Assembly (NCBI GenBank): GCA_964022095.1
Contig: CAXHZO010000010.1
Span: 16,010 to 80,009 of the forward strand
Reading direction: 5' to 3'
Length of the DNA: 64,000 nt
Source: an uncultured Arcobacteraceae bacterium
GTDB lineage: Bacteria; Campylobacterota; Campylobacteria; Campylobacterales; Arcobacteraceae
In this document: positions 1 through 64,000 of the stretch, piece after piece
How positions within the stretch are numbered: the stretch's first letter is position 1
How the letters are laid out: each line of letters starts with the position of its first letter
Translations under genes and position numbers: made by a program
The notes under the pieces: generated by a model
What the model saw: only the letters and a program-made list of their open reading frames with translations
Database searches by the model: none
What the model was told of the DNA's origin: nothing

Positions 1-391
1 AAAAACAATAATGAATATAAGTGAAAAAACAATAGAAAAACTAGAAAAATTATCAAAAGAAGGTGTGGTGATTTCTATTGATAATTTTGGAAAAGGTTTT
101 ACTTCTTATTCATATTTAAGAGATTGTTATATCTCAAAAATAAAAATTGACAAGTCATATATTGATTCATTAATAGATGAAAATAATAGTGATGAAGATA
201 TCGTCAAGTCTATACTTGACTTAGGTGAGAATATGAATATTTCTGTAATTGCTGAAGGTATTGAATTACCACAACAAGATGAGATCCTTAAAAAGAACCT
301 TTGTAAAAAAGTACAAGGGTATTATTATGCAAAACCAATGGAGAATGTAAAGTTTGAGAATTGGTATAAAGACTTAAACAGAAAGTTCTAG
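1..391 (+). CDS. EAL-domain protein, C-terminal part (starts upstream of the window)
   Basis: SIDNFGKG, KIKIDKSYI, VIAEGIE and QGYYYAKP motifs of EAL domains; the frame is open to the window edge; the canonical DDFG motif reads DNFG. Confidence 0.85.
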   Translation, partial: KTIMNISEKTIEKLEKLSKEGVVISIDNFGKGFTSYSYLRDCYISKIKIDKSYIDSLIDENNSDEDIVKSILDLGENMNISVIAEGIELPQQDEILKKNLCKKVQGYYYAKPMENVKFENWYKDLNRKF

Positions 392-462
392 TTTTATAAA
401 AGTACAATATAAGAAAAATAACTATAAAATGTTTATAAAACTATATTTATAGGCATAAAGAT

Positions 463-2901
463 TTGTTTAAAAATCCACTTTTATTAAAAATCATTTTAGT
501 GTTTACCCTACCAGCTGTTGGTATACTATTTTTTAGCACTAAATTAGTAATGGAGAAGCTAGATAATACTAAAGGTATAAACAGAACTATAGATAACGTT
601 ATGTACATGGATTACGCTCAAAGTTTAATACATTCACTTCAAAAAGAAAGAGGACTATCTGTTGTCTTCACGGAATCTAGAAAATTCTCAAAAAAACTAA
701 ATAATCAAAGAAAAATCACAAGTGAAAAATTCAATAAATTTTTAAGATATAGCAATACATTTATAAAAAAAAGTAATGAAAACTCCAACATTGAATTAAT
801 AATAAAAGATATACAAAATAATTTTTATATATTGGAAAAAATTAGAAGTAATATTGATAATGGGAGTATTGATTCTTATAAAGTATTAGATTTTTATTCA
901 AATTTAAATGACAAACTATTAAATTTAATTATGTCTTTAAAAACTATAAAGACAGCAACTAACTTTAATGAAGAGTTTAAAAATATTTACCATTTTTTAA
1001 TTTATAAAGAGTGTAGTGGGCTAGAAAGAGCTGCTATTTCAAAATTGATTTTAAATAAAAAATTAGATGCTAAACTACAAAAAAAGCTTGAAGAAATTGA
1101 TATTGTAAAGAAAATAAATATAAATTACTTCATGAATAATTCTACAGTAGAATTGCAAAACATATATAATACAAGTGAATCATATAAATTAAAAAATAAA
1201 TATGATAGCTACAAAAAAGATATCATTTCTAATATTGCTCACAATAATGTAAACGTTGATATAACTCAATGGTGGAATATTTCTACAAAAAAAGTAGATT
1301 TTTTAAATAATGCATACAATACAATGCTAAATAAACTTGATAATATAGCTCAAAGTGCCACAAAAAAAGCCTTTGTTGAACAAAATATAAGTGTATTTTA
1401 TCTGTTTATTTCATTTGTAACTTTAATTAGTTTATTTTTTTTATTAAAAAATATAATTTTAAATGAACAAGAAAGTTATGAAAAAATTGAAAAACAAAAA
1501 AGAGTTTATGAGCTATTAAATCAAACAAATAAACAACTACTAAAAAAATCAACAAAAAATGAATTATATGATGAAATTCATGAGATTATTTCACAAAATC
1601 CAAGTATGGTTTTTAGTTTTATTTATGATTTAGAAGAAGATGATAAACAAAATAGAATATATGGAAAAGATGGAGAGATAAAAGATATTTTAAAAGAGTC
1701 TTTAATCGGTGATTTGGAGAAACTTGATAATTTACTAACAAGAGCACTTCGATGGAAAACTAATGTTATAGTTAAAAACTTTAGAAAAACTAATATTTCT
1801 GTATTCTCTGATTATGGTAAAAAATATGGAATTAAATCAGCTGCATCTTTTCCTATTAAAAAGTTTGGTGAACAGGTTTCAGTACTTGTGATTTATTCAA
1901 ATGAATTAAATTTCTTTGATTATGAAGTTGAAATACTATTTGATCAGATGATTTTTGATGTAACACATTATTTAGAAAAATATGATTATGAAAAAATTAG
2001 AATTAAACAAGAAGAACAATTAAAAATAGCATCTGTTGCATTTGAATCAAACGAACCAATGCTTATTACAAATCAGAACATTGAGATAATTGAAGTTAAT
2101 CAAGCCTTCTGTAATGTTATGGGATATACAAAAAAAGAATTATTAGGTAGAAATCCTAATTTATTTAAGTCTCTGCATCAAAATAGAAATTACTATGACG
2201 ATATGTGGAGAGTTTTAGGTATAAATGATTTTTGGTCTGGAGAGATTTATAATAAAAAGTCTGATGATTCTATTATCCCTTTAAGACTTAGTATTACAGC
2301 TATTAGAAATAATGAAAACGAAATAATTAATTATCTTGGACAATATATTGATATTAGTGAGATAAAAGATAGAGAAGAGGTTTTAGAGTATCAAGCAACT
2401 CATGATAATCTTACTGGATTACCAAATAGACTACTTCTTTTAGATAGAATTGAACATGCTATTACAAAAGTGATTAGACATAAAAATGTTGGTGGATTGA
2501 TATTTATTGATTTAGATAATTTCAAAACTATAAATGACACTATGGGACATGATATTGGAGATATTTTACTTATTGAAGTTGCTAAAGCTCTTAGAAACGT
2601 TATTAGAAGTGAAGATACGGTTTCAAGAATTGGAGGAGATGAATTTATCGTTTTAACTGATTATATTGGTAAAGATAAAGATGAAGCTAAACAAAATATA
2701 AAAGTCCTAGCTCAAAAAATTAAACATGCATTAAACTCTATTGAGTATATAAATGGTTTTAAAAATATTTCAACTCCAAGTATTGGTATCACTTTATTTA
2801 CTGACTCATCAATAAGTGTAAAAGATATTATAAAACAAGCAGATACAGCTATGTATGCAGCTAAAAAACAGGGTAAAAACACCATAGAGTTTTTTAATTA
2901 A
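463..2901 (+). CDS. Membrane diguanylate cyclase (NIT-like sensor, GAF, PAS, GGDEF)
   Basis: N-terminal TM, LIHSLQKERG NIT-type motif, PAS, HDNLTGLPNR, FIDLDNFK, SRIGGDEF. Confidence 0.9.
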   Translation: MFKNPLLLKIILVFTLPAVGILFFSTKLVMEKLDNTKGINRTIDNVMYMDYAQSLIHSLQKERGLSVVFTESRKFSKKLNNQRKITSEKFNKFLRYSNTFIKKSNENSNIELIIKDIQNNFYILEKIRSNIDNGSIDSYKVLDFYSNLNDKLLNLIMSLKTIKTATNFNEEFKNIYHFLIYKECSGLERAAISKLILNKKLDAKLQKKLEEIDIVKKININYFMNNSTVELQNIYNTSESYKLKNKYDSYKKDIISNIAHNNVNVDITQWWNISTKKVDFLNNAYNTMLNKLDNIAQSATKKAFVEQNISVFYLFISFVTLISLFFLLKNIILNEQESYEKIEKQKRVYELLNQTNKQLLKKSTKNELYDEIHEIISQNPSMVFSFIYDLEEDDKQNRIYGKDGEIKDILKESLIGDLEKLDNLLTRALRWKTNVIVKNFRKTNISVFSDYGKKYGIKSAASFPIKKFGEQVSVLVIYSNELNFFDYEVEILFDQMIFDVTHYLEKYDYEKIRIKQEEQLKIASVAFESNEPMLITNQNIEIIEVNQAFCNVMGYTKKELLGRNPNLFKSLHQNRNYYDDMWRVLGINDFWSGEIYNKKSDDSIIPLRLSITAIRNNENEIINYLGQYIDISEIKDREEVLEYQATHDNLTGLPNRLLLLDRIEHAITKVIRHKNVGGLIFIDLDNFKTINDTMGHDIGDILLIEVAKALRNVIRSEDTVSRIGGDEFIVLTDYIGKDKDEAKQNIKVLAQKIKHALNSIEYINGFKNISTPSIGITLFTDSSISVKDIIKQADTAMYAAKKQGKNTIEFFN

Positions 2902-2948
2902 TAAAGTTTTAGATAAACTTCCAAAATTAAAAAAATTAAGGAATTATA

Positions 2949-3230
2949 ATGAAAAGCGCAACAGCAAGACATTTATTAGTAGAATCTGAAGATTTATGTG
3001 TAGAACTTAAAGAAAGAATCGCAAATGGAGAAAAGTTTGAAGATTTAGCAAAAGAGTATTCTCAGTGTCCATCTGGATCAAATGGTGGAGATTTAGGAAA
3101 CTTTTTCCAAGGTCAAATGGTACCAGAGTTTGATCAAGTTGTTTTCAATGATGAAATCAATGTAGTTCATGGACCAGTTAAAACTCAATTTGGTTTTCAC
3201 TTATTAGAAACTACATCAAGAAAAGACTAA
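2949..3230 (+). CDS. ppiC: Parvulin peptidyl-prolyl isomerase
   Basis: ARHLLV, SQCPSGSNGGDLG, GQMVPEFD, PVKTQFGFHL. Confidence 0.95.
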   Translation: MKSATARHLLVESEDLCVELKERIANGEKFEDLAKEYSQCPSGSNGGDLGNFFQGQMVPEFDQVVFNDEINVVHGPVKTQFGFHLLETTSRKD

Positions 3231-3581
3231 TTAGTCACACTCTTCATCCCATAAAATAGATATGCCATACTCTTTGTCAGTTATGGCGTATTTATGGTAC
3301 TCTTTTGTTCCAGCTCTTCCATGAAGTCTAACTTTTATTTGACCATCATTTAATAAGCTTCTAATCTCATTTGAACCAATACTTCGCTTATTGTATCTTA
3401 ACAGTGCATTTGAATATATTCTAAAAGTACAAGTAGAATCTGCAGTGAAAACAAACTGTTCACTATCGTCATACTCTTTTTTAGCATTTTCACAAGTGTA
3501 TAGTTTTATTTTTTTACCTCTTGCAACAGTTTTTCTTTCAATAACAGAACCATCACAATAAGGGCATTTGCCTAGTAACAT
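3231..3581 (-). CDS. Hypothetical zinc-ribbon protein resembling a stand-alone topoisomerase C-terminal repeat
   Basis: LGKCPYC...YTC...CTFRI pattern; SD AAGG upstream. Confidence 0.6.
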   Translation of the reverse strand: MLLGKCPYCDGSVIERKTVARGKKIKLYTCENAKKEYDDSEQFVFTADSTCTFRIYSNALLRYNKRSIGSNEIRSLLNDGQIKVRLHGRAGTKEYHKYAITDKEYGISILWDEECD

Positions 3582-3660
3582 TTATTACCTTTTTTGTTTT
3601 TGATTAATAAATTATATAAAATTTTTTAAAAAAGAGTAAAAAATATTACGATTTGAAATA

Positions 3661-4299
3661 TTAAGGTGCAAGTCTTTTTGATTCCCAGTCTCCATTTTTA
3701 TTTATTTCATATAAAAATCTATCATGTAATCTATCATCTCCACCTTGCCAGAATTCTATTTTAAGAGGTTTTATAAGATAACCACCCCAAAATGATGGAA
3801 AGGGTACTTCTCCATTTGCAAATTTATTTTTCATCTCATCAAATTTTTGCTCTAGTAAACTTCTTGAGCTAACTACTTCACTTTGGTGTGAAACCCAAGC
3901 GCCTATTTGACTACCTTTTGGTCGAGATAGAAAGTATTTTAAAGATTGTGCAGTTGAAATTTTTTCAATCGTTCCTTCTATTTTAACTTGTCGCTCTAGA
4001 GCTAACCAAGGAAATAAAACTGCTACTTGTGGATTTTGTTCTATTTGTTGTGCTTTTGTACTTTTGTAGTTTGTAAAAAATACAAAACCGTCTTCATCAA
4101 AGGTTTTTAAAAGCACTGTTCTAACACTTGGTAGCATGTCTTTACCAACAGTACACAGTGAAAAAGCATTTGGCTCAACAAGTTTTGCATTCATTGCATC
4201 ATTAAACCAATGTTCAAACTGTTTAAATGGATTTTTATCTAAATCATCTATTTCAAGATTTCTTGTAGTATATTTTCCTCTTAAAGCTGATAAATCCAT
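3661..4299 (-). CDS. pdxH: Pyridoxamine 5'-phosphate oxidase
   Basis: RTVLLK, FFTNYKSTK, ERQVKIEG, EFWQGGDDRLHDR. Confidence 0.96.
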   Translation of the reverse strand: MDLSALRGKYTTRNLEIDDLDKNPFKQFEHWFNDAMNAKLVEPNAFSLCTVGKDMLPSVRTVLLKTFDEDGFVFFTNYKSTKAQQIEQNPQVAVLFPWLALERQVKIEGTIEKISTAQSLKYFLSRPKGSQIGAWVSHQSEVVSSRSLLEQKFDEMKNKFANGEVPFPSFWGGYLIKPLKIEFWQGGDDRLHDRFLYEINKNGDWESKRLAP

Positions 4300-4350
4300 A
4301 ATAAGTCCTTTATTTTGCTATAGTTATATTTTAGCAAAATAAGGATTATT

Positions 4351-6033
4351 TCATTCCCCAAAAATGTTAAATAATATGATTTTCAAATCATCTTTCATTT
4401 GGTCATTTAACTCTTTTTCATTTGAGTATAAATAAAATGGTACAGTATTTCTCATAGAGTATTTTAATCTTTTTCTAAGAGTTGAGATTTCATCTAAATT
4501 TATTAATTCAATTCCATCATATAAATAAAACTCTTTTTCAATACCTAATCTAAAAGATACTGTTTGATAAGCAAAAAAAGTATTAGGAAGTTCATTTTCC
4601 CACTTTTTTATAAAACTATCTAATTCTTTTTGAAGTTTTTTTAATCTATTAGGAGTTATATAACCAAAGCTTTCTCTAAATTTATATCTCTCAATTGTTG
4701 TAAAGTTTAATACTTTATAAAATTCATTTAGATTTTTCCAAGGACTTCTAAATCTTCTTTTTCCAAACAAAACCTCTTCAAAGCAATACATATATTTGAT
4801 ATCTTCTTGGCTTAAGACTTTTTTATCTTTTATCTCAAAGTATTTATTTTTAAATAGTGAGATTAACCAGTTTTCATCAAGAAGTGATATTGTATCAAGC
4901 TCTTTTTGTTTGTTTTTATTTTGAAAACTCCAAAGCATTGATATATTTTCAGAAATTTTTTCACCCAATACTTGGTCATCAAAATATTTTGTTGAGAGGT
5001 ATTGCACTACATTTTCAAGTAAAGTATCAGTTTTTGCAATACCATGATTGAATATCACTTTTTTGTAAAGGTTAAATCTCATCTCAAGCATATGTTCAAT
5101 ATCAATTAAACTCATATCAAAGAAGCTTAATAAAAAGTTTTTATCTTTTTTCACCAACACTGATTGTTTAGTAATTCTTATATGATCATTTGGCCCTGTT
5201 ATATAACCACTTGCAAGCATATCTCTATTTATGTAATCTAATCTATCAGCATCAACTGTGCCATCTATAAAGCTATGTAATACTTTAAAGTCAAAGCCTT
5301 TGTATGTTTTTTCTTCAAGTATCAAAATAGCAAGTTCTTTTATTAGTTTTAAAAACTCTAAATCAGTATCTTTTTTTACTAAATCAAATAGCTCATACTC
5401 AAATAAAAGTTTTATATGCTCTTTCCCTATAGCTTCATGAAGTACATCTTTTCTATTATTTGTAATCTCATTATAGATACTTAAAAATTTTGCTTCTTTT
5501 TCACAAAGTGCTTTTAGCTTCTTTTCTTTTTGTTTTATTCTTTGATACACCTTTTCAAGTGCATACTCAACTTGGTGAGAAAATGGTAAATGTCCAACAT
5601 CATGAAGTAATCCTACAACTCTGATTGTTTGTAAAAAAATAGTATAAACAATTCTTTGCGATTTTGATCTTGTAGGTATTGTAAATTGATATAGTGCTTT
5701 GTTATCAAAATACTCCATATCATCTAAATCAATATTTATATTTTTTTCTTCAAGTAGTTTTTTTATAACTTTTTTTAATGATTTTAAAAAATCATCTTTT
5801 GTAGATTTATCAGCATTTAATAATGCATTTTTAAACATAAATGAGGCTAAGTGCATAGTCCCTAAACTATGAATAAACCTCTTGGTTGTAATTGATGGAT
5901 ACGAAAAATATGCAAGGGCATTTTGAGTAATAAATTGTAATCTATTTACAATCTTAGTTTGAAGAATTTTATCTTCAAGCTTTGTATACTCAATATGATT
6001 GTAAATAGTGTCGTTTATAAGTCTATTTTGTAT
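4351..6033 (-). CDS. HD-domain phosphohydrolase (SAMHD1/dNTP triphosphohydrolase-like); probable non-canonical ATA start
   Basis: The frame extends upstream of the ORF-track Met at 5856 through INDTIYNHIE...NRLQFITQ...RFIHSLG; also LLHDVGHLPFSH and DADRLDYINRD; AGGAG lies 6 nt before ATA at 6033. Confidence 0.8.
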   Translation of the reverse strand: MQNRLINDTIYNHIEYTKLEDKILQTKIVNRLQFITQNALAYFSYPSITTKRFIHSLGTMHLASFMFKNALLNADKSTKDDFLKSLKKVIKKLLEEKNINIDLDDMEYFDNKALYQFTIPTRSKSQRIVYTIFLQTIRVVGLLHDVGHLPFSHQVEYALEKVYQRIKQKEKKLKALCEKEAKFLSIYNEITNNRKDVLHEAIGKEHIKLLFEYELFDLVKKDTDLEFLKLIKELAILILEEKTYKGFDFKVLHSFIDGTVDADRLDYINRDMLASGYITGPNDHIRITKQSVLVKKDKNFLLSFFDMSLIDIEHMLEMRFNLYKKVIFNHGIAKTDTLLENVVQYLSTKYFDDQVLGEKISENISMLWSFQNKNKQKELDTISLLDENWLISLFKNKYFEIKDKKVLSQEDIKYMYCFEEVLFGKRRFRSPWKNLNEFYKVLNFTTIERYKFRESFGYITPNRLKKLQKELDSFIKKWENELPNTFFAYQTVSFRLGIEKEFYLYDGIELINLDEISTLRKRLKYSMRNTVPFYLYSNEKELNDQMKDDLKIILFNIFGE

Positions 6034-6042
6034 AATGTTCTC

Positions 6043-7419
6043 CTAATCTTTTCTTTTTTCAAATATTCTTTCTGTAAATTGTGCAAATTTACCTCTTACT
6101 GCTTTTTCAAGTTCAATTGCAAACATTTTTAGCTCAGGATGCTCATAGTTTGTTTGCTTTAAAAGTGTTGTTAAACCATTATTATATTTATTTAAATAAA
6201 GGTTATCAATTTGTCTATTTGAACCAATAACAACTCCCATACAACTCTCATCAAGCCTTGATAGTATTAGTTGTGTTGTTTTTTCACTACTATTTTGCCA
6301 CTCATCCATAATAACAATTGCACTAGATAGTGTTCTACCCCTTGCTTCTCCTGGCCATAATGTTTCAATACAATATTTAGATTCAAGCTCACTGATTTTT
6401 GATTCTATTGATTCTTGATTCTCTTTATTTTCACTTTTTTTTAGATGTTTTTTTGCAATAAACTCTAAAGTATCTTGTAATGCCATATTATAGATTCTAA
6501 ATTTTTCATCATTTCCTGCAAGATAACCAATATCTGCACCTTTATCAAGTGACTCAATAGAGTTTCTAACATAAACAATTTTATCATAATAACCTAAATC
6601 GATAAGCCTCATAGCACTAACAATTGACATAAGAGTTTTACCACTACCTGCTTTTGCATCAATTACTAGTAAATCATACATATTCGATAGTATTGCTTTT
6701 GTAAATAGTTTTTGTTTTAGGTTTACTGGCCTTACATTTAATGCTTTAAAATCATTTTCTTTTAATGTATCAATTCTTTTATCATGAATTATTGCATATT
6801 GTGTATTTCCATCGGCACTTAAAAATTCATAAGAAAAGTTTTGGAATTCATACTCTTCATCAATAGTTTTAATATCTTTATTATCTAAACTATTAAAAAT
6901 CGATGAGTCTAAATCAAATTGTTTTACAAAGTTAAACTTTGGAACTGTAGATTTATCATCATGAAGAGTTTCTGCTTTTATACTTTTAAAGAGTGCAAAA
7001 GTTCTAGCATAAACATCAAGTGATAAGAAAATTGTTTGAGAACCTTTATAGTAATCTCTTGCAATACTTGCAACTTCTATTATTCTTTTATCATTTGATT
7101 CAGAAATATGAATTTGTTCAATTTGAGTTTCATATGCATCTTTTGAAATAATATCAAGATTTATTTCATCATTAAAAAGTTTCACAACTTTAAAGCCAAG
7201 TTTATAATCTACTTCTTTAATTTTCATCTTTGCTAATAGTCTTGCAAACTCTCTTGAATAGTATCCTAGTTCATTAGTAAGTTTCTTTTTATCCTCTAAC
7301 TCAAGAAGAACTGTTTCAGGAATAACAATGTGATTAGTTTTATTGTCAGATATTCGATTTAGGTTTTGAAGATTTTGTAAGATGATATTTGTATCTACTA
7401 CATATACTTTTTCTTTCAT
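6043..7419 (-). CDS. PIN-PhoH (PhoH2/YlaK-like) protein
   Basis: N-terminal VVDTNI PIN motif, AGSGKT Walker A, RGRTL, MDEWQN, QID; start could be 7419 or 7434. Confidence 0.9.
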   Translation of the reverse strand: MKEKVYVVDTNIILQNLQNLNRISDNKTNHIVIPETVLLELEDKKKLTNELGYYSREFARLLAKMKIKEVDYKLGFKVVKLFNDEINLDIISKDAYETQIEQIHISESNDKRIIEVASIARDYYKGSQTIFLSLDVYARTFALFKSIKAETLHDDKSTVPKFNFVKQFDLDSSIFNSLDNKDIKTIDEEYEFQNFSYEFLSADGNTQYAIIHDKRIDTLKENDFKALNVRPVNLKQKLFTKAILSNMYDLLVIDAKAGSGKTLMSIVSAMRLIDLGYYDKIVYVRNSIESLDKGADIGYLAGNDEKFRIYNMALQDTLEFIAKKHLKKSENKENQESIESKISELESKYCIETLWPGEARGRTLSSAIVIMDEWQNSSEKTTQLILSRLDESCMGVVIGSNRQIDNLYLNKYNNGLTTLLKQTNYEHPELKMFAIELEKAVRGKFAQFTERIFEKRKD

Positions 7420-7512
7420 AAAAAATTGTATCATAACAATTGTTACAAATTAGATACAAGATAGTATATTTAATAGTCTATTAGATTTACTAAAAGACTT
7501 AGGATAAAAATC

Positions 7513-8022
7513 CTAAGCTTTTGCAAATTTTATTAATTGTTCAATCATATCCTCTGCCGCTTTTTCATTTAGAGGTTTTTCATATGTAGTTAATATTTCT
7601 CTTGCAAGTATATTTGCTCCTAAGTGTTGATACATAATTCTCATTGCTTGAAGACCCTTTTGACCTCCACCACCTGAGTGTGTTGCTAGAAGTACAATCT
7701 TGTGATTAAATGCATCTCTCCAATCTTTTGTAGATCTTGATGTCCAAGCCATTGCATTGTTTAATACAGGTGGCATTACCCCATTGTATTCAGGTGCAAT
7801 TATAATAAATGAATTTAGAGATAAAATTTTTTGTGCTAAATCTAATGCATTTTCTGGTATTCCATTTTTCTCTTCTTCTTTTGTACTATATAAAGGTAAC
7901 TCTAAATCCACTAAATCTATTAATTCTACATTTTCACAATGTTTTAAAGCTATCTCTTCAAGTTTCTTTCCTAGTTTTAAGTTATTAGTTGAACTTGAAA
8001 CTAAAATTCCTATTTTTGCCAT
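7513..8022 (-). CDS. NADPH-dependent FMN reductase
   Basis: PEYNGVMPPVLNNAMAW, SGGGG. Confidence 0.9.
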   Translation of the reverse strand: MAKIGILVSSSTNNLKLGKKLEEIALKHCENVELIDLVDLELPLYSTKEEEKNGIPENALDLAQKILSLNSFIIIAPEYNGVMPPVLNNAMAWTSRSTKDWRDAFNHKIVLLATHSGGGGQKGLQAMRIMYQHLGANILAREILTTYEKPLNEKAAEDMIEQLIKFAKA

Positions 8023-8172
8023 AATTTATTTCCTTTAATAATCTATAAAATAAGATAGATTATATCTTTTTTTTCTTTTATATTGTATAATATGAAATAA
8101 CAGTTTTTTTGAAGCAGAATTAAAACTAAAATTGCTATAATATGACCTTAAATAGGTAATAGGTGGGCTAAT

Positions 8173-10086
8173 ATGATTCAAGACAGAGAAAAACAATTAT
8201 TAAATATAATCAAATATACTCCAATGATGATAATAATTGTTATTGCTACCCTTTTTACATTATTTCTTTATTTTGAGAATAAAAAAACATTCAATTCACA
8301 AAAAGCAGAAATAGAAAAAAATTATGTTATTGATAATAAAATCAAAATAAAGACAGAAATAGAAAAGCTTGAAAAACTAATCTTACATAAACAAAAAAAT
8401 ACAATCAATAAATTAAAAGAAAATATAAAACAAAGAGTATATGAATCACATAGTATTGCAACAGGAATTTATAATACTTATAAAGATACAAAAACAAAAA
8501 AAGAAATACTTGAACTAATCAAAACAAGTTTAGGAGAAGTACGATTTAATAATGGAAGAGGGTATATTTTCATGGATGATGCACATGGGAATAAGATTCT
8601 TCATTCTGTTGATAAAAGTATCGAGAATAAAAACTTTTACAATTACACTGATCCAAAAGGTTATTATTTTTTTAGAACTATTGTTCAAACAATAAAAGAT
8701 AAAACTGAAAGATTTGATGAATACTATTGGTATAAGCCAAATACAAACAATAAAAAAATAGCAAAAAAAATCTCTTTTTATAAATATTTTGAACCTTTAA
8801 ATATGGCAATTGGCACAGGTGAATATATTGAAGATTTTGAAAAAACAGTCCAAAAAGAAATCTTAGAAACTATTGAAATCTCATCAACTAACCCTTCAAG
8901 TTATATATTTGTATTAAGTTATGATGGTAAATATTTATCTCACATAAAAAAAGAGTATATAAATAAAAATGCTTTTTATTCAAATGATACTACAGATAGT
9001 AAAAATGATGTTTCAAGTGTAATTACAATAGCAAAAAATGGCGGAGGCTATTACTCTTATATTCAAAATAAAAAACCTAATACAACTGTATCATCAAAGA
9101 AAGTTAGTTATGTAAAAAGTATAGATACTTGGCAGTGGGTAATAGGTACAGGTTTTTATGAAGATGATGTTTTAGGGAAAATATTAAATAAGAAAAAAGA
9201 GATTGATGATAAGTTTAATGAATACATAAATGACTTTTTAATCATTATTGTAGTTTTAACATTTATTTTATTAATTGCATCTATTTATGTTTCAAAAGTT
9301 TTAAAAGAGCTATTTTTTAATTATAAAGAACAACTTCACAAAAAACAAAATATGCTATTCCAGCAATCAAAAATGGCTGCAATGGGAGAAATGATAGGTA
9401 ATATAGCTCATCAATGGAGACAACCTTTATCTACTATTACAACAGCTTCAACTGGTATGAAACTACAAAAAGAATTAAATGGGGAATTAGATACTGAATT
9501 ATTTAATAACTCTGTTGATAAAATTAATGCATCAGCACAACATTTATCAAAAACAATTGATGATTTTAGAAACTTTTTTAGTCCTAACAAAAAAGAATCA
9601 AAGTTTTATTTAAAAGATATTTTTGCAACTACTTTGGATTTAGTATCTGCACAATTTAATGCAAAAGAAATAAAGATAATAAAACATATTGATAATGTTG
9701 AATTGTTTACTTATGAAAATGAGCTAATTCAAGCTTTAATAAATATTTTAAATAATGCAAGAGATGAATTAATTAAACTCCCAAGAGGTAAAGATAGACT
9801 AATATTTATTGATACTTCTTTAAATGATAACAATGGTACAACTATTGAAATTAAAGATAGTGCAGGAGGTATTGATAACTCAATTATGAATAAAATATTT
9901 GAACCATACTTCACAACTAAGCATAAAAGTAATGGTACAGGAATAGGTTTATATATGACTAAAGAGATTATTGTTAAGCATTTACAAGGGGAACTAGAAG
10001 TAGAGAATTGTGTGTATGAATATAATGGTAATATTTGTAATGGTGCATTATTTAGAATAAAAATAAAAAATATTGAAGATAAATAA
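8173..10086 (+). CDS. Cache-domain sensor histidine kinase
   Basis: Two TM segments, tandem sCache (GTGEY, GTGFY), IAHQWRQPL H-box, N/G1/F/G2 boxes. Confidence 0.92.
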   Translation: MIQDREKQLLNIIKYTPMMIIIVIATLFTLFLYFENKKTFNSQKAEIEKNYVIDNKIKIKTEIEKLEKLILHKQKNTINKLKENIKQRVYESHSIATGIYNTYKDTKTKKEILELIKTSLGEVRFNNGRGYIFMDDAHGNKILHSVDKSIENKNFYNYTDPKGYYFFRTIVQTIKDKTERFDEYYWYKPNTNNKKIAKKISFYKYFEPLNMAIGTGEYIEDFEKTVQKEILETIEISSTNPSSYIFVLSYDGKYLSHIKKEYINKNAFYSNDTTDSKNDVSSVITIAKNGGGYYSYIQNKKPNTTVSSKKVSYVKSIDTWQWVIGTGFYEDDVLGKILNKKKEIDDKFNEYINDFLIIIVVLTFILLIASIYVSKVLKELFFNYKEQLHKKQNMLFQQSKMAAMGEMIGNIAHQWRQPLSTITTASTGMKLQKELNGELDTELFNNSVDKINASAQHLSKTIDDFRNFFSPNKKESKFYLKDIFATTLDLVSAQFNAKEIKIIKHIDNVELFTYENELIQALINILNNARDELIKLPRGKDRLIFIDTSLNDNNGTTIEIKDSAGGIDNSIMNKIFEPYFTTKHKSNGTGIGLYMTKEIIVKHLQGELEVENCVYEYNGNICNGALFRIKIKNIEDK

Positions 10087-10130
10087 AATATAAGTGATAT
10101 AAAATAAAAAGTATTTAAGGGGATTTGTAA

Positions 10131-10152
10131 ATACATGGTGCGAATGGTGAGA
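10131..10152 (+). repeat. att site (duplicated tRNA-Leu 3' end), left boundary of element 1
   Basis: Identical to 18108-18129. Confidence 0.95.
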
Positions 10153-10489
10153 TTTTTAAAAATAAATTTTAAAAACCATAGAACACCATAAAAAAGGACT
10201 TCTTGAAAAATAAAAAAACTAAGAGTTAGTATATTATAGTTATTTTTTGTACAGTCTTATCACAAATTTGATACTTACTATTAATTAAATTTTTTTTGAA
10301 TTAAAAAAATATTATAAACTTAATGTAATCAAGATAATAATTAGTTATTGTAATAAAAATAGTTACATATAACTTTACTAAAATTCACTTAATAAAAATA
10401 CTACTTAACTATATTTCATTATTTTTAAATAACTAATTTTTAATTTTTAAAATAATACAATGGTATTTATATAATCTATTGGAGAATAA

Positions 10490-13400
10490 ATGACAATATC
10501 ATTTTTACATATATCAGACTTACATTATGAATCTAGAAAATCAGAAACTTTTGAGGAATTAAGAAATAAAATTTTAAGTGTATTAAGTAATAGCAATAAA
10601 AGTATAAATTTTATTGTTTTTTCTGGTGACTTAGTTCAAAAGCCTTTAGAAAATGAATCTAATAATGCTTTTGAGACTTTTATAGAACCAATTATTAAAC
10701 AATTTGGTTTAGATAATAATTCATTAATTTTTACTAATGGTAATCATGATGTTGATATCACTAAAAGAGATAAATATGCTTTTAGTGGTTTTTTAAATCA
10801 TCTCAATAGTCCAGAAAGAAAAAATGTAATAAAAGATTTATTGAATTTTGATATAAATTTTCCTGAACACCAAGATTTTGTAGAGTTTATAGGTTCTCTA
10901 AACCAAAATATAGTTATTGAGAATAATGTGTATTATTCGACTTATAAAAAGAATGTTAATGGTGTGGAAATAGGTTTTGTCTCAATAAATTCAAGTTTAT
11001 TAATGCAGACGAGTAAAAAAGATTTTGGTAATCTTTTAATTATTGAAGAAATATTAGAAAAAGCTATGAAAGATATAATCTCTACAAACATGAAAATTCT
11101 TAATATTCATCACCCCCTTAATTGGTTTAAAAATTATAAAGAAATAGAAAAAATTATATTAGATAAATTTAATATTGTATTTTATGGACATGAGCATGAA
11201 CATGATGGTAAATATACTATTGATACATATAATAGAGATATTTTAAATTTACATGCCCAATCTATGTATCATCAATCTGACTTACCTGATGGATTTGCCA
11301 TTTATGATTACAATATACATGATGAAGAAATAGAAATAACAAAATATATGTATAGTAAAGCGCATAATAATTATGACAAATTAGATACAAATAAAATACA
11401 AAATATTGACTTACTTAAAAAATCTAAATCAATTAGAAATCAAAATATATGTACAAAAATAAAAGAACCTTTAAAAGAACATATTAATAAATTTTTGGCA
11501 ATAAATTTGACATCAGATATACAAAAAGAAGATATTGAAGAAATATATACACATCAAAAAATTACCGAAGATGATGAAAATAATTCTGATGAAAGAAAAA
11601 AACATCTTGAAATGAATGAAAAAGAATTTTCTCTTAAGGAGTTAATTGAATCTAATGATAATTTACTATTTTTAGGTAAAAAGGAAATTGGTAAGACAAC
11701 TTTATTAAATAGTATTAATATTAATTACATTAGTAATTATGGTGAAAAAATCCCTATTTATATCTTATCAAGTGAATTAATTCATGAAAAGAGCGAATAT
11801 ATAATTTTTGCAAAAATCTCAGATTATTTAAAGAAATTTTATGGTGAGCATAAATTTAAAATTAATGATATGATAAAAGAAAAGAGATTTTTACTATTAA
11901 TTGATAATATTCAATACTTAGAAAATGAAATGGTTGATAAGTTGCTATCTTTTGAAAATCAAATTTTTGCAACATACAGAATTAAAGATTATGACAATAT
12001 TTATTCAAAACTTAATCATTTTAATTTAAAAAGTAATAGTTTAAACAAGTTTAAGAAACTCAAGATACATCCCTTTAGACAAAAAGATAGTAATGAACTT
12101 ACAAAAAAAATTGTTCCAATAGAAACATCTAAGCAAATTTCATCTAATGTAAAAAAAGCAATGAATAAATTAAGTTTGCCATCAAATCCTTTTTTAACTA
12201 CATTATTAATATGGATGTATAGAGATAAAATTGAAATAAAGGATAGTGAACCAGAAATAATTGAAGTACTTTTAGATTATTTACTAGAAAAATCTGATGT
12301 AAAAAGAAATTTTGATTCAAGAATTAATTTTGAGAACAAAAAAAATATATTATCTGCAATTGCTTATAAATTTTATGAACAAAAAAGTTTATCTTTAGAT
12401 GAAAATATAATTTTAGAAACAATTATTACTTATATAAAAACATATTTTGCTTTTCAAATTAATGCAAAAGATATATTAGACTATTTTTATGATAGAAGAA
12501 TTTTTATATGTAATTTAGGACAAATACAATTTACATATAGAGTCTTTTATTATTACTTTATTTCTCTATTTATGATAAAAAATAATGATTTTTATAAGAC
12601 AATTTTTGATAATGAGTTATTAATTACAAATATGCATGATGAACTTAAATTTTATTCAGCATTAAAAAATGATGATTTGTCTGCAATTAGTAAAATCGAA
12701 AATATTATTAGTAAATCCATATTTAACAAAAAATTAAAAAAAGTTAATATTGAATTACCTATGAATTATACTTTTACTATCAATGATTTGGGAGAATTAC
12801 ATCCTAAACAAACTATAAGTGAAGAAAATGAATCTGAAGATTTAGAAATAAAAATATCAAATGATGAAAAAGACTTCATTGATAAAATTGATTCAATAAA
12901 CACTGATCATAGAGAAAATCATATTGAAAGGTTTAATAATGAAAACGAGTTGGTAAGTATATTTCTCCAAAATAAAGAAGAATATTTTGTTTTAAATTTA
13001 ATTTATTCTGAATTTATTAAAAATTTAACAAATGTTAATGTAAAAATACAGAATGAATATGTTGTGAATTCAATTAGAAATATAAGTAATATTACAAGAT
13101 ATTGGTTTTCTAAAATTAATGATGAAGAAGTAAGTCAAAGATTTTTAAATAGAAAAGTAAAGGAATTTAAAATTGATTTAGATTTAAAAAGAATTGTTGA
13201 TTTAAAAGAACTTATAAAATCAAATATTTTAGCTATTTTTACAGAAGTAATAGAAATTAGTTTGTGTACACCAACTATGATAGAAATTTACAAAGAGAAT
13301 TATAATAAATCAGATGATATTTTCCTTAAATACTATTTTTTAATATTTATTATTGAAACTGATGAAGAAAACATTTTTCTAGAATACATAAAGTCTTTTA

Positions 13401-13630
13401 TTAAACATTCAAAAATGAATAAAACTTTTATATATATTTTGTATGGAAAACTTGTTCATGATTTTGTTAATAAGAATTTTTCTTCAAAAACAAAAAATGA
13501 GATTAAGAGTATTTTGATTTATCTTGAATTAAATCTAAATTCAGCTATAAATGATAGTTCAGGTACTAATAAATCAATAGCTAAAAACAAAGTAGAAAAT
13601 GACTTAAAAATAAAAAAAATGTTAAGTTAA
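10490..13630 (+). CDS. Metallophosphoesterase fused to a STAND/NACHT-like NTPase (candidate anti-phage protein)
   Basis: HISDLH, FSGDL, GNHD, HHP and GHEH calcineurin-like motifs; GKKEIGKTT Walker A and LLLIDN Walker B; long helical C-terminus. Confidence 0.85.
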   Translation: MTISFLHISDLHYESRKSETFEELRNKILSVLSNSNKSINFIVFSGDLVQKPLENESNNAFETFIEPIIKQFGLDNNSLIFTNGNHDVDITKRDKYAFSGFLNHLNSPERKNVIKDLLNFDINFPEHQDFVEFIGSLNQNIVIENNVYYSTYKKNVNGVEIGFVSINSSLLMQTSKKDFGNLLIIEEILEKAMKDIISTNMKILNIHHPLNWFKNYKEIEKIILDKFNIVFYGHEHEHDGKYTIDTYNRDILNLHAQSMYHQSDLPDGFAIYDYNIHDEEIEITKYMYSKAHNNYDKLDTNKIQNIDLLKKSKSIRNQNICTKIKEPLKEHINKFLAINLTSDIQKEDIEEIYTHQKITEDDENNSDERKKHLEMNEKEFSLKELIESNDNLLFLGKKEIGKTTLLNSININYISNYGEKIPIYILSSELIHEKSEYIIFAKISDYLKKFYGEHKFKINDMIKEKRFLLLIDNIQYLENEMVDKLLSFENQIFATYRIKDYDNIYSKLNHFNLKSNSLNKFKKLKIHPFRQKDSNELTKKIVPIETSKQISSNVKKAMNKLSLPSNPFLTTLLIWMYRDKIEIKDSEPEIIEVLLDYLLEKSDVKRNFDSRINFENKKNILSAIAYKFYEQKSLSLDENIILETIITYIKTYFAFQINAKDILDYFYDRRIFICNLGQIQFTYRVFYYYFISLFMIKNNDFYKTIFDNELLITNMHDELKFYSALKNDDLSAISKIENIISKSIFNKKLKKVNIELPMNYTFTINDLGELHPKQTISEENESEDLEIKISNDEKDFIDKIDSINTDHRENHIERFNNENELVSIFLQNKEEYFVLNLIYSEFIKNLTNVNVKIQNEYVVNSIRNISNITRYWFSKINDEEVSQRFLNRKVKEFKIDLDLKRIVDLKELIKSNILAIFTEVIEISLCTPTMIEIYKENYNKSDDIFLKYYFLIFIIETDEENIFLEYIKSFIKHSKMNKTFIYILYGKLVHDFVNKNFSSKTKNEIKSILIYLELNLNSAINDSSGTNKSIAKNKVENDLKIKKMLS

Positions 13631-13646
13631 TTATTATAATTATAGT

Positions 13647-14642
13647 ATGAATAAATTATCAATAGAAAACACATTACTAGAATTCAATAATGAAATTAAA
13701 AAAACTGGAAGTATTGAAAAGGCATTTGTAAATTATCTTAATGAACAATTTAAAGAATTTGATGGATTAATTGATTATGAGAATTACAAAAAACAGATAT
13801 TTGGCCAATTTAAAACATCTCAAACTTTACATTTAATTTTCTCAAAAAAAGAAATTCATAATACTTTGGCTAATACTTTATCTCAATATGATTATGAATT
13901 TCTAGATGAACAAATAGAAGTATTTAATTATTTAGTTCAATATGATAAAGCTTGTATAATTGATGATCAAAAAAAATATTACAGATTAAATACACTCTTA
14001 TGTAAAGTATTTGAACACTTAGAAGCTTTAGAAAAATGGCATGAGCTTGAAAAATCAGAAGATATACTAAAAAAAGGAATAGCTAGAACTCCTCATCCTA
14101 TTGTTTCAGATGCTATTAAACCAAGAATAAAAACGATAAATGATTCTTTAGAATTAAATCCTATACAATCAAATGAAATAATGTTAAATATCTATAATGA
14201 GTTTGAGAGTAATCCTTTAGAAATAACTGCTATGTATAATTCATTGCAGCATTTAAAAAAAGAAAATTTCTTAATTGATGAAAAGCAAAATTTAGAAACT
14301 TTATTTAATCAACAAACTTTTTTAAACTCTGCAAAAATACTGGAAGATACACATATCTTTAATAGTTGTAAAATTACATCATATTTATTATATAAAGAAA
14401 AAACTATTATTGATTTATCCTTACAATTAAATAAACATATCCCTTATACTCAATTATCAAAATATATGAATACTCTAATAGATTCTTTTTTTGATTATGA
14501 ATATAAATCTAATTTATCTAAAAAACATATTGAAAAAGAAGTCCAATTAAAAACACATTTTAATAATTTAGAAATACTAGAATTTAGAACTAAAATGAAC
14601 TATCAAGAACATCCTATATTTAATGATATTAAATTTGGCTAG
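13647..14642 (+). CDS. Hypothetical protein (331 aa)
   Basis: Long ORF 16 bp downstream of the STAND gene; no motif recognised. Confidence 0.7.
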   Translation: MNKLSIENTLLEFNNEIKKTGSIEKAFVNYLNEQFKEFDGLIDYENYKKQIFGQFKTSQTLHLIFSKKEIHNTLANTLSQYDYEFLDEQIEVFNYLVQYDKACIIDDQKKYYRLNTLLCKVFEHLEALEKWHELEKSEDILKKGIARTPHPIVSDAIKPRIKTINDSLELNPIQSNEIMLNIYNEFESNPLEITAMYNSLQHLKKENFLIDEKQNLETLFNQQTFLNSAKILEDTHIFNSCKITSYLLYKEKTIIDLSLQLNKHIPYTQLSKYMNTLIDSFFDYEYKSNLSKKHIEKEVQLKTHFNNLEILEFRTKMNYQEHPIFNDIKFG

Positions 14643-14754
14643 TGACTCACTAGTTAAATTAACTATCTAATAAAATCTATTTCATATAAACTTCCCTTAT
14701 CGATATCGAATAAAACAAAGAGCTCTTTGTAAATTAAATTACAAAGGATTAAAA

Positions 14755-15018
14755 ATGATTACATTAAAAGGTCATTTACTAAATATTATTCCAAAAACGG
14801 AATATAAAAAAGATGGAGAAAATTTAGCAACTCCAGTAAAAGCTAAACTACAAATTTTAGTAGAAAATAAAAGAGCAAATGGAGTCTTAGTTAAAGACTT
14901 ACATACTATTTCTATTCCTGATGAAAAGATTCTTATGTACAAAGATAAGATAGGTAAAGAAGTAAGTGTAGAAGTTGGAATTATGTCAAAAGATAAAATT
15001 AGTTTCTATGGTGTCTAA
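14755..15018 (+). CDS. Small putative single-stranded DNA-binding (OB-fold, inovirus pV-like) protein
   Basis: 87 aa, beta-rich pattern, directly upstream of the rolling-circle Rep; SD AAGGA. Confidence 0.6.
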   Translation: MITLKGHLLNIIPKTEYKKDGENLATPVKAKLQILVENKRANGVLVKDLHTISIPDEKILMYKDKIGKEVSVEVGIMSKDKISFYGV

Positions 15019-15084
15019 AGAAGAAAAAAGACTTATTGTAAGGCTACTTACAAAAAGTTTTTTTCTTCTTTGACAATTAAAAAA

Positions 15085-15110
15085 TAAGGGGTTTATAGTA
15101 ACACCCCTTA
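15085..15110 (+). other. Candidate double-strand origin (nick-site hairpin)
   Basis: TAAGGGGT-TTATAGTAAC-ACCCCTTA, 8-bp stem, 24 bp before the rep start. Confidence 0.6.
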
Positions 15111-15134
15111 CTAAACGTCAAAGAAAGGATAAAG

Positions 15135-16504
15135 ATGAATGAAGTTAAAAAAATCTTCGGTATAGATTCACTTTATTACTTCTGTGAATCAAATGATGAT
15201 TATGATGATTTGTATCTAGAAATATTAGACCAAATAGAAGATATTAAAGGTAAATACCAAAAGAAAGAAATTGAGTTTGAAAATAGAGATATTACTATTA
15301 AAGTAAATGATGTACCTTTACACTTTCTTGGTAAAGCTGAAGGATATCATTGGTTTGTAGATACTAATGAATATTTTAAAATAGGTTTTAAAGATAAATA
15401 CAAAAATAGAGGTTTAAATGATATTAGAGTTCAACTTCTTGGAGTTGGTATTTATTCAATAGGAATAAAATCACTAATTGAGTTTATAAATAAAGAATTA
15501 CTAAAAGAGTATGTAACTGGATACTTTCCAATTACTAGAGCAGATTTAAACTGTTTTATACAATATGACTTTAGCTTTGTAACTAAAGAGATGTTTGTAT
15601 CTAAAAAAAAGAAATATTCAACTATTAGTGAAATAGGTAGTTCAACTACAACACAAACTTTGTATGTAGGAAAAGAGCCATTTAAACTAAGACTTTATAA
15701 TAAAAAAGAAGAGTTAAAAAAGTCAAAGAAAAAAAATTTGATGTATGAATACTTTTCAAATCATGGATTTGATTTAGAAGATGAAATATTTAATGTTGAA
15801 TTTGAAATACATAGAACTCATATAAAACTATTTGGAATAGATTCATTAGATGATTTCTTTAAACATGCAGTTAGATTATTTCAATTTAGTATGAATGATA
15901 TAAGACTAATAGATATTAATTCATTAAGTGATAATGCAGTAGAGCATAACAATAAAAGAAGAGCAGATACTTTACCAATATGGGATGAGATACAAAGAGA
16001 GTTTAATTTAAAAGAATTTTTACAATCTTCTTTACCATTAGAAAGAATTAAAAGAAAAATATCTATTTATGATGATAATAAGTTTGAATATGAGTTTATA
16101 GTTTTAATTAGAAAAGCAATAATAAATGATTTAAATCTAGATAGAGACTATTTAAACCATTTATATGAAAAAGGAAAAGATAGTTTAAAAAGACTACTAC
16201 ACCAAAGCAATTAAAACAAGATTATATAGATATAGAGTTTGTACATGAAGATGGAAAAGTAGAGAAATATAGACAATTAGATAATGGAGAGATAATTAAA
16301 CCATTAAGAACTTTAACTGTAGCAAAACTGAGTGATTATGATTTACATAGATATTTAGAAAAAGTTACCCAAGTTCAACACTTATCTACTAGAAACAAAC
16401 ATATATTTGAGGTAGCTTATAAAGAGGCTATGCATAGAGGATTAATTCCTAGTATTAATCCTACTGAATCATTAGAAGATGAAGAAGATAGGCTAGATTT
16501 TTGA
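15135..16504 (+). CDS. Rolling-circle replication initiator (Rep_trans family); 0-frame stop at 16214, -1 frame continues to 16504
   Basis: ITRADL, TLYVG, RLYNKK (putative catalytic Tyr), NVEFE motifs; T-TTA-AAA at 16184-16190 precedes a 104-codon open -1 frame. Confidence 0.8.
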
Positions 16505-16584
16505 TACTTTTTTAAAAAGTATATACAGACATAAGGGAATTTATTTCCCTTGCTTAAACAGATTATGAAAGGAGTGTAAAAACA

Positions 16585-16890
16585 ATGGAAATATCATTTG
16601 AGAATTTAAAAAAAATTGACACTATATTAGAAAAATTAGAACTACTAGAAAATAAAGTAACTAGTGAAAAAAGGTGGCTTAATACAAAAGAAGCTTCACA
16701 TTATTTAGGTTATTCACAAGACCATATACACAAACTAAAAGAGAATTATTTTATTGAAAGTAAACACTATTTTAAAAAAGCTGGAAGAATTTTATTTGAT
16801 AAACTAGAACTTGATATATGGGTTAAAAACTCATATTGTGAAGTTAATCCAGGTCAAATCGTAGATTCTATATTGAAGGATTTAAAATGA
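16585..16890 (+). CDS. Excisionase-like HTH protein
   Basis: RWLNTKEASHYLGYS...GRILFDKLELDIW, directly upstream of the integrase. Confidence 0.85.
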   Translation: MEISFENLKKIDTILEKLELLENKVTSEKRWLNTKEASHYLGYSQDHIHKLKENYFIESKHYFKKAGRILFDKLELDIWVKNSYCEVNPGQIVDSILKDLK

Positions 16891-16953
16891 TTTTTAGTAA
16901 AATAAAAAGTTCAAGAAGTTCATTTTTATTGGTGTTTTTTCTAAGGAGAAAAC

Positions 16954-18039
16954 ATGATTAATATGACACAACCAAAAATTTACACTAGAGGTAATAAACT
17001 TTGGGTAAATTTCAGTTTTGAGGGAAAATATATTAGAAAGTCTTTAAATTTAGAAGACAACAAAACTAATAGAAAACTTGCCCAAAACCAAATAATTCCA
17101 CAATTGATATTAAAAATATATAGTGGAGAGTTCTTTGAAAAAAATATTGTTCCCATTTTAAATGAATATTCTAGTGTTTCTTTTGAGCAACATAGACATG
17201 AAAGAAAGATTACAACTAATACGGACTATCAAAATATTTACAATAAGCATATCAAACCAACTTTTGGAAATAGAAAGCTTGATAAGATTAGAGTTAGTGA
17301 AGTTAATATTTGGAAAAATAAACTTTATAAAGAACTTGGACTTTCTTCAAAGAGAGTAAATGATATTAAAAAGATATTTTGTACTATATTAGAAGATGCA
17401 GTAAGAGATGAAATTATAGTTTCTAATCCCGTTTCAAAGTCTAGACCACTTCCAGTTCATCAAGAAAAAGAGATTCATCCTTTTTCTTTAGAAGAAATAA
17501 AACTTATTATAAATACTGCAAAAGGTCAGGATAAGAATTTGATAGCAACTCTTTTTATGACTGGTATGAGAACAGGAGAGCTAATAGGTCTTAAATGGAA
17601 AGATATAGATTTTGATAAAAGAGAAATTTCAATAAGTCGAACTATTGGTAGAGGTATTGAAGGTACTCCAAAAACTATGTCAAGTTATAGAACTATTCCT
17701 ATTTTAGATTCTTTATATCCATATTTAGTAAATCAATATACTTTGACTTCAGAAGAAAATACTTATGTATTTTTGAATGATAAAGGAAATCACTATTTTG
17801 ATTCTAAAAATATTAGAGCAGGGCTTTGGAAAAAAATTTTAAAACATTCAGGTGTTAAGTATAGAACGGTTTATCATACTAGACATACTTTTTGTTCTAT
17901 TAACTTACAAAATGGAGAAGATATTATTTGGATATCAAAAGTTTTAGGACATAAAAATCCTAGAGTTACATTAGAAAAATATTCAAAATATATTCCTACA
18001 AATGGAAACAAAAAAACAATTTTTGATAGTTTAAATTAG
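16954..18039 (+). CDS. Tyrosine integrase
   Basis: TGMRTGE, PKT, YHTRHTF, LGH, KY catalytic residues; adjacent to att. Confidence 0.95.
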   Translation: MINMTQPKIYTRGNKLWVNFSFEGKYIRKSLNLEDNKTNRKLAQNQIIPQLILKIYSGEFFEKNIVPILNEYSSVSFEQHRHERKITTNTDYQNIYNKHIKPTFGNRKLDKIRVSEVNIWKNKLYKELGLSSKRVNDIKKIFCTILEDAVRDEIIVSNPVSKSRPLPVHQEKEIHPFSLEEIKLIINTAKGQDKNLIATLFMTGMRTGELIGLKWKDIDFDKREISISRTIGRGIEGTPKTMSSYRTIPILDSLYPYLVNQYTLTSEENTYVFLNDKGNHYFDSKNIRAGLWKKILKHSGVKYRTVYHTRHTFCSINLQNGEDIIWISKVLGHKNPRVTLEKYSKYIPTNGNKKTIFDSLN

Positions 18040-18107
18040 TACTCGTACAATTTTATCACAGTTGAAAAATTTTACTATTGAAAAGCCGTTGTATCGGGGA
18101 TTAAAAG

Positions 18108-18129
18108 ATACATGGTGCGAATGGTGAGA
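18108..18129 (+). repeat. att site, right boundary of element 1 (overlaps the tRNA-Leu 3' end)
   Basis: Identical to 10131-10152. Confidence 0.95.
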
Positions 18130-18199
18130 ATCGAACTCACACTCCGAAACCGGAATGGGATTTTAAGTCCCACGCGTCTACCTATTCCGCCACACTCGC
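18113..18199 (-). tRNA. tRNA-Leu(TAA)
   Basis: GCGAGTGTGGCGGAATAGGTAGACGC...GGGAC-TTAAAA-TCCC, long variable arm, GTTCGATTC, CCA end. Confidence 0.96.
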
Positions 18200-18220
18200 A
18201 CATGTGTATAATATTTAAAG

Positions 18221-18296
18221 TGGTGGTTCGAGGCAGAATCGAACTGCCGACACAAGGATTTTCAATCCTTTGCTCTACCGACTGAGCTATCGAACC
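18221..18296 (-). tRNA. tRNA-Phe(GAA)
   Basis: GGTTCGATAGCTCAGTCGGTAGAGC, AAGGA-TTGAAAA-TCCTT, CCA end. Confidence 0.97.
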
Positions 18297-18309
18297 AAAC
18301 TTTAATAAA

Positions 18310-18394
18310 TGGTGGTGAGAGAAGGATTCGAACCTTCGAAGCCGTAGGCGGCGGATTTACAATCCGCAGGATTTGACCACTCTCCAACCTCACC
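18310..18394 (-). tRNA. tRNA-Tyr(GTA)
   Basis: GCGGA-TTGTAAA-TCCGC anticodon arm, long variable arm, CCA end. Confidence 0.96.
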
Positions 18395-18421
18395 ATAAAA
18401 ATGATTTAACTTAAACTAACG

Positions 18422-18496
18422 TGGATGGGGTAGCAGGGATCGAACCTGCGAATAACGATACCAAAAACCGTTGCCTTACCACTTGGCGATACCCCA
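18422..18496 (-). tRNA. tRNA-Gln(TTG)
   Basis: TGGGGTATCGCCAAGTGGTAAGGC, ACGGT-TTTTGGT-ATCGT, CCA end. Confidence 0.95.
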
Positions 18497-18570
18497 TTAA
18501 TTTAAGTGGGTGAAATTATAATATCAGTTAAATTAAATCTAGCTAAAATTATCAACGGTTTTTTATAAAT

Positions 18571-18945
18571 TTAGAAATTAAATGCTAAATTTAGTTTTGT
18601 TTGCTCTTTTTCATGATTATGTGAAATAAAAATCGATGTATTATTGTTTACATAGTTAGATAGTATTGCACCACTTAAAGATCCAGCTATGTCAAAAGCT
18701 AAATCACTTGTTGAAAATTTATCATCTGTTAATTCTTTTGCAAGTCCAGGAATTGTTCCTAATAATGTTCCTAATGCAATTTTATCAAAATCATCATATT
18801 GATAATACTCTTTATGTATTATTGTTTCAGCTGTAAAACCAAATGCTGCTGATAATACGAAATGTTTACCTGAATTTGTATCTGCTGCATTTAAACTGAT
18901 AAATGAACTAAGTCCTAAAATTAAAATAGATTTTTTTATATTCAT
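18571..18945 (-). CDS. Exported hypothetical protein (YfiM/DUF2279-like)
   Basis: Signal peptide; KHF..SA, KELTD..FSTSDLAFDIAG pattern; C-terminal Phe. Confidence 0.6.
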   Translation of the reverse strand: MNIKKSILILGLSSFISLNAADTNSGKHFVLSAAFGFTAETIIHKEYYQYDDFDKIALGTLLGTIPGLAKELTDDKFSTSDLAFDIAGSLSGAILSNYVNNNTSIFISHNHEKEQTKLNLAFNF

Positions 18946-19103
18946 CTTCTTACCTTATATTTTTTTATTTATTATAGCATTTTAATAATTAGATGAGTTC
19001 TTTTTGATCCAAAATTCTTATTTTTAATAATATAGTTTAAATTATCTTGTTTTTATGGTATTATTTGTTAAAATATAAAATTATTTATTTAAAAAGGTCA
19101 GAT

Positions 19104-20723
19104 ATGTTTATGGAGCATTTAGCTTTGACTTATAAGTGTCACAGCTCAATAGGAAATAGTTTAGATTTAAAAAAGATGATTGAAGAAGTCTTACATACAT
19201 TTGTTGATGAAACAAATGCATTATCTGGCTATTTCTTTTTAATTGATGAAAATCATAATTTACATAAATATTTATCATATAAAGAAATATCTTGTTTTGA
19301 TGAAAATGAACTAAAAGATCATTTAAGTACTTTTAATATTTATGATTGTCCAAATAATAATTATAAAATCATAATTATGCCACTTACAAATGGTGCTATA
19401 TTTTTAGTATATGAAAACAAAGATATAAACTTTGAGTACATAGGTTCAATGTTCCAAGATTTAATTGTAAAATTAAATATTAGTATTGATGCATGTTTAA
19501 ATGTTCAAAGAATGAAAAACAAAAATAAAATGCTAAAACACTTAACACAAGAGTTAAAAGACCAACAAAAAGAGCTTATAGATTCAGATAAGTATAAAAG
19601 TAACTTTTTAGCAAATATGAGTCATGAATTGAAAACACCACTTAACTCAATCATAGTTTTATCTTCAATTATGAGAAAAAATAAAAACAATGCTTTAAGT
19701 GATGAGCATGTTAAAAACTTAAACATTATAAATAGTTGTGGAAACGATCTATTATATTTAATAAATGATATTTTAGATATTTCAAAAATTGAAGCAGGTG
19801 AAGTTTCACTAAGTTTAGCAAAAGTAAACATAAATGACTTAATTTCTTCACTTGTAGATGAAATGCGACCTATTGCTATTGAAAAAAAGCTAAATATAGA
19901 GTTTAATTGTCTTTTAGATGAAATAAACTTATTAACTGATTCTCATAGAATAAAACAGATAATTAAAAATCTTTTGAGTAATGCGATTAAATTTACTGAA
20001 GAGGGTTTAATTGATGTGATTTTAGAAGAGAATGCAAATGACATTTCCATAAAAGTTGTTGATCATGGTATTGGAATTGCAGAAGAAAAACTAAATCATA
20101 TTTTTGATAGATTCAAACAAGCAGATGGAAGTACAACTAGAAAATATGGGGGTACAGGTTTAGGTCTTGCTATTTCAAAAGAGTTAGCTAATTTATTAGG
20201 TGGTGATATAAAAGCCTTTAGTAAATTAGGTGAGGGAAGTAAGTTTGAAATAATTCTGCCTAAAAAAACAGATATAAAAAATATTTCTGATGATAGTGTT
20301 TCAATATCATCTCAAAATAATAGTGAAGAACAAGAGATAGAAGAGATTGTATTTTTTGATATGGATGCTGCTAATACAAGTGAAAATATGCAAAGTAAGA
20401 TTCAAAATGTAGTTCTTTTAAATTGTGATAAATTAACAATGTTTCCTATAGTTGTCCAACTAAAAAAATATGATATTGAATTAACTCAAGTTGATTCTTT
20501 AACTGATACTTTTGAACTTTTAGAAAAAGAGTATCAAGATTTAGTTGTTATAGATAAAGAAAATACTAAAACTGCCATTGATGAATTTTTAAACTATTGT
20601 AATGAACAGAATTCACAAGTTTTAATTTTATCAAATGATGATACTGAAGATGAAAAACATATAAATAAAGCAAATGTAAAAGAAAATTTAACAAAAGAAA
20701 TTTTAAAAAGATTAGGAAAATAG
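19104..20723 (+). CDS. Cytoplasmic hybrid-type histidine kinase with a degenerate C-terminal receiver
   Basis: FLANMSHELKTPLN, NLLSNAIKFT, DHGIGI, GGTGLGL; start chosen from SD AAAGG. Confidence 0.9.
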   Translation: MFMEHLALTYKCHSSIGNSLDLKKMIEEVLHTFVDETNALSGYFFLIDENHNLHKYLSYKEISCFDENELKDHLSTFNIYDCPNNNYKIIIMPLTNGAIFLVYENKDINFEYIGSMFQDLIVKLNISIDACLNVQRMKNKNKMLKHLTQELKDQQKELIDSDKYKSNFLANMSHELKTPLNSIIVLSSIMRKNKNNALSDEHVKNLNIINSCGNDLLYLINDILDISKIEAGEVSLSLAKVNINDLISSLVDEMRPIAIEKKLNIEFNCLLDEINLLTDSHRIKQIIKNLLSNAIKFTEEGLIDVILEENANDISIKVVDHGIGIAEEKLNHIFDRFKQADGSTTRKYGGTGLGLAISKELANLLGGDIKAFSKLGEGSKFEIILPKKTDIKNISDDSVSISSQNNSEEQEIEEIVFFDMDAANTSENMQSKIQNVVLLNCDKLTMFPIVVQLKKYDIELTQVDSLTDTFELLEKEYQDLVVIDKENTKTAIDEFLNYCNEQNSQVLILSNDDTEDEKHINKANVKENLTKEILKRLGK

Positions 20724-20724
20724 T

Positions 20725-21852
20725 ATGGAAAAGTTTAGAATATTATTAGTTGATGATGTACCTGAAAATATTTACTCTTTAAAAATGATGATTGAAGATA
20801 GTTTTGATGTAGAGATTTTTTCAGCTTTAAGTGCCCAAGAGGGTATGGAAATTTTAATGAAAGAAAAAATCCACCTAATTCTTACTGATGTTCAAATGCC
20901 AGAAATAGATGGATTTGAATTTGTAGAATATTTAAAGAATATTGATAAAACAAAAGATATTCCAGTTATTTTTATTACAGGAATTTATGATAAAGATGAA
21001 TACAAAACAAAAGGTTATGATTTAGGTGCTATTGAATATATTACTAAACCAATTCATGATGTATTATTAAACTCTAAATTAAAAGTTTATATTGATATTT
21101 TTGAAAAACAAAAAGAAGATGAAGAAGAGATTGTTGCAAAAGATGAGCTTTTAATGCATCAATCGAAAATGGCAACAATGGGTGAGATGATTGGAATTAT
21201 TGCTCATCAATTAAAACAGCCATTAAATATCTTATCTTTATATTGTAATGATGTAAAAGATTCTTATAAATATGAAGAAATTGATGATAAGTTTATTGAT
21301 GATTTTTCGAAAAATACAAAAGAACAAATTGATTATTTAAGTGAAACAATTGATGGATTTAGAGACTTTTTTAATCCAGATAAACAAAAAAGAGTTTTTG
21401 AAATTGAAAAAATCATAAATAAATCAGTAAAATTATTATCAAATAGAATAGAAACAGAAAAAATTACATTAAACATAGAAGTAAAAGAAGAAAAAGTTTA
21501 TGGTGTAGAAACAGAATTAGAACAAGTTATTATCAATATCTTAAATAATTCAATTGATGCTTTTATTGAAACACAAGTTGAGCTAAAAGAGATTAATATT
21601 AGTGTATTTGTTAAACAAAACTACACAATCTTAGTTATGGAAGATAGTGCAGGTGGAGTTCAAGAAGAAAAATTAGAAAAACTATTTGACCCATACTATA
21701 CAACAAAAAGTACAGGAACTGGAACAGGCCTTTATACTGTAAAGTTAGTTATTAAAAATAGTTTAGGAGGTGATTTAAAAGTTAATAATAGTGAAAAAGG
21801 CTTAAGGTATATTATTGCATTACCTCAAAAAGATATTAAGAAGAAGGAGTAG
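20725..21852 (+). CDS. Receiver-histidine kinase hybrid
   Basis: LLVDD, LTDVQMP, KP; IAHQLKQPL; GTGTGLY. Confidence 0.9.
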   Translation: MEKFRILLVDDVPENIYSLKMMIEDSFDVEIFSALSAQEGMEILMKEKIHLILTDVQMPEIDGFEFVEYLKNIDKTKDIPVIFITGIYDKDEYKTKGYDLGAIEYITKPIHDVLLNSKLKVYIDIFEKQKEDEEEIVAKDELLMHQSKMATMGEMIGIIAHQLKQPLNILSLYCNDVKDSYKYEEIDDKFIDDFSKNTKEQIDYLSETIDGFRDFFNPDKQKRVFEIEKIINKSVKLLSNRIETEKITLNIEVKEEKVYGVETELEQVIINILNNSIDAFIETQVELKEINISVFVKQNYTILVMEDSAGGVQEEKLEKLFDPYYTTKSTGTGTGLYTVKLVIKNSLGGDLKVNNSEKGLRYIIALPQKDIKKKE

Positions 21853-23089
21853 TTAGCTCTTTTATTTTAGCCTCTAAAGAGTCTATAACATCTTCTAAAT
21901 CTTTTATTCTTTTATTCTTTTGCTCATTTGTTTCCATAAGAAGTTTTAACTCTTTTTTTGTTGCTAATACTTCATTTTCATACTCTTTGTTCTTATTTTT
22001 AAGGGTTAACTTATCATTTTTTAATTCATTTATTTGTCTTGCTTGTTCATCTCTTTTGTTACTTAATTCTTTCATAAATTTATCATATTTATTGTCTACA
22101 TTATGCATTTGAAGTTCATAATGGTCAAGTTGTTTTTGTCTACTAAGTGTTTTTTCTTTTTCTGTTTTTAGTTCATCTAGTAATCTTGGAACTTGGCTAT
22201 CTAAAGTTGATAGTTTCTCTTGTTGTTCAAGTATTAGTTTTTTATACTTTAATTCATTTTTTTTAAACTCTTGAATAGCTTTCATAACTTTCTTTTTGAA
22301 TTCTCTTTTTTCAATATTCTCATCATTTAATGAAAATCCTATTGTTATAAATTCATCACAATCTGGGGATAATTTAAAGATAGAACATTTAAGATAGAAA
22401 GATTGTTTATCCTTTGTAATAAACTTTGTATTACCTGTCCATGGTTTATCACTTTTAATACTTTCCCAACTTTTTTTAATAGAATCTTTTGGAATATCAG
22501 GATGAATTAGTTCATAAAAAGTTTTTTCTAGTAATTCTTCTTTATTATATTGAGTGATTTCAAGGGTTAAATCATTTGCACTTAGAACTTTACCTTCTAA
22601 ATCAACTTTATAAATTATGGCTACTTTGTTAATACCACTTATATAATTATCTAATTCAGTTTTTGCTTCATCTAATTGCTCTTGAATAAACTGCTTTTCA
22701 CAAATATCATATATTATTTGGATAAGTTTATCCATATCGATTGGCTTTAATACATAATGACTAACATTAAGTTCTACAGCTCTTAAAATATTTTCACTTT
22801 CATTTCTAGCTGTGGTATAAATTAAAGGAATCTCTTGATCTACTTTTCTTATGTTTTCAAGCATTTCTAAGCCATTCATAACTGGCATATTTATATCTGA
22901 TATGATGATATTGATTTTTTCTTTTGTGTTTAAGCTTTCGTTATATTTATCTAACCCTTCTTTACCATTTTCACAAACAATAACTTTTTTGAAAAGTTTT
23001 GATAATAGTTTTGACAGTTTATCTCTTGCTACTTGTTCATCTTCAACAAATAACACAGTTAGATTTTTAAGGTAAACTCTATTAATCAT
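21836..23089 (-). CDS. Response regulator with PAS and coiled-coil domains
   Basis: FVEDE, ISDINMP, KP, PAS (HPD), heptad-rich C-terminus. Confidence 0.88.
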   Translation of the reverse strand: MINRVYLKNLTVLFVEDEQVARDKLSKLLSKLFKKVIVCENGKEGLDKYNESLNTKEKINIIISDINMPVMNGLEMLENIRKVDQEIPLIYTTARNESENILRAVELNVSHYVLKPIDMDKLIQIIYDICEKQFIQEQLDEAKTELDNYISGINKVAIIYKVDLEGKVLSANDLTLEITQYNKEELLEKTFYELIHPDIPKDSIKKSWESIKSDKPWTGNTKFITKDKQSFYLKCSIFKLSPDCDEFITIGFSLNDENIEKREFKKKVMKAIQEFKKNELKYKKLILEQQEKLSTLDSQVPRLLDELKTEKEKTLSRQKQLDHYELQMHNVDNKYDKFMKELSNKRDEQARQINELKNDKLTLKNKNKEYENEVLATKKELKLLMETNEQKNKRIKDLEDVIDSLEAKIKELTTPSS

Positions 23090-23158
23090 TAGAAGCCTTT
23101 ATTATAATTATCAATTTTAGCGAAAATTATTTAAAGGTTTCTATTATAAATAAGTTTT

Positions 23159-23908
23159 TTATGAATAAGACATAATTTTTGGAGGGAATTCCTTAAATGC
23201 CTCTTTTACTGAATTACTTATTGAGTTTTTATATTTGTTATTTTGGTCTACATGTGAGAATTGAAGATACTCTATACAACCTTGTTCTGATTTTTCTTCT
23301 TTATAAATATAAACAATTTTTTTACCTAATTTTATAGTATTGTCATAAATTAGTTTTGCATAATCGTTTATGTAAGGGAACTCTTTTTGACTGATTTTAT
23401 CTCCCCATGAGAAGAACACAAATTTACCATTTGGAATATAGTTTTGTGCATCGATATACATAATATCTCTATCAAATTCTGTGTTTTGTTTAGAATTGTA
23501 TTTTTCTAAATCTTCATTAAATTTAATAAGAAGTTTAGATGAATCAATATTTTTTTCAACTAAGTTAAACAGTGATTTGATTTCTACTATTTTCCCCTTA
23601 CAAGTATCTCTCATAGCTTGTTTAAATATTGTTAAATAATTTTCAACTTTTAATTCAATCATCTTATCAAAATCTTCAAAATCTTGATCTAATAAAAATT
23701 TCTTTGAGTCAAATCCCATAGGAATAGCAATAGGGTTATATAAAATAACCGTTCCTATAATATTTTTCTTTCTTAGTTTTCCAGTTTTGATTTTATCTTT
23801 TAACTCTTTTGCAGTGATTACATCTTCTTCGTCGTGGTTGAAGTACATATAACTTTCAGTTAAAAAAATCTCTTCATATTTAGTTTCTATTGTTCCAAAA
23901 TATTGCAT
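23159..23908 (-). CDS. Hypothetical protein
   Basis: 249-aa ORF with SD AAGGA. Confidence 0.7.
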   Translation of the reverse strand: MQYFGTIETKYEEIFLTESYMYFNHDEEDVITAKELKDKIKTGKLRKKNIIGTVILYNPIAIPMGFDSKKFLLDQDFEDFDKMIELKVENYLTIFKQAMRDTCKGKIVEIKSLFNLVEKNIDSSKLLIKFNEDLEKYNSKQNTEFDRDIMYIDAQNYIPNGKFVFFSWGDKISQKEFPYINDYAKLIYDNTIKLGKKIVYIYKEEKSEQGCIEYLQFSHVDQNNKYKNSISNSVKEAFKEFPPKIMSYS

Positions 23909-23947
23909 TTAAATCCTTTTTGATTTTGAAATATTAGCAAATTATTA

Positions 23948-25453
23948 CTAAAGGCTTTGTTCAGCGTTATAATTAAGCTCTAAATTTGCTAGTTCAATTG
24001 CTTTTTTAGCTCTGGTTGCCGCTACATAATATATATTTAACTCTTCAATTGCTCTTGTATAAGTTAGTGGATTTTTTGTATTAAATAAATCTTTTTTGGT
24101 AATAAAATCATCAGCCATAATAACTTGTTCATACTCTAAACCCTTTGCTTTATGGGTAGTTGTAAATATAATATCAGCTTGAGATTTATCATTTACTAGT
24201 TTTGTTTTTATTTTTTTATTTATCTCAAAAATATTATCACCATATGCGTTGATAAATTTTATGACATTTAAGTAATCTTGATTTTTTGTGTCTTTTGCAA
24301 ATTGTTCTAAATCATATATTGATTCAAAATCTTTTATCTCATCAATTGTAATTTTATCATTTTTCTTTTGTTTTAAGTAAAAAATAGAATAAACAGTTTG
24401 ATTCATAAATGAGTATGAACCATATCCACCTTCAAAATATATTTTGTAATCATCATGTATAAAGTGAACAATTTTTTGAACTAAACCAAAAGTAGTTCGA
24501 GCAATAATACAAACTGGTTTTTTCATATCTATATTATCTGCCCCAATTAAAGTTTTTGTATCCATTCCTGATATTTTAAGTTTATATGATGATTTAACTT
24601 CATAAAGTTTATTTAAATTAGTTTTTAAAACCTTTGCAAAGTCATTTGAAAATCTAAAAGACTTAGTTAAATCATATGAGGGTAAATCTATTTTATTTAA
24701 AGCATTTGTTGCATACCTAAAAGAGTATATTTGCTGAAAAGAATCACCTACATAGATTCTATCACAACTTTGTGCTTCTACAATACCGATCATAACATCT
24801 GAAATATCTTGTGCTTCATCTACAAAGATTAAATCAAAGCCAAGGTTACTACAAGCTCTTTTATTTAGAAAAAACATCTTTAAATAAAAATCATGGGTTG
24901 CTTCAATAATTTTATTTTTCATTGAAGATAAGATATGTTTTAGGTGGCCTAAAACTTTTTTTTCATTATTCAAAAGTTCTAATATTTTTGCATCTAAATC
25001 AGATTGTTTTTTATATGTATTTAAAAGTTTCTTATCTAAAGCAACTAATGAGCTGTTGCAATAAAAGTTAACTAAATCTTTAAGTAGAGTTAAGTACTCT
25101 GGCGTTGGGTAGTATTGCTTTTGATGGGTGATTTGCTCATACCCACATATAACCTTTTCTAAAATAGCTATTTTTAAATCTTGAGTTAGATTGTATTGAT
25201 AAGCTGCAATTTTATTATATGCAAGGGAGTGAATTGTACTAACAAACATATTTGATAATTTATAACTTTTTAGTTTTTCTTGTAATTCTATTTGTAATGA
25301 CTTATTGTATGCTAAATATAAAATCTTCAAATGGGAGTTTTTTCTTGCATATTCAAGAAGTGTAGTTGTCTTACCACTTCCTGCTACAGCGTTTATTTTA
25401 AAAGATTTATCAGGTGAGTTTATAATTTTTGATTGTTCATTAGTTAAAGTCAT
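23948..25453 (-). CDS. UvrD/SF1 family helicase
   Basis: AVAGSGKTT, VDEAQD, VGDSFQQIYSFR, THKAKGLEY, YVAATRAK. Confidence 0.92.
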   Translation of the reverse strand: MTLTNEQSKIINSPDKSFKINAVAGSGKTTTLLEYARKNSHLKILYLAYNKSLQIELQEKLKSYKLSNMFVSTIHSLAYNKIAAYQYNLTQDLKIAILEKVICGYEQITHQKQYYPTPEYLTLLKDLVNFYCNSSLVALDKKLLNTYKKQSDLDAKILELLNNEKKVLGHLKHILSSMKNKIIEATHDFYLKMFFLNKRACSNLGFDLIFVDEAQDISDVMIGIVEAQSCDRIYVGDSFQQIYSFRYATNALNKIDLPSYDLTKSFRFSNDFAKVLKTNLNKLYEVKSSYKLKISGMDTKTLIGADNIDMKKPVCIIARTTFGLVQKIVHFIHDDYKIYFEGGYGSYSFMNQTVYSIFYLKQKKNDKITIDEIKDFESIYDLEQFAKDTKNQDYLNVIKFINAYGDNIFEINKKIKTKLVNDKSQADIIFTTTHKAKGLEYEQVIMADDFITKKDLFNTKNPLTYTRAIEELNIYYVAATRAKKAIELANLELNYNAEQSL

Positions 25454-25498
25454 TGTGAAATTGTAGCAAGAGTTAATAAATAAAGAATAAATCTTTAT

Positions 25499-26320
25499 TT
25501 AAAGATCATCTAAAGCTCTGTCTTGTAGAGTTTTGATTGCTTTTTTTAAAGAATTTGTATCTAATCCAAATTCATCAGATAGTTTCAATCCTTCATTTAT
25601 ATAATTTTCATCTAATAATGCATTTGGTGTACAAATAGTTTTGATAACTTTTAATATTTGACATCTTTGTTTGTACTGGCTTTCACAATTTTCAACATCA
25701 TCAATGTATTTTATAATTTGAACAAAATCATTATTTAGTTTCCAATGTTCAAATATCATTGCAGTCATTTGTGCTGTTGTTATTCCAAGTAAATCTTTTT
25801 CTACATCACTTGTTTTTTTATTTGTTGCTATTTGTTTTTTAAATTCATCTGATATGCTTTTTTCAGCTATTAGTTCAGCTAAAATAGTTTTTCCAACTCT
25901 TTGTAAAAGTGATGGTAATATAAGTTCATCTCTTAATTGAGGGTTAGTTTTGTTAAACCACAAATTTACAAGATTTACTGATAATACATTTGCTTCTTTT
26001 AAATCTTCAGTTGTATATCCATAGGGCTTTAAGTCTCCTATTAATAGAGTTTGAACACTTTCACTTATAGCTACGTATAGTGTAAATTTAACTCCAAGCA
26101 AGTTAATTAGTCTTTTTAATGTCTCAACTTTTGATCTAAACCCAAACATTGCTGAATTTGCAACTTTTAAAAGTGTTGATACTAAAATTGCATCATCTTG
26201 AAGTATTAAAACTAATTCTTCTACTTCTTGATTTTCTTGTCTTCTAAACTCTTCTATTTTTGTTATAGATTCTGGTAGTGGTGGCAATGAATCTATTTTA
26301 TGGATTATTTCACTTATCAA
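25499..26320 (-). CDS. HDOD-domain protein
   Basis: LPPLP, LLKVANSAMFG, EHWKL. Confidence 0.88.
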   Translation of the reverse strand: MISEIIHKIDSLPPLPESITKIEEFRRQENQEVEELVLILQDDAILVSTLLKVANSAMFGFRSKVETLKRLINLLGVKFTLYVAISESVQTLLIGDLKPYGYTTEDLKEANVLSVNLVNLWFNKTNPQLRDELILPSLLQRVGKTILAELIAEKSISDEFKKQIATNKKTSDVEKDLLGITTAQMTAMIFEHWKLNNDFVQIIKYIDDVENCESQYKQRCQILKVIKTICTPNALLDENYINEGLKLSDEFGLDTNSLKKAIKTLQDRALDDL

Positions 26321-26506
26321 AAATTACCTTTTTTAAAAATAATATTAGTAAGAACTATTTAATAATATTATTGTAATTGATAAATTATATAGTAAAAATA
26401 TTTAAATTAGAGAATGAAATTTACAAAATCTTATATTTAAATCATACTATTATGTTACTATATTAAAATATAATAATTTAAAAGAAATAAAATAATGGAG
26501 AGAGAC

Positions 26507-28360
26507 ATGAGCTTAAAAAACAAAGTTATTGGAGCATTTATAGTATTATTGTTTATTACTATTGTAAGTAGCTTGTTTATATCAAATAATATTTCTGATA
26601 TAAAAACAAATGTAAAAGATTTATCAAATGAAAGTTTTAATGGTATTACTGTTTTACTTGAAGCTGATAGAGATTCTTATCAATCAAATGTTGCATTGAG
26701 TCAAATAATGCAATTAAAAAATAATGAGAAAATTGATAAGCTAATAAAGAAAGGTGTAAATGATAATTTACTTCAAGTTAGACAAAGATTTGATAAGTTT
26801 AAAGCAAGATTAGAAAAAGATTTAAGATCAAATAAAAAAGAGTTTCTAGCTTTTGACGAATATTATAGTTTAACAAAAAAACATACTGAAAAAATTGTTT
26901 TATTAGTTAAAAATGGAAATAAAACTGAAGCTCGAGATTTATATTTTAATAATTATTTGAAAGATTATTCATCTATGAGAGATTTAATTGATTTCTTTAC
27001 AGAAGCCACTTATAAAGTTGCAGATATAAATAAAAAAAATGTAGATAATCTAATTTCACTTTCTCTAAATACTTTTGTAGTAATTACGCTACTAAGTATT
27101 TTTATAACTTTAGTTTTTGTTTATTTAATCGGAAAAACATTAAATGACTCATTATTAAAACTTGAGAATGGTTTATTAAACTTCTTTAGGTTCTTAAATA
27201 AAGAGACAAAAGATGTAGAATTACTTGATACTTCTTCAAAGGATGAAATATCAAAAATGGCTGCTGTAATTAATGAGAATATTGAAAAAACTAGAGGTAT
27301 TATTCATCAAGATGAGGAATTCATTGGAAATGTAAGTATTATAGTAAATAATGTAAAAGATGGAAATTTAAAAAATAAAATTGATGCTCAAACCTCTTCA
27401 GAGTCTTTAATTGAATTAAAAAGAATTTTTAATGAAATGTTAGAAGTTCTATCTTCAAAAGTAGCAACAGATTTAAATGAAGTGCAAAAAGCAATGAATG
27501 AATATAAAAACTATAATTTTTCATACAAAATTCAAAACTCTAAAGGTAATTTTGTTGATGCTTTAAATGAAATTGCAAACACAGTAAGCAGTATGCTTGT
27601 ACTAAACAAAAACAATGGATTATTTCTTAAAACAAACTCTAATGAGTTATTACAAAATGTTGATAAATTAAGTTCTGCATCAACACAAGCAGCAGCAAGT
27701 ATTGAGCAAACTGCAGCAGCATTAGAAGAGATTACTAGTAACATGGCAGGAAATACACAAAATGTAGTAAAAATGGTTCAATATGCAAACGAATTAACTC
27801 ACTCTGCTAATACTGGTGAAAAACTAGCGGCTGATACTACAAACTCTATGGAAGAAATAAATGAACAAGTTTCAACTATAAATGAAGCTATTAGTGTAAT
27901 TGATCAAATATCATTTCAAACAAATATTTTATCATTAAATGCAGCTGTTGAAGCAGCGACTGCAGGTGAAGCTGGAAAAGGTTTTGCTGTTGTTGCACAA
28001 GAAGTTAGAAACTTAGCAACGAGAAGTGGTGAAGCAGCAAATGAAATTAAAGCAATTGTAGAAAATGCTACAAGTAAGGCAAATGATGGTAAGGTCATTG
28101 CAAACCAAATGATTACTGGATACGAAAAATTAAGTAGCAATATTTCAAATACAATGGAATTAATTAAAGGTATTGAATCAAGTATAAAAGAGCAACAAAC
28201 GGGAATTGAGCAAATCAGTAATGCAGTTAATTCTCTAGATAAACAAACTCAAGAGAATGCAACAGTTGCAAGTTATTCAAAAGATATTGCAGTTAAAACA
28301 GAGTCAATCGCACAAGAAATTTTATCAGATGTTGAGAATAAAAACTTCGATGGAAAGTAG
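26507..28360 (+). CDS. Methyl-accepting chemotaxis protein
   Basis: Two TMs; [34 protein letters not shown]. Confidence 0.95.
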
Positions 28361-28363
28361 AGA

Positions 28364-30208
28364 TTAGTTATTAAAAACTCTTCTTGTTCCATCTTTTTTA
28401 ATATCAGAAAAGTTATCTAAATAGTCTAAATAGGCTATTAGATATTTTCTACTTAGTTCAAATTTATCTTTTAAATTTGATATTTCTATAAAGCCTTCAT
28501 TTTTGATGATATCTTTCATTATTTTTACCATTTTATTTAGGCTTTCAAAATGTATAAAAATATTGTGTTGTAGTCTTATAACTTGTTTTTTTGATGTAAG
28601 TGATTTAAGTACATTATCTCCAAGTTTTCTATCGATATCTAAATCATCGTAGATATTATACGGTGCAGTTGGTGCTATGTCTTCTTTTTTTAGTCTTTCT
28701 AAAACTATATTTTGTAGATCTTTTTTTATATCTTCTTTTATGATGGCATTTTGATATAAGTTCGTATCAAACTTTAAAAATCCTTCATTTACTAGTTCAT
28801 CAAGTACAATTTGAATAAAATTTTTACTAGCCCATTTTAATCGTAAGTTAATAGCTGCATTTGAAAGTAGGGCATAGTTGTTTTTTATATAGATGTCTTT
28901 GATATAGTTTTTTACAATCTCTTTTGTATCTACAGGATAGATAATTAAAGCATCTTCATCTACAAAAACATTTTCAAGCTTTTTTGCAAACTCTATAGCA
29001 TCACTATGGCTTAGTGCAAATCTTTGTGTTGAAGAGATGATTCCAAGACCTTTTTTATGAGCATTTAATAACTCTTCATAAGCCTTTACAAAATCTTTTT
29101 TATCTAAAGCTTCTAATAGAGCTTTCTTTTGATGTTTTCTCATAGGATCAATCACTGGATTTAAAACACTTCCACCACAAATAGTGTCATTTCCCCTTCT
29201 AAGTATTATTTTCTCTCCAAAGATTGTATATAGTTTTTCTTCTGCTTTAATAGTGGCAAATCCATTTGATGCTTTATCTGTAGTATCAAATAGTAAAACT
29301 TTTACTTCAATTTTCTTTGCACCTATAAAAAGTGAATATGTTTGATTATGTTTTAACTCTTTGTTTTTTAAACACTTAAAAGAGATATCAATACCATCAA
29401 AACCTCTTACGAAACCTTTTTTAGTAATTAGGTCACCTTTTCTAACTTGGTTTACATTTATACCTTGTAAGTTTAAGGCAGCTCTATTTGAGATATTTGC
29501 CTCTAAGACATTGTTATTGTGTACTTGGATATTTTTTAGTTTTGTTTCTTTTTGAGCTTGAGCTATAAATACTTTTTCATTTAACTCACAAGCTTTTCCT
29601 AAAACAGTACCAGTTACAACTGTACCAATACCTTTAGGAGAGAAAACTCTATCTACATAATATCTAAAGAAATTCTCAGGTTCTTTAGTCGATTTTTTTA
29701 TACTAAATAGCTGTTTTTTTAAATCACTAATTGATTTTTCATCATAAATAGAAACTTCACTTATAAATTTAACTTCAAAATCATAAGCACTTAAAAACTC
29801 TAAAATAGAATTTTTTTGAGATACTAATTGTTCTTTATTTACTAAGTCTTTTTTTGTAAGAACTACAATAATCTCTTTTAATCCTAAAAGATTTATGATT
29901 TCTATGTGCTCAACTGTTTGGGGCATGATACCCTCAGATGCACTTATAACTAACATCACATAATCAAAGCCAAAAGCACCTGCAATCATATTTTTCACTA
30001 ACTTCTCATGTCCTGGAACATCAATGAAAGCTATGTTTTGATTATCTTTACTTAGATTTGAAAAAGATAAATCTATAGTGATACCTCTTTTTTGCTCTTC
30101 ATCTGTACTATCCCCTTCAAAACCATTTAAAGCTTTGATAAGTGCAGTTTTACCATGGTCAATATGTCCTGCTGTTCCTATGATGATATTTGTACTCATA
30201 TCTGACAT
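28364..30208 (-). CDS. selB: Selenocysteine-specific elongation factor
   Basis: GTAGHIDHGKT, RGITIDL, DVPGHE, C-terminal SRKY winged helix. Confidence 0.97.
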   Translation of the reverse strand: MSDMSTNIIIGTAGHIDHGKTALIKALNGFEGDSTDEEQKRGITIDLSFSNLSKDNQNIAFIDVPGHEKLVKNMIAGAFGFDYVMLVISASEGIMPQTVEHIEIINLLGLKEIIVVLTKKDLVNKEQLVSQKNSILEFLSAYDFEVKFISEVSIYDEKSISDLKKQLFSIKKSTKEPENFFRYYVDRVFSPKGIGTVVTGTVLGKACELNEKVFIAQAQKETKLKNIQVHNNNVLEANISNRAALNLQGINVNQVRKGDLITKKGFVRGFDGIDISFKCLKNKELKHNQTYSLFIGAKKIEVKVLLFDTTDKASNGFATIKAEEKLYTIFGEKIILRRGNDTICGGSVLNPVIDPMRKHQKKALLEALDKKDFVKAYEELLNAHKKGLGIISSTQRFALSHSDAIEFAKKLENVFVDEDALIIYPVDTKEIVKNYIKDIYIKNNYALLSNAAINLRLKWASKNFIQIVLDELVNEGFLKFDTNLYQNAIIKEDIKKDLQNIVLERLKKEDIAPTAPYNIYDDLDIDRKLGDNVLKSLTSKKQVIRLQHNIFIHFESLNKMVKIMKDIIKNEGFIEISNLKDKFELSRKYLIAYLDYLDNFSDIKKDGTRRVFNN

Positions 30209-31554
30209 TAGTTAAATACCTTTTTGATAATCTGCTCTATACTATCTATTTCATGTTCACCTATAGTTCTAAAATCTAATAGGACTTTGTCATTTTCTAT
30301 TCTTGTGATTAGGTTTTGTTCTCTTAGAAGTTTTTCTATTTTGTTTGGTTTGTAGTTTTTGTATTCTAAACTAAGTGCGATAGATGGTATTTTTTTATTT
30401 GGAGTAGTGCCTCCTCCTACCATAGTACTCGTTTCTATAACTTCACAACTACATAGAGTATCAAGTCTTTGTTTTAATATGTTTGCTCTTTGTGATAGTG
30501 TTTGTGTGCTTGTATGAAGCATTTTTAAAGTAGGGATTGAGTCTAGCTCATCTTTTAAGTATGAGTTTAGAGTATCTTCTAAGATTGAAAGAGTGATTTT
30601 ATCAACTCTTAGCATTCGTAAGAGTTGGTTTTTTTTGATTTTTTCAATTAGTTCTTTTTTACCTATGATAATCCCAGCTTGTACACTTCCTAGAAGTTTA
30701 TCCCCTGAAAAACTTAGAAGTGAAGGATTGTATTTCATGATTTCTTTTATAGATGGTTCATTTTTATTTAGGTTATATGGTAGATCTATCATGTGACCAC
30801 TTCCCATATCGTAGTAGTCTATTACATCATTTTCTTTTGCAACTTTTACTACATCTTCAAAATCAACTTCACTACTAAAACCTTCAATTGAATAGTTTGA
30901 TTTGTGTACTTTCATCAGCATTGAAGTGTCTTCACAAATGGCATTTTCATAATCCCTTAGATGGGTTTTATTTGTAGTTCCGATTTCTTTTAGTATTGCT
31001 CCACTTTGAGTCATCACTTCAGGAACTCTAAAACTCCCACCAATCTCCACAAGTTCACCACGACTTACAACTGCTTGCTTGCCTTTACAAAAAGTATTTA
31101 GTATCAAAAACACTGCACTTGCGTTATTGTTTACTACTATGGCATCTTCACAACCTGTTAGGGCTTGAAGTGTTTTTACTATGTGTGAGTATCGCTCACC
31201 TCTTTTGCCTTTTTCTAAGTCATATTCTAAGTTGTTGTATGATGTAGCTATATTGATAGCTTTATTTAGTGAGTCTTTGTTTATAAGACTTCTTCCAAGG
31301 TTTGTATGTACTATGATACCAGTTGCATTTATCACACTTTGAAGTGATGGAGAGATTTGATTTTCATACTCTTTTATAGTTTGATTTATAAGTGCTTGTT
31401 CATCTATAGAGTTTATGTTGTTATTCAAAATATCAGTTCTAAGGTTTTCTATGATTTGTTTAGAGATTTTTTTGATGAGAGATTTTGAATATCCATCAAA
31501 AGCTTTGTTATTGATAAACTTATCAATCTTTGGAATGGATTTTAGTAAAGTCAT
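30208..31554 (-). CDS. selA: L-seryl-tRNA(Sec) selenium transferase
   Basis: INATGIIVHTNLGR, VNNNASAV, SRGELVEIGGSFR, FSGDKLLG; start placed at MTLLKSIP (31554). Confidence 0.96.
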   Translation of the reverse strand: MTLLKSIPKIDKFINNKAFDGYSKSLIKKISKQIIENLRTDILNNNINSIDEQALINQTIKEYENQISPSLQSVINATGIIVHTNLGRSLINKDSLNKAINIATSYNNLEYDLEKGKRGERYSHIVKTLQALTGCEDAIVVNNNASAVFLILNTFCKGKQAVVSRGELVEIGGSFRVPEVMTQSGAILKEIGTTNKTHLRDYENAICEDTSMLMKVHKSNYSIEGFSSEVDFEDVVKVAKENDVIDYYDMGSGHMIDLPYNLNKNEPSIKEIMKYNPSLLSFSGDKLLGSVQAGIIIGKKELIEKIKKNQLLRMLRVDKITLSILEDTLNSYLKDELDSIPTLKMLHTSTQTLSQRANILKQRLDTLCSCEVIETSTMVGGGTTPNKKIPSIALSLEYKNYKPNKIEKLLREQNLITRIENDKVLLDFRTIGEHEIDSIEQIIKKVFN

Positions 31555-31609
31555 TTTGACCCTTTTATTAATATTTAAAATGTATTGTTGTAAAATCAAA
31601 TTCTTAAAT

Positions 31610-31708
31610 GGGAGATATGTGTACCTGGTGGGCACCACAGGCTTCAACCCTGATTGAGAGAATATGTGTATATTCTCTGGGAGGTTCGATTCCTTCATCT
31701 TCTCGCCA
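31610..31708 (+). tRNA. selC: tRNA-Sec(TCA)
   Basis: CAGG-CTTCAAC-CCTG anticodon arm with TCA, long variable arm GAGAATAT...ATATTCTC, GTTCGATTC, GCCA end; divergent from selA. Confidence 0.92.
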
Positions 31709-31855
31709 TTTAATCTGACTTAAATTTTAAATATTCTATCTAAACTCTGATTTTATGATACTTAATAAAATGGTAAAGAAAGTTTTACTATTTTAAATAT
31801 TCATTAATACAGAGCATATTATAAAATGGCATTTGATAGGACTTGAAGCTAAAAA

Positions 31856-31870
31856 CGCCGGGGCCGAAAC
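31856..31870 (+). repeat. att core, left boundary of element 2
   Basis: Identical to 50567-50581. Confidence 0.93.
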
Positions 31871-32029
31871 TTTGTTGCTCTATTTTTACAATAAAATACA
31901 ATAATTACAATAATCCACAAAGAACCTATAAATAGGCTTTTATAATAGTTTTTCAAGAATTGACTTTTTACAATATTACCAATATAATACAATAAAACAC
32001 TTTCTCTAGTGTGAAATAGGTGTGATAAA

Positions 32030-33148
32030 TTGGCAAGACATACAACTAAATATGCAGGAATACTTTATAGAGATTCTATGACAAATGAGAAGCCTGATAA
32101 AACGTATTATATCAGATATAAAGATGAAAACAAAAGAACTAAAGAATTAAAAATAGGTAAATATTCAGAAGGAATAAGAGAAAACTATTGTAATCAAAAA
32201 AGAAATGAAATCATCACAAAAATAAGACTAGGAGAAGAACCTCCAGCTGCAGCAAAAAATAAAAGAACAAAGAAAATATTATTAGATGATATAAAAGAAA
32301 TCTATTTTGAAACAAGAAGAGATGGAAGAAGTAAACAAAGCGATTTAGCTTCATATAATAAACACTTACATCCTTTTTTCAAGAATCTTAATTTGGAGTT
32401 AGTTTCAAAAGAAGATATAAGAAAACTACAAAAGACTTTAAAAGAGAAAAAGAACCCATTAGGAAAGGATTTATCTACAAAAACCATTCATAATATACTA
32501 ACAATTTTAAAATCTATTACAAGCTTTGCAATAAAAGAAGAACTGTTAAAAAATGATTATAAAAAACATATTGAAATGGATACAGTTAGAAATCAAAGAG
32601 ATCGATATTTAACAATAGAAGAAATCAATATTCTATATGAGTATATAAAAGACGATCTTAGGCTTTACCTATTTTCTAAAATTGGATTAACAACGGGGGC
32701 AAGACTTGCCTCAATTATCCATCTTTCAAAAAAAGACATTGACTTTAGTAATCAACTTATTACCATTTGTGATTTTAAAAAAGATCAAGATGGGAAAATC
32801 ACATATAAAAGTTTTTTAACGGATGAACTAGCTCAATTACTTAAAAATCATACACAAGAATTAAAACCAAATGATAAAATATTTCATAAGAACCCATCTA
32901 CAATACAAAAGAATTTACAAAAAATACTGAATGAACTATTTAACCAGGGAATTGACCCTAATGATAGAAAGAATAAAGCAGTAGTGCATACACTAAGACA
33001 CACCTTTGCTTCTCATTTAGCTATAAATGGTACACCTATCTTTACTATTCAAAAGTTAATGAACCATAAAACTATAGACATGACTTTAAGATATGCAAAA
33101 TTAGCTCCAGAAAGTGGGAGAAATTCGATCTGTAGACTGTACAATTAA
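32030..33148 (+). CDS. Tyrosine integrase
   Basis: TGARL, HTLRHTFAS, MNH, LRYA. Confidence 0.95.
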   Translation: MARHTTKYAGILYRDSMTNEKPDKTYYIRYKDENKRTKELKIGKYSEGIRENYCNQKRNEIITKIRLGEEPPAAAKNKRTKKILLDDIKEIYFETRRDGRSKQSDLASYNKHLHPFFKNLNLELVSKEDIRKLQKTLKEKKNPLGKDLSTKTIHNILTILKSITSFAIKEELLKNDYKKHIEMDTVRNQRDRYLTIEEINILYEYIKDDLRLYLFSKIGLTTGARLASIIHLSKKDIDFSNQLITICDFKKDQDGKITYKSFLTDELAQLLKNHTQELKPNDKIFHKNPSTIQKNLQKILNELFNQGIDPNDRKNKAVVHTLRHTFASHLAINGTPIFTIQKLMNHKTIDMTLRYAKLAPESGRNSICRLYN

Positions 33149-33235
33149 TATATTCAATTATTATATTTATTTGGAATTTTAAGTTTACTTTAAATATAAT
33201 TCACTCACTTAAAGTTGATAAAAGGTATCATAAGA

Positions 33236-34507
33236 ATGACATATTTTAGTAAATTACAAAACAATATTAATAATTGTAAACTAAAATATATTGATCTATT
33301 TTCAGGTGCAGGAGGTTTATCTGAAGGTTTTTTAACTGAAGGTTATAATCCCATAGTACATGTAGAGATTGATGAACATGCTTGCAAAACTCTTGAGACA
33401 AGACTTATTTACCATAAGCTAAAAAAACAAAATAATCTTAAAGCGTATGATGACTATCTATTGGGGAAGATTAAAAGAGAAGATTTTTTAGATAAATATA
33501 GTGATTCAAATATAAAAGAATCTATTATTAACAAACCTATTGGTGAAGAGAACCCTTTTATTTTTAGTAAAATTGATAATCTGATAGATGGTACTAATGT
33601 CGACTTAATTATTGGTGGACCACCATGTCAAGCTTATTCATTGGTAGGACGAGCTAGAGATAAGAATGGGATGAAAAATGACCCAAGAAATTACTTATAT
33701 AAAGAATATGCTAAGTTTCTAAAAAAATATAACCCTAAAGTTTTTGTATTTGAAAATGTTATGGGATTAATTACAGCAGAAGAAGGTAAATATTTTAAAA
33801 ATATGAAAGCCTACTTCAAAAGAGTTGGATATAATTTAGATTATACTATTCAAAATTCTGTAGATTTTGGTGTATTACAAAGTAGAAAAAGAATTATATT
33901 AATTGGTTGGCAGAAAGGATTAGATTTTCAGTATCCTGAGTTTAACCAGAAAAAACAAGATTTTACAATAAAAGATATATTATCAGATTTAAAAAAAATT
34001 AAACCTGGAAATAAAATACATACATCGAAATATACTTCAGAACCCAATGAATATTTGAAATATTCAGGAATTAGAGATAATGAAAGTTTTGTAACTCAGC
34101 ATATTGCTAGACCACATAATGATAGAGATCTTTCAATTTATAAAATAGCAATAAATAAATGGCTAAAGAATAAAGAAAGACTAAAATATCCAGATTTACC
34201 AGAGAAACTTAAAACACATAAAAATCAAAAATCCTTTGCAGATAGATATAAAGTAGTTGACCCACTTGGAGTTTCTCACACAATGGTTGCACATATTTCA
34301 AAAGATGGACATCATTATATTTACCCAGATACAAAACAAATTAGATCTCTATCAGTTAGAGAAGCGGCAAGAATCCAATCTTTTCCTGACAGTTATTTTT
34401 TTGAAGGTGGTAGAACTTCTGCATTTAGACAAATTGGAAATGCTGTTCCACCTCTTATGTCAAAAGAAATTGCATCAAAAATAAAAAGGCAGCTAAAAAA
34501 TGCATAA
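33236..34507 (+). CDS. DNA (cytosine-5) methyltransferase
   Basis: DLFSGAGG, GGPPCQ, ENV, QSRKR, REAARIQSFPD, QIGNAVPP. Confidence 0.96.
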   Translation: MTYFSKLQNNINNCKLKYIDLFSGAGGLSEGFLTEGYNPIVHVEIDEHACKTLETRLIYHKLKKQNNLKAYDDYLLGKIKREDFLDKYSDSNIKESIINKPIGEENPFIFSKIDNLIDGTNVDLIIGGPPCQAYSLVGRARDKNGMKNDPRNYLYKEYAKFLKKYNPKVFVFENVMGLITAEEGKYFKNMKAYFKRVGYNLDYTIQNSVDFGVLQSRKRIILIGWQKGLDFQYPEFNQKKQDFTIKDILSDLKKIKPGNKIHTSKYTSEPNEYLKYSGIRDNESFVTQHIARPHNDRDLSIYKIAINKWLKNKERLKYPDLPEKLKTHKNQKSFADRYKVVDPLGVSHTMVAHISKDGHHYIYPDTKQIRSLSVREAARIQSFPDSYFFEGGRTSAFRQIGNAVPPLMSKEIASKIKRQLKNA

Positions 34508-36692
34508 TAAATCATTTAAACCAAAAGCTCACATCTTAAGACTATTAGGAAATGAGCTTATTAAAAATCCAACAATGGCAATTTATGAACTAATTAAAAA
34601 CAGTTATGATGCTGACTCAACATATGTTAATGTAACTTTTGAATCAATAGATGATATTTCACAGGCACTAATTAGTGTAGAAGATAATGGAACAGGATTA
34701 ACAACAGAAATTATAGAAACAATTTGGCTTGAACCAGGAACAGACCATAGAAAACCAATTGATAAAAATGGAAATAGAATTATCAAGAGAAGTCCTATAT
34801 TTAGAAGGGTTCCTATGGGAGAAAAAGGAGTTGGTAGATTTGCTGTTCATAAGTTAGGTGATAATATTGAATTAATTACTCGACCAAAGAATGTGATACT
34901 TGATAAAAATCACAAAGTAATTAAAGAAGAACTTCTTGATTATGAAATAACATTAAAGATTGACTGGAATATATTTTCACAAAAACAATATTTAGACGAT
35001 ATTCTTATTAGTTGGAATGAAGAGAAAGATCCATCAAAGTTTTATTTTAAAAATTCTTCTGGAACTAAAATTAAAATTACAGGACTCAAAGAACCATGGT
35101 CAAAAAGAATGGCTAAAGACTTAAAAAGAAATACTCTTGCAATGCTATCTCCAAAAAATAATCCAGATACTTTTAAAATAAATCTAGATTTTAAAAATAA
35201 CTGGCTGGAAAACTTTAAAGATGTAAATGAAATATTAGAAATTGCTCCTTATAAATTTAATGCTTTATTGGATGAAAACTATAATCTTACAGTTAATTAT
35301 GAATTTAACTTAGCCCTAGAAAATGAATTTGGGAAAAGAGAAATCCAAGAAGACACCTATAATATTCAAGGACTTCTACTTCCTGAAATAAGAGCAGAAC
35401 TAAAAGATGAAGATTTTACAGAAGAGGAAATTGAAAAGAAGATGGAACAATTTCTGACTACTAAAAATCCATTTGGTAGTTTGTTCTTAGAAATTTACTC
35501 TTATGACTTAGATTCTGATACTTTAAAAAAATATACAGAGGAAGCGCAAACCTTAAAAGCTATACTTAAAAATCATTCTGGAATAAAAGTTTTTAAAAAT
35601 GAAATGAGGGTTTATGATTATGGTGAGCCAGGAAATGATTGGCTAAAACTTGATATAAGAAGAATTCAAAATAAAGATTGGTTTTCAAATAATCAAAATA
35701 TTGGATATATTCATCTTGATGCCGAACAATCTACATCACTTATTGAAAAAACAAGTAGAGAAGGATTTATTGATAATAATGATTTTAAAATATTTTATAA
35801 GTGTGTAATTCAAATTTTAACTGACTTTAAAGCGGAAAGATTAAAAGACAGAAATAAATGGTTAACATACCTTAAAAGTGATTCCAATCCAAGTCCTGTA
35901 GATAATCAATACAATTTATTTACTAGTTTGATTGATAATACAGATTTCTCAGAAGAAGAACAAAAAAAGAAGTTAAAAAAAGAAGCAGAAAAACTACAGC
36001 AAGACTATGAAGAGAAAAAAGAAACAATGTTAATTCCTGCAGGAGTGGGAATGACAGCTTCAGTTGCACTACATGAAATTGAGAAAGTTGTTCCTCAAAT
36101 GGAAAAAGTTGTTCAAGACGAACCTTTTAAAAAAGATTTAGCCATAGAAAAAGTTGAGGAATTGAAAGACTATTTAGAAGGTATTTTATCTGTTTTAAGA
36201 AAAGGTGGGAATAAACCTATAAAAGTAAAAGAGGTACTTGAAAAAGCCATATCTAATTATAAATTCAAACTAAGTAATCGTAAAATCATTATTGAATCAA
36301 TTTATGATAATAATATTGAGACAATAAAATGTGATAAAAGATATTTTATCACAATGATAATGAATATGATTGATAATAGTATATATTGGCTTGATACAAC
36401 ATATAATAATGAAAAATATATTTTGATAAAAACGATAAAAGAAGAAGATAATACGGTTTCTATTATTATTGCAGATAATGGTCCTGGTTTCAAAGATGAA
36501 ATTAAAGATATAGTAAGACCTTTCTTTTCTAGGAAAGAAGATGGTATAGGAATTGGCTTATATTTAGTGGACACAATAATGATGAAATATGGGAAACTTG
36601 AAATTATAAATATAAAAGAAAATAATAAATATAGTATATCTAGTAAATATACAGGGGCAGTATTAAAACTTTCATTTAAAAGGAATCAATAA
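34500..36692 (+). CDS. MORC/MutL-like GHKL ATPase fused to a histidine kinase
   Basis: N-terminal ELIKNSYDA, EDNGTG, GEKGVGRFA, GTKI; C-terminal ALHEIEK H-box, NMIDNSIYW, DNGPG, PFFS, GIGIGLY; no TM segment. Confidence 0.9.
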   Translation: MHNKSFKPKAHILRLLGNELIKNPTMAIYELIKNSYDADSTYVNVTFESIDDISQALISVEDNGTGLTTEIIETIWLEPGTDHRKPIDKNGNRIIKRSPIFRRVPMGEKGVGRFAVHKLGDNIELITRPKNVILDKNHKVIKEELLDYEITLKIDWNIFSQKQYLDDILISWNEEKDPSKFYFKNSSGTKIKITGLKEPWSKRMAKDLKRNTLAMLSPKNNPDTFKINLDFKNNWLENFKDVNEILEIAPYKFNALLDENYNLTVNYEFNLALENEFGKREIQEDTYNIQGLLLPEIRAELKDEDFTEEEIEKKMEQFLTTKNPFGSLFLEIYSYDLDSDTLKKYTEEAQTLKAILKNHSGIKVFKNEMRVYDYGEPGNDWLKLDIRRIQNKDWFSNNQNIGYIHLDAEQSTSLIEKTSREGFIDNNDFKIFYKCVIQILTDFKAERLKDRNKWLTYLKSDSNPSPVDNQYNLFTSLIDNTDFSEEEQKKKLKKEAEKLQQDYEEKKETMLIPAGVGMTASVALHEIEKVVPQMEKVVQDEPFKKDLAIEKVEELKDYLEGILSVLRKGGNKPIKVKEVLEKAISNYKFKLSNRKIIIESIYDNNIETIKCDKRYFITMIMNMIDNSIYWLDTTYNNEKYILIKTIKEEDNTVSIIIADNGPGFKDEIKDIVRPFFSRKEDGIGIGLYLVDTIMMKYGKLEIINIKENNKYSISSKYTGAVLKLSFKRNQ

Positions 36693-36693
36693 A

Positions 36694-37983
36694 ATGCTTA
36701 CAGTTGAACCTAATATAATTATAGTTGATGATAAGTTTGATGAAATTAAAGGTATTCTTCAAGAATATCAAAATAGTGGTAGTGGTGTAAAGTATTATAA
36801 TGCCCATTTGACAGATGGTGACTCTATTCCAGATAAATATTATTCTGATATAGTATTGATCTTTTTAGATGTACATTTTACTGAAAATACAGATGACTAT
36901 GATCCTGAACTATGTAGCGGATGGATTCAGGGATTAATACCTGAAAATTCTTTTTATATACTAATTTTATGGTCAAAAGAAACAGATAAAGAAGAAGAGA
37001 TATTAACTCAATTGAAAAATATTAATAGAACCCCTTTCATGTGTATTGCTGAACAAAAAACTAATTACATAACAGCAACGGGATATGATTTTACTAGGTT
37101 GTATAACGATGTTGAAAATAAACTAAATCAAAATAATGAACTAAAAGAACTTGCTATTTGGAAAAAAAGTATTAAAGAATCTTCTAATCAAATCATTGGC
37201 CATTTATCTAAAGGGCTAGAAGAACCTAACCTATTAATAAAAAAACTTCAAAAAATTATTATTGCACATGGAGGGAAAGGATTTATTTCAGATAATAAAC
37301 ATGAAGAAAAAAGAGAAATACTTTTTGAAGCCTTAGATAATATTCTTATTTCTAACTCCAAAGAATCTAGACCAAATATAGCAATATCTCAAAATAACAA
37401 AGACAATTTATATAAAATAGGAGAAAATATAACTGTTGATATAGATTCAAAATTAAATAGTTGGTTTCATTTTAAATTAGACAAAAATCTTCAAACCACT
37501 AAATTACAAATAGGACTAATTTCTATATTTAACAATGAATTTCTAAAAAACACCTATAGCTTAGTAGATGACCCTATTGCCAGTGATTATTTAAAACATC
37601 AAGTTTCAGCAGGTAAAGAGTTGATTGATATTGCCTTATTAATATCAAGACCTTGTGATATTGCACAAACAAAATATGGCAAAAATTTAAAATTAATAAG
37701 TGGAGTTATAATTAAAAATCCAGTTAGAAAAGAAAATACAAAAAAAGAAATAAAAACTGGACAAAAAGTTGATTCAATAAAGTTGTATGATCACTTATAC
37801 TTTTCAGAAGAAGAGAAAGATATTTCTTTAATATTTGATTTTAGATATGTCTTCTCTATACCAGAAAAAATCTTTCAAGATAAATTTAAAGCAATAAAAG
37901 TATTTAATAAAGAATTACTTTCTGAAATGCAGGTTGAATATAGTGCATATTCAAGTAGATTAGGTATCACACAAGTTATATAA
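36694..37983 (+). CDS. Receiver-domain protein with an uncharacterised C-terminal region
   Basis: IIVDD, IFLD (putative phosphoacceptor), LWS; C-terminal RPCDIAQTK, FDFR and SRLG motifs; 1 bp after the kinase stop. Confidence 0.8.
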   Translation: MLTVEPNIIIVDDKFDEIKGILQEYQNSGSGVKYYNAHLTDGDSIPDKYYSDIVLIFLDVHFTENTDDYDPELCSGWIQGLIPENSFYILILWSKETDKEEEILTQLKNINRTPFMCIAEQKTNYITATGYDFTRLYNDVENKLNQNNELKELAIWKKSIKESSNQIIGHLSKGLEEPNLLIKKLQKIIIAHGGKGFISDNKHEEKREILFEALDNILISNSKESRPNIAISQNNKDNLYKIGENITVDIDSKLNSWFHFKLDKNLQTTKLQIGLISIFNNEFLKNTYSLVDDPIASDYLKHQVSAGKELIDIALLISRPCDIAQTKYGKNLKLISGVIIKNPVRKENTKKEIKTGQKVDSIKLYDHLYFSEEEKDISLIFDFRYVFSIPEKIFQDKFKAIKVFNKELLSEMQVEYSAYSSRLGITQVI

Positions 37984-37995
37984 AAGTAGGAAGAA

Positions 37996-40014
37996 TTAGT
38001 CTTCCTCTTTATTAAGTAAATTCATTATTTTTTTTAACTTTTCATCATCTGCATAAAAATATTCCTCTAGAAGAGGTTTAAGTTTATAATTTCTAATAAA
38101 TTCTAAATCAATGTCTTCTCCCATAAAATAACTATGACCTAATTTATAATCTTCCCCTATGTTATCTTCAATAAATTCATTTAGTTCTATCATAAGTTCT
38201 CTAGCTTCATTATCTTCTACTAAACTATATTTGGGTTTCATTTTTATAAAAGTAAACCGTCTTCTTAAAGCTATATCTATTGTTGCAATTGATTTATCTG
38301 TACTATTCATAGTTGATATAATATAAAGGTTTGATGGGATATAAAAGTCTTCTTTAGAATATGGCAGGGTTACACTGTACTTATCTCTTTTATCTTCTTC
38401 AATAAGAGTAATAAGCTCACCAAAAACCTTAGATATATTTCCTCTATTTATTTCATCAATAACAATATAGTAGTTTTGTTTTTCACTTTTTTCAACTTTT
38501 ATATTTTTATCATTTTTTTTCGATTTAAACTCTTTAAAAAGTTGATATAGCTTAAAATAATAGGTTGCATGTTGTTTAGATAAACTACTGATTTTTTCTA
38601 AATGTTTAATTTGTTTTCTCTCTTGAATATCATTTTTGTAGAATTCAAAAATATCATTAAATTTCATTCTTAAGCCACGTTCATGTTCACTCCAATTATC
38701 ACCTTTATATCTAAAGGCATCTTCTTCAATTTCATAAATATATACAGCATCCGTAAGTGTTAACTTTGAATCTTCTACTATTTTATTTGATACATATTCA
38801 CAAAACTCTTCAAATATATTAATTGTCCTTTTTTCTTCTTGAATAACTAATTCATCTTTTAAGCTATTTTCTAAGTTAATTCTAGCTTTTTCAGCAATAA
38901 TTTTAAAAATACCATCTTTTCTAACAATTCTATCTTCATCTTCACTTGGTCGGTACCCTTCTATAAAATCTTCATATGAATAACTTTGGTGGAAAGTTAC
39001 AAACTCAATTCTATCTTCCTTTTTTATTTGATTAAAAAGATCATGATTAATTTCAATGTCATTTTCATCTTCTACTGCTTTTAAAATTTCTTTTATATTT
39101 TTATCACCACTTTCAATCATAGTGATAAGATTTTTATAGTTATATGTTTTACCTACACCCGGTGCGCCATAAAGCATCAGGTTTTTAATCTTTATTTCAT
39201 GTGAGTTTGATGTGTTCTTTACTCTTGTTAGATCTAATGATTGAAGAAAGCTTATATATTTCTTTATTGCAGCACTTGGTGCTCTATTTTGCGTCTTCAA
39301 ATTAAAGTCTTTTAAATCTCCATTGAAACATCTATCATAGAGATTGTTCAATTTTTCTATATTCTGTATTTTAAACACGGTATCAGGAAATGTATTCTCT
39401 ATACTCTCCATAGTTTCAGGGATATCTCTTTTTAGCATATTGGGATAAGTACTTAATGTTGCTTGACTATGACCCATTTTAACTAAGTATTCTCTAAATT
39501 TTGATTCTAATTCTTGATGATCCATTTCTTGAATTTCCTTTTTCTCTAATTTACTTGTATAGGTAGGCATAACCTTTAAAAAATCTATCATAGTATCAAT
39601 TTGCCAGTTTATATATTCATCCCATTTTGTTTCATCTTCTAAATCAACTTCTTTTTTAGCAAAGATTCTACAGACTGTCCCTTTTGCAGACTCACCTTTT
39701 CCTTGCCAAACAATATTTTTTGTTGTTAATTCATTTTCTATTGATTCTTGATGTATTTTTAATTGATTAAAATAGCTTTCATAATAATTTTTTTCATTGA
39801 TGTAAACTTCTACGATTAAACCATTAAAGTCATTTCCATAAGTAGTACTTCTATCACTTGAAATTACAAAGTTGTATCTTACTTGTTCATATTGAAAAGA
39901 TTGAGCGTGATATTTACCTTCTCTATATTCAAATTCCTTTTTTTTTGGGAAGTTACTTTTTTGCTTTTTTTGTTTTTCTAGTAGTTTTTTAAAATATTTA
40001 CTATAGTCCATCAA
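37996..40014 (-). CDS. mcrB: McrB-family AAA+ GTPase with a variant N-terminal specificity region
   Basis: GAPGVGKT, TFHQSYSYEDFIEG, IDEINRGN, MNSTD, ALRRRF. Confidence 0.93.
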   Translation of the reverse strand: MMDYSKYFKKLLEKQKKQKSNFPKKKEFEYREGKYHAQSFQYEQVRYNFVISSDRSTTYGNDFNGLIVEVYINEKNYYESYFNQLKIHQESIENELTTKNIVWQGKGESAKGTVCRIFAKKEVDLEDETKWDEYINWQIDTMIDFLKVMPTYTSKLEKKEIQEMDHQELESKFREYLVKMGHSQATLSTYPNMLKRDIPETMESIENTFPDTVFKIQNIEKLNNLYDRCFNGDLKDFNLKTQNRAPSAAIKKYISFLQSLDLTRVKNTSNSHEIKIKNLMLYGAPGVGKTYNYKNLITMIESGDKNIKEILKAVEDENDIEINHDLFNQIKKEDRIEFVTFHQSYSYEDFIEGYRPSEDEDRIVRKDGIFKIIAEKARINLENSLKDELVIQEEKRTINIFEEFCEYVSNKIVEDSKLTLTDAVYIYEIEEDAFRYKGDNWSEHERGLRMKFNDIFEFYKNDIQERKQIKHLEKISSLSKQHATYYFKLYQLFKEFKSKKNDKNIKVEKSEKQNYYIVIDEINRGNISKVFGELITLIEEDKRDKYSVTLPYSKEDFYIPSNLYIISTMNSTDKSIATIDIALRRRFTFIKMKPKYSLVEDNEARELMIELNEFIEDNIGEDYKLGHSYFMGEDIDLEFIRNYKLKPLLEEYFYADDEKLKKIMNLLNKEED

Positions 40015-41167
40015 CTATTTCCTTTACTTCATTGGTAATTTTTTTTATGTAATTAGAGTATGTATTTATTTCCATATTTAAGTCTATACTTCTAATTTCT
40101 AATTCAATTTTTCTCTCATTCCTACCTAATACAAAAGAATCTTTAATTTCATCATTGTGCATAGGATATAAAAGCATTGTTTTATCTATCTCTTTTGAAT
40201 AATTATTTCCATAAACATACATTTGGTACTTATCATTTCTACTTATACCATCCTTATTGTTCATAATTTTATATTTACAATCTATAATTAATCTCTGGTT
40301 CCTAAGAATAATGTCTGGCCTTAATGATAATATTCCAAAGTTTTCATTTTCTTTGGGAATACTTACGTTTTCATATGTGTTCTGCACAATTTTACCAATA
40401 AACTTTTCATATAATATATTCATGTCAAATAGAAATGCAAAAGACTTTTTGTCTTTTTGGAATAAAGGTATAAATTGATTTAACAATAAAAGTGCAAATT
40501 CAAAATGAGATTTGAATCTAATATTTAATCTATTGAAATTTATAGTTAAGTTTCTTATATCAAGATGATTATGTTCAACTTCATCAAAAATTAATTCGCA
40601 TTGCTTTAGTACCTTTTTATTCTTGACACCGATTATTAAAGATTTTATAGCAAATAAAAAGAATTGGTTTAATAAATTGTTCATACTAAACTCATCATAT
40701 TCACAATAAATTTTACTTCTTGTAAAGTTATACTTTAAATTTTCATTTATTAAATATTTTCCCTTTAAAGTATGAAGATTATCTTCTTCGATTCTATACT
40801 CTTTGTAAGTACCTTTTTTTAATTCTTTTAAAAGATTTTTTGCAAATAACTGAATAAATACTTCTATTACATTATGCTTATGGTTTTTACAAGATGCAAG
40901 TTCTTCATTTTCTAACTTCATATCATATGTATAAATTAGCATATACATAAAAATATCTAAGTTTTCATCTTTATCTTTTGATATTTTGGGAAGGATAAAA
41001 TAGTCTGTATTTTTAAAGTTAAGCATTCCACAATATTGCTTTGTTTTTAATATGCCCCATTCATATTTAAAGTATTTATGCAATATTTTATTGTTAAGTA
41101 TATGTTCTCCAAGTTCTTGTAGACAATCATTATTTAAATCTATTTTTTCATGTTCAGATAAATACAT
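40001..41167 (-). CDS. mcrC: McrC-family PD-(D/E)xK nuclease
   Basis: FLFDMNILYEKFI, RPDII...IDCKYK, DKYQMYVY. Confidence 0.92.
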   Translation of the reverse strand: MYLSEHEKIDLNNDCLQELGEHILNNKILHKYFKYEWGILKTKQYCGMLNFKNTDYFILPKISKDKDENLDIFMYMLIYTYDMKLENEELASCKNHKHNVIEVFIQLFAKNLLKELKKGTYKEYRIEEDNLHTLKGKYLINENLKYNFTRSKIYCEYDEFSMNNLLNQFFLFAIKSLIIGVKNKKVLKQCELIFDEVEHNHLDIRNLTINFNRLNIRFKSHFEFALLLLNQFIPLFQKDKKSFAFLFDMNILYEKFIGKIVQNTYENVSIPKENENFGILSLRPDIILRNQRLIIDCKYKIMNNKDGISRNDKYQMYVYGNNYSKEIDKTMLLYPMHNDEIKDSFVLGRNERKIELEIRSIDLNMEINTYSNYIKKITNEVKEIVDGL

Positions 41168-41242
41168 ATTAAGATTATATCTTCTTATATCTTACTATCT
41201 AGAAAGTTGTTGAGCAATGTAGTTGCGAATAAATTCAAGATA

Positions 41243-41292
41243 GTAAAAACAGTCAATTAATTTATTAATGACAGTCTTTTACACATCTTGCC
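41243..41292 (+). other. Candidate MOBP-type oriT; predicted nick between 41290 and 41291
   Basis: Imperfect 18-bp inverted repeat followed by ACATCTTG^CC, matching the RP4 IR + 8 nt + YATCCTG^C layout. Confidence 0.75.
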
Positions 41293-41458
41293 TTTTTCTC
41301 TTATTGTAATTTATTAGATTTTAATGCATTCTTCTCAAAAAAGTACTATTTAAGTTATATAAAAGCAAGTTGACATAAAATCTAACTAACTCTAATTAAA
41401 TGATATATATTGTGATATAATTATTTTCTATATATAGAAAAATATTTAAGGCACTTTA

Positions 41459-41821
41459 ATGAATAAAATAAAAAGAGGGACTGGAAAAATTGAGTTTTTT
41501 ACAAATCTTGATTATATAGAAAAGAAATATTATGCTGGATATGTAGTAGCAAAAGAACTTTATAATTTAACAAAAAAAGAAAAAAATATCACTATGTCAT
41601 ATAAGCAATTTAGTATATATTTTAAAAAATATATCTTTAGTCAAGATAAAAGATTCACTAATTTAGAGCTTGAAAAAAATGAGCCTAATTTAACAAATAA
41701 GCTTGAAGAACAAAAAATAATAGATAAAACTCCAAAAATAAAAAAAATTATTGCTGGAGATAAAAAACACAAGCGTTACAATCCACATACTAGAGAAATT
41801 AATCCAGAAGACATTTTATAA
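41459..41821 (+). CDS. traK: TraK-family oriT-binding protein
   Basis: RGTGKIEF...AGY...ITMSYKQFSIYFKKYI resembles IncP TraK; located just past the predicted nick. Confidence 0.65.
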   Translation: MNKIKRGTGKIEFFTNLDYIEKKYYAGYVVAKELYNLTKKEKNITMSYKQFSIYFKKYIFSQDKRFTNLELEKNEPNLTNKLEEQKIIDKTPKIKKIIAGDKKHKRYNPHTREINPEDIL

Positions 41822-41825
41822 CTTA

Positions 41826-41968
41826 TATTTCACATATATGCTAAATATGATATATTTTTTTAAATATTCATAATAGAAATAACACTATTTAGTATATAAG
41901 CTAAAACTAAAGCAAATATTTATTTTAGAAGCTATATAATTGATCATATTTAACTTATATACTAAATA
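41826..41968 (+). promoter_or_regulatory. Three palindromic operators (TATTTAG-N8-CTAAATA consensus) and a TATAAT box upstream of the hipB-like gene
   Basis: Copies at 41826-41847, 41886-41907 and 41947-41968; TATAAT at 41935-41940. Confidence 0.7.
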
Positions 41969-41991
41969 AGAACATATATTAAGGTATTAAA

Positions 41992-42204
41992 ATGGCATCA
42001 ACCTACTCTAAAATAGGAAAAATCATAAGAATAAGAAGAAAAGATTTAAATCTTGAACTAAAAGATTTACAAGATTATTCAGGTGTAAATTATGTTTCAA
42101 TTTCAGATATTGAAAATGGAAAAGCAAACCCTACAATTAAAACACTAGAAAAACTTTTAGATGTATTAGGAATGGAATTAGATATCAAAGTGAAAATTAA
42201 ATAA
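41992..42204 (+). CDS. hipB: HipB-like Xre HTH regulator
   Basis: IRIRRK...SISDIENGKANPTIKTLEKL. Confidence 0.85.
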   Translation: MASTYSKIGKIIRIRRKDLNLELKDLQDYSGVNYVSISDIENGKANPTIKTLEKLLDVLGMELDIKVKIK

Positions 42205-42530
42205 TGCAAAGAGCAAAAGTTTTTAGAAACAGTATCTTTGCTGGGTTACTTACAAAATTTGATGAAAATAGTTATAGTTTTGTTTATGATAAAGAGTATT
42301 TAAATAAAGATATTGCGAAAGCTATTAGTCTAACATTCCCTTTACAAGAAGAAGAATTTACATCAAAAAGCTTATTTTCTTTTTTTTATAATCTATTAGC
42401 AGAAGGAAAATTAAAAGATATACAATGTAAAGAGCTTAGAATTGATAAAAATGATGATTTTTCAAGGTTATTATTAACAACCAAAGAGAACACAATAGGT
42501 TCAATTACAATAGAAAAAGATGAGATATAA
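42204..42530 (+). CDS. HipA N-terminal-domain protein (HipS-like antitoxin)
   Basis: AGLL...YSFVY...ISLTFP...FFYNLLAEG...IGSITI. Confidence 0.85.
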   Translation: MQRAKVFRNSIFAGLLTKFDENSYSFVYDKEYLNKDIAKAISLTFPLQEEEFTSKSLFSFFYNLLAEGKLKDIQCKELRIDKNDDFSRLLLTTKENTIGSITIEKDEI

Positions 42531-42532
42531 AA

Positions 42533-43531
42533 ATGGAAGATAAGATATGTTTAGGCTGTTTAGCAGAAAATAAAAAACTAAGAAATAACTATTGTTCAAA
42601 GTGTATTAAAGAACTATTTAATGGTAAGGTACCAAATCCTTTAAATTTTGATAGAGTTGAATTTACTAAAAAAAGAGCAGAATTATCACCTAGAATGTCA
42701 ATCTCTGGAGTACAAGATAAAATCTCTTTAACTTTTGAAAAGAAAGATTTAATACCAACTGCAAGTAATGGAAAATATATATTAAAACCTATTACAAATG
42801 GAGATGGGTATATTCAAAATGAAAAAGATATTGTGGCAAATGAACATTTATCAATGATTATCTCAAAGAATATATTTAAAATTCCTACAGCTTCGTGTGG
42901 TTTGATTATGTTTAGTGATGGAGAGTTAGCTTATATAACAAAGAGATTTGATTATGATGAAGAAACAAGCTTGAAACATGATCAAGAAGATTTTGCTGGA
43001 ATTATGGGAATAACACCAGTAACTCATGGAGAAAATTATAAATATGATGCTTGTAGTTATTTAGATTGTGCAAAGATGATAAAAAAGTATGTTGCATCAA
43101 GTGTAATATCACAAGAAGACTTTTTTAAAAGAATTATTCTAAATTATCTAATATGTAATGGTGATGCACATATTAAAAACTTTTCTTTGTATAGTAAAGC
43201 AGATTCTAGAGAATACTTTTTAACACCAAGTTATGATTTATTAAACACAAGATTTCATATAAATGAAAAATATGGAGATATGGCTATAGATTTATTAGAT
43301 GATTATACATCTACTTATGAAGCTTATGGTTACTATACTTATGATGATTTTAAAACCTTTGCTAAGTATATAAATTTACCTGAAATAAGATTTAATAAAA
43401 TTATGAAATTTATTGAGGATTCATATCAAGAAGTAGAAGATTTGATTGAAAAATCTTTTTTAAGCTCTGAAGCAAAAGAGTTTTATAAAGAATCTTATAA
43501 AGATAGAATGAAAAGATTGAGAGCTAGGTAG
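42533..43531 (+). CDS. HipA-family kinase (HipT-like toxin)
   Basis: SISGVQDK Gly-loop, YILKP, NEHL, KRFD, GDAHIKNFS, PSYD. Confidence 0.9.
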   Translation: MEDKICLGCLAENKKLRNNYCSKCIKELFNGKVPNPLNFDRVEFTKKRAELSPRMSISGVQDKISLTFEKKDLIPTASNGKYILKPITNGDGYIQNEKDIVANEHLSMIISKNIFKIPTASCGLIMFSDGELAYITKRFDYDEETSLKHDQEDFAGIMGITPVTHGENYKYDACSYLDCAKMIKKYVASSVISQEDFFKRIILNYLICNGDAHIKNFSLYSKADSREYFLTPSYDLLNTRFHINEKYGDMAIDLLDDYTSTYEAYGYYTYDDFKTFAKYINLPEIRFNKIMKFIEDSYQEVEDLIEKSFLSSEAKEFYKESYKDRMKRLRAR

Positions 43532-43647
43532 TATATAAAGTTTATATATTTTCTAACTAAATTATTTGGCAAGAAGAGCTATCCCCTACCAAATTTAAAA
43601 CTCTAGATAGAGACCTTTTTAAGATACTTTATACTTCTTTTTTATTG

Positions 43648-43688
43648 ATATTTTTCCAGAAAAAGATATACTTTTTTCTGGAAAATAT
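43648..43688. terminator. Hairpin between the convergent hipT-like and traI genes
   Basis: TTTTCCAGAAAAAG-ATATA-CTTTTTTCTGGAAAA. Confidence 0.5.
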
Positions 43689-43873
43689 TTTTAATATTCT
43701 CATAGCTAGTAAAAATTCCTAAATATTTTCATTTATTTATACAAATTGTATAAACATTGTTTAATATCTACTTGTTTATTCACTTTCTTTGATTAGAAAT
43801 GTCTTTTTAAATACAAAATATGTCTTTACTAGGAACAGTACTAGCTATCATCTAGAGTTCCTATATATTCAAC

Positions 43874-45463
43874 TTAATAAGAATAACTATTCCCATCTTT
43901 TTTATTAGATATATTTTTAATAACTTGCATTTTTTGATCTTTAAATACTATATTTAGATTATGTTTCTGTACAGTTTTAATGGCTTCTCTTTTAAAGTCT
44001 TCTGTACCCGTGATATCTAATTCATTTCCATATTTAGCCATGGCCATTTTTAAAACAGTTAAGATTTCATTCGATTTATTATTGTTAATATTTATTTTTA
44101 GATGATTACCTTTATCTAATACCTTACTTTCTTCATTAATCTTATAAGTTACCGTTCCATCTTTATTGACTATCTTATCTCCAAAAGAAAAAATTTGATT
44201 ATTCTCTTTTTTTTCTGTAGCTGATAAAATATTTTCTCCAGGATTTATTGTTATCTTTGATTTTCGTAATGCCTCTAATGCTTCTTCATCTCCAGATAAA
44301 GATCTATTTATTAGATAATCTTTATAAGAAAGCTTTTTATATTTTGAATATATATCTAATCTTTGATCTTTAAATTTCATTTGAAAAGAACTTAGCTCTT
44401 TTTTTCTAGATTCATTAATCATTTTATAAATCTTTTGTTTTTCTTGTCTAGAGATAGTTCTATCTTTCATAGTCTTTTCTCTGTATAGTTGCCACTTCTT
44501 TTTGACATTCAATTTATATAATTCTCTTTGTTCTTTTTCTTCTGCTAATAATATTTCTTTTCCCTGGAGTTTTAATTTTTCGAACTCTCTATATTCATCC
44601 CAAAGATTTGATTTAAGATTAGTTTTTAGTTCAAACTTATGTATAGGTTCTATTTTGTCTATAATTGCTTTTAAAGCTTCTTTATCTTTTTCTCCATATC
44701 TTTTATCTAATTTAGATTTTGAAAGCTCTCTGCTTATATCTGATGCTTTTATGAATAGTTTTTGTGATCTACTTGATATTACATTTCCATTTCCTCGATC
44801 TCTTAGCTCTAGATCATATTTAGCCAAAGTTTTATATAGATCTTTCCAGGTACTCTTATCATCAGCTAAAACTTTTTTAATCTCAGCTGCAGCATTTTCT
44901 TTTACCCAATCTTTAAAATTAACTATTCCTGTATGAATAGTTTTATCATCCATATCATTCTTTTTTTCTTCAAGAGTTCTTCTAACATGATTTGTGATTT
45001 TTAGATTATGTTTTATTTCTAACTCAGCAGCCTTTCTTTGTAGCGTTAACTTATCAAAAGATAGATTTTTAATCTTATGAGTTATTGGATCTATTAAGTT
45101 TACAGCAACATGAATGTGCTTGTTATTAGTGTTTGTATGAATAACACTTAACCTTTGACAATCTTCAAGCCCTAAAGATGATAATAATTCATTCTCTATA
45201 TCTTGAATTATCTCATCACTTGGATTCTCATCTTCTTGAAAAGAAACAATCAAATGATAAGTTTTATCTTGTTTTACTCTTTGATTCAAAGATTGTGTAT
45301 TTTCAATCTCTAGAATGTTGTGATCTATTTCCGTATAGCTACAATTTGAGAAGTAATAAGTTTCAACTTTTTCCATATTGTTTTTTAGATCTAATATATA
45401 ATTTGCTAAAGCTTTATAACTCGATTTTGTAGCTTTTTTTGCAGCTACTTTTTTAACTATCAT
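43874..45463 (-). CDS. traI: MOBP relaxase (TraI-like)
   Basis: LANYI (motif I Tyr), YHLIVSF..DE, HTNTNNKHIHVAVN 3H motif; C-terminal GTEDFK LPD7-like region. Confidence 0.92.
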   Translation of the reverse strand: MIVKKVAAKKATKSSYKALANYILDLKNNMEKVETYYFSNCSYTEIDHNILEIENTQSLNQRVKQDKTYHLIVSFQEDENPSDEIIQDIENELLSSLGLEDCQRLSVIHTNTNNKHIHVAVNLIDPITHKIKNLSFDKLTLQRKAAELEIKHNLKITNHVRRTLEEKKNDMDDKTIHTGIVNFKDWVKENAAAEIKKVLADDKSTWKDLYKTLAKYDLELRDRGNGNVISSRSQKLFIKASDISRELSKSKLDKRYGEKDKEALKAIIDKIEPIHKFELKTNLKSNLWDEYREFEKLKLQGKEILLAEEKEQRELYKLNVKKKWQLYREKTMKDRTISRQEKQKIYKMINESRKKELSSFQMKFKDQRLDIYSKYKKLSYKDYLINRSLSGDEEALEALRKSKITINPGENILSATEKKENNQIFSFGDKIVNKDGTVTYKINEESKVLDKGNHLKININNNKSNEILTVLKMAMAKYGNELDITGTEDFKREAIKTVQKHNLNIVFKDQKMQVIKNISNKKDGNSYSY

Positions 45464-45840
45464 GCTTGTTTCTGCATTATTTTTAATGCTTCATTTTTTA
45501 ATATTAACTTTAGTCTTTCTATATCATTTACAAGATTGTCTATATCTTTGTAAGTTCTAGTATTACTAAAGTCATGTTTATCTGCTCTATTATCCTCTAA
45601 CCACATTTTAAAAAGACCTCCTAATCTTCCCATATCTGCATTTACTTTTAAAAGATTAGCAGCTGCTTTTTCATCAACTATAGATTTTATAGAATAATTA
45701 AGACCTAATGATCTTAAATATCCTGGGATTTTTAGTCCATATTTATTAGAGTTTGAAACTAAGTTTTCTTGTTCATTTTGATTAACTCTAACCGTTATTT
45801 TTATATCTCTTCTTTTTTGTGGATCTATTGAAGTTCTCAT
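45460..45840 (-). CDS. traJ: Relaxosome accessory protein TraJ/MobC
   Basis: ITVRV ribbon-helix-helix start, YLRSLGL, KVNADMGRLGGLFKMWL. Confidence 0.88.
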   Translation of the reverse strand: MRTSIDPQKRRDIKITVRVNQNEQENLVSNSNKYGLKIPGYLRSLGLNYSIKSIVDEKAAANLLKVNADMGRLGGLFKMWLEDNRADKHDFSNTRTYKDIDNLVNDIERLKLILKNEALKIMQKQA

Positions 45841-45841
45841 A

Positions 45842-47074
45842 TTAACTTTTCATAAGGTTTTCATTAACTCCAGAAACATATTCTGAATTAGAAGAATTAG
45901 AATTTTCACTACTTGATGATTCACTTTTTGCCGATTTAATTGCATCTTTAAAATCATTTTTAGGTGTACTCATTGATGAACTACTAGTTGCATTTAATAT
46001 GTCAGATTTTTGGTTCATAGAATTTGTCATTCTAACACCCATATTTCCAGCTGCATATTTATTAGCACCAGTAATTGTGTTAACTGCATCAGCTCCAGCT
46101 GCCTTAGTTAAATTACCTAATGTTGATCCTTGACCAGATCCAGAAAGTTCTTTTGCAGCAGTTATTGCACTTTTTCCAGAAACTACTCCAGCTGCTGTTC
46201 CAACAGCTCCTCCAACTGCTGCAGCAACTGCAACTTTAGCAGTACCCATTCCAGAAGTAGAATTTCCAGCAAAATGTCCAGATAGTAAGGATTCAACCAT
46301 TCCAGGTACCATTTGAACTAAAGATGCAAGAAGAACAGAGATTGCGACCATCGCCATGATAGAGTTATTATCTGTTCCAACATTTGCAGCCATGTCTTGA
46401 ATGGTAGTTACAGATAAACCTAGAAATACTTTTATAAAAAATAATTCCATACCAGCTTTTATAATTGAAATTATTGGATTAATTGCATAAGATCTAGTTT
46501 GAGTTAAACCACCAAGAGCAAAAACTATATAAGCACCAGCCATTAGAGCATATATCTTTACAATTGTAATAAATAATTGAGCTGTCATAAGAGCAAATGC
46601 TATTAATACTATTATCCCAGCTAAAACTAAACCTATACTGTCAAATGAAAATCCTATTCCATCCCAAATAGCTTTTACGATTATAAATGCTTGTTCTAAA
46701 ATAGTATCAGGAGCAATATTAACTCCAGTCGCATTATTTGCTAACATTGCAAAAGAGTCTGGTATGGTAACCAGCCAATCAGTTAAGGTAAACAACAATA
46801 AAAAGAATCCAATGATTATAACTTTTCTAATCAACTCATAGAATAACTCTGCAAAATCAGTACCTTTTAAAGCCATATAGCCAAAAGTAAGGACAAAATC
46901 TATAGAAACTAAAGCCCAAAATAACCACATAGCTGACGGTAAAATTGTATTAGTCCAATCATTTGCAGCATTTTTAAACACTAGTAAAATATCACTTGTA
47001 TTATTATTCGTATCAACGGCTGCAAAAATTATAGTTGGTAATAAAATAAAGATTAATATTAATATTTTTTTCAT
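45842..47074 (-). CDS. trbL: P-type conjugative transfer protein TrbL (VirB6-like)
   Basis: Multiple TMs, Gly/Ala-rich C-terminus, follows trbJ-trbK. Confidence 0.88.
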   Translation of the reverse strand: MKKILILIFILLPTIIFAAVDTNNNTSDILLVFKNAANDWTNTILPSAMWLFWALVSIDFVLTFGYMALKGTDFAELFYELIRKVIIIGFFLLLFTLTDWLVTIPDSFAMLANNATGVNIAPDTILEQAFIIVKAIWDGIGFSFDSIGLVLAGIIVLIAFALMTAQLFITIVKIYALMAGAYIVFALGGLTQTRSYAINPIISIIKAGMELFFIKVFLGLSVTTIQDMAANVGTDNNSIMAMVAISVLLASLVQMVPGMVESLLSGHFAGNSTSGMGTAKVAVAAAVGGAVGTAAGVVSGKSAITAAKELSGSGQGSTLGNLTKAAGADAVNTITGANKYAAGNMGVRMTNSMNQKSDILNATSSSSMSTPKNDFKDAIKSAKSESSSSENSNSSNSEYVSGVNENLMKS

Positions 47075-47075
47075 C

Positions 47076-47330
47076 TTACCAACCTATCACTTTTTCATCA
47101 CCAATAATTGGATTATTAGATTTAGAAATTATTTCATTAACTGCCATTTGAGCATTAGAACAATCAAGTTTATCATTTTCAGTTGAGTAACCACTTTCCT
47201 TACAAGTTTTTACTTTTTTCTTTGCAATTTCTATATGATCTAAATAATATGCTTTATTTTTTGCTTTATTCTCACTACACCCACTTAATAAAACTATTGC
47301 AATAAATACTATTAAAATTAAATTTTTCAC
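47076..47330 (-). CDS. trbK: Entry-exclusion lipoprotein (TrbK/EexN-like)
   Basis: LSGC lipobox, YY..H...C...C..A pattern, C-terminal Trp. Confidence 0.8.
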   Translation of the reverse strand: MKNLILIVFIAIVLLSGCSENKAKNKAYYLDHIEIAKKKVKTCKESGYSTENDKLDCSNAQMAVNEIISKSNNPIIGDEKVIGW

Positions 47331-47331
47331 T

Positions 47332-48117
47332 TTACCATCCTATTACTTCTTCATCACCTATTATTGGATTGTATCCGCCAGTTCTTTTATGTTGTAATTG
47401 AGCTTCAACAATTTCGTTTTTCTCATTTTCTGCAGCCATATATTGAGACTGTAAATTAATTTGACTCATTACTGTAGATCTAAGTTTTCTCATTTGATCA
47501 ACTTGAAAAAGTGCAATATCATTAGCAGCTTGAATTACTGCTTTATTACCAGTAGCTCCAGCAGAATTACTTTTAAGAGTGTTTATTATTGACGCTTCAT
47601 TAGAAAAATCATCTTCTTGTAATCCTAAACTATCTAAAGTACCTTTTATAGTATTTCTTGTGTTAGTATTTAGTTGTTGATATTGTTGTGAGAAACTTTC
47701 TGCTTTTTCTCCTGGAGTTAAAGATCCAGAATTAGCAATACTATAATAATTAGCATAACCCTTATAGTTATCACTAAACATTTGATCAAAATTCCCCATT
47801 GTGTAAGATAAAGCATTTGCACTTTGCATTACACCTTTTAATCCAGTTACACTAACTGCAAAATCTTGCCAATCAAAGTTACCTAGATCTTGCAAGTTTT
47901 GTGTCATCATTTGAACACTCATAATATCTTGTTGTAGTTGATTTATTTGAGTATTTAATTGATTTACTTGTTCTGCATAATCAGCACTCCAAGCAACTTG
48001 ATCTCCAAGCCATTGAGCAAGTTGAGTTACTTCTGTAGCTCCACCAGCTGCAGCACCAGCAAATATATTAGTGCTTAATGTAACTGCAGCAATAAAACTT
48101 AAAGTTAATTTCTTCAT
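47332..48117 (-). CDS. trbJ: P-type conjugative transfer protein TrbJ (VirB5-like)
   Basis: Signal peptide, GGATEVTQL, Gln-rich helices, QMRKLR, C-terminal Trp. Confidence 0.88.
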   Translation of the reverse strand: MKKLTLSFIAAVTLSTNIFAGAAAGGATEVTQLAQWLGDQVAWSADYAEQVNQLNTQINQLQQDIMSVQMMTQNLQDLGNFDWQDFAVSVTGLKGVMQSANALSYTMGNFDQMFSDNYKGYANYYSIANSGSLTPGEKAESFSQQYQQLNTNTRNTIKGTLDSLGLQEDDFSNEASIINTLKSNSAGATGNKAVIQAANDIALFQVDQMRKLRSTVMSQINLQSQYMAAENEKNEIVEAQLQHKRTGGYNPIIGDEEVIGW

Positions 48118-48542
48118 GCTGCAATCCTTTGATTATTTAAATAATATTCTATTTGATCAAACTTAGTAAAATTCGTATATCTAATTATTAATCTATAAAG
48201 ACTTTGAGTATCATTTCTAGATATATTAAATGAACAACATAATTCATCAGTTAAATTTATTAAAGATTTTTTTATTTCTGCAGTTTTAGTTTTATAAAGT
48301 ATTTGCACTTCAAATAAATATATTTTTGAATTATGATATTTGAAAGATTTAACAATTGGAATTAATACTCTATTTGTTTTGATTGAATGTAAATCTAAAA
48401 ATTCATATCTATCATTTGCAAATAGTTGTAATTTACTTTTGTTGATTGAAACATTAACAATTGAATTTTTTAAACTATAAAACCTAAAGTTTTTTTCTTT
48501 TACTATAACTTTTGTAGAATATTTTAATTTTATATTATTCAT
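48114..48542 (-). CDS. Hypothetical protein
   Basis: Overlaps both neighbours in the rep-trbJ operon. Confidence 0.6.
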   Translation of the reverse strand: MNNIKLKYSTKVIVKEKNFRFYSLKNSIVNVSINKSKLQLFANDRYEFLDLHSIKTNRVLIPIVKSFKYHNSKIYLFEVQILYKTKTAEIKKSLINLTDELCCSFNISRNDTQSLYRLIIRYTNFTKFDQIEYYLNNQRIAA

Positions 48543-49110
48543 AATACACTCCTTTATTTTTTTCTTTTGGAGTTTGTAAATATGATCTATTTTTAATTTT
48601 TAATCTTTCCTTCGATTTTTTAACTTGATACATAATATTAAGTGCTTCAGTATTTGAAAAACTAGTTGAGGGCTTAATAGTAGTATTATTATATGTAAGT
48701 ATATTATTATATGTAGTTAATTTATGGCATGCCATATTTTCCCCTACCAAAATTTGGTAGGCGGTAATAAACCTTATTTTGTCGCAATTTTGCACTTTTT
48801 CTATTTCATCTAATACATATTTAATATCTAAGTTTTCTGAGTCGAAAAACCATATTAAATTACAATTTTTAATAATTTGTATTCGGAATAGAAACAAGTT
48901 GTTTTCTAACTCTTTTATATATTTTCTTAAAGTTTTATCTTGAAGTTTTGTATGTATTTTTAAAGACTCAAATGTAATTTCAAAATTATCACTATAACAT
49001 TCCAAAATTGAACCAATTCCTTTGGATTGCACTGATAACTTTTTATGAAACAGTAAGTTTTTATGTACTTGGGCATACTGTTTCTCTTTTTTTCTAACTC
49101 GTATTTTCAT
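48535..49110 (-). CDS. Phage-type replication initiator (N-terminal winged HTH)
   Basis: YAQVHKNLL...LSVQSKG...FESL...LRKYIKELE pattern; internal palindromes and AT-rich repeats. Confidence 0.6.
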   Translation of the reverse strand: MKIRVRKKEKQYAQVHKNLLFHKKLSVQSKGIGSILECYSDNFEITFESLKIHTKLQDKTLRKYIKELENNLFLFRIQIIKNCNLIWFFDSENLDIKYVLDEIEKVQNCDKIRFITAYQILVGENMACHKLTTYNNILTYNNTTIKPSTSFSNTEALNIMYQVKKSKERLKIKNRSYLQTPKEKNKGVYYE

Positions 49111-49219
49111 AATTTCACCTATCATTATATGTACAAGTTCAATATGTTATCATTACACACTGACTTGTTCAGTTATTAGTCCACTTTTGACCGTTTGCCA
49201 AAACTCTAAATGTGGACAA

Positions 49220-49453
49220 CTATGCAGTTTTTATAGTTTGATTAAGCCAATCACATAATGCTGTTTTAGGGTAAAGTACTCGCCCACGCTTTCCATTATC
49301 TACTTTAAGATATTCAGGACCTAATCCCTTTTTTCTATAAGTAGCCATTGAGGATGAACTAACTCCTACTACCTGTGCTGAATAAAATTCGTTCAAACAA
49401 GCACTACCTCTTTTTTCTTTTGGTAATAAAGAGTTTAACATTTCTAAATCCAT
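49220..49453 (-). CDS. AlpA/excisionase-like HTH protein
   Basis: GVSSSSMATYRKKGLGPEYLK...RVLYPKTALCDWL. Confidence 0.85.
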   Translation of the reverse strand: MDLEMLNSLLPKEKRGSACLNEFYSAQVVGVSSSSMATYRKKGLGPEYLKVDNGKRGRVLYPKTALCDWLNQTIKTA

Positions 49454-49475
49454 AGGATTCCTTTTTGTTTTATTT

Positions 49476-49512
49476 AATTACATTATGATATAAAAACAAT
49501 CATAATGTAATT
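49476..49512. promoter_or_regulatory. Perfect 14-bp inverted repeat, candidate operator in the divergent control region
   Basis: AATTACATTATGAT-N9-ATCATAATGTAATT. Confidence 0.6.
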
Positions 49513-49616
49513 TTTATATCATATTACAGTTTATTTTAAATTTTTCTTAATTTATTGTATAGTTTTATATTTTATGTTATAATTTAATAAAATTATCATA
49601 ATAATATAGGACAAAC

Positions 49617-50147
49617 ATGAATAACAATGAACTAATGAGTAAATTATTTGGTTTTAGTGCACCAACTTATTTTAGATGGAAAAAAGAAAATAGACCAATT
49701 ATAAAATTAATTGAAAAGTTTTCAGAAGAAGAATTGGTTGAATATTTAAGCTCAGGCGAAATTACTAGGCTTGATGACATAAAAAATAATAAAAATAAAG
49801 TATTTGATGACGATGATATTTTTATTGATTATGCAAAAATCCACTTAAGAGAAAAAATACAGTCTTATACGGATGGATCTTTTTTTGATTGGGCAAATAA
49901 AATGATTCCTAAAAAATATTTACAAAAAATATTAAAAGATCTTTCTCAAGATAAAGAACGATTTTCTGTTCATAACTCAAAAAACAGTTTATTAGATAGA
50001 ATCAAAGGGTTAGAAGTAAGTTTAATTAACAAAAAGAATCAAGAACAGATTAGTAATTTCATTGAAAAAAAATTATCTAAAATTGAATGTTACATTTTAA
50101 TTCAAGAACATGAAGATATTATGAATTATAAAGGCTTCTGGAAATAG
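49617..50147 (+). CDS. Putative repressor (N-terminal HTH-like)
   Basis: LMSKLFGFSAPTYFRWKKE; divergent from the AlpA-rep-trb operon. Confidence 0.55.
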   Translation: MNNNELMSKLFGFSAPTYFRWKKENRPIIKLIEKFSEEELVEYLSSGEITRLDDIKNNKNKVFDDDDIFIDYAKIHLREKIQSYTDGSFFDWANKMIPKKYLQKILKDLSQDKERFSVHNSKNSLLDRIKGLEVSLINKKNQEQISNFIEKKLSKIECYILIQEHEDIMNYKGFWK

Positions 50148-50483
50148 CTATAAAGAATACTTTTGTACTCCTTTTAATTTAGAATAATCGAGATACTATT
50201 AAATAGTATCTCTTATATAAATTCTCTTTGGCAGATAACTATTATAAATTATTTAACCTTAAATATATTCTCAATCTACGATAGTTTTATGTCTCAATTC
50301 ACGATATCTTTAATTCTAAAGTTTAATTGGCAAAGAAATCAATACTTTACTATTTTAATTTACAGGATTTGCCTATTTTAGTCAAAATATCTTAATGTTT
50401 CAAAGTACGATACTTTTAATTTAGGGGAGATACAAATTTAATATTAGGTGTGAAATAAGTGTGAATGACTTTTTTGAGGACAT

Positions 50484-50532
50484 AAAAAAAGCCCGACCTA
50501 AACACTGCAAACAGTGATTAAATCGGGCTTTT
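50484..50532 (-). terminator. Intrinsic terminator downstream of the element-borne tRNA 3' half
   Basis: AAAAGCCCGA...TCGGGCTTTT stem with a U-tract on the minus strand. Confidence 0.7.
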
Positions 50533-50535
50533 AGG

Positions 50536-50583
50536 TGGTACGCCTGGAGGGATTCGAACCCCCAACCGCCGGGGCCGAAACCC
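50536..50583 (-). pseudogene. 3' half of tRNA-Arg(TCG) (attP-derived fragment) containing the right att core 50567-50581
   Basis: GGG-TTTCGGC-CCCGGCGGTTGGGGGTTCGAATCCCTCCAGGCGTACCA; no D-arm or 5' acceptor strand upstream. Confidence 0.85.
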
Positions 50584-50606
50584 TAAGATGATTTTAAGTT
50601 AAGATA

Positions 50607-51971
50607 TTACTTCTCAAAAACTCTAAAATACTTACCTTTGATTTTATTATTAGAAAGTCCGTCTAGAGCTTTTTTGATATATTGTTTTTCAACTGCTACA
50701 TAAGAGCAGAAGTTCATCGATGTGATTTTCCCAATACTATCTTTAGGTAGTCCTATTCCAGCAGTCAATGCCCCTAGAATATCTCCAGCTCTTAGTTTTT
50801 GTTTTTTCCCACCATTTATAAATAGTGTTCTATAATCACTATCGATTTTGAACTCAGGATTGTCTTTGATATTTTCTATTTCATCAAAAATAATATCATC
50901 AAAAAACTCTTTGATATCATCTACTTTTTCTTCATCATTTTCATTGTATAGAGATATAGCAACTCCACCTTTTCCTGCTCTTGCCGTACGACCGATTCTG
51001 TGAGTATGTACTTTTTCATCTCTTGCTAAGTCATAATTGATTACTAAATCAATATCATCTATATGAAGTCCTCTTGAAGCCACATCAGTTGCTATTAAAA
51101 TAGGATATGATTTATTTGAAAATAGTGTGATGATTTGGTCTCTATCTTTTTGGTCTAAATCAGAGTGTAGTGTAAGTACATCAAGTCCAAGTGCATCTAA
51201 TTCATCAGCTACTTCTTCACACTTGATTTTCATATTACAAAATATCAGTGTAGTTTTCGCTTCATTTGATGAAATAATTGCAGGTATAAGTGAGCTTTTT
51301 GTACTGTCATTACATCCATAAAACTTTTGAGTGATTTTTACTTTTTGTTCATCTTCAACTTCTACCAAAGTAGGGTTATTTAAAACACCTTTTGAAAGCT
51401 TTTCTATTCCTTCTTCATATGTTGCAGAAAATAGCATCGATTGTCTTTGTTTTGGTAAGGCATCTATGATTTTACTAATATCTTCAAAAAAACCCATATC
51501 AAGCATCTTATCAGCTTCATCTAGTACAAGTGTATTTAGTGATTCGAAGTTTATATTCTCTTCACTAATATGCTTTAAAACTCTCCCTGGAGTTCCCACT
51601 ATGATATGAGCTCCATGATATAGTGATGATACTTGAGGGTTATATGGAACACCACCAGTTAGAGTTAATACTTTTACGTTATGAATATGTCTTGATAACT
51701 TTCTAATCTCTAGTGCAATTTGGTTTGCTAGCTCTCTTGTAGGAGCAAGTACTAGTGATTGAATTTTAAACTTTTTTACATCAAGTTTATGAACCAAGGG
51801 AATACCAAAAGATACAGTTTTACCTGAACCAGTTTTTGCTTTTGCGATGATGTCTTTATTTTGTAAAGATAGAGGCAAAGATAGCTCTTGTATCTTTGTC
51901 ATCTTCTCGAAGTTTAGTGATTGAAGATTTGATAGGAAACTATCTTCTAAGTTTAATGTCTTGAAAGTCAA
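50607..51971 (-). CDS. dbpA: ATP-dependent RNA helicase DbpA
   Basis: AKTGSGKT, PTRELA, DEAD, SAT, HRIGRTAR, C-terminal KLRAGDILGAL. Confidence 0.95.
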   Translation of the reverse strand: MTFKTLNLEDSFLSNLQSLNFEKMTKIQELSLPLSLQNKDIIAKAKTGSGKTVSFGIPLVHKLDVKKFKIQSLVLAPTRELANQIALEIRKLSRHIHNVKVLTLTGGVPYNPQVSSLYHGAHIIVGTPGRVLKHISEENINFESLNTLVLDEADKMLDMGFFEDISKIIDALPKQRQSMLFSATYEEGIEKLSKGVLNNPTLVEVEDEQKVKITQKFYGCNDSTKSSLIPAIISSNEAKTTLIFCNMKIKCEEVADELDALGLDVLTLHSDLDQKDRDQIITLFSNKSYPILIATDVASRGLHIDDIDLVINYDLARDEKVHTHRIGRTARAGKGGVAISLYNENDEEKVDDIKEFFDDIIFDEIENIKDNPEFKIDSDYRTLFINGGKKQKLRAGDILGALTAGIGLPKDSIGKITSMNFCSYVAVEKQYIKKALDGLSNNKIKGKYFRVFEK

Positions 51972-51987
51972 ATATTGCCTTTTGTTT

Positions 51988-53022
51988 TTAATGAATTATT
52001 ATAGGAGTAGCACCTCTAGGAATAACTTCTCCGATTATAGAAGCATAACCATATGTTAAGTCTTCTATTTCTTTTATATACTCTTTTGCATCTTCTTTAT
52101 CCATAGCAACAAGTAGTCCACCTGAAGTTTGAGCATCACAGTACATAGTATAACAATCACTTGTTGGGCACATTATAGTTGTTTTATCCTTTAGGTGTTT
52201 CATATTCTTTTTTGTTCCACCTGGAATTACACCTTCATTAGCTAAATTCTCAGCATCTGCCATCACTGGAACAGTACCACAATGTATAGCAAATGATGTT
52301 AAATCATTAGTACACTCTAAAGCATGACCAAGTAATCCAAACCCCGTAATATCAGTACAAGAACTAACATCATACTTTCTAAGAAGTTTTGATGGTATAT
52401 AATTTAGTGCTTCCATAACTTTTACTGCTTCTTCTTTTGTAGATTCGTTTAATAAATCTCTTTTTATTGCAGTAGTTAAAATACCCATTCCAATGGGTTT
52501 TGTAAGAACTAGAACATGTCCTATTTTAGCTGTGTTGTTTCTATAGATTTCATTAGGGTGTACAAGGCCACTAACAGATAGTCCATAAAACATCTCAGGA
52601 GCTTCAATAGTGTGACCACCCATAAGTAGTCCTCCACACTCTTGAATCTTTTCATTTCCACCTCTAAGCATTTCTCTTAGAACTTCTGTACCGTGATTTG
52701 CTCTATCAAATCCCACAATATTTAGTGCAGTCTTTACTGTACCACCCATGGCAAATATATCTGAAAGTGAATTTGCAGCAGCAATTTTCCCATATACATA
52801 AGGGTCATCTACAACTGGCGTAATAAAGTCTAAAGTTTGAACAAGTGCTTTTTGTTCATCTAGTTTATAAACTGATGAATCATCACTACTATCAAACCCT
52901 ACAAGTATGTCATTGTCGCATGGTACTAAGCTGATAATACTTTGTTTAAGATCACCCGGACCTAATTTAGCAGCTCAACCAGCGGCTTTAACAAACTTGG
53001 TTAATTTATATTCGTCGTTCAT
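51988..53022 (-). CDS. selD: Selenide, water dikinase; selenoprotein with Sec16 (UGA at 52975-52977)
   Basis: MNDEYKLTKFVKAAG-U-AAKLGPGDL, DFITPVVDDP, ANSLSD, GGHT, DITGFGL, DAQTSGGLL. Confidence 0.95.
52949..52963 (-). promoter_or_regulatory. Candidate bacterial SECIS hairpin of selD
   Basis: AGGUC-CGGGU-GAUCU; G-containing apical loop begins after a 16-nt spacer from UGA. Confidence 0.6.
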
Positions 53023-53238
53023 TAAATATCCTGTAAAATAATGATAAATTATACACTTAAGCCCTTTAAATTCAGTTTAACATAGGTAAAAAATATTTTA
53101 CCTTTTAAGGGTTAATTTATAAAATCTATTATAATATTTTAAGATATAAGTTCACAGGCCATAGGTTATGGTTGATTTTAAGTAACTTAGCTACTTATTA
53201 TCTCTAAATAGAACAAAAATACTATTAGAGGTTTATTT

Positions 53239-54336
53239 ATGAATAGAAGATTATTTATTAAAGGTACTGCATTATTAAGTACTACTGCGTTAGTTAATCC
53301 AAGTTTTGTTTTTGCAAGTTCAAGCACTAAAAATCCTTTTGGAATAAAACAGGGTGTTAGAAAGTTTAGTATTATAAATAACTATAAACTACAAGCAAGT
53401 GATGAAGTTGCACAAATTTGGGTTCCAATTCCACTTGATTCAAATTATCAAACTTTAGTTGATATGTCATACAAAGGTAACTTTGAGACTGCAAAAATTG
53501 TTGAAAATGATTATAATACAAAAGTATTATATGCTTCATGGAAAAAAGGTGAGAAAAATCCAACTTTAGATATCAATTTTGAAGTAATGACAAAACAAAA
53601 CTTTGCAGATCTTTCAAAAGCAAAAAATGATACTAATTTTAGTGCTGAGGTTAAAATGTTCTTAGAACCAACAGAACATATTCCAGTTACTCCAAAAATT
53701 ACTGAATTAGCAACATCTATTACAAAAGATGCAAAAACTCAATTAGAAAAAGCAAAAGCTATTTATGATTGGACAGTTACAACTATGTATAGAGATAACA
53801 GTGTTATTGGTTGTGGTATTGGTGATGCTGGCAAATCTATTGAAGAAAAGATTTATGGTGGAAAATGTACAGATATTAGTTCTGTATTTGTTGCACTTTT
53901 AAGAAATGCAGGAGTTCCAGCAAGAGAAGTATTTGGTATTAGAGCTGGTAAATCAAAAATCTCGAAAGTTTGTGGAAAAGCAGATGATAAAGGTTTTGCA
54001 AAAATTACTGGTGGACAACACTGTAGAGCAGAGTTTTATGTAAGTGGTCTAGGTTGGGTTCCAGCTGATCCTGCTGATGTTACAAAAGTAAGATTAGGTG
54101 AAGACCTTACAAATGAATCTGAAAAAACTATACAAACAAAAAACTTTATGTTTGGAAACTGGGAAATGAACTGGGTAGCGTTTAACTATGCTAGAGATTT
54201 TGTTCTTCTTCCTAAGCCAGCTCAATATCCTTTAAATATGTTAGGGTATCCTTATGCAGAAGTTGGTGAAGATGCACAAAACTACTATGATGCAAAATCA
54301 TTTGCATATAGTTACACTTCACAAGAGAGAATATGA
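53239..54336 (+). CDS. Tat-exported transglutaminase-like protein
   Basis: NRRLFIK Tat motif; GKCTD, HCRAEF, WVPADP catalytic triad. Confidence 0.9.
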   Translation: MNRRLFIKGTALLSTTALVNPSFVFASSSTKNPFGIKQGVRKFSIINNYKLQASDEVAQIWVPIPLDSNYQTLVDMSYKGNFETAKIVENDYNTKVLYASWKKGEKNPTLDINFEVMTKQNFADLSKAKNDTNFSAEVKMFLEPTEHIPVTPKITELATSITKDAKTQLEKAKAIYDWTVTTMYRDNSVIGCGIGDAGKSIEEKIYGGKCTDISSVFVALLRNAGVPAREVFGIRAGKSKISKVCGKADDKGFAKITGGQHCRAEFYVSGLGWVPADPADVTKVRLGEDLTNESEKTIQTKNFMFGNWEMNWVAFNYARDFVLLPKPAQYPLNMLGYPYAEVGEDAQNYYDAKSFAYSYTSQERI

Positions 54337-54659
54337 GAAAAGAAAATCTCCCAATAATAGGTGCAGTTTTTACTGCACTATTATCAACACTTTGTTGTTT
54401 ACCAGCATTTTTGTTTATATTTTTTGGAGTTTCTAGTGGAGTTTTAACTGCACTTACTACTTTAGATTATCTTAGAATTCCTATGGGAATTTTAACCGTA
54501 ATTCTACTAGTATACGGAATCAAAAAATACAGCACAAAAATAAAGTGTGAATGCAAAGAAAAAAGCTTAACTAGTTCTTTCTTAACAATAGGAAGTCTAT
54601 TTTTAGCTGTTGGATTTTTACTTTTTTACCCTGAAATTATACCTATGTTTATGGATTAG
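54333..54659 (+). CDS. MerT-like metal transport membrane protein
   Basis: STLCCLP motif, three TMs, CEC loop. Confidence 0.75.
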   Translation: MRKENLPIIGAVFTALLSTLCCLPAFLFIFFGVSSGVLTALTTLDYLRIPMGILTVILLVYGIKKYSTKIKCECKEKSLTSSFLTIGSLFLAVGFLLFYPEIIPMFMD

Positions 54660-54662
54660 ATT

Positions 54663-54941
54663 ATGAAAATATTTTTTATTTTAGTTTTTATTTGTGTTAG
54701 TATGTTTGCTGATAAGATCACTACTTTTAAAGTAGATGGTATGCACTGTCCTTTATGTACAACTGCTGTTAAAAAAGCTGTTAGAGGACTTGAAGGTGTA
54801 AAAAAAGTAAGTGCAAGATTAAACACAAAAGAAGTAAAAGTAATCTATGAAGATAAAGTGAAAATTGCTGATATAAAAAAAGCTATTAAAACTACTTCAT
54901 ACGAAGGCGTAGAACTTTCTACTTCTGAATATGGAAACTAA
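54663..54941 (+). CDS. Periplasmic heavy-metal-associated (MerP/CopZ-like) protein
   Basis: Signal peptide, GMHCPLC. Confidence 0.88.
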   Translation: MKIFFILVFICVSMFADKITTFKVDGMHCPLCTTAVKKAVRGLEGVKKVSARLNTKEVKVIYEDKVKIADIKKAIKTTSYEGVELSTSEYGN

Positions 54942-54944
54942 AAG

Positions 54945-55388
54945 ATGAACCTAGAAGAAATACAAAATAAATTAATCAATGACTTTGATTTTTCAAAAGC
55001 TTTAAATATAATAAATAAAATTGGTGAAAATTTTACTGAAAATGATTTAATTGAAAATGCAAAAGGTCTAATTAAAATGACATATACATCAAGAGAGATG
55101 GATTATGTTTTCTTTGAATCAGCATATTTAAGCGCCACAAGAAACTATTTAGATGGTGTTGAAGTTTACTATAGCCTAAACTTTTCTATGGATATTCAAT
55201 CAAACTTGACACTAGAACTAGATGAGCCTTTTAATGATAAAGTGGTAACTGAAAAAGAGTTTATTCTAAAAGAAGAACTACAAAACCTACTTGAAGAAAA
55301 TATAAGTTATTTAGAAGAAAATAGCGACAGTAAATTTATCAATGAAAACATCACAAAGATAAAAGAGATGCTAAAAGTCTTGGACTGA
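54945..55388 (+). CDS. Hypothetical protein
   Basis: 147-aa acidic ORF 3 bp after the HMA gene. Confidence 0.65.
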   Translation: MNLEEIQNKLINDFDFSKALNIINKIGENFTENDLIENAKGLIKMTYTSREMDYVFFESAYLSATRNYLDGVEVYYSLNFSMDIQSNLTLELDEPFNDKVVTEKEFILKEELQNLLEENISYLEENSDSKFINENITKIKEMLKVLD

Positions 55389-56985
55389 TTTGACTTTTCT
55401 TACTAAAGTATCAAAATTATCATCATAATCAAAACAAACACCTATCTTACAAGCTAAGTATTTATTTGTATCTTCTACTTTTTTAAGTGTAAATGGTAAG
55501 TTTACAGTTGAGTTTTTTAGTAAGTTTTCTTTTGAGGATTTTATTATGACAAACTCTTTTTTATAAGCTATATAGTTTCTAAATAACCAAGATAGATTAG
55601 TAGATTTGTTTTTTAATAAATAAGACTCTTTTTCAAATATTTTTTTAGCTATTTCTTGAGTTTTTAAATCATCACTAAGTGCTGTAACTTTTAAAAGGTT
55701 TTCAGTCATTTGTGATAATGAACTTCTATAAACACTATCATAAACTTCAGCAAGGGACTCAAACTCATCATCACTCATATACCAAGTATTATCTCTATAA
55801 AATCTTTTTATAGCTTCACTTGTAAGTTTTTTTGCAAGAGATAAGTAATCTTTTCTTAGTGAGTAATTATAAGCTTTTAAAAGTGCTTGAGTTAAAAAAG
55901 CATAATCTTCTAATAAAGCTTTTACTTTTGGTTTTTCATTTAGCAATCTTTGATGATATAAAGTATTGTTTACATAAAGTTTTTCTACTAAAGTATTAAG
56001 AATAACTAAAGCTTTTTGTGAATATTTTTCATCTATTTTTCCAGCAGTAAATAAAGAAGAAACATACCATTCCAAGAAGTTAATATTTTATAATCAACAA
56101 ACGGATAAGGCTTTTTAGCTCTTAATTCTTTTAAATCCTTTTTAATTTTTTCTAAGTTTTCCATAGGAATTGATTTTGTAATATTTGGGTTTGAAAAGCC
56201 ATTTTCAAAGTTACCTTCAAAGCTTATATCAAAGTACTGTAAAACCTCTTGTATTTGTTTTTTTTTGTAGTTTTTAGTTTCTAAAAATTAGATACTTCAT
56301 CTTGTGAGAACACAAAGTAAGCACTATCTGCATCACTTGCACTATAAAGTAAATTTTGTTTTTCAAATCTATTAGTGACAAAATTAATAGTTTCATCTAC
56401 TATATTTTTATAAAATTTATCTTTTGTGATTAAATAAGCTTTAGCGTATGAATTAAGAAGTTCTGCATTTGTGTAAAGCATTTTTTCAAAGTGAGGAATA
56501 ATCCACTTTTCATCTACACTGTATCTAAAAAAAACACCTTCTATTTGGTCATAAATTCCACCATTACCCATGGCTTTTAAAATCTTTGTAGATATATCAA
56601 GGGCAGTTTTATTCCCAAAAGTAAAGTAAATATCCAAAAGAGTCTCAATAGTTGAACTATGGGGAAACTTTGGTTTAAAACCTAAACCGTGATTTTTCTT
56701 ATCAAAAAAAGATTCTACATCATTTACATATTTATTTACTATTGATAAATCTAGGTTTACTTTTTGTTTTTTATTTGTATTTTTTTCTTTTAGATTTTTT
56801 TGTATTTCTAAAGATAGTTCATATATTTTTTTGCTTTTTTTTCAAAATCACTTTGAGTTTTATTCAAAACAGTTTTAATACTATTTAGTCCAAACCTATC
56901 ATCAACAGGTAAATAAGTAGCTGAAAGAAATGCTTTTGCATCAGGTGTTAAAATATCATTCAAAGGCCAACCGCCACGTCTATTG
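55371..56985 (-). pseudogene. Degraded YyaL/DUF255 thioredoxin-domain protein
   Basis: Fragments GGWPL, KPKFP, GGIYDQ...RYSVD..W.IPHFEKMLY, DADS, LEDYA lie in different frames; the N-terminal CxxC region is absent. Confidence 0.85.
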
Positions 56986-57083
56986 TAAGGCTATTTGTAT
57001 ATGTTTCTTTTGCATTTGAAAAACTAATCATAATAAATAGTAAAACAATTTTTATGATTAGTTTATAGCAAGATGTTTTCATG

Positions 57084-57743
57084 TTATATTTTTTCTAGTG
57101 CTTGCTCATTAAATCTATAAGTTTTATGTTGAGTTTTTACTAAAATATCTTTTTGTGCTAACTCTTTGAATAGTTTTATAAGTGTAGGCTTTGAGATAGA
57201 AAACTTATCCATAATATCACTATATGAAGCTACAAATTGATTTTCGATATCTAAGTTATTGATTATATATTTAACAATATCTACTTGCTTGCTATCAGTA
57301 ATGGCTGAGATGGTTCTAATCACATAATCATGTTTTCTTATCTCTTTTTCTTGAACAATAGGAATTAAAACATCATGTAGTGTATTTAGTAACTCTTTTA
57401 TATTTATAGGTTTAACTATGTAGTTTTCTACTTTTAATTTGATTGCATCTAATAAGTAGTTTGTATCTGTATGTGCTGTTGTTAAAATTATAGGGATATT
57501 AATATCTTTACTTTTTATATGTTTTAAAAAATCAATTCCATTTTCATTTTCTAGCAAAATATCAGAGATTAGTACGTCTACTTTTTTATTTAGAAGTATA
57601 TCCATAGCTTCTTTTGTAGTTTTTACTGCATAAATATTGTTTACAAAATCTTCTAAAACATCAGTTGTATGTTTTAGTAAGTTTTCATCATCTTCTAAAT
57701 ATAAAATATTAAAATCATGTAGGATATTTAAATCTTTGTTCAT
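57084..57743 (-). CDS. Response regulator with a C-terminal winged HTH
   Basis: YLEDD, ISDI, TAH, KP; ISKPTLIKLFKEL. Confidence 0.9.
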   Translation of the reverse strand: MNKDLNILHDFNILYLEDDENLLKHTTDVLEDFVNNIYAVKTTKEAMDILLNKKVDVLISDILLENENGIDFLKHIKSKDINIPIILTTAHTDTNYLLDAIKLKVENYIVKPINIKELLNTLHDVLIPIVQEKEIRKHDYVIRTISAITDSKQVDIVKYIINNLDIENQFVASYSDIMDKFSISKPTLIKLFKELAQKDILVKTQHKTYRFNEQALEKI

Positions 57744-59317
57744 TATTGTTCTTCCTCTTTTATAGGTAGTTTTATAGTAAATAAAGTACATTTATAGTTT
57801 TTATTATCTTTAATTTTATGGGTAACATTTTTACATGTAATAAATCCATTCATATGTCTTTCAATAATCTGTTTAGACATATATAACCCAATCCCAGTTC
57901 CTGCACTTTTATATTTTGTCGTATAGTATGGCTCAAAAACTTTAGGAAGAATATCATCAGGTATTCCGCCACCATTATCTAAGATATTAATAACAGCTGA
58001 TTGTTTATACTTATTTAAAACTATTTTTATTATTCTATCATTTTTGTCAATATTACTTGCTAAAGCATCTTTTGAATTCGATATTAGATTTAAAAATACA
58101 TGAGAAAGTTCATTATAATAACTATTAATTTCTATTTTGTCTTTACTTGAAAGTTCAATTTGAATATTCTCTTGTGTTAGTACATATTTAGAAAGTTCAA
58201 TTGAGTGTTCTATACATTTTTCTAAATCAAATTTGTTTTTTGATTTATCAGGACTAAAAAAGTTTTTGAAATCATCCAAAGTATTAGACATATTTTCTGA
58301 TAAAAGTAGGGCATCATTTACTTTTTCTTCTACAAAATCATATGTAAGTTTTCCAAGATTCATTTTTGTTTGAAAACTTTGAATAATCATAGTTATAGAT
58401 CCAAGTGGTTGTCTCCATTGGTGTGCGATATTATTTAGCATTTCTCCTAAACTTGCAAGTCTTGCTTGTTGGACTAAAATAATATCTTTCTTCCTATTTT
58501 GTGCAACTTCTTTTGAGATTTTTATTTCAAGATAATTATTAAGTTCTGTAAGTTCTTTTGTTTTATCTTCAACTTTTTGCTCCAAAGAATTATGGAGTTT
58601 TTTAAAGTTATTAATAATAAATAAAGTTAAAAAGATTGAAAATAAAAATACAAAGAAAATTGTAATTACAGAAAATATGATAATAATATTAAAAATCTTA
58701 TCAGTAATCTTTTTTTCTGAAATTGCAATTGATAAATCATAATTAATTAAACTAGTAATATAAATTGATAAGGCATTTATTTGTAAATTGATTTGTGAAA
58801 AATGTTCTTCGTTTTTAGAATCAAAGCTATTTAAAGAACTTTTGATTTTTAACATTTTTTTATCAATATTATTAATAATACTTGTTCTTAATATTTTATT
58901 GTCTTTGTAATCTTGAGTGTTATATAAAATAAATTCTTTGATAAAGTTTGATAAAAAACTTTTATCTTCTTGTGAGGTGATTTTTTTATATGAATCCCAG
59001 TTATTATCAATAAGTTGTTTACCTAATTGTAATACTTCTCTTGCTTGATTGAAAGTAATATTGTTTTTTTCTAGATCTATAATGGTCTCTTGAATGTTTA
59101 CTTTGTATGTATCTTTTATTTTTTCAAGTTTAATTAATGATTTTGTTCTTTTATCAAACAAGGTATCAAAGTCTTGCTTGATTGTAAAAATAGATATTTG
59201 AAAAAGTAAAATAATACTTATCATTCCCCCTGCAATAATAAATACTAAAAAAGAGGTTTTATAAGAAAATTTTAACTTATCAAAATAATCAAGTGTTTTT
59301 TCTAGCCTTTTATTCAT
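57743..59317 (-). CDS. Membrane sensor histidine kinase
   Basis: Two TMs, IAHQWRQPL, DNGGGI, GTGIGLY. Confidence 0.92.
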   Translation of the reverse strand: MNKRLEKTLDYFDKLKFSYKTSFLVFIIAGGMISIILLFQISIFTIKQDFDTLFDKRTKSLIKLEKIKDTYKVNIQETIIDLEKNNITFNQAREVLQLGKQLIDNNWDSYKKITSQEDKSFLSNFIKEFILYNTQDYKDNKILRTSIINNIDKKMLKIKSSLNSFDSKNEEHFSQINLQINALSIYITSLINYDLSIAISEKKITDKIFNIIIIFSVITIFFVFLFSIFLTLFIINNFKKLHNSLEQKVEDKTKELTELNNYLEIKISKEVAQNRKKDIILVQQARLASLGEMLNNIAHQWRQPLGSITMIIQSFQTKMNLGKLTYDFVEEKVNDALLLSENMSNTLDDFKNFFSPDKSKNKFDLEKCIEHSIELSKYVLTQENIQIELSSKDKIEINSYYNELSHVFLNLISNSKDALASNIDKNDRIIKIVLNKYKQSAVINILDNGGGIPDDILPKVFEPYYTTKYKSAGTGIGLYMSKQIIERHMNGFITCKNVTHKIKDNKNYKCTLFTIKLPIKEEEQ

Positions 59318-60461
59318 AGTTTAACTCTTTAAATTCACTATTCATATATTCAAATAAATAAACTTTATTTGATAGCTGATTATTCTTATATTTTAGTTTT
59401 ATATCTTTTAATAGATTTTGATAAGTTGTTTTTAGAGTTAGAGTTAGTTTATTTCTAGTTCTATCACCTTTTATTCTATCAAGTGCATTTACAAGTACTT
59501 TTGCTGCTAAAAAAGCTTCAAGTGAAATAAAGCCAAACTCTTCTTCTGGATAATATTTTCTCATCATATATTGATACTCTATTATTATATTTTTAGAAGT
59601 GTCATTATAGTAAGGAACAACTTGAGAGAAAATCAAGTTTTGAGTGTTTGTATTTAGTTTTTTAAGTTCTTTTATCATGGCGTTTGCATCACCAAATGAA
59701 ATATTACAAAATATTGTATCTTTGAAATGAATGTTCTGTTTAGCTTTTTTTATAAACAATGCATTTGATTTATTTGCTCCTATCATTATTATTGCTTCTG
59801 GTTTTGCATCTTTTATTTCATTAAAAGCATGATTTATAGATAGTGTGTTTCTTTTGTAAGATCCTTCTGCACTTAGTTTTAGACCTCTTTTATCAAGTGC
59901 TTTTATTATTGAAATATATCCTTCTTCCCCGTAATCATCATTTTGGTAAAAAACAGCAAATTTATTTAACTTTTTTTTCTCTTTTAAATAGTTAATTAAA
60001 GTCTCAATTTCATTTTCATATGAAGTTCTAAAGTTGATTATATTTTTATTTGAAGTTCGTCTTAAAAATGAAGCTCCTGTAAATGGTGCAAAAAATGGAA
60101 CATTAACTTCTTCAAGGGTTGGTAAAATAGATTTAACCGTTGGCGTTCCAACAAATCCAAATAAGGCATAAACATTTTTTTCAAAAAGTAGTTTTTGGAT
60201 GTTTTCCTGTGTAAGTTCAGGCTCATACTTATCATCATATGTTATAAACTCAATTGTTTTATCTTTTAATATTTTATGCTCATTTACATATTTAAAATAT
60301 GAATTTGCACCTGCGATAACAGAATCACCCCAGTCTTTACTTATACCAGTTTTTGGGAGACTAGAACCAATAGTAATCTTTTTTTCAGTATATATTTCTT
60401 CTTTGAAAAAATAGTAAGAAAATAAAAATATAAATAGTATGATTGGTGTCTTTTTTAACAT
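59310..60461 (-). CDS. LivJ-like periplasmic substrate-binding protein
   Basis: DDKYEP, FGFVGTPT, FTGA, FRTSY, YQNDDYG. Confidence 0.88.
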   Translation of the reverse strand: MLKKTPIILFIFLFSYYFFKEEIYTEKKITIGSSLPKTGISKDWGDSVIAGANSYFKYVNEHKILKDKTIEFITYDDKYEPELTQENIQKLLFEKNVYALFGFVGTPTVKSILPTLEEVNVPFFAPFTGASFLRRTSNKNIINFRTSYENEIETLINYLKEKKKLNKFAVFYQNDDYGEEGYISIIKALDKRGLKLSAEGSYKRNTLSINHAFNEIKDAKPEAIIMIGANKSNALFIKKAKQNIHFKDTIFCNISFGDANAMIKELKKLNTNTQNLIFSQVVPYYNDTSKNIIIEYQYMMRKYYPEEEFGFISLEAFLAAKVLVNALDRIKGDRTRNKLTLTLKTTYQNLLKDIKLKYKNNQLSNKVYLFEYMNSEFKELNYE

Positions 60462-60649
60462 ACTTTAGTTTACTAAAAAAATGGTAAATATAAGCTCTTT
60501 AATATTATCAATTATAAATAATGTGTAAAAAAGCATAAATTTTATACAAATGTCTAAAAAGGTAAAAAATATTTTAACATTTAAGTTTATATTAAAAATT
60601 AAGCAAATAGAATTAGGTAAAATAGTTTTGACCAAAAAGGGCATAGGTT

Positions 60650-62347
60650 ATGCAAGAATTTATATATTATAATCCAAAAGGTTTAGAGTTTCCTCTAAAC
60701 GAAGAGATTTTAGTAACTACAAGTTTAGATGAAATTAAAGATAAAGATTTTTTAGTTTCAAATAGTGTAGATACAAAATCTGAAGTAAATGCTGATGAAA
60801 TAGATTTTTATATCAAGAATAGTAAAGATGATTTTTCAAAAAAAATAAAAAATATATCAAATCTATATGAAATAGCAGCTACAAAATATGATTTCGCACA
60901 AGATATTTCATACTCTCAAGAAGTTACTAATCAATTACTTTTAATCACTAATAATAAAGAACAATATGAACATTTTATTTCAAGTATAAACTCAAGTGAT
61001 TTTGAGCTATTTCATATTAGTGAAGATATTGTAAAAAGCATTGATGGGCATATTGGAAACTTAACAGTTATTGTTGATGATGAAGGAAAAGATGTAGAAT
61101 TAAATGTATCTCAAATCGTTTGGTTTGATGCAAAAATCGAAGGAATGAAACAAAGTGGTTGTTTTGATCCAAACCTTTCAAGTGTAGATGAAGTAATAAC
61201 TACGATAAAAGAAAATACCAACTCGTATTCATATAAGAAAATCACAACATATGATAAAACAATTTGTCAATATGATAGTAGAAGAGAAGTTATTTGTTCG
61301 AAGTGTGAAGAAGTTTGTCCAAGTGTTGCAATTACAAAAGATGACGAAACAAAAACTTTAACATTTTCTCAAGTTGATTGTCATGGTTGTGGTGGTTGTG
61401 TTTCAGTTTGTCCAAGTGGCGCAATTGATTATACTCCAACAAGTAGAGAATCAATCTATGAAATCTCTAAGTTTTATAAAGATACTCATCCTTTAATTAT
61501 TCCTCAAAAAATGACAATGCAAAACTTAGAAGTTGAACTAAAAGAGAATATTCTTCCTTTTGGAATTGAAGGTGAGAAGTTTTTAGATGAAACAACACTT
61601 TTAACAATAGCTCAAATGTCAGGTTCTCAAATAGTTTTCTATACTGATTTTATATCAAAAGGTAGCGGAGATGCTATTAGAATTGTAAATGATATTTATC
61701 AAGCAAAATATGGAAAAGATGCAATTATTGTAGCAATGAATGAAGAAGAATTAATTCAAGCTATACAAAATGTAGATTTCATAGAAAATTCATACTTTAA
61801 CTTTAATCAAGATGGTCTTAGAAAAAGAGAAGCTTTTTCTCATAGAGTTCAAAAGATTGTTGGAAATGAAAATTTAGGTGAGGTAAAAACTGGTGAACAT
61901 GTTCATTATGGACTTGTAAAAGTAAATCAAGATAAATGTACTTTATGTTTAGTGTGTGTTGGGGCATGTAATGTTGATGCTCTTCAAGCAGATGCAAAAG
62001 ATAATACTTTAAGAATAAACCCCTCTTTATGTACATCATGTGGTTACTGTGAAGTTTCATGTCCTGAAAGTGATTGTTTGACAATTGAAAGAGATGTTAT
62101 AAAACTAGAGCCTATGTGGTTCAAAGAGAATGTTTTAGCTCAAGATAGTCTATTTGCATGTGTTGAGTGTGGAAAAGAGTTCGCAACAACAAAATCAGTA
62201 GAAAAGATTGCTGCAATGATGGGACCAATTTTTGCAAATGACCCAGTAAAAGAAAGAAGTCTTTACTGCTGTGCAGATTGTAAACCAAAAATTATGATGC
62301 AAAATTACTATGACCAAAAAACTAAAGGGGCAACAAATGCAAGATAA
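60650..62347 (+). CDS. 4Fe-4S dicluster protein at the head of the fdh cluster
   Basis: Multiple CxxCxxCxxxCP motifs. Confidence 0.9.
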   Translation: MQEFIYYNPKGLEFPLNEEILVTTSLDEIKDKDFLVSNSVDTKSEVNADEIDFYIKNSKDDFSKKIKNISNLYEIAATKYDFAQDISYSQEVTNQLLLITNNKEQYEHFISSINSSDFELFHISEDIVKSIDGHIGNLTVIVDDEGKDVELNVSQIVWFDAKIEGMKQSGCFDPNLSSVDEVITTIKENTNSYSYKKITTYDKTICQYDSRREVICSKCEEVCPSVAITKDDETKTLTFSQVDCHGCGGCVSVCPSGAIDYTPTSRESIYEISKFYKDTHPLIIPQKMTMQNLEVELKENILPFGIEGEKFLDETTLLTIAQMSGSQIVFYTDFISKGSGDAIRIVNDIYQAKYGKDAIIVAMNEEELIQAIQNVDFIENSYFNFNQDGLRKREAFSHRVQKIVGNENLGEVKTGEHVHYGLVKVNQDKCTLCLVCVGACNVDALQADAKDNTLRINPSLCTSCGYCEVSCPESDCLTIERDVIKLEPMWFKENVLAQDSLFACVECGKEFATTKSVEKIAAMMGPIFANDPVKERSLYCCADCKPKIMMQNYYDQKTKGATNAR

Positions 62348-63116
62348 TCAAGCAATACAAAAAGCAAGAGCTTTATATTACAACCTTTTTGCAAACTTTT
62401 TTGTACCTACTGAAAAGTTAGAAGATTATATAGCGCTTGTAAGTTTAATTAATTTATTAAAAGAAAATCCATTTGATCCAGAATCAGGGAAGGCCTTACA
62501 AAATATTAGTGAAATGTTAGATTCAAGTTCAAATGTAAAATTACTTCAAGAGTATGATGACCTTTTTCATAATCCAATTACAAAGAAAATAAGACAAACA
62601 GCATCATATTATGATGAAGGTGTTGAATCAGGTAAAAAAAGAGTTGAAATGATCAACTTTGTTGGTAAAACAAAAATCAGAAGAGATGAAAAGAAATACT
62701 TTGAATATGAAGATTCAGTAGGATTTTTATTCACATTTATGTCTGAACTAAGTGATAATATAGCTAATGGAGAAACACAATATCAAAATACTGTTCATTG
62801 TGTTTTTGATCAAATAATGAATGACTTTATTGATGAATTTGCAAAAGAGATATACGAACATGATAGTGCAGTAATTTTCAAAGAATTAATGATTGTTTTA
62901 CACTCATTTGTGGAATTTGAAAGATTATTTTTAGAGGTTTCAAAACCTAAACCAAAAGAAAAAATTCAAAAAGATTCTTGTGTAGTTGAAGAAATTAGTG
63001 AAGAAGAAAAAGCTAGACGTGCTAAAAACAAAGCACTTAAAGCAATGGGTCCAAAAAAGACTCAAGATGAGTCTTGTCCAATTGATGTTCACTATGATGT
63101 GGAGACTGATATTTAG
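62337..63116 (+). CDS. TorD/DmsD-family chaperone
   Basis: RALYYNLFA, EYDDLF, TASYY, EDSVG; upstream of fdhA. Confidence 0.85.
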   Translation: MQDNQAIQKARALYYNLFANFFVPTEKLEDYIALVSLINLLKENPFDPESGKALQNISEMLDSSSNVKLLQEYDDLFHNPITKKIRQTASYYDEGVESGKKRVEMINFVGKTKIRRDEKKYFEYEDSVGFLFTFMSELSDNIANGETQYQNTVHCVFDQIMNDFIDEFAKEIYEHDSAVIFKELMIVLHSFVEFERLFLEVSKPKPKEKIQKDSCVVEEISEEEKARRAKNKALKAMGPKKTQDESCPIDVHYDVETDI

Positions 63117-63216
63117 TGTAGGAAATTCCTACACTATGAGGTTTTATAAAGGCAGTTTTGCTGTTTTTATAAAGTCTCTATATTTTAGGGGCTTATTTTC
63201 TATAAGGAGGACAGTC

Positions 63217-63426
63217 GTGCAAAAAAGCAGAAGAGAGTTTGCAAAGAAAACTGCAATCGTAACGGCAGGTGCAGCTACTATCGCTGGAACTAGTGTATTG
63301 GCTGCTACTGGTGAGTCTGTACAGTCAGATTCAAATAATGGTGTTGTTGTAGGATCATCTAGAAAAAAAGAGATTCTTTACAAAAAAACAGCGACTTGGG
63401 ATGAATATTACAAGAGCGCAAAATAA
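63217..63426 (+). CDS. Small Tat-signal protein of the fdh operon
   Basis: GTG start after AAGGAGG; SRREFAK; WDEYYKSAK. Confidence 0.85.
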   Translation: MQKSRREFAKKTAIVTAGAATIAGTSVLAATGESVQSDSNNGVVVGSSRKKEILYKKTATWDEYYKSAK

Positions 63427-63442
63427 AAACTAGGAGAGGCGT

Positions 63443-64000
63443 ATGTCAGTAAATACATATGAATCTTTAAATGCAAAAGTAGGTAGACGGTCATTTATGA
63501 AAATGGCTGCAGTTGCCTCAGCATTTGGAGTTACATCAGCTTTTGCTAGCACAAACGCAACAAGGAAAGCTACTGAGGAAGAGATAAAAAATCCTTTCCC
63601 AGGTTCTAAGATGGTTAAATCTATCTGTACAGCTTGTTCTGTTGGTTGTGGTGTTATAGCAGAAGTGCAAAATGGTGTTTGGGTAAGACAAGAAGTTGCT
63701 CAAGATCACCCTGTATCTCTTGGAGGGCACTGTTGTAAAGGTGCTGATATGATTGATATGGTTAGATCAGAAGTAAGAGTTAAACACCCGATGGTTAAAA
63801 GAGGTGGAAAATGGCAGAGAATTTCTTGGGATGAAGCATTAGATAATATTTCTAATAAACTTGAATCTTTAAGAAAAAATGATGGTCCAGATTCTGCAAT
63901 GTTTTTAGGTTCAGCAAAATTCAATACAGAGCAATCGTATTATTTTAGAAAATTTGCTGCAATGTTTGGAACTAATAATATAGATCACCAAGCTAGAATT
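63443..64000 (+). CDS. fdhA: Formate dehydrogenase alpha subunit, N-terminal part (runs off the window)
   Basis: GRRSFMK Tat motif, CTACSVGC, HCCKG, ISWDEAL, FGTNNIDHQARI; missing from the ORF track because there is no stop in the window. Confidence 0.93.
   Translation, partial: MSVNTYESLNAKVGRRSFMKMAAVASAFGVTSAFASTNATRKATEEEIKNPFPGSKMVKSICTACSVGCGVIAEVQNGVWVRQEVAQDHPVSLGGHCCKGADMIDMVRSEVRVKHPMVKRGGKWQRISWDEALDNISNKLESLRKNDGPDSAMFLGSAKFNTEQSYYFRKFAAMFGTNNIDHQARI

Follow-up and report, generated by a model that had tools for sequence, protein, structure and literature searches.

A probable member of an apparently undescribed family of small integrative rolling-circle elements with variable defence cargo in environmental Campylobacterota

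In plasmids of the pT181 type, the replication origin lies within the rep gene. The satellites RS1 and TLC of filamentous vibriophages also encode a Rep and a small ssDNA-binding protein but lack genes for morphogenesis; they are packaged and exported by CTX-type and fs2-type phages of Vibrio. Like CTX, both insert at dif by means of XerCD. Rep_trans relatives can also have a role in conjugation, as they serve as relaxases in ICEs of the Tn916/ICEBs1/ICESt3 type. In streptococcal integrative mobilizable elements (IMEs), according to the part of the survey that deals with these proteins, MobT/Rep_Trans occurs in 45 of 144 elements, beside tyrosine integrases at gene 3' ends; many of these elements are described without a coupling protein, and a single-strand transfer by a co-resident conjugative element has been proposed (PMC5704250). 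The main description of Pseudomonas integrase-plus-defence islands places them downstream of tmRNA and reports their transduction by jumbo phages (PMC12595487). From the Arcobacteraceae themselves, the genome account of Arcobacter butzleri RM4018 lists the small islands ABGI1-3 with 21-25-bp repeats and terminal integrases, of which ABGI1 lies at tRNA-Leu, ABGI2 contains type I RM genes, and ABGI3 (4.9 kb) was assigned a role called unknown (PMC2147049).

Positions 10131-18129 of the window, i.e. of the whole analysed stretch of 64,000 nucleotides from an uncultured Arcobacteraceae bacterium, likely belong to a family of small integrative rolling-circle elements, 4.6-12.9 kb in size, that occur in environmental Campylobacterota (Table 1). 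A 7,977-bp segment is inserted here at the 3' end of tRNA-Leu(taa), enclosed by exact 22-bp direct repeats whose similarity continues out to 34 bp at 88% identity. That it is an insertion follows from the uninterrupted junction in a genome of the same genus without Rep (G018), in which tRNA-Leu(taa)-Phe-Tyr-Gln comes directly after the sensor-kinase orthologue (74% DNA identity). All protein genes of the element lie on the plus strand and encode a candidate defence protein, a 331-aa protein, an 87-aa OB-fold protein, Rep, a Xis-like HTH protein and a tyrosine integrase. An earlier sequence-only reading had described these att repeats, had estimated cargo at about half of the 8 kb, and had recognised no Zot, coat, capsid, terminase or relaxase gene. 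The repeats are as it described them, the cargo (10490-14642) covers 4.2 of 8.0 kb, and none of the six proteins matched any of the listed families in Pfam, PHROGs or NCBIfam.

Table 1. Features of the element and its insertion site (window coordinates)
Feature	Position	Strand	Basis or remark
attL	10131..10152	.	left copy of exact 22-bp direct repeat
cargo gene, 1046-aa candidate anti-phage protein	10490..13630	+	PADLOC PDC-S60
orfX, 331-aa protein of unknown function	13647..14642	+	positional conservation; hypervariable sequence
orf87, small OB-fold protein (87 aa), putative ssDNA-binding protein of the replication module	14755..15018	+	synteny and predicted fold
long A-tract/T-tract hairpin	15017..15071	+	immediately 3' of orf87; folding energy
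conserved stem-loop, candidate double-strand origin (nick-site hairpin)	15085..15110	+	alignment A4, covariation
rep, catalytic part (359 codons), divergent Rep_trans-superfamily rolling-circle initiator	15135..16214	+	cut short by frameshift
rep, C-terminal part (about 95 codons), -1 frame	16184..16504	+	break is a 1-nt deletion in T run 16184-16186
xis-like HTH protein, putative excisionase / recombination directionality factor	16585..16890	+	weak matches and conserved position
tyrosine integrase	16954..18039	+	Phage_integrase, Arm-DNA-bind_2, SAM_3; phrog_1
attR	18108..18129	.	right copy of 22-bp repeat; overlaps 3' end of tRNA-Leu(taa)
tRNA-Leu(taa)	18113..18199	-	integration target; first gene of Leu-Phe-Tyr-Gln tRNA cluster

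The integrase is readily assigned (Pfam Phage_integrase 82.8 bits, 3.3e-23, cut-off 27.1, with Arm-DNA-bind_2 and SAM_3; PHROG phrog_1, 3.7e-60), and the neighboring Xis-like protein has weak matches to HTH_17 (Pfam, E=6e-4) and to "excisionase and transcriptional regulator" (PHROG, E=1e-4). The window Rep has no Pfam match of its own, and a direct search of the genome did not find Pfam Rep_trans. At the family level, weak Rep_trans matches occur in 4 of 19 close homologues, whereas 27 of 64 distant relatives match Rep_trans at E<=1e-3 (two of them above the gathering score) and 29 match either Rep_trans or Phage_CRI. Compared with solved RCR initiators, the family profile A3 matched 4cwe (E=5e-6), 4cij (2.6e-4) and 4cwc (2.3e-3), which belong to the pT181-type initiators (RepD/RepDE of S. 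aureus, RepSTK1 of Geobacillus). In the profile alignment, Y-N-K-K of the Rep family falls on R-I-Y-N-K-K of RepDE, and N-V-E-F-E, with the acidic V-E-x-E motif, on R-V-E-I-E; all seven invariant A3 columns are present in the window Rep. When its AlphaFold model (pLDDT 78.7) was compared with the PDB, the top six matches were six Rep_trans chains (E 4e-11 to 1.5e-8, prob 1.0, TM by target 0.53-0.55), and the next match reached only E about 1e-2. Family profile and predicted fold thus support a Rep_trans-superfamily initiator; the label "Rep_trans" given in the sequence-only reading holds at superfamily level, but not as a direct Pfam assignment. While the predicted fold is that of pT181-type initiators, the identity in structural alignments is about 13-16%, the element Rep has an additional C-terminal domain of about 95 residues, and its gene resides on an element that is integrated in the chromosome and brings its own integrase, not on a plasmid.

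A further difference to pT181, with its origin inside rep, is that the candidate double-strand origin lies upstream of the gene. In the window element the conserved stem-loop precedes the start of rep by 25-50 nt, and it stands just ahead of rep in all 25 loci of alignment A4. Five loop positions are invariant and the stem is 81% paired; the stem-loop occurs only once in the window. Its stem covariation of 0.355 compares with 0.129 in shuffles, none of 500 reaching 0.355, and with 0.06-0.15 when the stem is slid. As a promoter-like TTGACA-18-TATAGT at 15070-15099 overlaps the stem-loop, it could instead be a promoter/operator or an mRNA-leader structure. The region of the preceding long hairpin folds with -25.2 kcal/mol (z = -7.2), and hairpins of differing sequence occupy this position in the related loci that were inspected; it is a candidate intrinsic terminator and/or single-strand origin.

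The gene orf87 precedes rep in 25 of 28 related loci. Its product has no sequence-family match in Pfam or PHROGs, but the model (pLDDT 80) gave SsbB, mtSSB and PriB as top Foldseek matches (prob 0.9-0.99, E 0.02-0.1) and Z 7.5-6.2 to editosome OB, SSB and PriB folds with VIA-align. With these middling scores (Z under 8, Foldseek E above 0.01), a putative OB fold nearest to SSB and PriB is suggested for the protein that the sequence-only reading called "SSB-like". Binding of ssDNA is likewise putative, as an OB fold by itself is no proof of it.

Upstream of this module, the large cargo protein begins with a part resembling metallophosphoesterases and also contains a P-loop NTPase and a long C-terminal region, with weak Metallophos_2 and AAA_14 matches in Pfam. 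It matches PADLOC PDC-S60 over residues 5-1035 of 1046 (E=2e-79), whereas its 158.7 bits to NCBIfam DS8_antiphage are far under the cut-off of 790; PDC-S60 is itself a candidate defence system that is not validated. The orfX product has no family match in Pfam, PHROGs, PADLOC or NCBIfam and no Atlas lead, and its 17 homologues include the query's own cluster. In the 12 relatives that could be delimited by direct repeats, the orfX slot is always filled by a gene of 304-446 aa, yet the sequences are hypervariable and form at least eight groups.

The orf87-Rep-(Xis)-Int core is shared by 28 loci from 28 species genomes of Arcobacteraceae, Sulfurospirillum and Sulfurovum, with int in 27 and xis in 22 of them, and a tRNA gene follows int within 800 nt in 14 of the 27 int-bearing loci. 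The delimited relatives span 4.6-12.9 kb, 10 of the 12 lie at the 3' end of a tRNA gene, and the family uses at least seven tRNA species as targets. The window element keeps their backbone of orfX, OB-fold protein, hairpin, Rep_trans-type initiator, Xis and tyrosine integrase, to which the smallest member (L024, 4.6 kb) is confined. Strong PADLOC defence matches are found in 7 of the 12, each to another system, and the cargo includes DRT3, retron, Lamassu, TIR-NLR and RM systems, among others; one member (L013) occupies the same tRNA-Leu(taa) cluster with an integrase of 82% identity and different cargo. By sequence comparison, the slot between attL and orfX thus holds differing anti-phage systems by member, here the candidate PDC-S60. 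None of the 43 scanned non-core ORFs of the relatives matched virion, terminase, relaxase or T4SS families at E<=1e-4, and none of the 12 elements contains virion or conjugation genes.

Of 150 other Arcobacteraceae genomes, 25 contain Rep (up to three copies each), as do 14 of 300 other genomes in a phylum-wide sample; a relative is encoded in 163 metagenome stretches, from which 80 loci were kept. No match to the Rep family was found in 50,697 phage records, in IMG/VR (pattern scan) or in 72,556 plasmid records, and we found no published account of such elements. The family therefore appears to be widespread in environmental Campylobacterota and undescribed. This bears out the sequence-only proposal of an integrative RCR replicon with a swappable defence slot and possibly of a new family; it had also named homologues that normally carry morphogenesis genes as a sign of a deleted prophage, and such genes are absent from the delimited relatives. 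ABGI1-3 are similarly small, repeat-bounded and equipped with terminal integrases, but their published description reports no Rep, and its authors saw no plasmid-like functions (PMC2147049). The Pseudomonas tmRNA islands share direct-repeat flanks, a tyrosine integrase, defence cargo, the lack of autonomous-transfer genes and helper-dependent movement, but they belong to another phylum and target site, and a rolling-circle module is not part of their main description (PMC12595487).

How could such an element move? Integrase and Xis would excise it as a circle, and Rep would use the tyrosine of its L-R-L-Y-N-K-K motif to nick the conserved hairpin just ahead of rep, in the loop, and would drive rolling-circle replication. 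The displaced single strand could be coated by the 87-aa OB-fold protein, and the integrase would put the circle back at a tRNA 3' end. The 80 metagenome loci (59 of them whole contigs) showed no terminal overlaps or permuted gene order indicative of a free circle, and in four sequencing runs neither attB nor attP was seen as a joint with long sides. As the element has no transfer genes, movement between cells must depend on a helper or on DNA uptake, and a filamentous phage is the favoured candidate helper.

This leads to a narrower form of the integrative-replicon reading, the inovirus satellite also proposed in the sequence-only reading, which we regard as possible though rather doubtful: by analogy to RS1 and TLC, Rep and the OB-fold protein would yield coated ssDNA circles that a helper filamentous phage packages and exports. 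The module of Rep and a small, putatively ssDNA-binding protein without morphogenesis genes agrees with this, as does the Atlas feature lead of orf87 to Putative_G5P (0.91, 171 shared features), and the suggested search for a helper revealed an inovirus-like prophage with integrase, Phage_GPA Rep, pIV secretin and Zot at the end of contig C2 of the same genome. Zot is moreover present in 9 of 25 Rep-carrying versus 14 of 125 other Arcobacteraceae genomes (odds ratio 4.5, Fisher p = 0.004, a value that overstates the association since kin are not independent). However, 16 of the 25 lack Zot, the Phage_GPA Rep of the resident phage is unrelated to the element Rep, and only short matches at chance level connect the element to that part of the prophage which was assembled, with neither homology nor a shared origin. 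A G5P identity has no Pfam support, the genome contains no other homologue of orf87, whose distribution over 150 genomes follows Rep, not Zot, and the phage records and IMG/VR lack the Rep family. Finally, RS1, TLC and CTX depend on XerCD at dif, whereas this element has its own integrase and Xis at a tRNA gene and a defence cargo slot. We consider it unlikely that the element is an IME whose Rep works as a relaxase of the MobT kind, with the hairpin as oriT and the single strand moved by a conjugative element in the same cell. The minimal layout equals that of the streptococcal Rep_trans-encoding IMEs as described, including small size, tyrosine integrase, insertion at gene 3' ends, an RCR-initiator-type protein, variable passengers and the lack of mating-pore genes (PMC5704250). 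In contrast to those, the element belongs to another phylum, targets tRNA genes, has a Rep too divergent for Pfam and a backbone with a conserved OB-fold gene and the hypervariable orfX, while MobT systems are described there from Firmicutes with FtsK/TcpA-like coupling proteins (PMC5704250). A conjugative partner is not evident either: VirB4 (PF03135), the sole T4SS marker searched, so that other conjugation types could have escaped, was not found in the element's 99.99%-complete genome and occurs in only 6 of 150 family genomes, without enrichment in Rep carriers (1 of 25 versus 5 of 125). The plasmid records without Rep matches also speak against this.

The frameshift in rep, which the sequence-only reading overlooked when it listed the gene as part of the core, needs to be considered together with the idea of a deleted inovirus or other prophage that lost its structural genes, became immobile and later received a defence gene. 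Homologues of Rep have about 448 aa, and the frame is intact (about 445-486 aa) in most copies; a related contig from run X10 has one extra T in the T run of Table 1, which restores the frame. The deletion is real: the extra T is missing both from the Logan contig of X1, which is probably the source run, at a depth of 87.6 and from run X4 of another study at a depth of 6 over this site. While the broken rep and the absence of circular forms among the metagenome loci would suit such a remnant, this explanation is very improbable: the same small backbone without structural genes is found in 12 of 12 delimited relatives, down to the backbone-only member, and tblastn with Zot, pIV and Rep of the resident inovirus detected nothing within 10 kb of Rep in the 28 loci, with integrases alone cross-matching. 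Several copies per genome and the diversity of tRNA targets argue for continuing mobility of the family. As the 1-nt deletion parts the catalytic Rep from the family-specific C-terminal ~95 residues, replication of the window copy is probably impaired, and this copy may be heading to fixation as a defence island; rep is also broken in at least one other genome (G104).

It is clear that the 7,977 bp between the two att repeats are an insertion, because in G018, a genome of the same genus without the element, the orthologue of the left flanking sensor kinase (74% DNA identity) directly adjoins the same four tRNA genes. Both the repeat search and the tRNA call bore out the exact 22-bp att repeats at tRNA-Leu that a sequence-only reading of this DNA had described. 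All features of a tRNA-targeting integrative element are present: a recombinase with catalytic, arm-binding and SAM-like domains, direct repeats that duplicate the 3' end of the tRNA, and a relative in which the site is empty. On both sides, the element and the tRNA cluster are bordered by genes of the sensor histidine kinase and response-regulator types (window 8173-10086 and 19047-21852); numerous paralogues of the left flanking kinase occur in the same-genus genome, and a tRNA-SeC gene is found at window 31610-31704. The G+C content of the window is about 24%.

Attachment sites, tRNA target and hairpins of the element (window positions)
Feature	Position	Strand	Remarks
att repeats, exact 22-bp direct	10131-10152 and 18108-18129		right copy overlaps the 3' end of tRNA-Leu(taa)
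tRNA-Leu(taa)	18113-18199	minus	first of a Leu-Phe-Tyr-Gln tRNA cluster
first hairpin	15017-15071		A-tract/T-tract stem, intrinsic-terminator-like; recurs in relatives with other sequences
second hairpin	15085-15110		25-50 nt before the rep start; in 25/25 loci aligned

The insert is filled by six plus-strand genes, which encode proteins of 1046, 331 (orfX), 87 (orf87), 359 (Rep-like), 101 (HTH) and 361 aa. By its domains, the last of these is unambiguously a tyrosine integrase (Phage_integrase with 82.8 bits, Arm-DNA-bind_2 and SAM_3 in Pfam; phrog_1 with 3.7e-60 in PHROGs). The 101-aa protein is xis-like in its weak matches (HTH_17, E=6e-4 in Pfam; excisionase/regulator, 1e-4 in PHROGs) and in its conserved position. 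The 1046-aa cargo protein belongs to PDC-S60, a candidate single-gene defence system of PADLOC, which it matches over the full length (E=2e-79), with its residues 5-1035 aligned to positions 3-1020 of the 1027 in the model; its score against the DS8_antiphage equivalog of NCBIfam is 158.7 bits, well under the cut-off of 790. As arm-type sites of the window, an 8-mer, TTATCACA, was considered, which is present close to either end of the element (10257 and 18053), and its frequency is not above chance. Near attL and attR of five related elements (L008, L014, L015, L024 and L027), most of them at tRNA-Asn and L027 at tRNA-Ser, there are repeats of the TTTGGGCACAATTTGGGCACA type, which are probably arm-type binding sites of the integrase.

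The identity of the replication protein is less obvious, as the window Rep has no match in Pfam, PHROGs, PADLOC or NCBIfam, and a genome-wide search with PF02486 (Rep_trans) gave no match in the window's genome. Its 345 homologues are nearly all about 448 aa long, and among 19 close ones four match Rep_trans weakly (best E 0.0017). Searched with a profile, 1.8 billion representatives yielded 639 relatives; 27 of 64 distant ones (about 360 aa) match Rep_trans with E<=1e-3, and 29 match either Rep_trans or Phage_CRI, while the gathering score of PF02486 (29.6 bits) is exceeded by only two of the 64. When 38 sequences, from the family and from distant relatives, were combined into a profile, it found the solved initiator structures 4cwe (5e-6), 4cij (2.6e-4) and 4cwc (2.3e-3), and the alignment to 4cwe places Y-N-K-K of the family on R-I-Y-N-K-K of RepDE, and N-V-E-F-E-l-k-R on R-V-E-I-E-L-K-R. 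The conserved tyrosine motif and the acidic metal-binding motif of Rep_trans initiators are thereby both found in the family; Y188 and K190 are invariant across the 38 sequences, and the tyrosine with which that of Y-N-K-K aligns is the catalytic one of RepD. The AlphaFold model of Rep (pLDDT 78.7) has the TBP-like pseudo-dimer fold of Rep_trans: the best six PDB matches in Foldseek are chains of 4cwe, 4cwc and 4cij (E 4e-11 to 1.5e-8, prob 1.0), followed by TBP with E of about 1e-2. As homologue, profile and predicted-fold steps all lead there, Rep is, judged from alignments and model, a deeply branching member of the Rep_trans superfamily, although it does not attain the score that Pfam itself requires for membership. 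The name Rep_trans, as first given to this gene, is therefore right with respect to fold and motifs, but the window Rep misses the Pfam gathering score.

For orf87, first labelled "SSB-like", no sequence family was matched in Pfam, PHROGs or a sequence search against the PDB. An OB fold is supported by its structural model (pLDDT 80), which is most similar to the SSB and SsbB of bacteria, the SSB of mitochondria, and PriB. Foldseek gave probabilities of 0.9-0.99 for these, but E-values of 0.02-0.1; VIA-align gave Z-scores of 7.5-6.2 over 72-79 of the 87 residues, and a feature-level lead in the Atlas points to Putative_G5P (0.91). We infer the binding of ssDNA by orf87 from its OB fold.

Between orf87 and rep there are 116 nt, which fold into two hairpins (-25.2 kcal/mol, z = -7.2). 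In the alignment of 25 loci, the loop of the second one has five invariant positions, and its stem shows compensatory changes, from G-C to C-G in L012 and to A-T/T-A in L025 and L028. Paired stem cells amount to 81% versus 68% in shuffles, and the covariation is 0.355 versus 0.129 in shuffles, none of 500 of which reach 0.355, with slid controls at 0.06-0.15. A loop without variation on a stem that covaries, next to an initiator gene, is what a rolling-circle nick site classically looks like, and we therefore consider it fairly likely that this hairpin is the double-strand origin with the predicted nick site. Alternatively, it could be a promoter/operator or a structure of the mRNA leader, and a promoter-like TTGACA-18-TATAGT indeed overlaps it in the window; however, the spacing to the upstream hexamer differs among loci. 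As a candidate origin, the conserved hairpin is directly testable.

With each species represented by one genome, a scan detected 28 Rep loci, which belong to Arcobacteraceae, Sulfurospirillum, Sulfurovum and MAGs related to these, and the synteny is strict, with orf87 upstream of rep in 25/28, the integrase downstream in 27/28, and a xis-like gene between them in 22/28 loci. Of the 27 integrase-bearing loci, 14 have a tRNA gene after the integrase, the targets being Leu, Asn, Arg, Ser, Met and Ala. Twelve elements are delimited by direct repeats (4,636 to 12,880 bp), and in all twelve, orf87 is immediately preceded by a plus-strand ORF of 304-446 aa. The ORFs in this orfX position form at least eight groups without sequence similarity that could be detected from one group to another, those of the delimited elements have no family match, and the window orfX gave no lead in Pfam, PHROGs, PADLOC, NCBIfam, the homologue search or the Atlas. 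Because the orfX type of the window also occurs in three loci without PDC-S60, orfX is, as its distribution indicates, a backbone gene and no part of the cargo system. A wastewater contig (run X6, 5,001 nt) is about 98-99% identical over PDC-S60 and orf87 and diverges in the middle of orfX, with no alignment across window 13957-14482, which suggests recombination or rapid change within this gene. Besides the xis-like gene between rep and the integrase, the retron-carrying element L014 has an extra xis-like ORF at its left end (L014:702-1037), and about 7 kb downstream of the element of L019 there is a second integrase (L019:18580-19993, 47% identity to that of the window), preceded by an orf87-like fragment and without Rep, and this is possibly another element, either adjacent or decayed.

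The cargo slot is located to the left of orfX.

Cargo of the related elements
Element	Cargo	Source
L009	DRT3 (Drt3a 7e-90, Drt3b 9e-194) and PDC-S73	PADLOC
L014	type II-A retron (RT 9e-96, NDT 1e-23)	PADLOC
L020	Lamassu (LmuA, LmuB) and HNH effector	PADLOC
L015	TIR-NLR (E=0)	PADLOC
L010	Eco47II-type RM and AriA/GajA-like ATPase	PADLOC
L012	type I methylase and specificity subunit	PADLOC
L005	ATPase-Toprim protein	PADLOC
L025	NERD	
L008, L028	pentapeptide and other proteins	
L013	single ORF, no match	
L024	none, backbone only	

That different defence systems occupy the slot in seven of the 12 delimited relatives substantiates the earlier idea of a swappable defence slot. Comparison of the window with L013, which is inserted at the same tRNA-Leu cluster, has an 82% identical integrase and carries different cargo, directly shows slot exchange.

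Of 150 other Arcobacteraceae genomes, 25 carry Rep, with up to three copies per genome and mostly intact frames; not counting the genus of the window, 22 genera were sampled, and Rep occurs in 11 of them. A phylum-wide sample had Rep in 14 of 300 other genomes and in 6 of 14 families, with none in the two largest families of that sample (0/90 and 0/124). Relatives of Rep are encoded by 163 metagenome stretches, and marine runs contain contigs nearly identical to the element.

How do such elements move? The element has no transfer genes of its own. The sequence-only reading had taken morphogenesis genes in homologous elements as the sign of a deleted prophage, and none were found in the relatives: no virion, terminase, relaxase or T4SS family was matched by any of the 43 non-core ORFs scanned, out of 45 (the scan left out two 65-68-aa ORFs of L005 as well as two small ORFs in xis position), and tblastn with Zot, pIV and Rep of the resident inovirus gave nothing in the 28 loci, so that the deleted-prophage explanation fails. 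Signs of free circles, i.e. terminal overlaps of at least 15 nt or a permuted gene order, were seen in none of 80 metagenome loci, joints in Logan contigs of public runs were only short-sided (20-38 letters) and never at the att sites, and there were no RNA runs among the public runs listed with element sequence.

A filamentous phage may be the helper, and several observations are in line with this. The search for a helper inovirus elsewhere in the same genome did find an inovirus-like prophage at the end of contig C2 (L033, locus coordinates 4445-10779, minus strand), which consists of an integrase, two small ORFs, a Phage_GPA/REP_ORF2-G2P Rep, a pIV secretin, Zot and two further small ORFs, its upstream part being cut by the contig end. 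Zot occurs in 9/25 Rep-carrying versus 14/125 other genomes (odds ratio 4.5, Fisher p 0.004, with kin being non-independent). Filamentous phages and RS1 use a small dedicated OB-fold protein, and the element has one as well; its make-up of Rep and a putative ssDNA-binding protein (binding deduced from the fold) without morphogenesis genes is that of the RS1/TLC satellites. However, Zot is missing from 16 of the 25 Rep carriers, orf87 tracks Rep and not Zot, and the resident phage uses a different Rep family and has neither sequence nor a homologous function in common with the element, the best of the short AT-rich matches between the two being a 17-mer. Moreover, the Rep family is absent from phage records: tblastn against phage and plasmid records gave no match, and there were no relatives in IMG/VR with alignment A1 and the distant relative P0173 as queries. 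It is possible, though rather doubtful, that these elements are integrase-using ssDNA satellites of filamentous phages, in which a divergent Rep_trans protein and a gene-V-like OB-fold protein would generate packageable circles and orfX would match the lineage to its helper, and that the family would be the main shuttle of anti-phage systems in environmental Campylobacterota. If so, they would represent the first class of inovirus satellites that bears an integrase and carries defence genes, and the known biology of filamentous-phage satellites would be widened. Conjugative mobilisation with Rep as a MobT-like relaxase, for which the streptococcal Rep_trans IMEs (PMC5704250) are a model, appears improbable: VirB4, taken as single T4SS marker, is absent from the window's genome and, with 6/150 family genomes and 1/25 Rep carriers, shows no enrichment. 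Further conceivable routes would be natural transformation and transduction.

Small helper-dependent elements are now regarded as major carriers of anti-phage systems, and the described classes are mostly from Gammaproteobacteria and Firmicutes. A small integrase-bearing, helper-dependent, defence-carrying element is of a kind already known, with PICI, P4 and PICMI satellites as examples. These tailed-phage satellites have a primase-helicase module and genes for capsid or packaging redirection, whereas the replication protein here is a rolling-circle initiator, and neither the window element nor the 43 non-core ORFs of relatives include terminase, capsid or primase families. As orfX has no family assignment, it may be a novel hijacking gene. 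Of the same known kind are streptococcal IMEs with Rep_trans (PMC5704250) and integrase-plus-defence islands moved by jumbo phages (PMC12595487), and the A. butzleri genome paper (PMC2147049) mentions small integrase-bearing islands whose role is called unknown. New here are the phylum, the Pfam-invisible Rep_trans branch, the fixed arrangement of OB-fold protein, hairpin and Rep, and the hypervariable orfX. The suspicion of an undescribed element family is in agreement with full-text searches of the literature, which brought up no description. The family offers a compact and easily recognised backbone of 4-5 genes with a defined cargo slot in environmental Campylobacterota (Arcobacteraceae, Sulfurospirillum, Sulfurovum and others). 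As this slot holds DRT3, retron, Lamassu, TIR-NLR and RM systems together with several unknown genes, it is a ready place to seek new defence systems, and as Pfam misses the Rep branch, current annotation of such elements overlooks Rep.

In the window itself, the rep frame stops at 16214, frame -1 stays open for the last ~95 codons (16184-16504), and homologues are about 90 residues longer. What breaks the frame is the lack of a single T in the T run at 16184-16186; in a related contig of run X10, an additional T restores D-S-F-K-K. The lesion is genuine in the strain, since the additional T is absent both from the probable source run, where the Logan contig has a depth of 87.6, and from a run of another study with depth 6 at the site, which rules out an assembly error. 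The break creates a T-TTA-AAA heptamer, but programmed -1 frameshifting is no trait of the family, because the site is non-slippery in all 19 locatable homologous loci, and the homologues are single ORFs; we thus read the frameshift as a mutation. The catalytic part retains all seven columns that are invariant in the 38-sequence alignment, and as the distant relatives themselves have about 360 aa, the truncated Rep may have residual activity. In another genome of the family, rep is also split into two frames (G104:C19:555222-556557), so that loss of Rep function recurs.

Follow-up and report, generated by a model that had tools for sequence, protein, structure and literature searches.

A DS-8-like metallophosphoesterase-NACHT protein, a predicted anti-phage sensor, as cargo of a tRNA-Leu-integrated mini-island in an Arcobacteraceae bacterium

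We analyzed a window of 64,000 nucleotides from an uncultured Arcobacteraceae bacterium (contig CAXHZO010000010.1), in which 2 open reading frames encoding proteins of 1046 and 331 aa were identified on the same strand with 16 bases between them, as a preliminary description of this DNA had stated (Table 1). The island that carries them has a G+C content of ~20%, compared with ~26% in the remaining window. By arithmetic, approximately 1 in 10 random codons is a stop at ~20% G+C, and an open frame of 1046 codons is thus far beyond chance.

Table 1. Features of the island and of the 1046-aa protein, in positions of the window
Feature	Coordinates	Strand	Basis or remark
attL, left direct repeat, a duplicate of the tRNA-Leu 3' end	10119..10152	.	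34-nt repeat
Metallophosphoesterase-NACHT/STAND protein, 1046 aa, DS-8-like, PADLOC PDC-S60; island cargo	10490..13630	+	PDC-S60 and NF053861 matches, AF2 model
N-terminal calcineurin-like metallophosphoesterase, predicted effector domain	10490..11419	+	~residues 1-310; five metal motifs, fold match
NACHT-type NTPase module (P-loop, helical, winged-helix domains)	11627..12589	+	~residues 380-700; Walker motifs, Foldseek, NLRC4 alignment
C-terminal all-helical region, presumed sensor	12590..13627	+	~residues 701-1046; DSSP of AF2 model
331-aa conserved island backbone gene	13647..14642	+	synteny with 87-aa, Rep-like, and usually HTH and integrase genes; AF2 model
87-aa backbone gene	14755..15018	+	homologue in 6/7 related loci and L025; no Pfam family
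Rep-like backbone gene, frameshifted	15135..16504	+	2 frames: 15135-16214 and 16202-16504
101-aa putative HTH_17 (AlpA/excisionase-like) protein	16585..16890	+	PF12728 E 6.3e-4; phrog_66 E 1.2e-4
Tyrosine integrase, 361 aa	16954..18039	+	PF00589 E 3.3e-23; phrog_1 E 3.7e-60
attR, right direct repeat	18096..18129	.	overlaps the 3' end of the minus-strand tRNA-Leu(taa) at 18113-18199

Both open reading frames are located in an integrative element of ~8 kb whose insertion site is the tRNA-Leu 3' end. The 34-nt direct repeats bounding it are 88% identical and lie 7977 bp apart from start to start, and a 20-nt core is identical between the 2 junctions and the unoccupied site of a genome of the same genus (G156), where the 2 island flanks are 108 bp apart. 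Among the backbone proteins, the integrase also had SAM-like and arm-binding domains, and the phrog_66 family matched by the 101-aa protein is annotated as "excisionase and transcriptional regulator"; the HTH_17 match of this protein reached 20.4 bits in the window copy against a gathering score of 27, and 28.6 bits in the copy from L025, a Sulfurimonas genome that has the whole backbone and carries the same element type. Intact Rep-like homologues of ~448 aa align over residues 1–353 in one frame and over residues 355–447 in the other, and because the Rep-like gene is frameshifted, the element may be decaying. The Rep-like homologue of a sister element (L021) was placed at 0.95 to a cluster with 21% PF02486 Rep_trans members in an Atlas feature search, which serves as a lead only. 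A DUF3987 or DUF5906 primase was not found with Pfam in 3 full-length Rep-like homologues or the window copy, with 1 chance-level match only at E ≤ 0.1, and none of the family libraries searched contained a counterpart of the 331-aa or 87-aa backbone gene.

The calcineurin-like superfamily motif set (DxH, GD, GNH[DE], H, GHxH) was complete in the 1046-aa protein. Across 52 aligned homologues, in which the conservation of all its motifs was counted, D10-x-H12 was identified in 51 (the remaining row is a gap), and G46-D47, G84-N85-H86, H207-H208, and G233-H234-x-H236 in all 52, bearing out the five metal motifs of the preliminary description. In the AlphaFold2 model (mean pLDDT 84.6, pTM 0.69), residues 1–310 matched YydB, purple acid phosphatase, SMPDL3A, Rv0805, and GpdQ with Z scores of 20–29 (VIA-align), including Z 29.4 for the YydB model 9a6c_B (rmsd 2.9, 294 aligned) and Z 20–21 for purple acid phosphatase, SMPDL3A, and Rv0805. 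Pfam matches to PF00149 or PF12850 above the gathering score were not found on the protein itself (Metallophos_2, 14.1 bits vs 27), and its NACHT match reached 11.8 bits vs 26.7; of its homologues, 4 were scanned, with all 4 passing PF00149 (45–64 bits vs 21.5) and 3 passing PF24406, nSTAND_NTPase4. The domain calls for the 1046-aa protein rest on these homologues, the motifs, and the predicted fold.

The NTPase module has both Walker motifs, A (GxxxxGK[ST]) and B (hhhhD). The former, GKKEIGKT, occupies residues 396–403 as described earlier (G396–T403; G401 in 52/52 and K402 in 51/52 homologues), and the latter reads LLLID472-N473, with D472 in 52/52. Residue 473 is D in 28 homologues and N in 24, and "DN" is thus a common variant of the family and no peculiarity of the window copy; the earlier reading of LLIDN as a Walker B was sound, but not its description as atypical. 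Foldseek searches with the model retrieved the NACHT domain of NLRP3 (E 4.8e-10), NOD2 (3.9e-9), and NLRC4 (2.9e-8), in agreement with an NLR-like protein, and NLRC4 8fvu_B aligned with model residues 313–933 (Z 19.2, rmsd 6.1, 425 aligned). By DSSP, helices extend from ~residue 531 to 1045, with helices only from ~701 on, and the long helical C-terminus noted before is therefore present in the model. A family match was not found for this C-terminal region, which has no recognizable TPR or other repeat family and is presumed to be the sensor by analogy with NLR/Avs architecture. The overall predicted order is a phosphoesterase, followed by an NLRC4/NLRP3-like NACHT module and the helical C-terminus.

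The best and only PADLOC match of the 1046-aa protein (PADLOC-DB v2, E ≤ 1) was the PDC-S60 profile (PDLC05051; E 2e-79, 265.9 bits), with residues 5–1035 aligned to positions 3–1020 of 1027, and no Avs or bNACHT PADLOC model matched at E ≤ 1. We take PDC to mean phage defense candidate; a full-text literature search for "PDC-S60" gave no paper, and PDC-S60 is a computational candidate. The DS8_antiphage profile (NF053861) aligned colinearly over nearly its whole length (E 1.5e-46; residues 7–1009 vs positions 1–992 of 994), with 158.7 bits, not reaching the equivalog cut-off of 790 bits. Judged by these scores, the protein is a remote homologue of DS-8 and no equivalog, and the DS-8 phenotype would be transferred to it by inference. 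Besides DS-8, the nearest annotated phosphoesterase family was DS9_1 (NF053862, DS9_1_antiphage; E 2.3e-12, residues 4–215 vs profile positions 195–404), a match that would indirectly fit a member of the calcineurin-CE effector clade, reportedly defined by Nicastro and colleagues in 2023. According to passages of the DS-8 report (DeWeirdt et al., Science 2026, PMC13092281), DS-8 (DefensePredictor system 8) is an Escherichia coli metallophosphatase-NACHT protein, described in 2025–26, that blocks phages, acts as a single protein, and needs both the catalytic metallophosphatase residues and the NACHT P-loop for defense; the same passages call the DS-8 and DS-9A domains homologous.

Homologues of the phosphoesterase-STAND gene adjoin NERD, DUF4365-TPR, Fic, integrase, and transposase genes and are distributed sporadically, occurring in 5 of 401 genomes of the phylum. 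In sister elements the backbone is retained, and the same slot holds different, partly defense-like cargo, including PDC-M60ABC, an 882-aa protein with a weak NACHT match, an Mrr-like protein, and unknowns. A strong PADLOC match was identified in the cargo of 2 of 8 elements only (the window and L022), and the sister cargo with no such match may or may not be defensive. The full-length matches to PDC-S60 and DS-8, the NACHT/NLRC4-like fold, and the defense and mobile contexts of the homologues support the NLR-like defense reading, and with it the effector-STAND-sensor architecture with a phosphoesterase effector that had been proposed for this gene. From its sequence, the product of the 1046-aa gene is most probably an NLR-like anti-phage sensor of the DS-8/PDC-S60 kind that works as a single protein. 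As a kind it is already known, the family being catalogued and 1 distant member (DS-8) tested.

The 331-aa protein, previously called an orphan, is not one in the strict sense: it has 16 other 90%-identity clusters, and a set of 1.84 billion proteins contained 57 representative clusters matching it at E ≤ 0.001. It matched no family of Pfam, PADLOC, or PHROGs, the NCBIfam match was at chance level only (E 0.081), and no fold match was found for its AF2 model (pLDDT 89.1, pTM 0.87). Among 184 genomes of the family, the 331-aa gene was present in 15 and the 1046-aa protein in 2. The Rep-like gene was colinear with the 331-aa gene in all 7 fetched related loci, and the 87-aa, HTH, and integrase genes each accompanied it in 6 of them; a phosphoesterase-STAND gene was present in none. 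The 331-aa gene was missing from 13 of the 14 other phosphoesterase-STAND loci, and among those 13 no fewer than 8 had at least 4 kb of downstream sequence; the neighbors varied between loci, which marks the STAND gene as a single-gene system. In the remaining locus, L025, a 331-aa homologue was present (hhalign probability 97.9). The 331-aa gene is very likely a backbone gene of the element family and no partner of the STAND protein, and it presumably serves the replication, maintenance, or transfer of the element itself. A defense system of 2 genes, in which the 331-aa protein would be indispensable to the STAND protein (as a regulator, antitoxin-like brake, or co-effector), would fit the recurrence of the pair in the Sulfurimonas genome, the shared strand, and the 16-bp gap, which leaves no room for a terminator and could allow co-transcription and, in this one element, a functional link. 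The recurrence in Sulfurimonas follows from the element backbone that both loci share, and of 7 sister elements, 4 (L017, L019, L021, and L023) have a first cargo gene oriented divergently to the 331-aa gene. The single-protein action of DS-8, as given in passages of its report (PMC13092281), also speaks against an obligate partner, a role that is largely refuted by the gene distribution and that we consider highly improbable. Of the 2 roles that the preliminary description had offered for this gene, element core is therefore upheld and partnership is not, the gene tracking with rep/int in place of the STAND gene.

In the proposed mechanism, the C-terminal helical region would recognize a phage-derived cue, upon which the NACHT module, with its P-loop lysine and Walker B aspartate intact, would switch and oligomerize and thereby activate the N-terminal metallophosphoesterase. 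The effector would then hydrolyze phosphoanhydride bonds of free nucleotides, splitting NAD+ into NMN plus AMP, turning (d)NDP into (d)NMP, or doing both, and the collapse of essential pools would abort the infection. Taken as a whole, an explanation that combines a DS-8/PDC-S60-kind sensor as island cargo, a 331-aa backbone gene, and a nucleotide-hydrolyzing effector appears likely. NAD+ or (d)NDP as the effector substrate, by analogy with the related DS-9/Metis enzyme, is a tentative assignment with somewhat less than even chances. Passages of the Metis preprint have the DS9_1-type domain split NAD+ into NMN plus AMP, and passages of the PUA-Cal-HAD preprint have the domain convert dNDP to dNMP and, in vitro, NAD+ into NMN plus AMP; in these passages, the 2 preprints disagree on whether NAD+ or dNTP pools are the physiological substrate.

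The other readings of the effector and its role are each less probable. A defense NLR with a phosphoesterase whose substrate is a cyclic (oligo)nucleotide or other signaling nucleotide, leaving NAD+ and dNTP pools undepleted, is in part the proposal of the DS-8 authors, who in passages of their report name a cyclic nucleotide as substrate by analogy with SMPDL3A (PMC13092281). SMPDL3A (Z 20.5–20.7) and the cyclic-nucleotide phosphodiesterase Rv0805 (Z 20.1–20.7) are among the structural neighbors, and Lmo2642 (E 2.7e-9) and Rv0805 are the solved relatives best matched by the alignment profile. The phosphoesterase subfamilies cannot be told apart by fold scores, several of them reaching Z 20–21, a signal-removing effector needs a signaling system, of which none is encoded in the island, and the nearest characterized homologous effector, DS-9A/MisA, depletes NAD+ or dNDPs according to the parts of its literature cited above, leaving this reading unlikely, if the foremost of the alternatives.

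Avs/NLR-like systems often have nuclease effectors, and the family profile also detects the N-terminal motifs of Mre11 (E 6.5e-6) and SbcD (E 1.4e-5), as would be expected of a nuclease like Mre11/SbcD that, on activation, breaks down the DNA of phage or host. The sequence matches to these nucleases are confined to the first ~87 residues, that is, to the generic motifs I–III, and Mre11 structures (Z 17–17.7) are outscored by phosphodiesterases and phosphatases (Z 20–21, and 29.4 for YydB), as the DS9_1 match is also better in E-value; such a nuclease is rather improbable. That the gene is no immune gene at all, its phosphoesterase-NTPase serving the mobile element (e.g., in addiction or exclusion) or host physiology, would agree with its carriage by a mobile element and with the sub-threshold Pfam matches. 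Against this stand the full-length homology to a validated defense protein, DS-8, and to a PADLOC candidate family, the other defense-like cargo in the same slot of sister elements, the gene neighborhoods of the homologues, and their sporadic distribution, and we regard a non-immune role as very improbable.

The predicted sensor resembles DS-8 as a single protein of ~1000 aa in which a C-terminal region follows an N-terminal metallophosphatase and a NACHT NTPase, and D10, H12, D47, N85, H86, H207, H234, H236, and K402 are intact in it and (near-)invariant in the 52 homologues; unlike DS-8, its gene comes from a different phylum, is very AT-rich, and is located on a tRNA-integrated mini-island. 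With PDC-S60 it shares the full-length match and the single-gene status. The metallophosphoesterase effector domain is homologous to those of DS-9A, MisA of type I Metis, and PUA-Cal of PUA-Cal-HAD, but whereas DS-9A acts together with a PUA sensor and a HAD partner, the regulator here would be the NACHT module with the helical C-terminus, and neither a HAD gene nor a PUA sensor is present in the island. The effector-NTPase-sensor logic, with a NOD module that aligns with NLRC4, NLRP3, and NOD2, recalls Avs and bNACHT, reportedly bacterial NLR-related anti-phage proteins (said to have been described by Gao and colleagues in 2022 and Kibby and colleagues in 2023), from which the protein differs in its metallophosphoesterase effector and in a sensor with no recognizable repeat family. 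The element family differs from PICMI, as characterized in passages of its report (PMC10803314), by integrating at tRNA genes or other sites and not at fis and by a Rep-like protein with no detected DUF3987/DUF5906 domain, and from both PICMI and P4-like satellites by the 331-aa and 87-aa backbone genes. By its gene content, it resembles these satellites as an element of 6–10 kb with an integrase, a putative AlpA/HTH_17-like protein, a replication-type gene, and a variable accessory slot beside the att site that holds defense genes.

The region has a G+C content of ~20% and encodes a 1,046-amino-acid (aa) protein followed by a 331-aa protein. Since stops are frequent in random sequence at this composition, the 3.1-kb open frame of the former does not reflect chance. 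We identified in its translation all 5 calcineurin-like metal motifs (D10-x-H12, G46-D47, G84-N85-H86-D87, H207-H208, and G233-H234-x-H236), the Walker A P-loop G396-KKEIGKT403, and a Walker B strand with D472 at its end, and the 2 open reading frames (ORFs) and their motifs, as noted in the preliminary description, are confirmed. The metal-motif, P-loop, and Walker B positions were invariant or nearly so in an alignment of 52 homologues. The Walker B motif had been called atypical; however, D-N in place of D-D was found in 24 of these homologues and is thus a family variant.

Coordinates of the features discussed, in the window or, where a locus name is given, in a compared locus
Feature	Position	Strand	Remarks
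PIN-PhoH fusion protein gene	6043-7434	-	463 aa; outside the island
attL direct repeat	10119-10152		34 nt, 88% identical to right copy
1046-aa ORF	10490-13630	+	ATG start
331-aa ORF	13647-14642	+	Starts after a 16-base gap 3' of the 1046-aa ORF
Rep-like gene	15135-16504	+	Frameshift near 16195-16205
attR direct repeat	18096-18129		Overlaps 3' end of tRNA-Leu(taa)
tRNA-Leu(taa)	18113-18199	-	
tRNA-SeC gene	31610-31704		Outside the island
882-aa protein gene	L017:10554-13202		Cargo of the closest sister element (genome G002)
PDC-M60 genes	L022:7760-12751		Cargo of a sister element (genome G160)
DUF4365-TPR protein gene	L028:3440-5344		634 aa; directly 3' of a metagenomic phosphoesterase-STAND homologue

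When 5.8 billion protein clusters were searched with the 1,046-aa protein, 65 proteins were retrieved at E <= 0.001 (query counted), and 29 of these were close relatives at 36-72% identity (26 full-length), mostly metagenomic and including one named Sulfurimonas metallophosphoesterase. The PADLOC candidate system PDC-S60 matched the protein end to end (E 2e-79), as did the NCBIfam model DS8_antiphage (E 1.5e-46), and the DS9_1 anti-phage phosphoesterase model matched its first ~215 residues (E 2.3e-12). Pfam returned sub-threshold matches only for the protein itself; among 4 scanned homologues, PF00149 was identified in all and PF24406 (nSTAND_NTPase4) above threshold in 3. When solved structures were searched by sequence, the close-relative profile (alignment A3) retrieved none at E <= 0.01, and the broader family profile (alignment A1) gave weak matches to NLRC4 and to the phosphoesterases Lmo2642, Rv0805, Mre11, and SbcD. 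The protein had no match in phage records. Full-text search of the literature found no mention of PDC-S60, and a search on the combination of NACHT and metallophosphoesterase in phage defence found nothing. DS-8 is described, in the available part of PMC13092281, as a single E. coli protein combining a metallophosphatase and a NACHT module that protects against phage, and its defence was lost on mutating either of 2 predicted catalytic phosphatase residues or a NACHT ATPase residue.

The AlphaFold2 model of the 1,046-aa protein (mean pLDDT 84.6, pTM 0.69) starts with a phosphoesterase sandwich (~1-310), joined through a linker to a P-loop NTPase bearing helical and winged-helix domains, and ends in an all-helical C-terminus. 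Foldseek matched the middle part to NLRP3, NOD2, and NLRC4 (E 5e-10 to 3e-8) and the N-terminus to Rv0805, purple acid phosphatase, and SMPDL3A, and VIA-align placed NLRC4 over residues 313-933 (Z 19.2, 425 aligned) and several phosphoesterases at Z 20-21. The effector-STAND-sensor, NLR-like defence reading put forward in the preliminary description is therefore supported by homology and predicted fold, and its kind is already known, with this protein being a remote member of the group that includes DS-8 and PDC-S60. By a wide margin, the top structural neighbour of residues 1-320 was the B. subtilis YydB model 9a6c_B, part of the YydD-YydB integrative model 9a6c (Z 29.4 vs ~21; rmsd 2.9, 294 aligned, 24% identity). 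The PDC-S60 HMM also gives a signal in the B. subtilis control genome, and YydB may itself be a conflict-system effector of a related kind; a literature search on YydB/YydD gave nothing relevant among the matches listed.

In the proposed mechanism, a phage cue would be detected by the helical C-terminus, the NACHT module would oligomerise and activate the phosphoesterase, and the activated enzyme would deplete nucleotide pools by phosphoanhydride hydrolysis. We favour this last step by analogy, with a confidence that falls somewhat short of even, because the best substrate lead is the homologous DS-9A domain, with its NAD+ and dNDP chemistry. In the accessible portion of the Metis preprint, the calcineurin-like domain of MisA cleaves NAD+, yielding NMN and AMP, and such chemistry is predicted to be common in other defence systems with a calcineurin-like domain; in that of the PUA-Cal-HAD preprint, the same type of domain turns dNDP into dNMP following a HAD step and cleaves NAD+ in vitro independently of HAD. 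Hydrolysis of a cyclic nucleotide, which the authors of DS-8 suggest for their protein by analogy with SMPDL3A (available part of PMC13092281), is an unlikely activity for the 1,046-aa phosphoesterase, and we give still less credence to an Mre11-like nuclease. The fold scores (Z 17-21) and the weak matches to Lmo2642, Rv0805, Mre11, and SbcD do not separate these 3 options, and depletion of nucleotide pools stays the preferred reading on the strength of the DS-9A lead.

The preliminary description had left the 331-aa gene as either a partner of the STAND protein or a part of the element core, and we compared the occurrence of the 2 ORFs across genomes. Among 184 same-family genomes, the 331-aa protein was identified in 15 (the window's own counted), with 8 full-length matches at E <= 1e-50, 1 match cut short where its contig ends, and the others weak and partial; the 1,046-aa protein was identified in 2, namely the window's genome and G165, where a distant copy is split over 2 contigs. 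In the 7 other full-length 331-aa loci (~20 kb each, searched by tblastn), a Rep-like gene lay beside the 331-aa homologue in all 7, homologues of the 87-aa, HTH, and integrase genes were each present in 6, and a phosphoesterase-STAND homologue was present in none. For the converse comparison, 14 other phosphoesterase-STAND loci were sampled: 3 from reference genomes, whose contigs were scanned with a profile of the 26 closest sequences, 9 from metagenomes, and 2 distant PDC-S60 members. Only L025, from a Sulfurimonas MAG, carried a 331-aa-like gene (hhalign probability 97.9); since it is followed there by homologues of the 87-aa, Rep-like, HTH, and integrase genes as well, L025 represents the same element type with the same cargo. 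The other 13 loci had unrelated neighbours, including NERD, DUF4427, DUF4365-TPR, Fic, integrase, transposase, and ordinary metabolic genes. On the distribution in these loci, we reject the 331-aa protein as a defence partner: its gene follows the rep/int backbone rather than the STAND gene, the pattern that the preliminary description had named as counting against a partnership, and very probably belongs to the element core. Neither annotation nor experiment should treat it as a partner, and this negative result is the more useful one.

Several further observations were made in these loci. A 321-aa ORF downstream of the L032 homologue, considered as an analogue of the 331-aa gene, was rejected as a NERD-domain protein with no relation to the 331-aa family (hhalign probability 0.1). 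With its nuclease-like domain and repeats, the DUF4365-TPR protein of L028 has the look of a further defence gene, pointing to a defence-island setting. Part of the 331-aa protein (residues ~213-322) was matched weakly, at 27-33% identity, in 7 places (L010-L016, in genomes G020, G021, G032, G033, G034, G039, and G043). The ORFs concerned are 179-294 aa long, with stops inside several of them, and may be decayed elements or a family of distant paralogues.

The 331-aa protein was modelled with confidence as a mostly helical fold (AlphaFold2, pLDDT 89.1, pTM 0.87). It had no match in Pfam, PADLOC, or PHROGs, a chance-level match only in NCBIfam, and no Atlas match of at least 0.9. Its model had no significant Foldseek match in PDB (best E 0.62) or match in BFVD (best E 0.14), and the best of 48,161 chains in VIA-align (Z 5.8) lay under the noise threshold that applies to helical proteins. 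Profile search retrieved only same-length relatives without annotation, and the family is small, 1.84 billion proteins yielding 57 representative clusters. D100, H124, T148, H150, P151, and D234, which include part of a conserved GIARTxHP stretch, are invariant in the family alignment (A2), hinting at a functional site; the protein could have a new fold or be a new enzyme. On position only, we attribute it to the life cycle of the element itself.

Both ORFs lie between direct repeats spaced 7,977 bp apart, along with genes, all on the plus strand, for the 87-aa protein, a 359-aa ORF, a 101-aa HTH_17/excisionase-like protein, and a tyrosine integrase. The island is an insertion: G156, a complete genome of the same genus, has only 108 bp between its tRNA cluster and the left-flank gene, which encodes a Cache histidine kinase. 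The 359-aa ORF corresponds to a ~448-aa Rep-like protein, disrupted here by a frameshift and intact in sister elements such as those of G002 and G055, with homologue residues 1-353 and 355-447 aligning in different frames; the element may therefore no longer replicate or move, though its integrase and cargo are intact. Sister element L019 likewise has a split Rep-like gene. We found no Pfam or PHROGs family for the Rep-like protein and nothing by tblastn in plasmid or phage collections; an Atlas feature search placed it near a cluster with Rep_trans in 21% of members, which serves as a lead only. The tRNA-SeC gene and the PIN-PhoH fusion gene look like ordinary host genes.

We compared sister elements at the cargo slot, which runs from the 331-aa gene to the presumed att site. 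An 882-aa protein that weakly matches NACHT (E 5e-4) occupies it in L017; the other cargoes are a 280-aa protein and a 289-aa Mrr_cat_2-like protein in L018; 963-aa, 541-aa (pentapeptide repeats), and 184-aa proteins in L019; 3 small proteins without known family, then a different integrase, in L020; single proteins without known family of 320 aa in L021 and 375 aa in L023; and PADLOC candidate PDC-M60 A/B/C in L022. The weak NACHT/nSTAND5 signal of the 882-aa protein lies at ~474-633, after ~470 N-terminal aa without family, and this may be another NLR-like defence protein. PDC-M60 B and C have receiver domains, with C also carrying an alpha/beta-hydrolase domain. Five sister elements of ~6-10 kb are bounded by putative direct repeats of 15-27 nt, that of L019 being the 3' end of tRNA-Asn.

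What may be new is the element family, which combines one swappable cargo slot with an unclassifiable 331-aa backbone protein. As a speculative and rather doubtful extension, the island would belong to an undescribed family of minimalist 6-10 kb integrative elements in Arcobacter-like and Sulfurimonas genomes, perhaps phage satellites, with a backbone of integrase, AlpA-like HTH, Rep-like, 87-aa, and 331-aa genes, in which the slot between the 331-aa gene and att would be a one-system defence hotspot, the 331-aa protein a new lifecycle protein (e.g., for helper-phage hijacking or replication control), and the cargoes (882, 963, 375, 320 aa, and others) new defence genes. The conserved backbone and swappable slot give inexpensive access to candidate defence genes in Campylobacterota, which current defence catalogues cover poorly. 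The island's layout resembles the defence hotspots of PICMI (available part of PMC10803314) and P4-like satellites; no helper phage is known for the island, and the primase domains of PICMI were not detected by Pfam in its Rep-like protein or in 3 full-length homologues. Compared with DS-8, the 1,046-aa protein is homologous over its full length but remote, scoring 158.7 bits against DS8_antiphage vs an equivalog cut-off of 790, and its gene is a distant, AT-rich Campylobacterota addition to the DS-8/PDC-S60 phosphoesterase-NACHT defence family. As a divergent member in which all catalytic residues are kept, it is useful for comparative biochemistry of that family.
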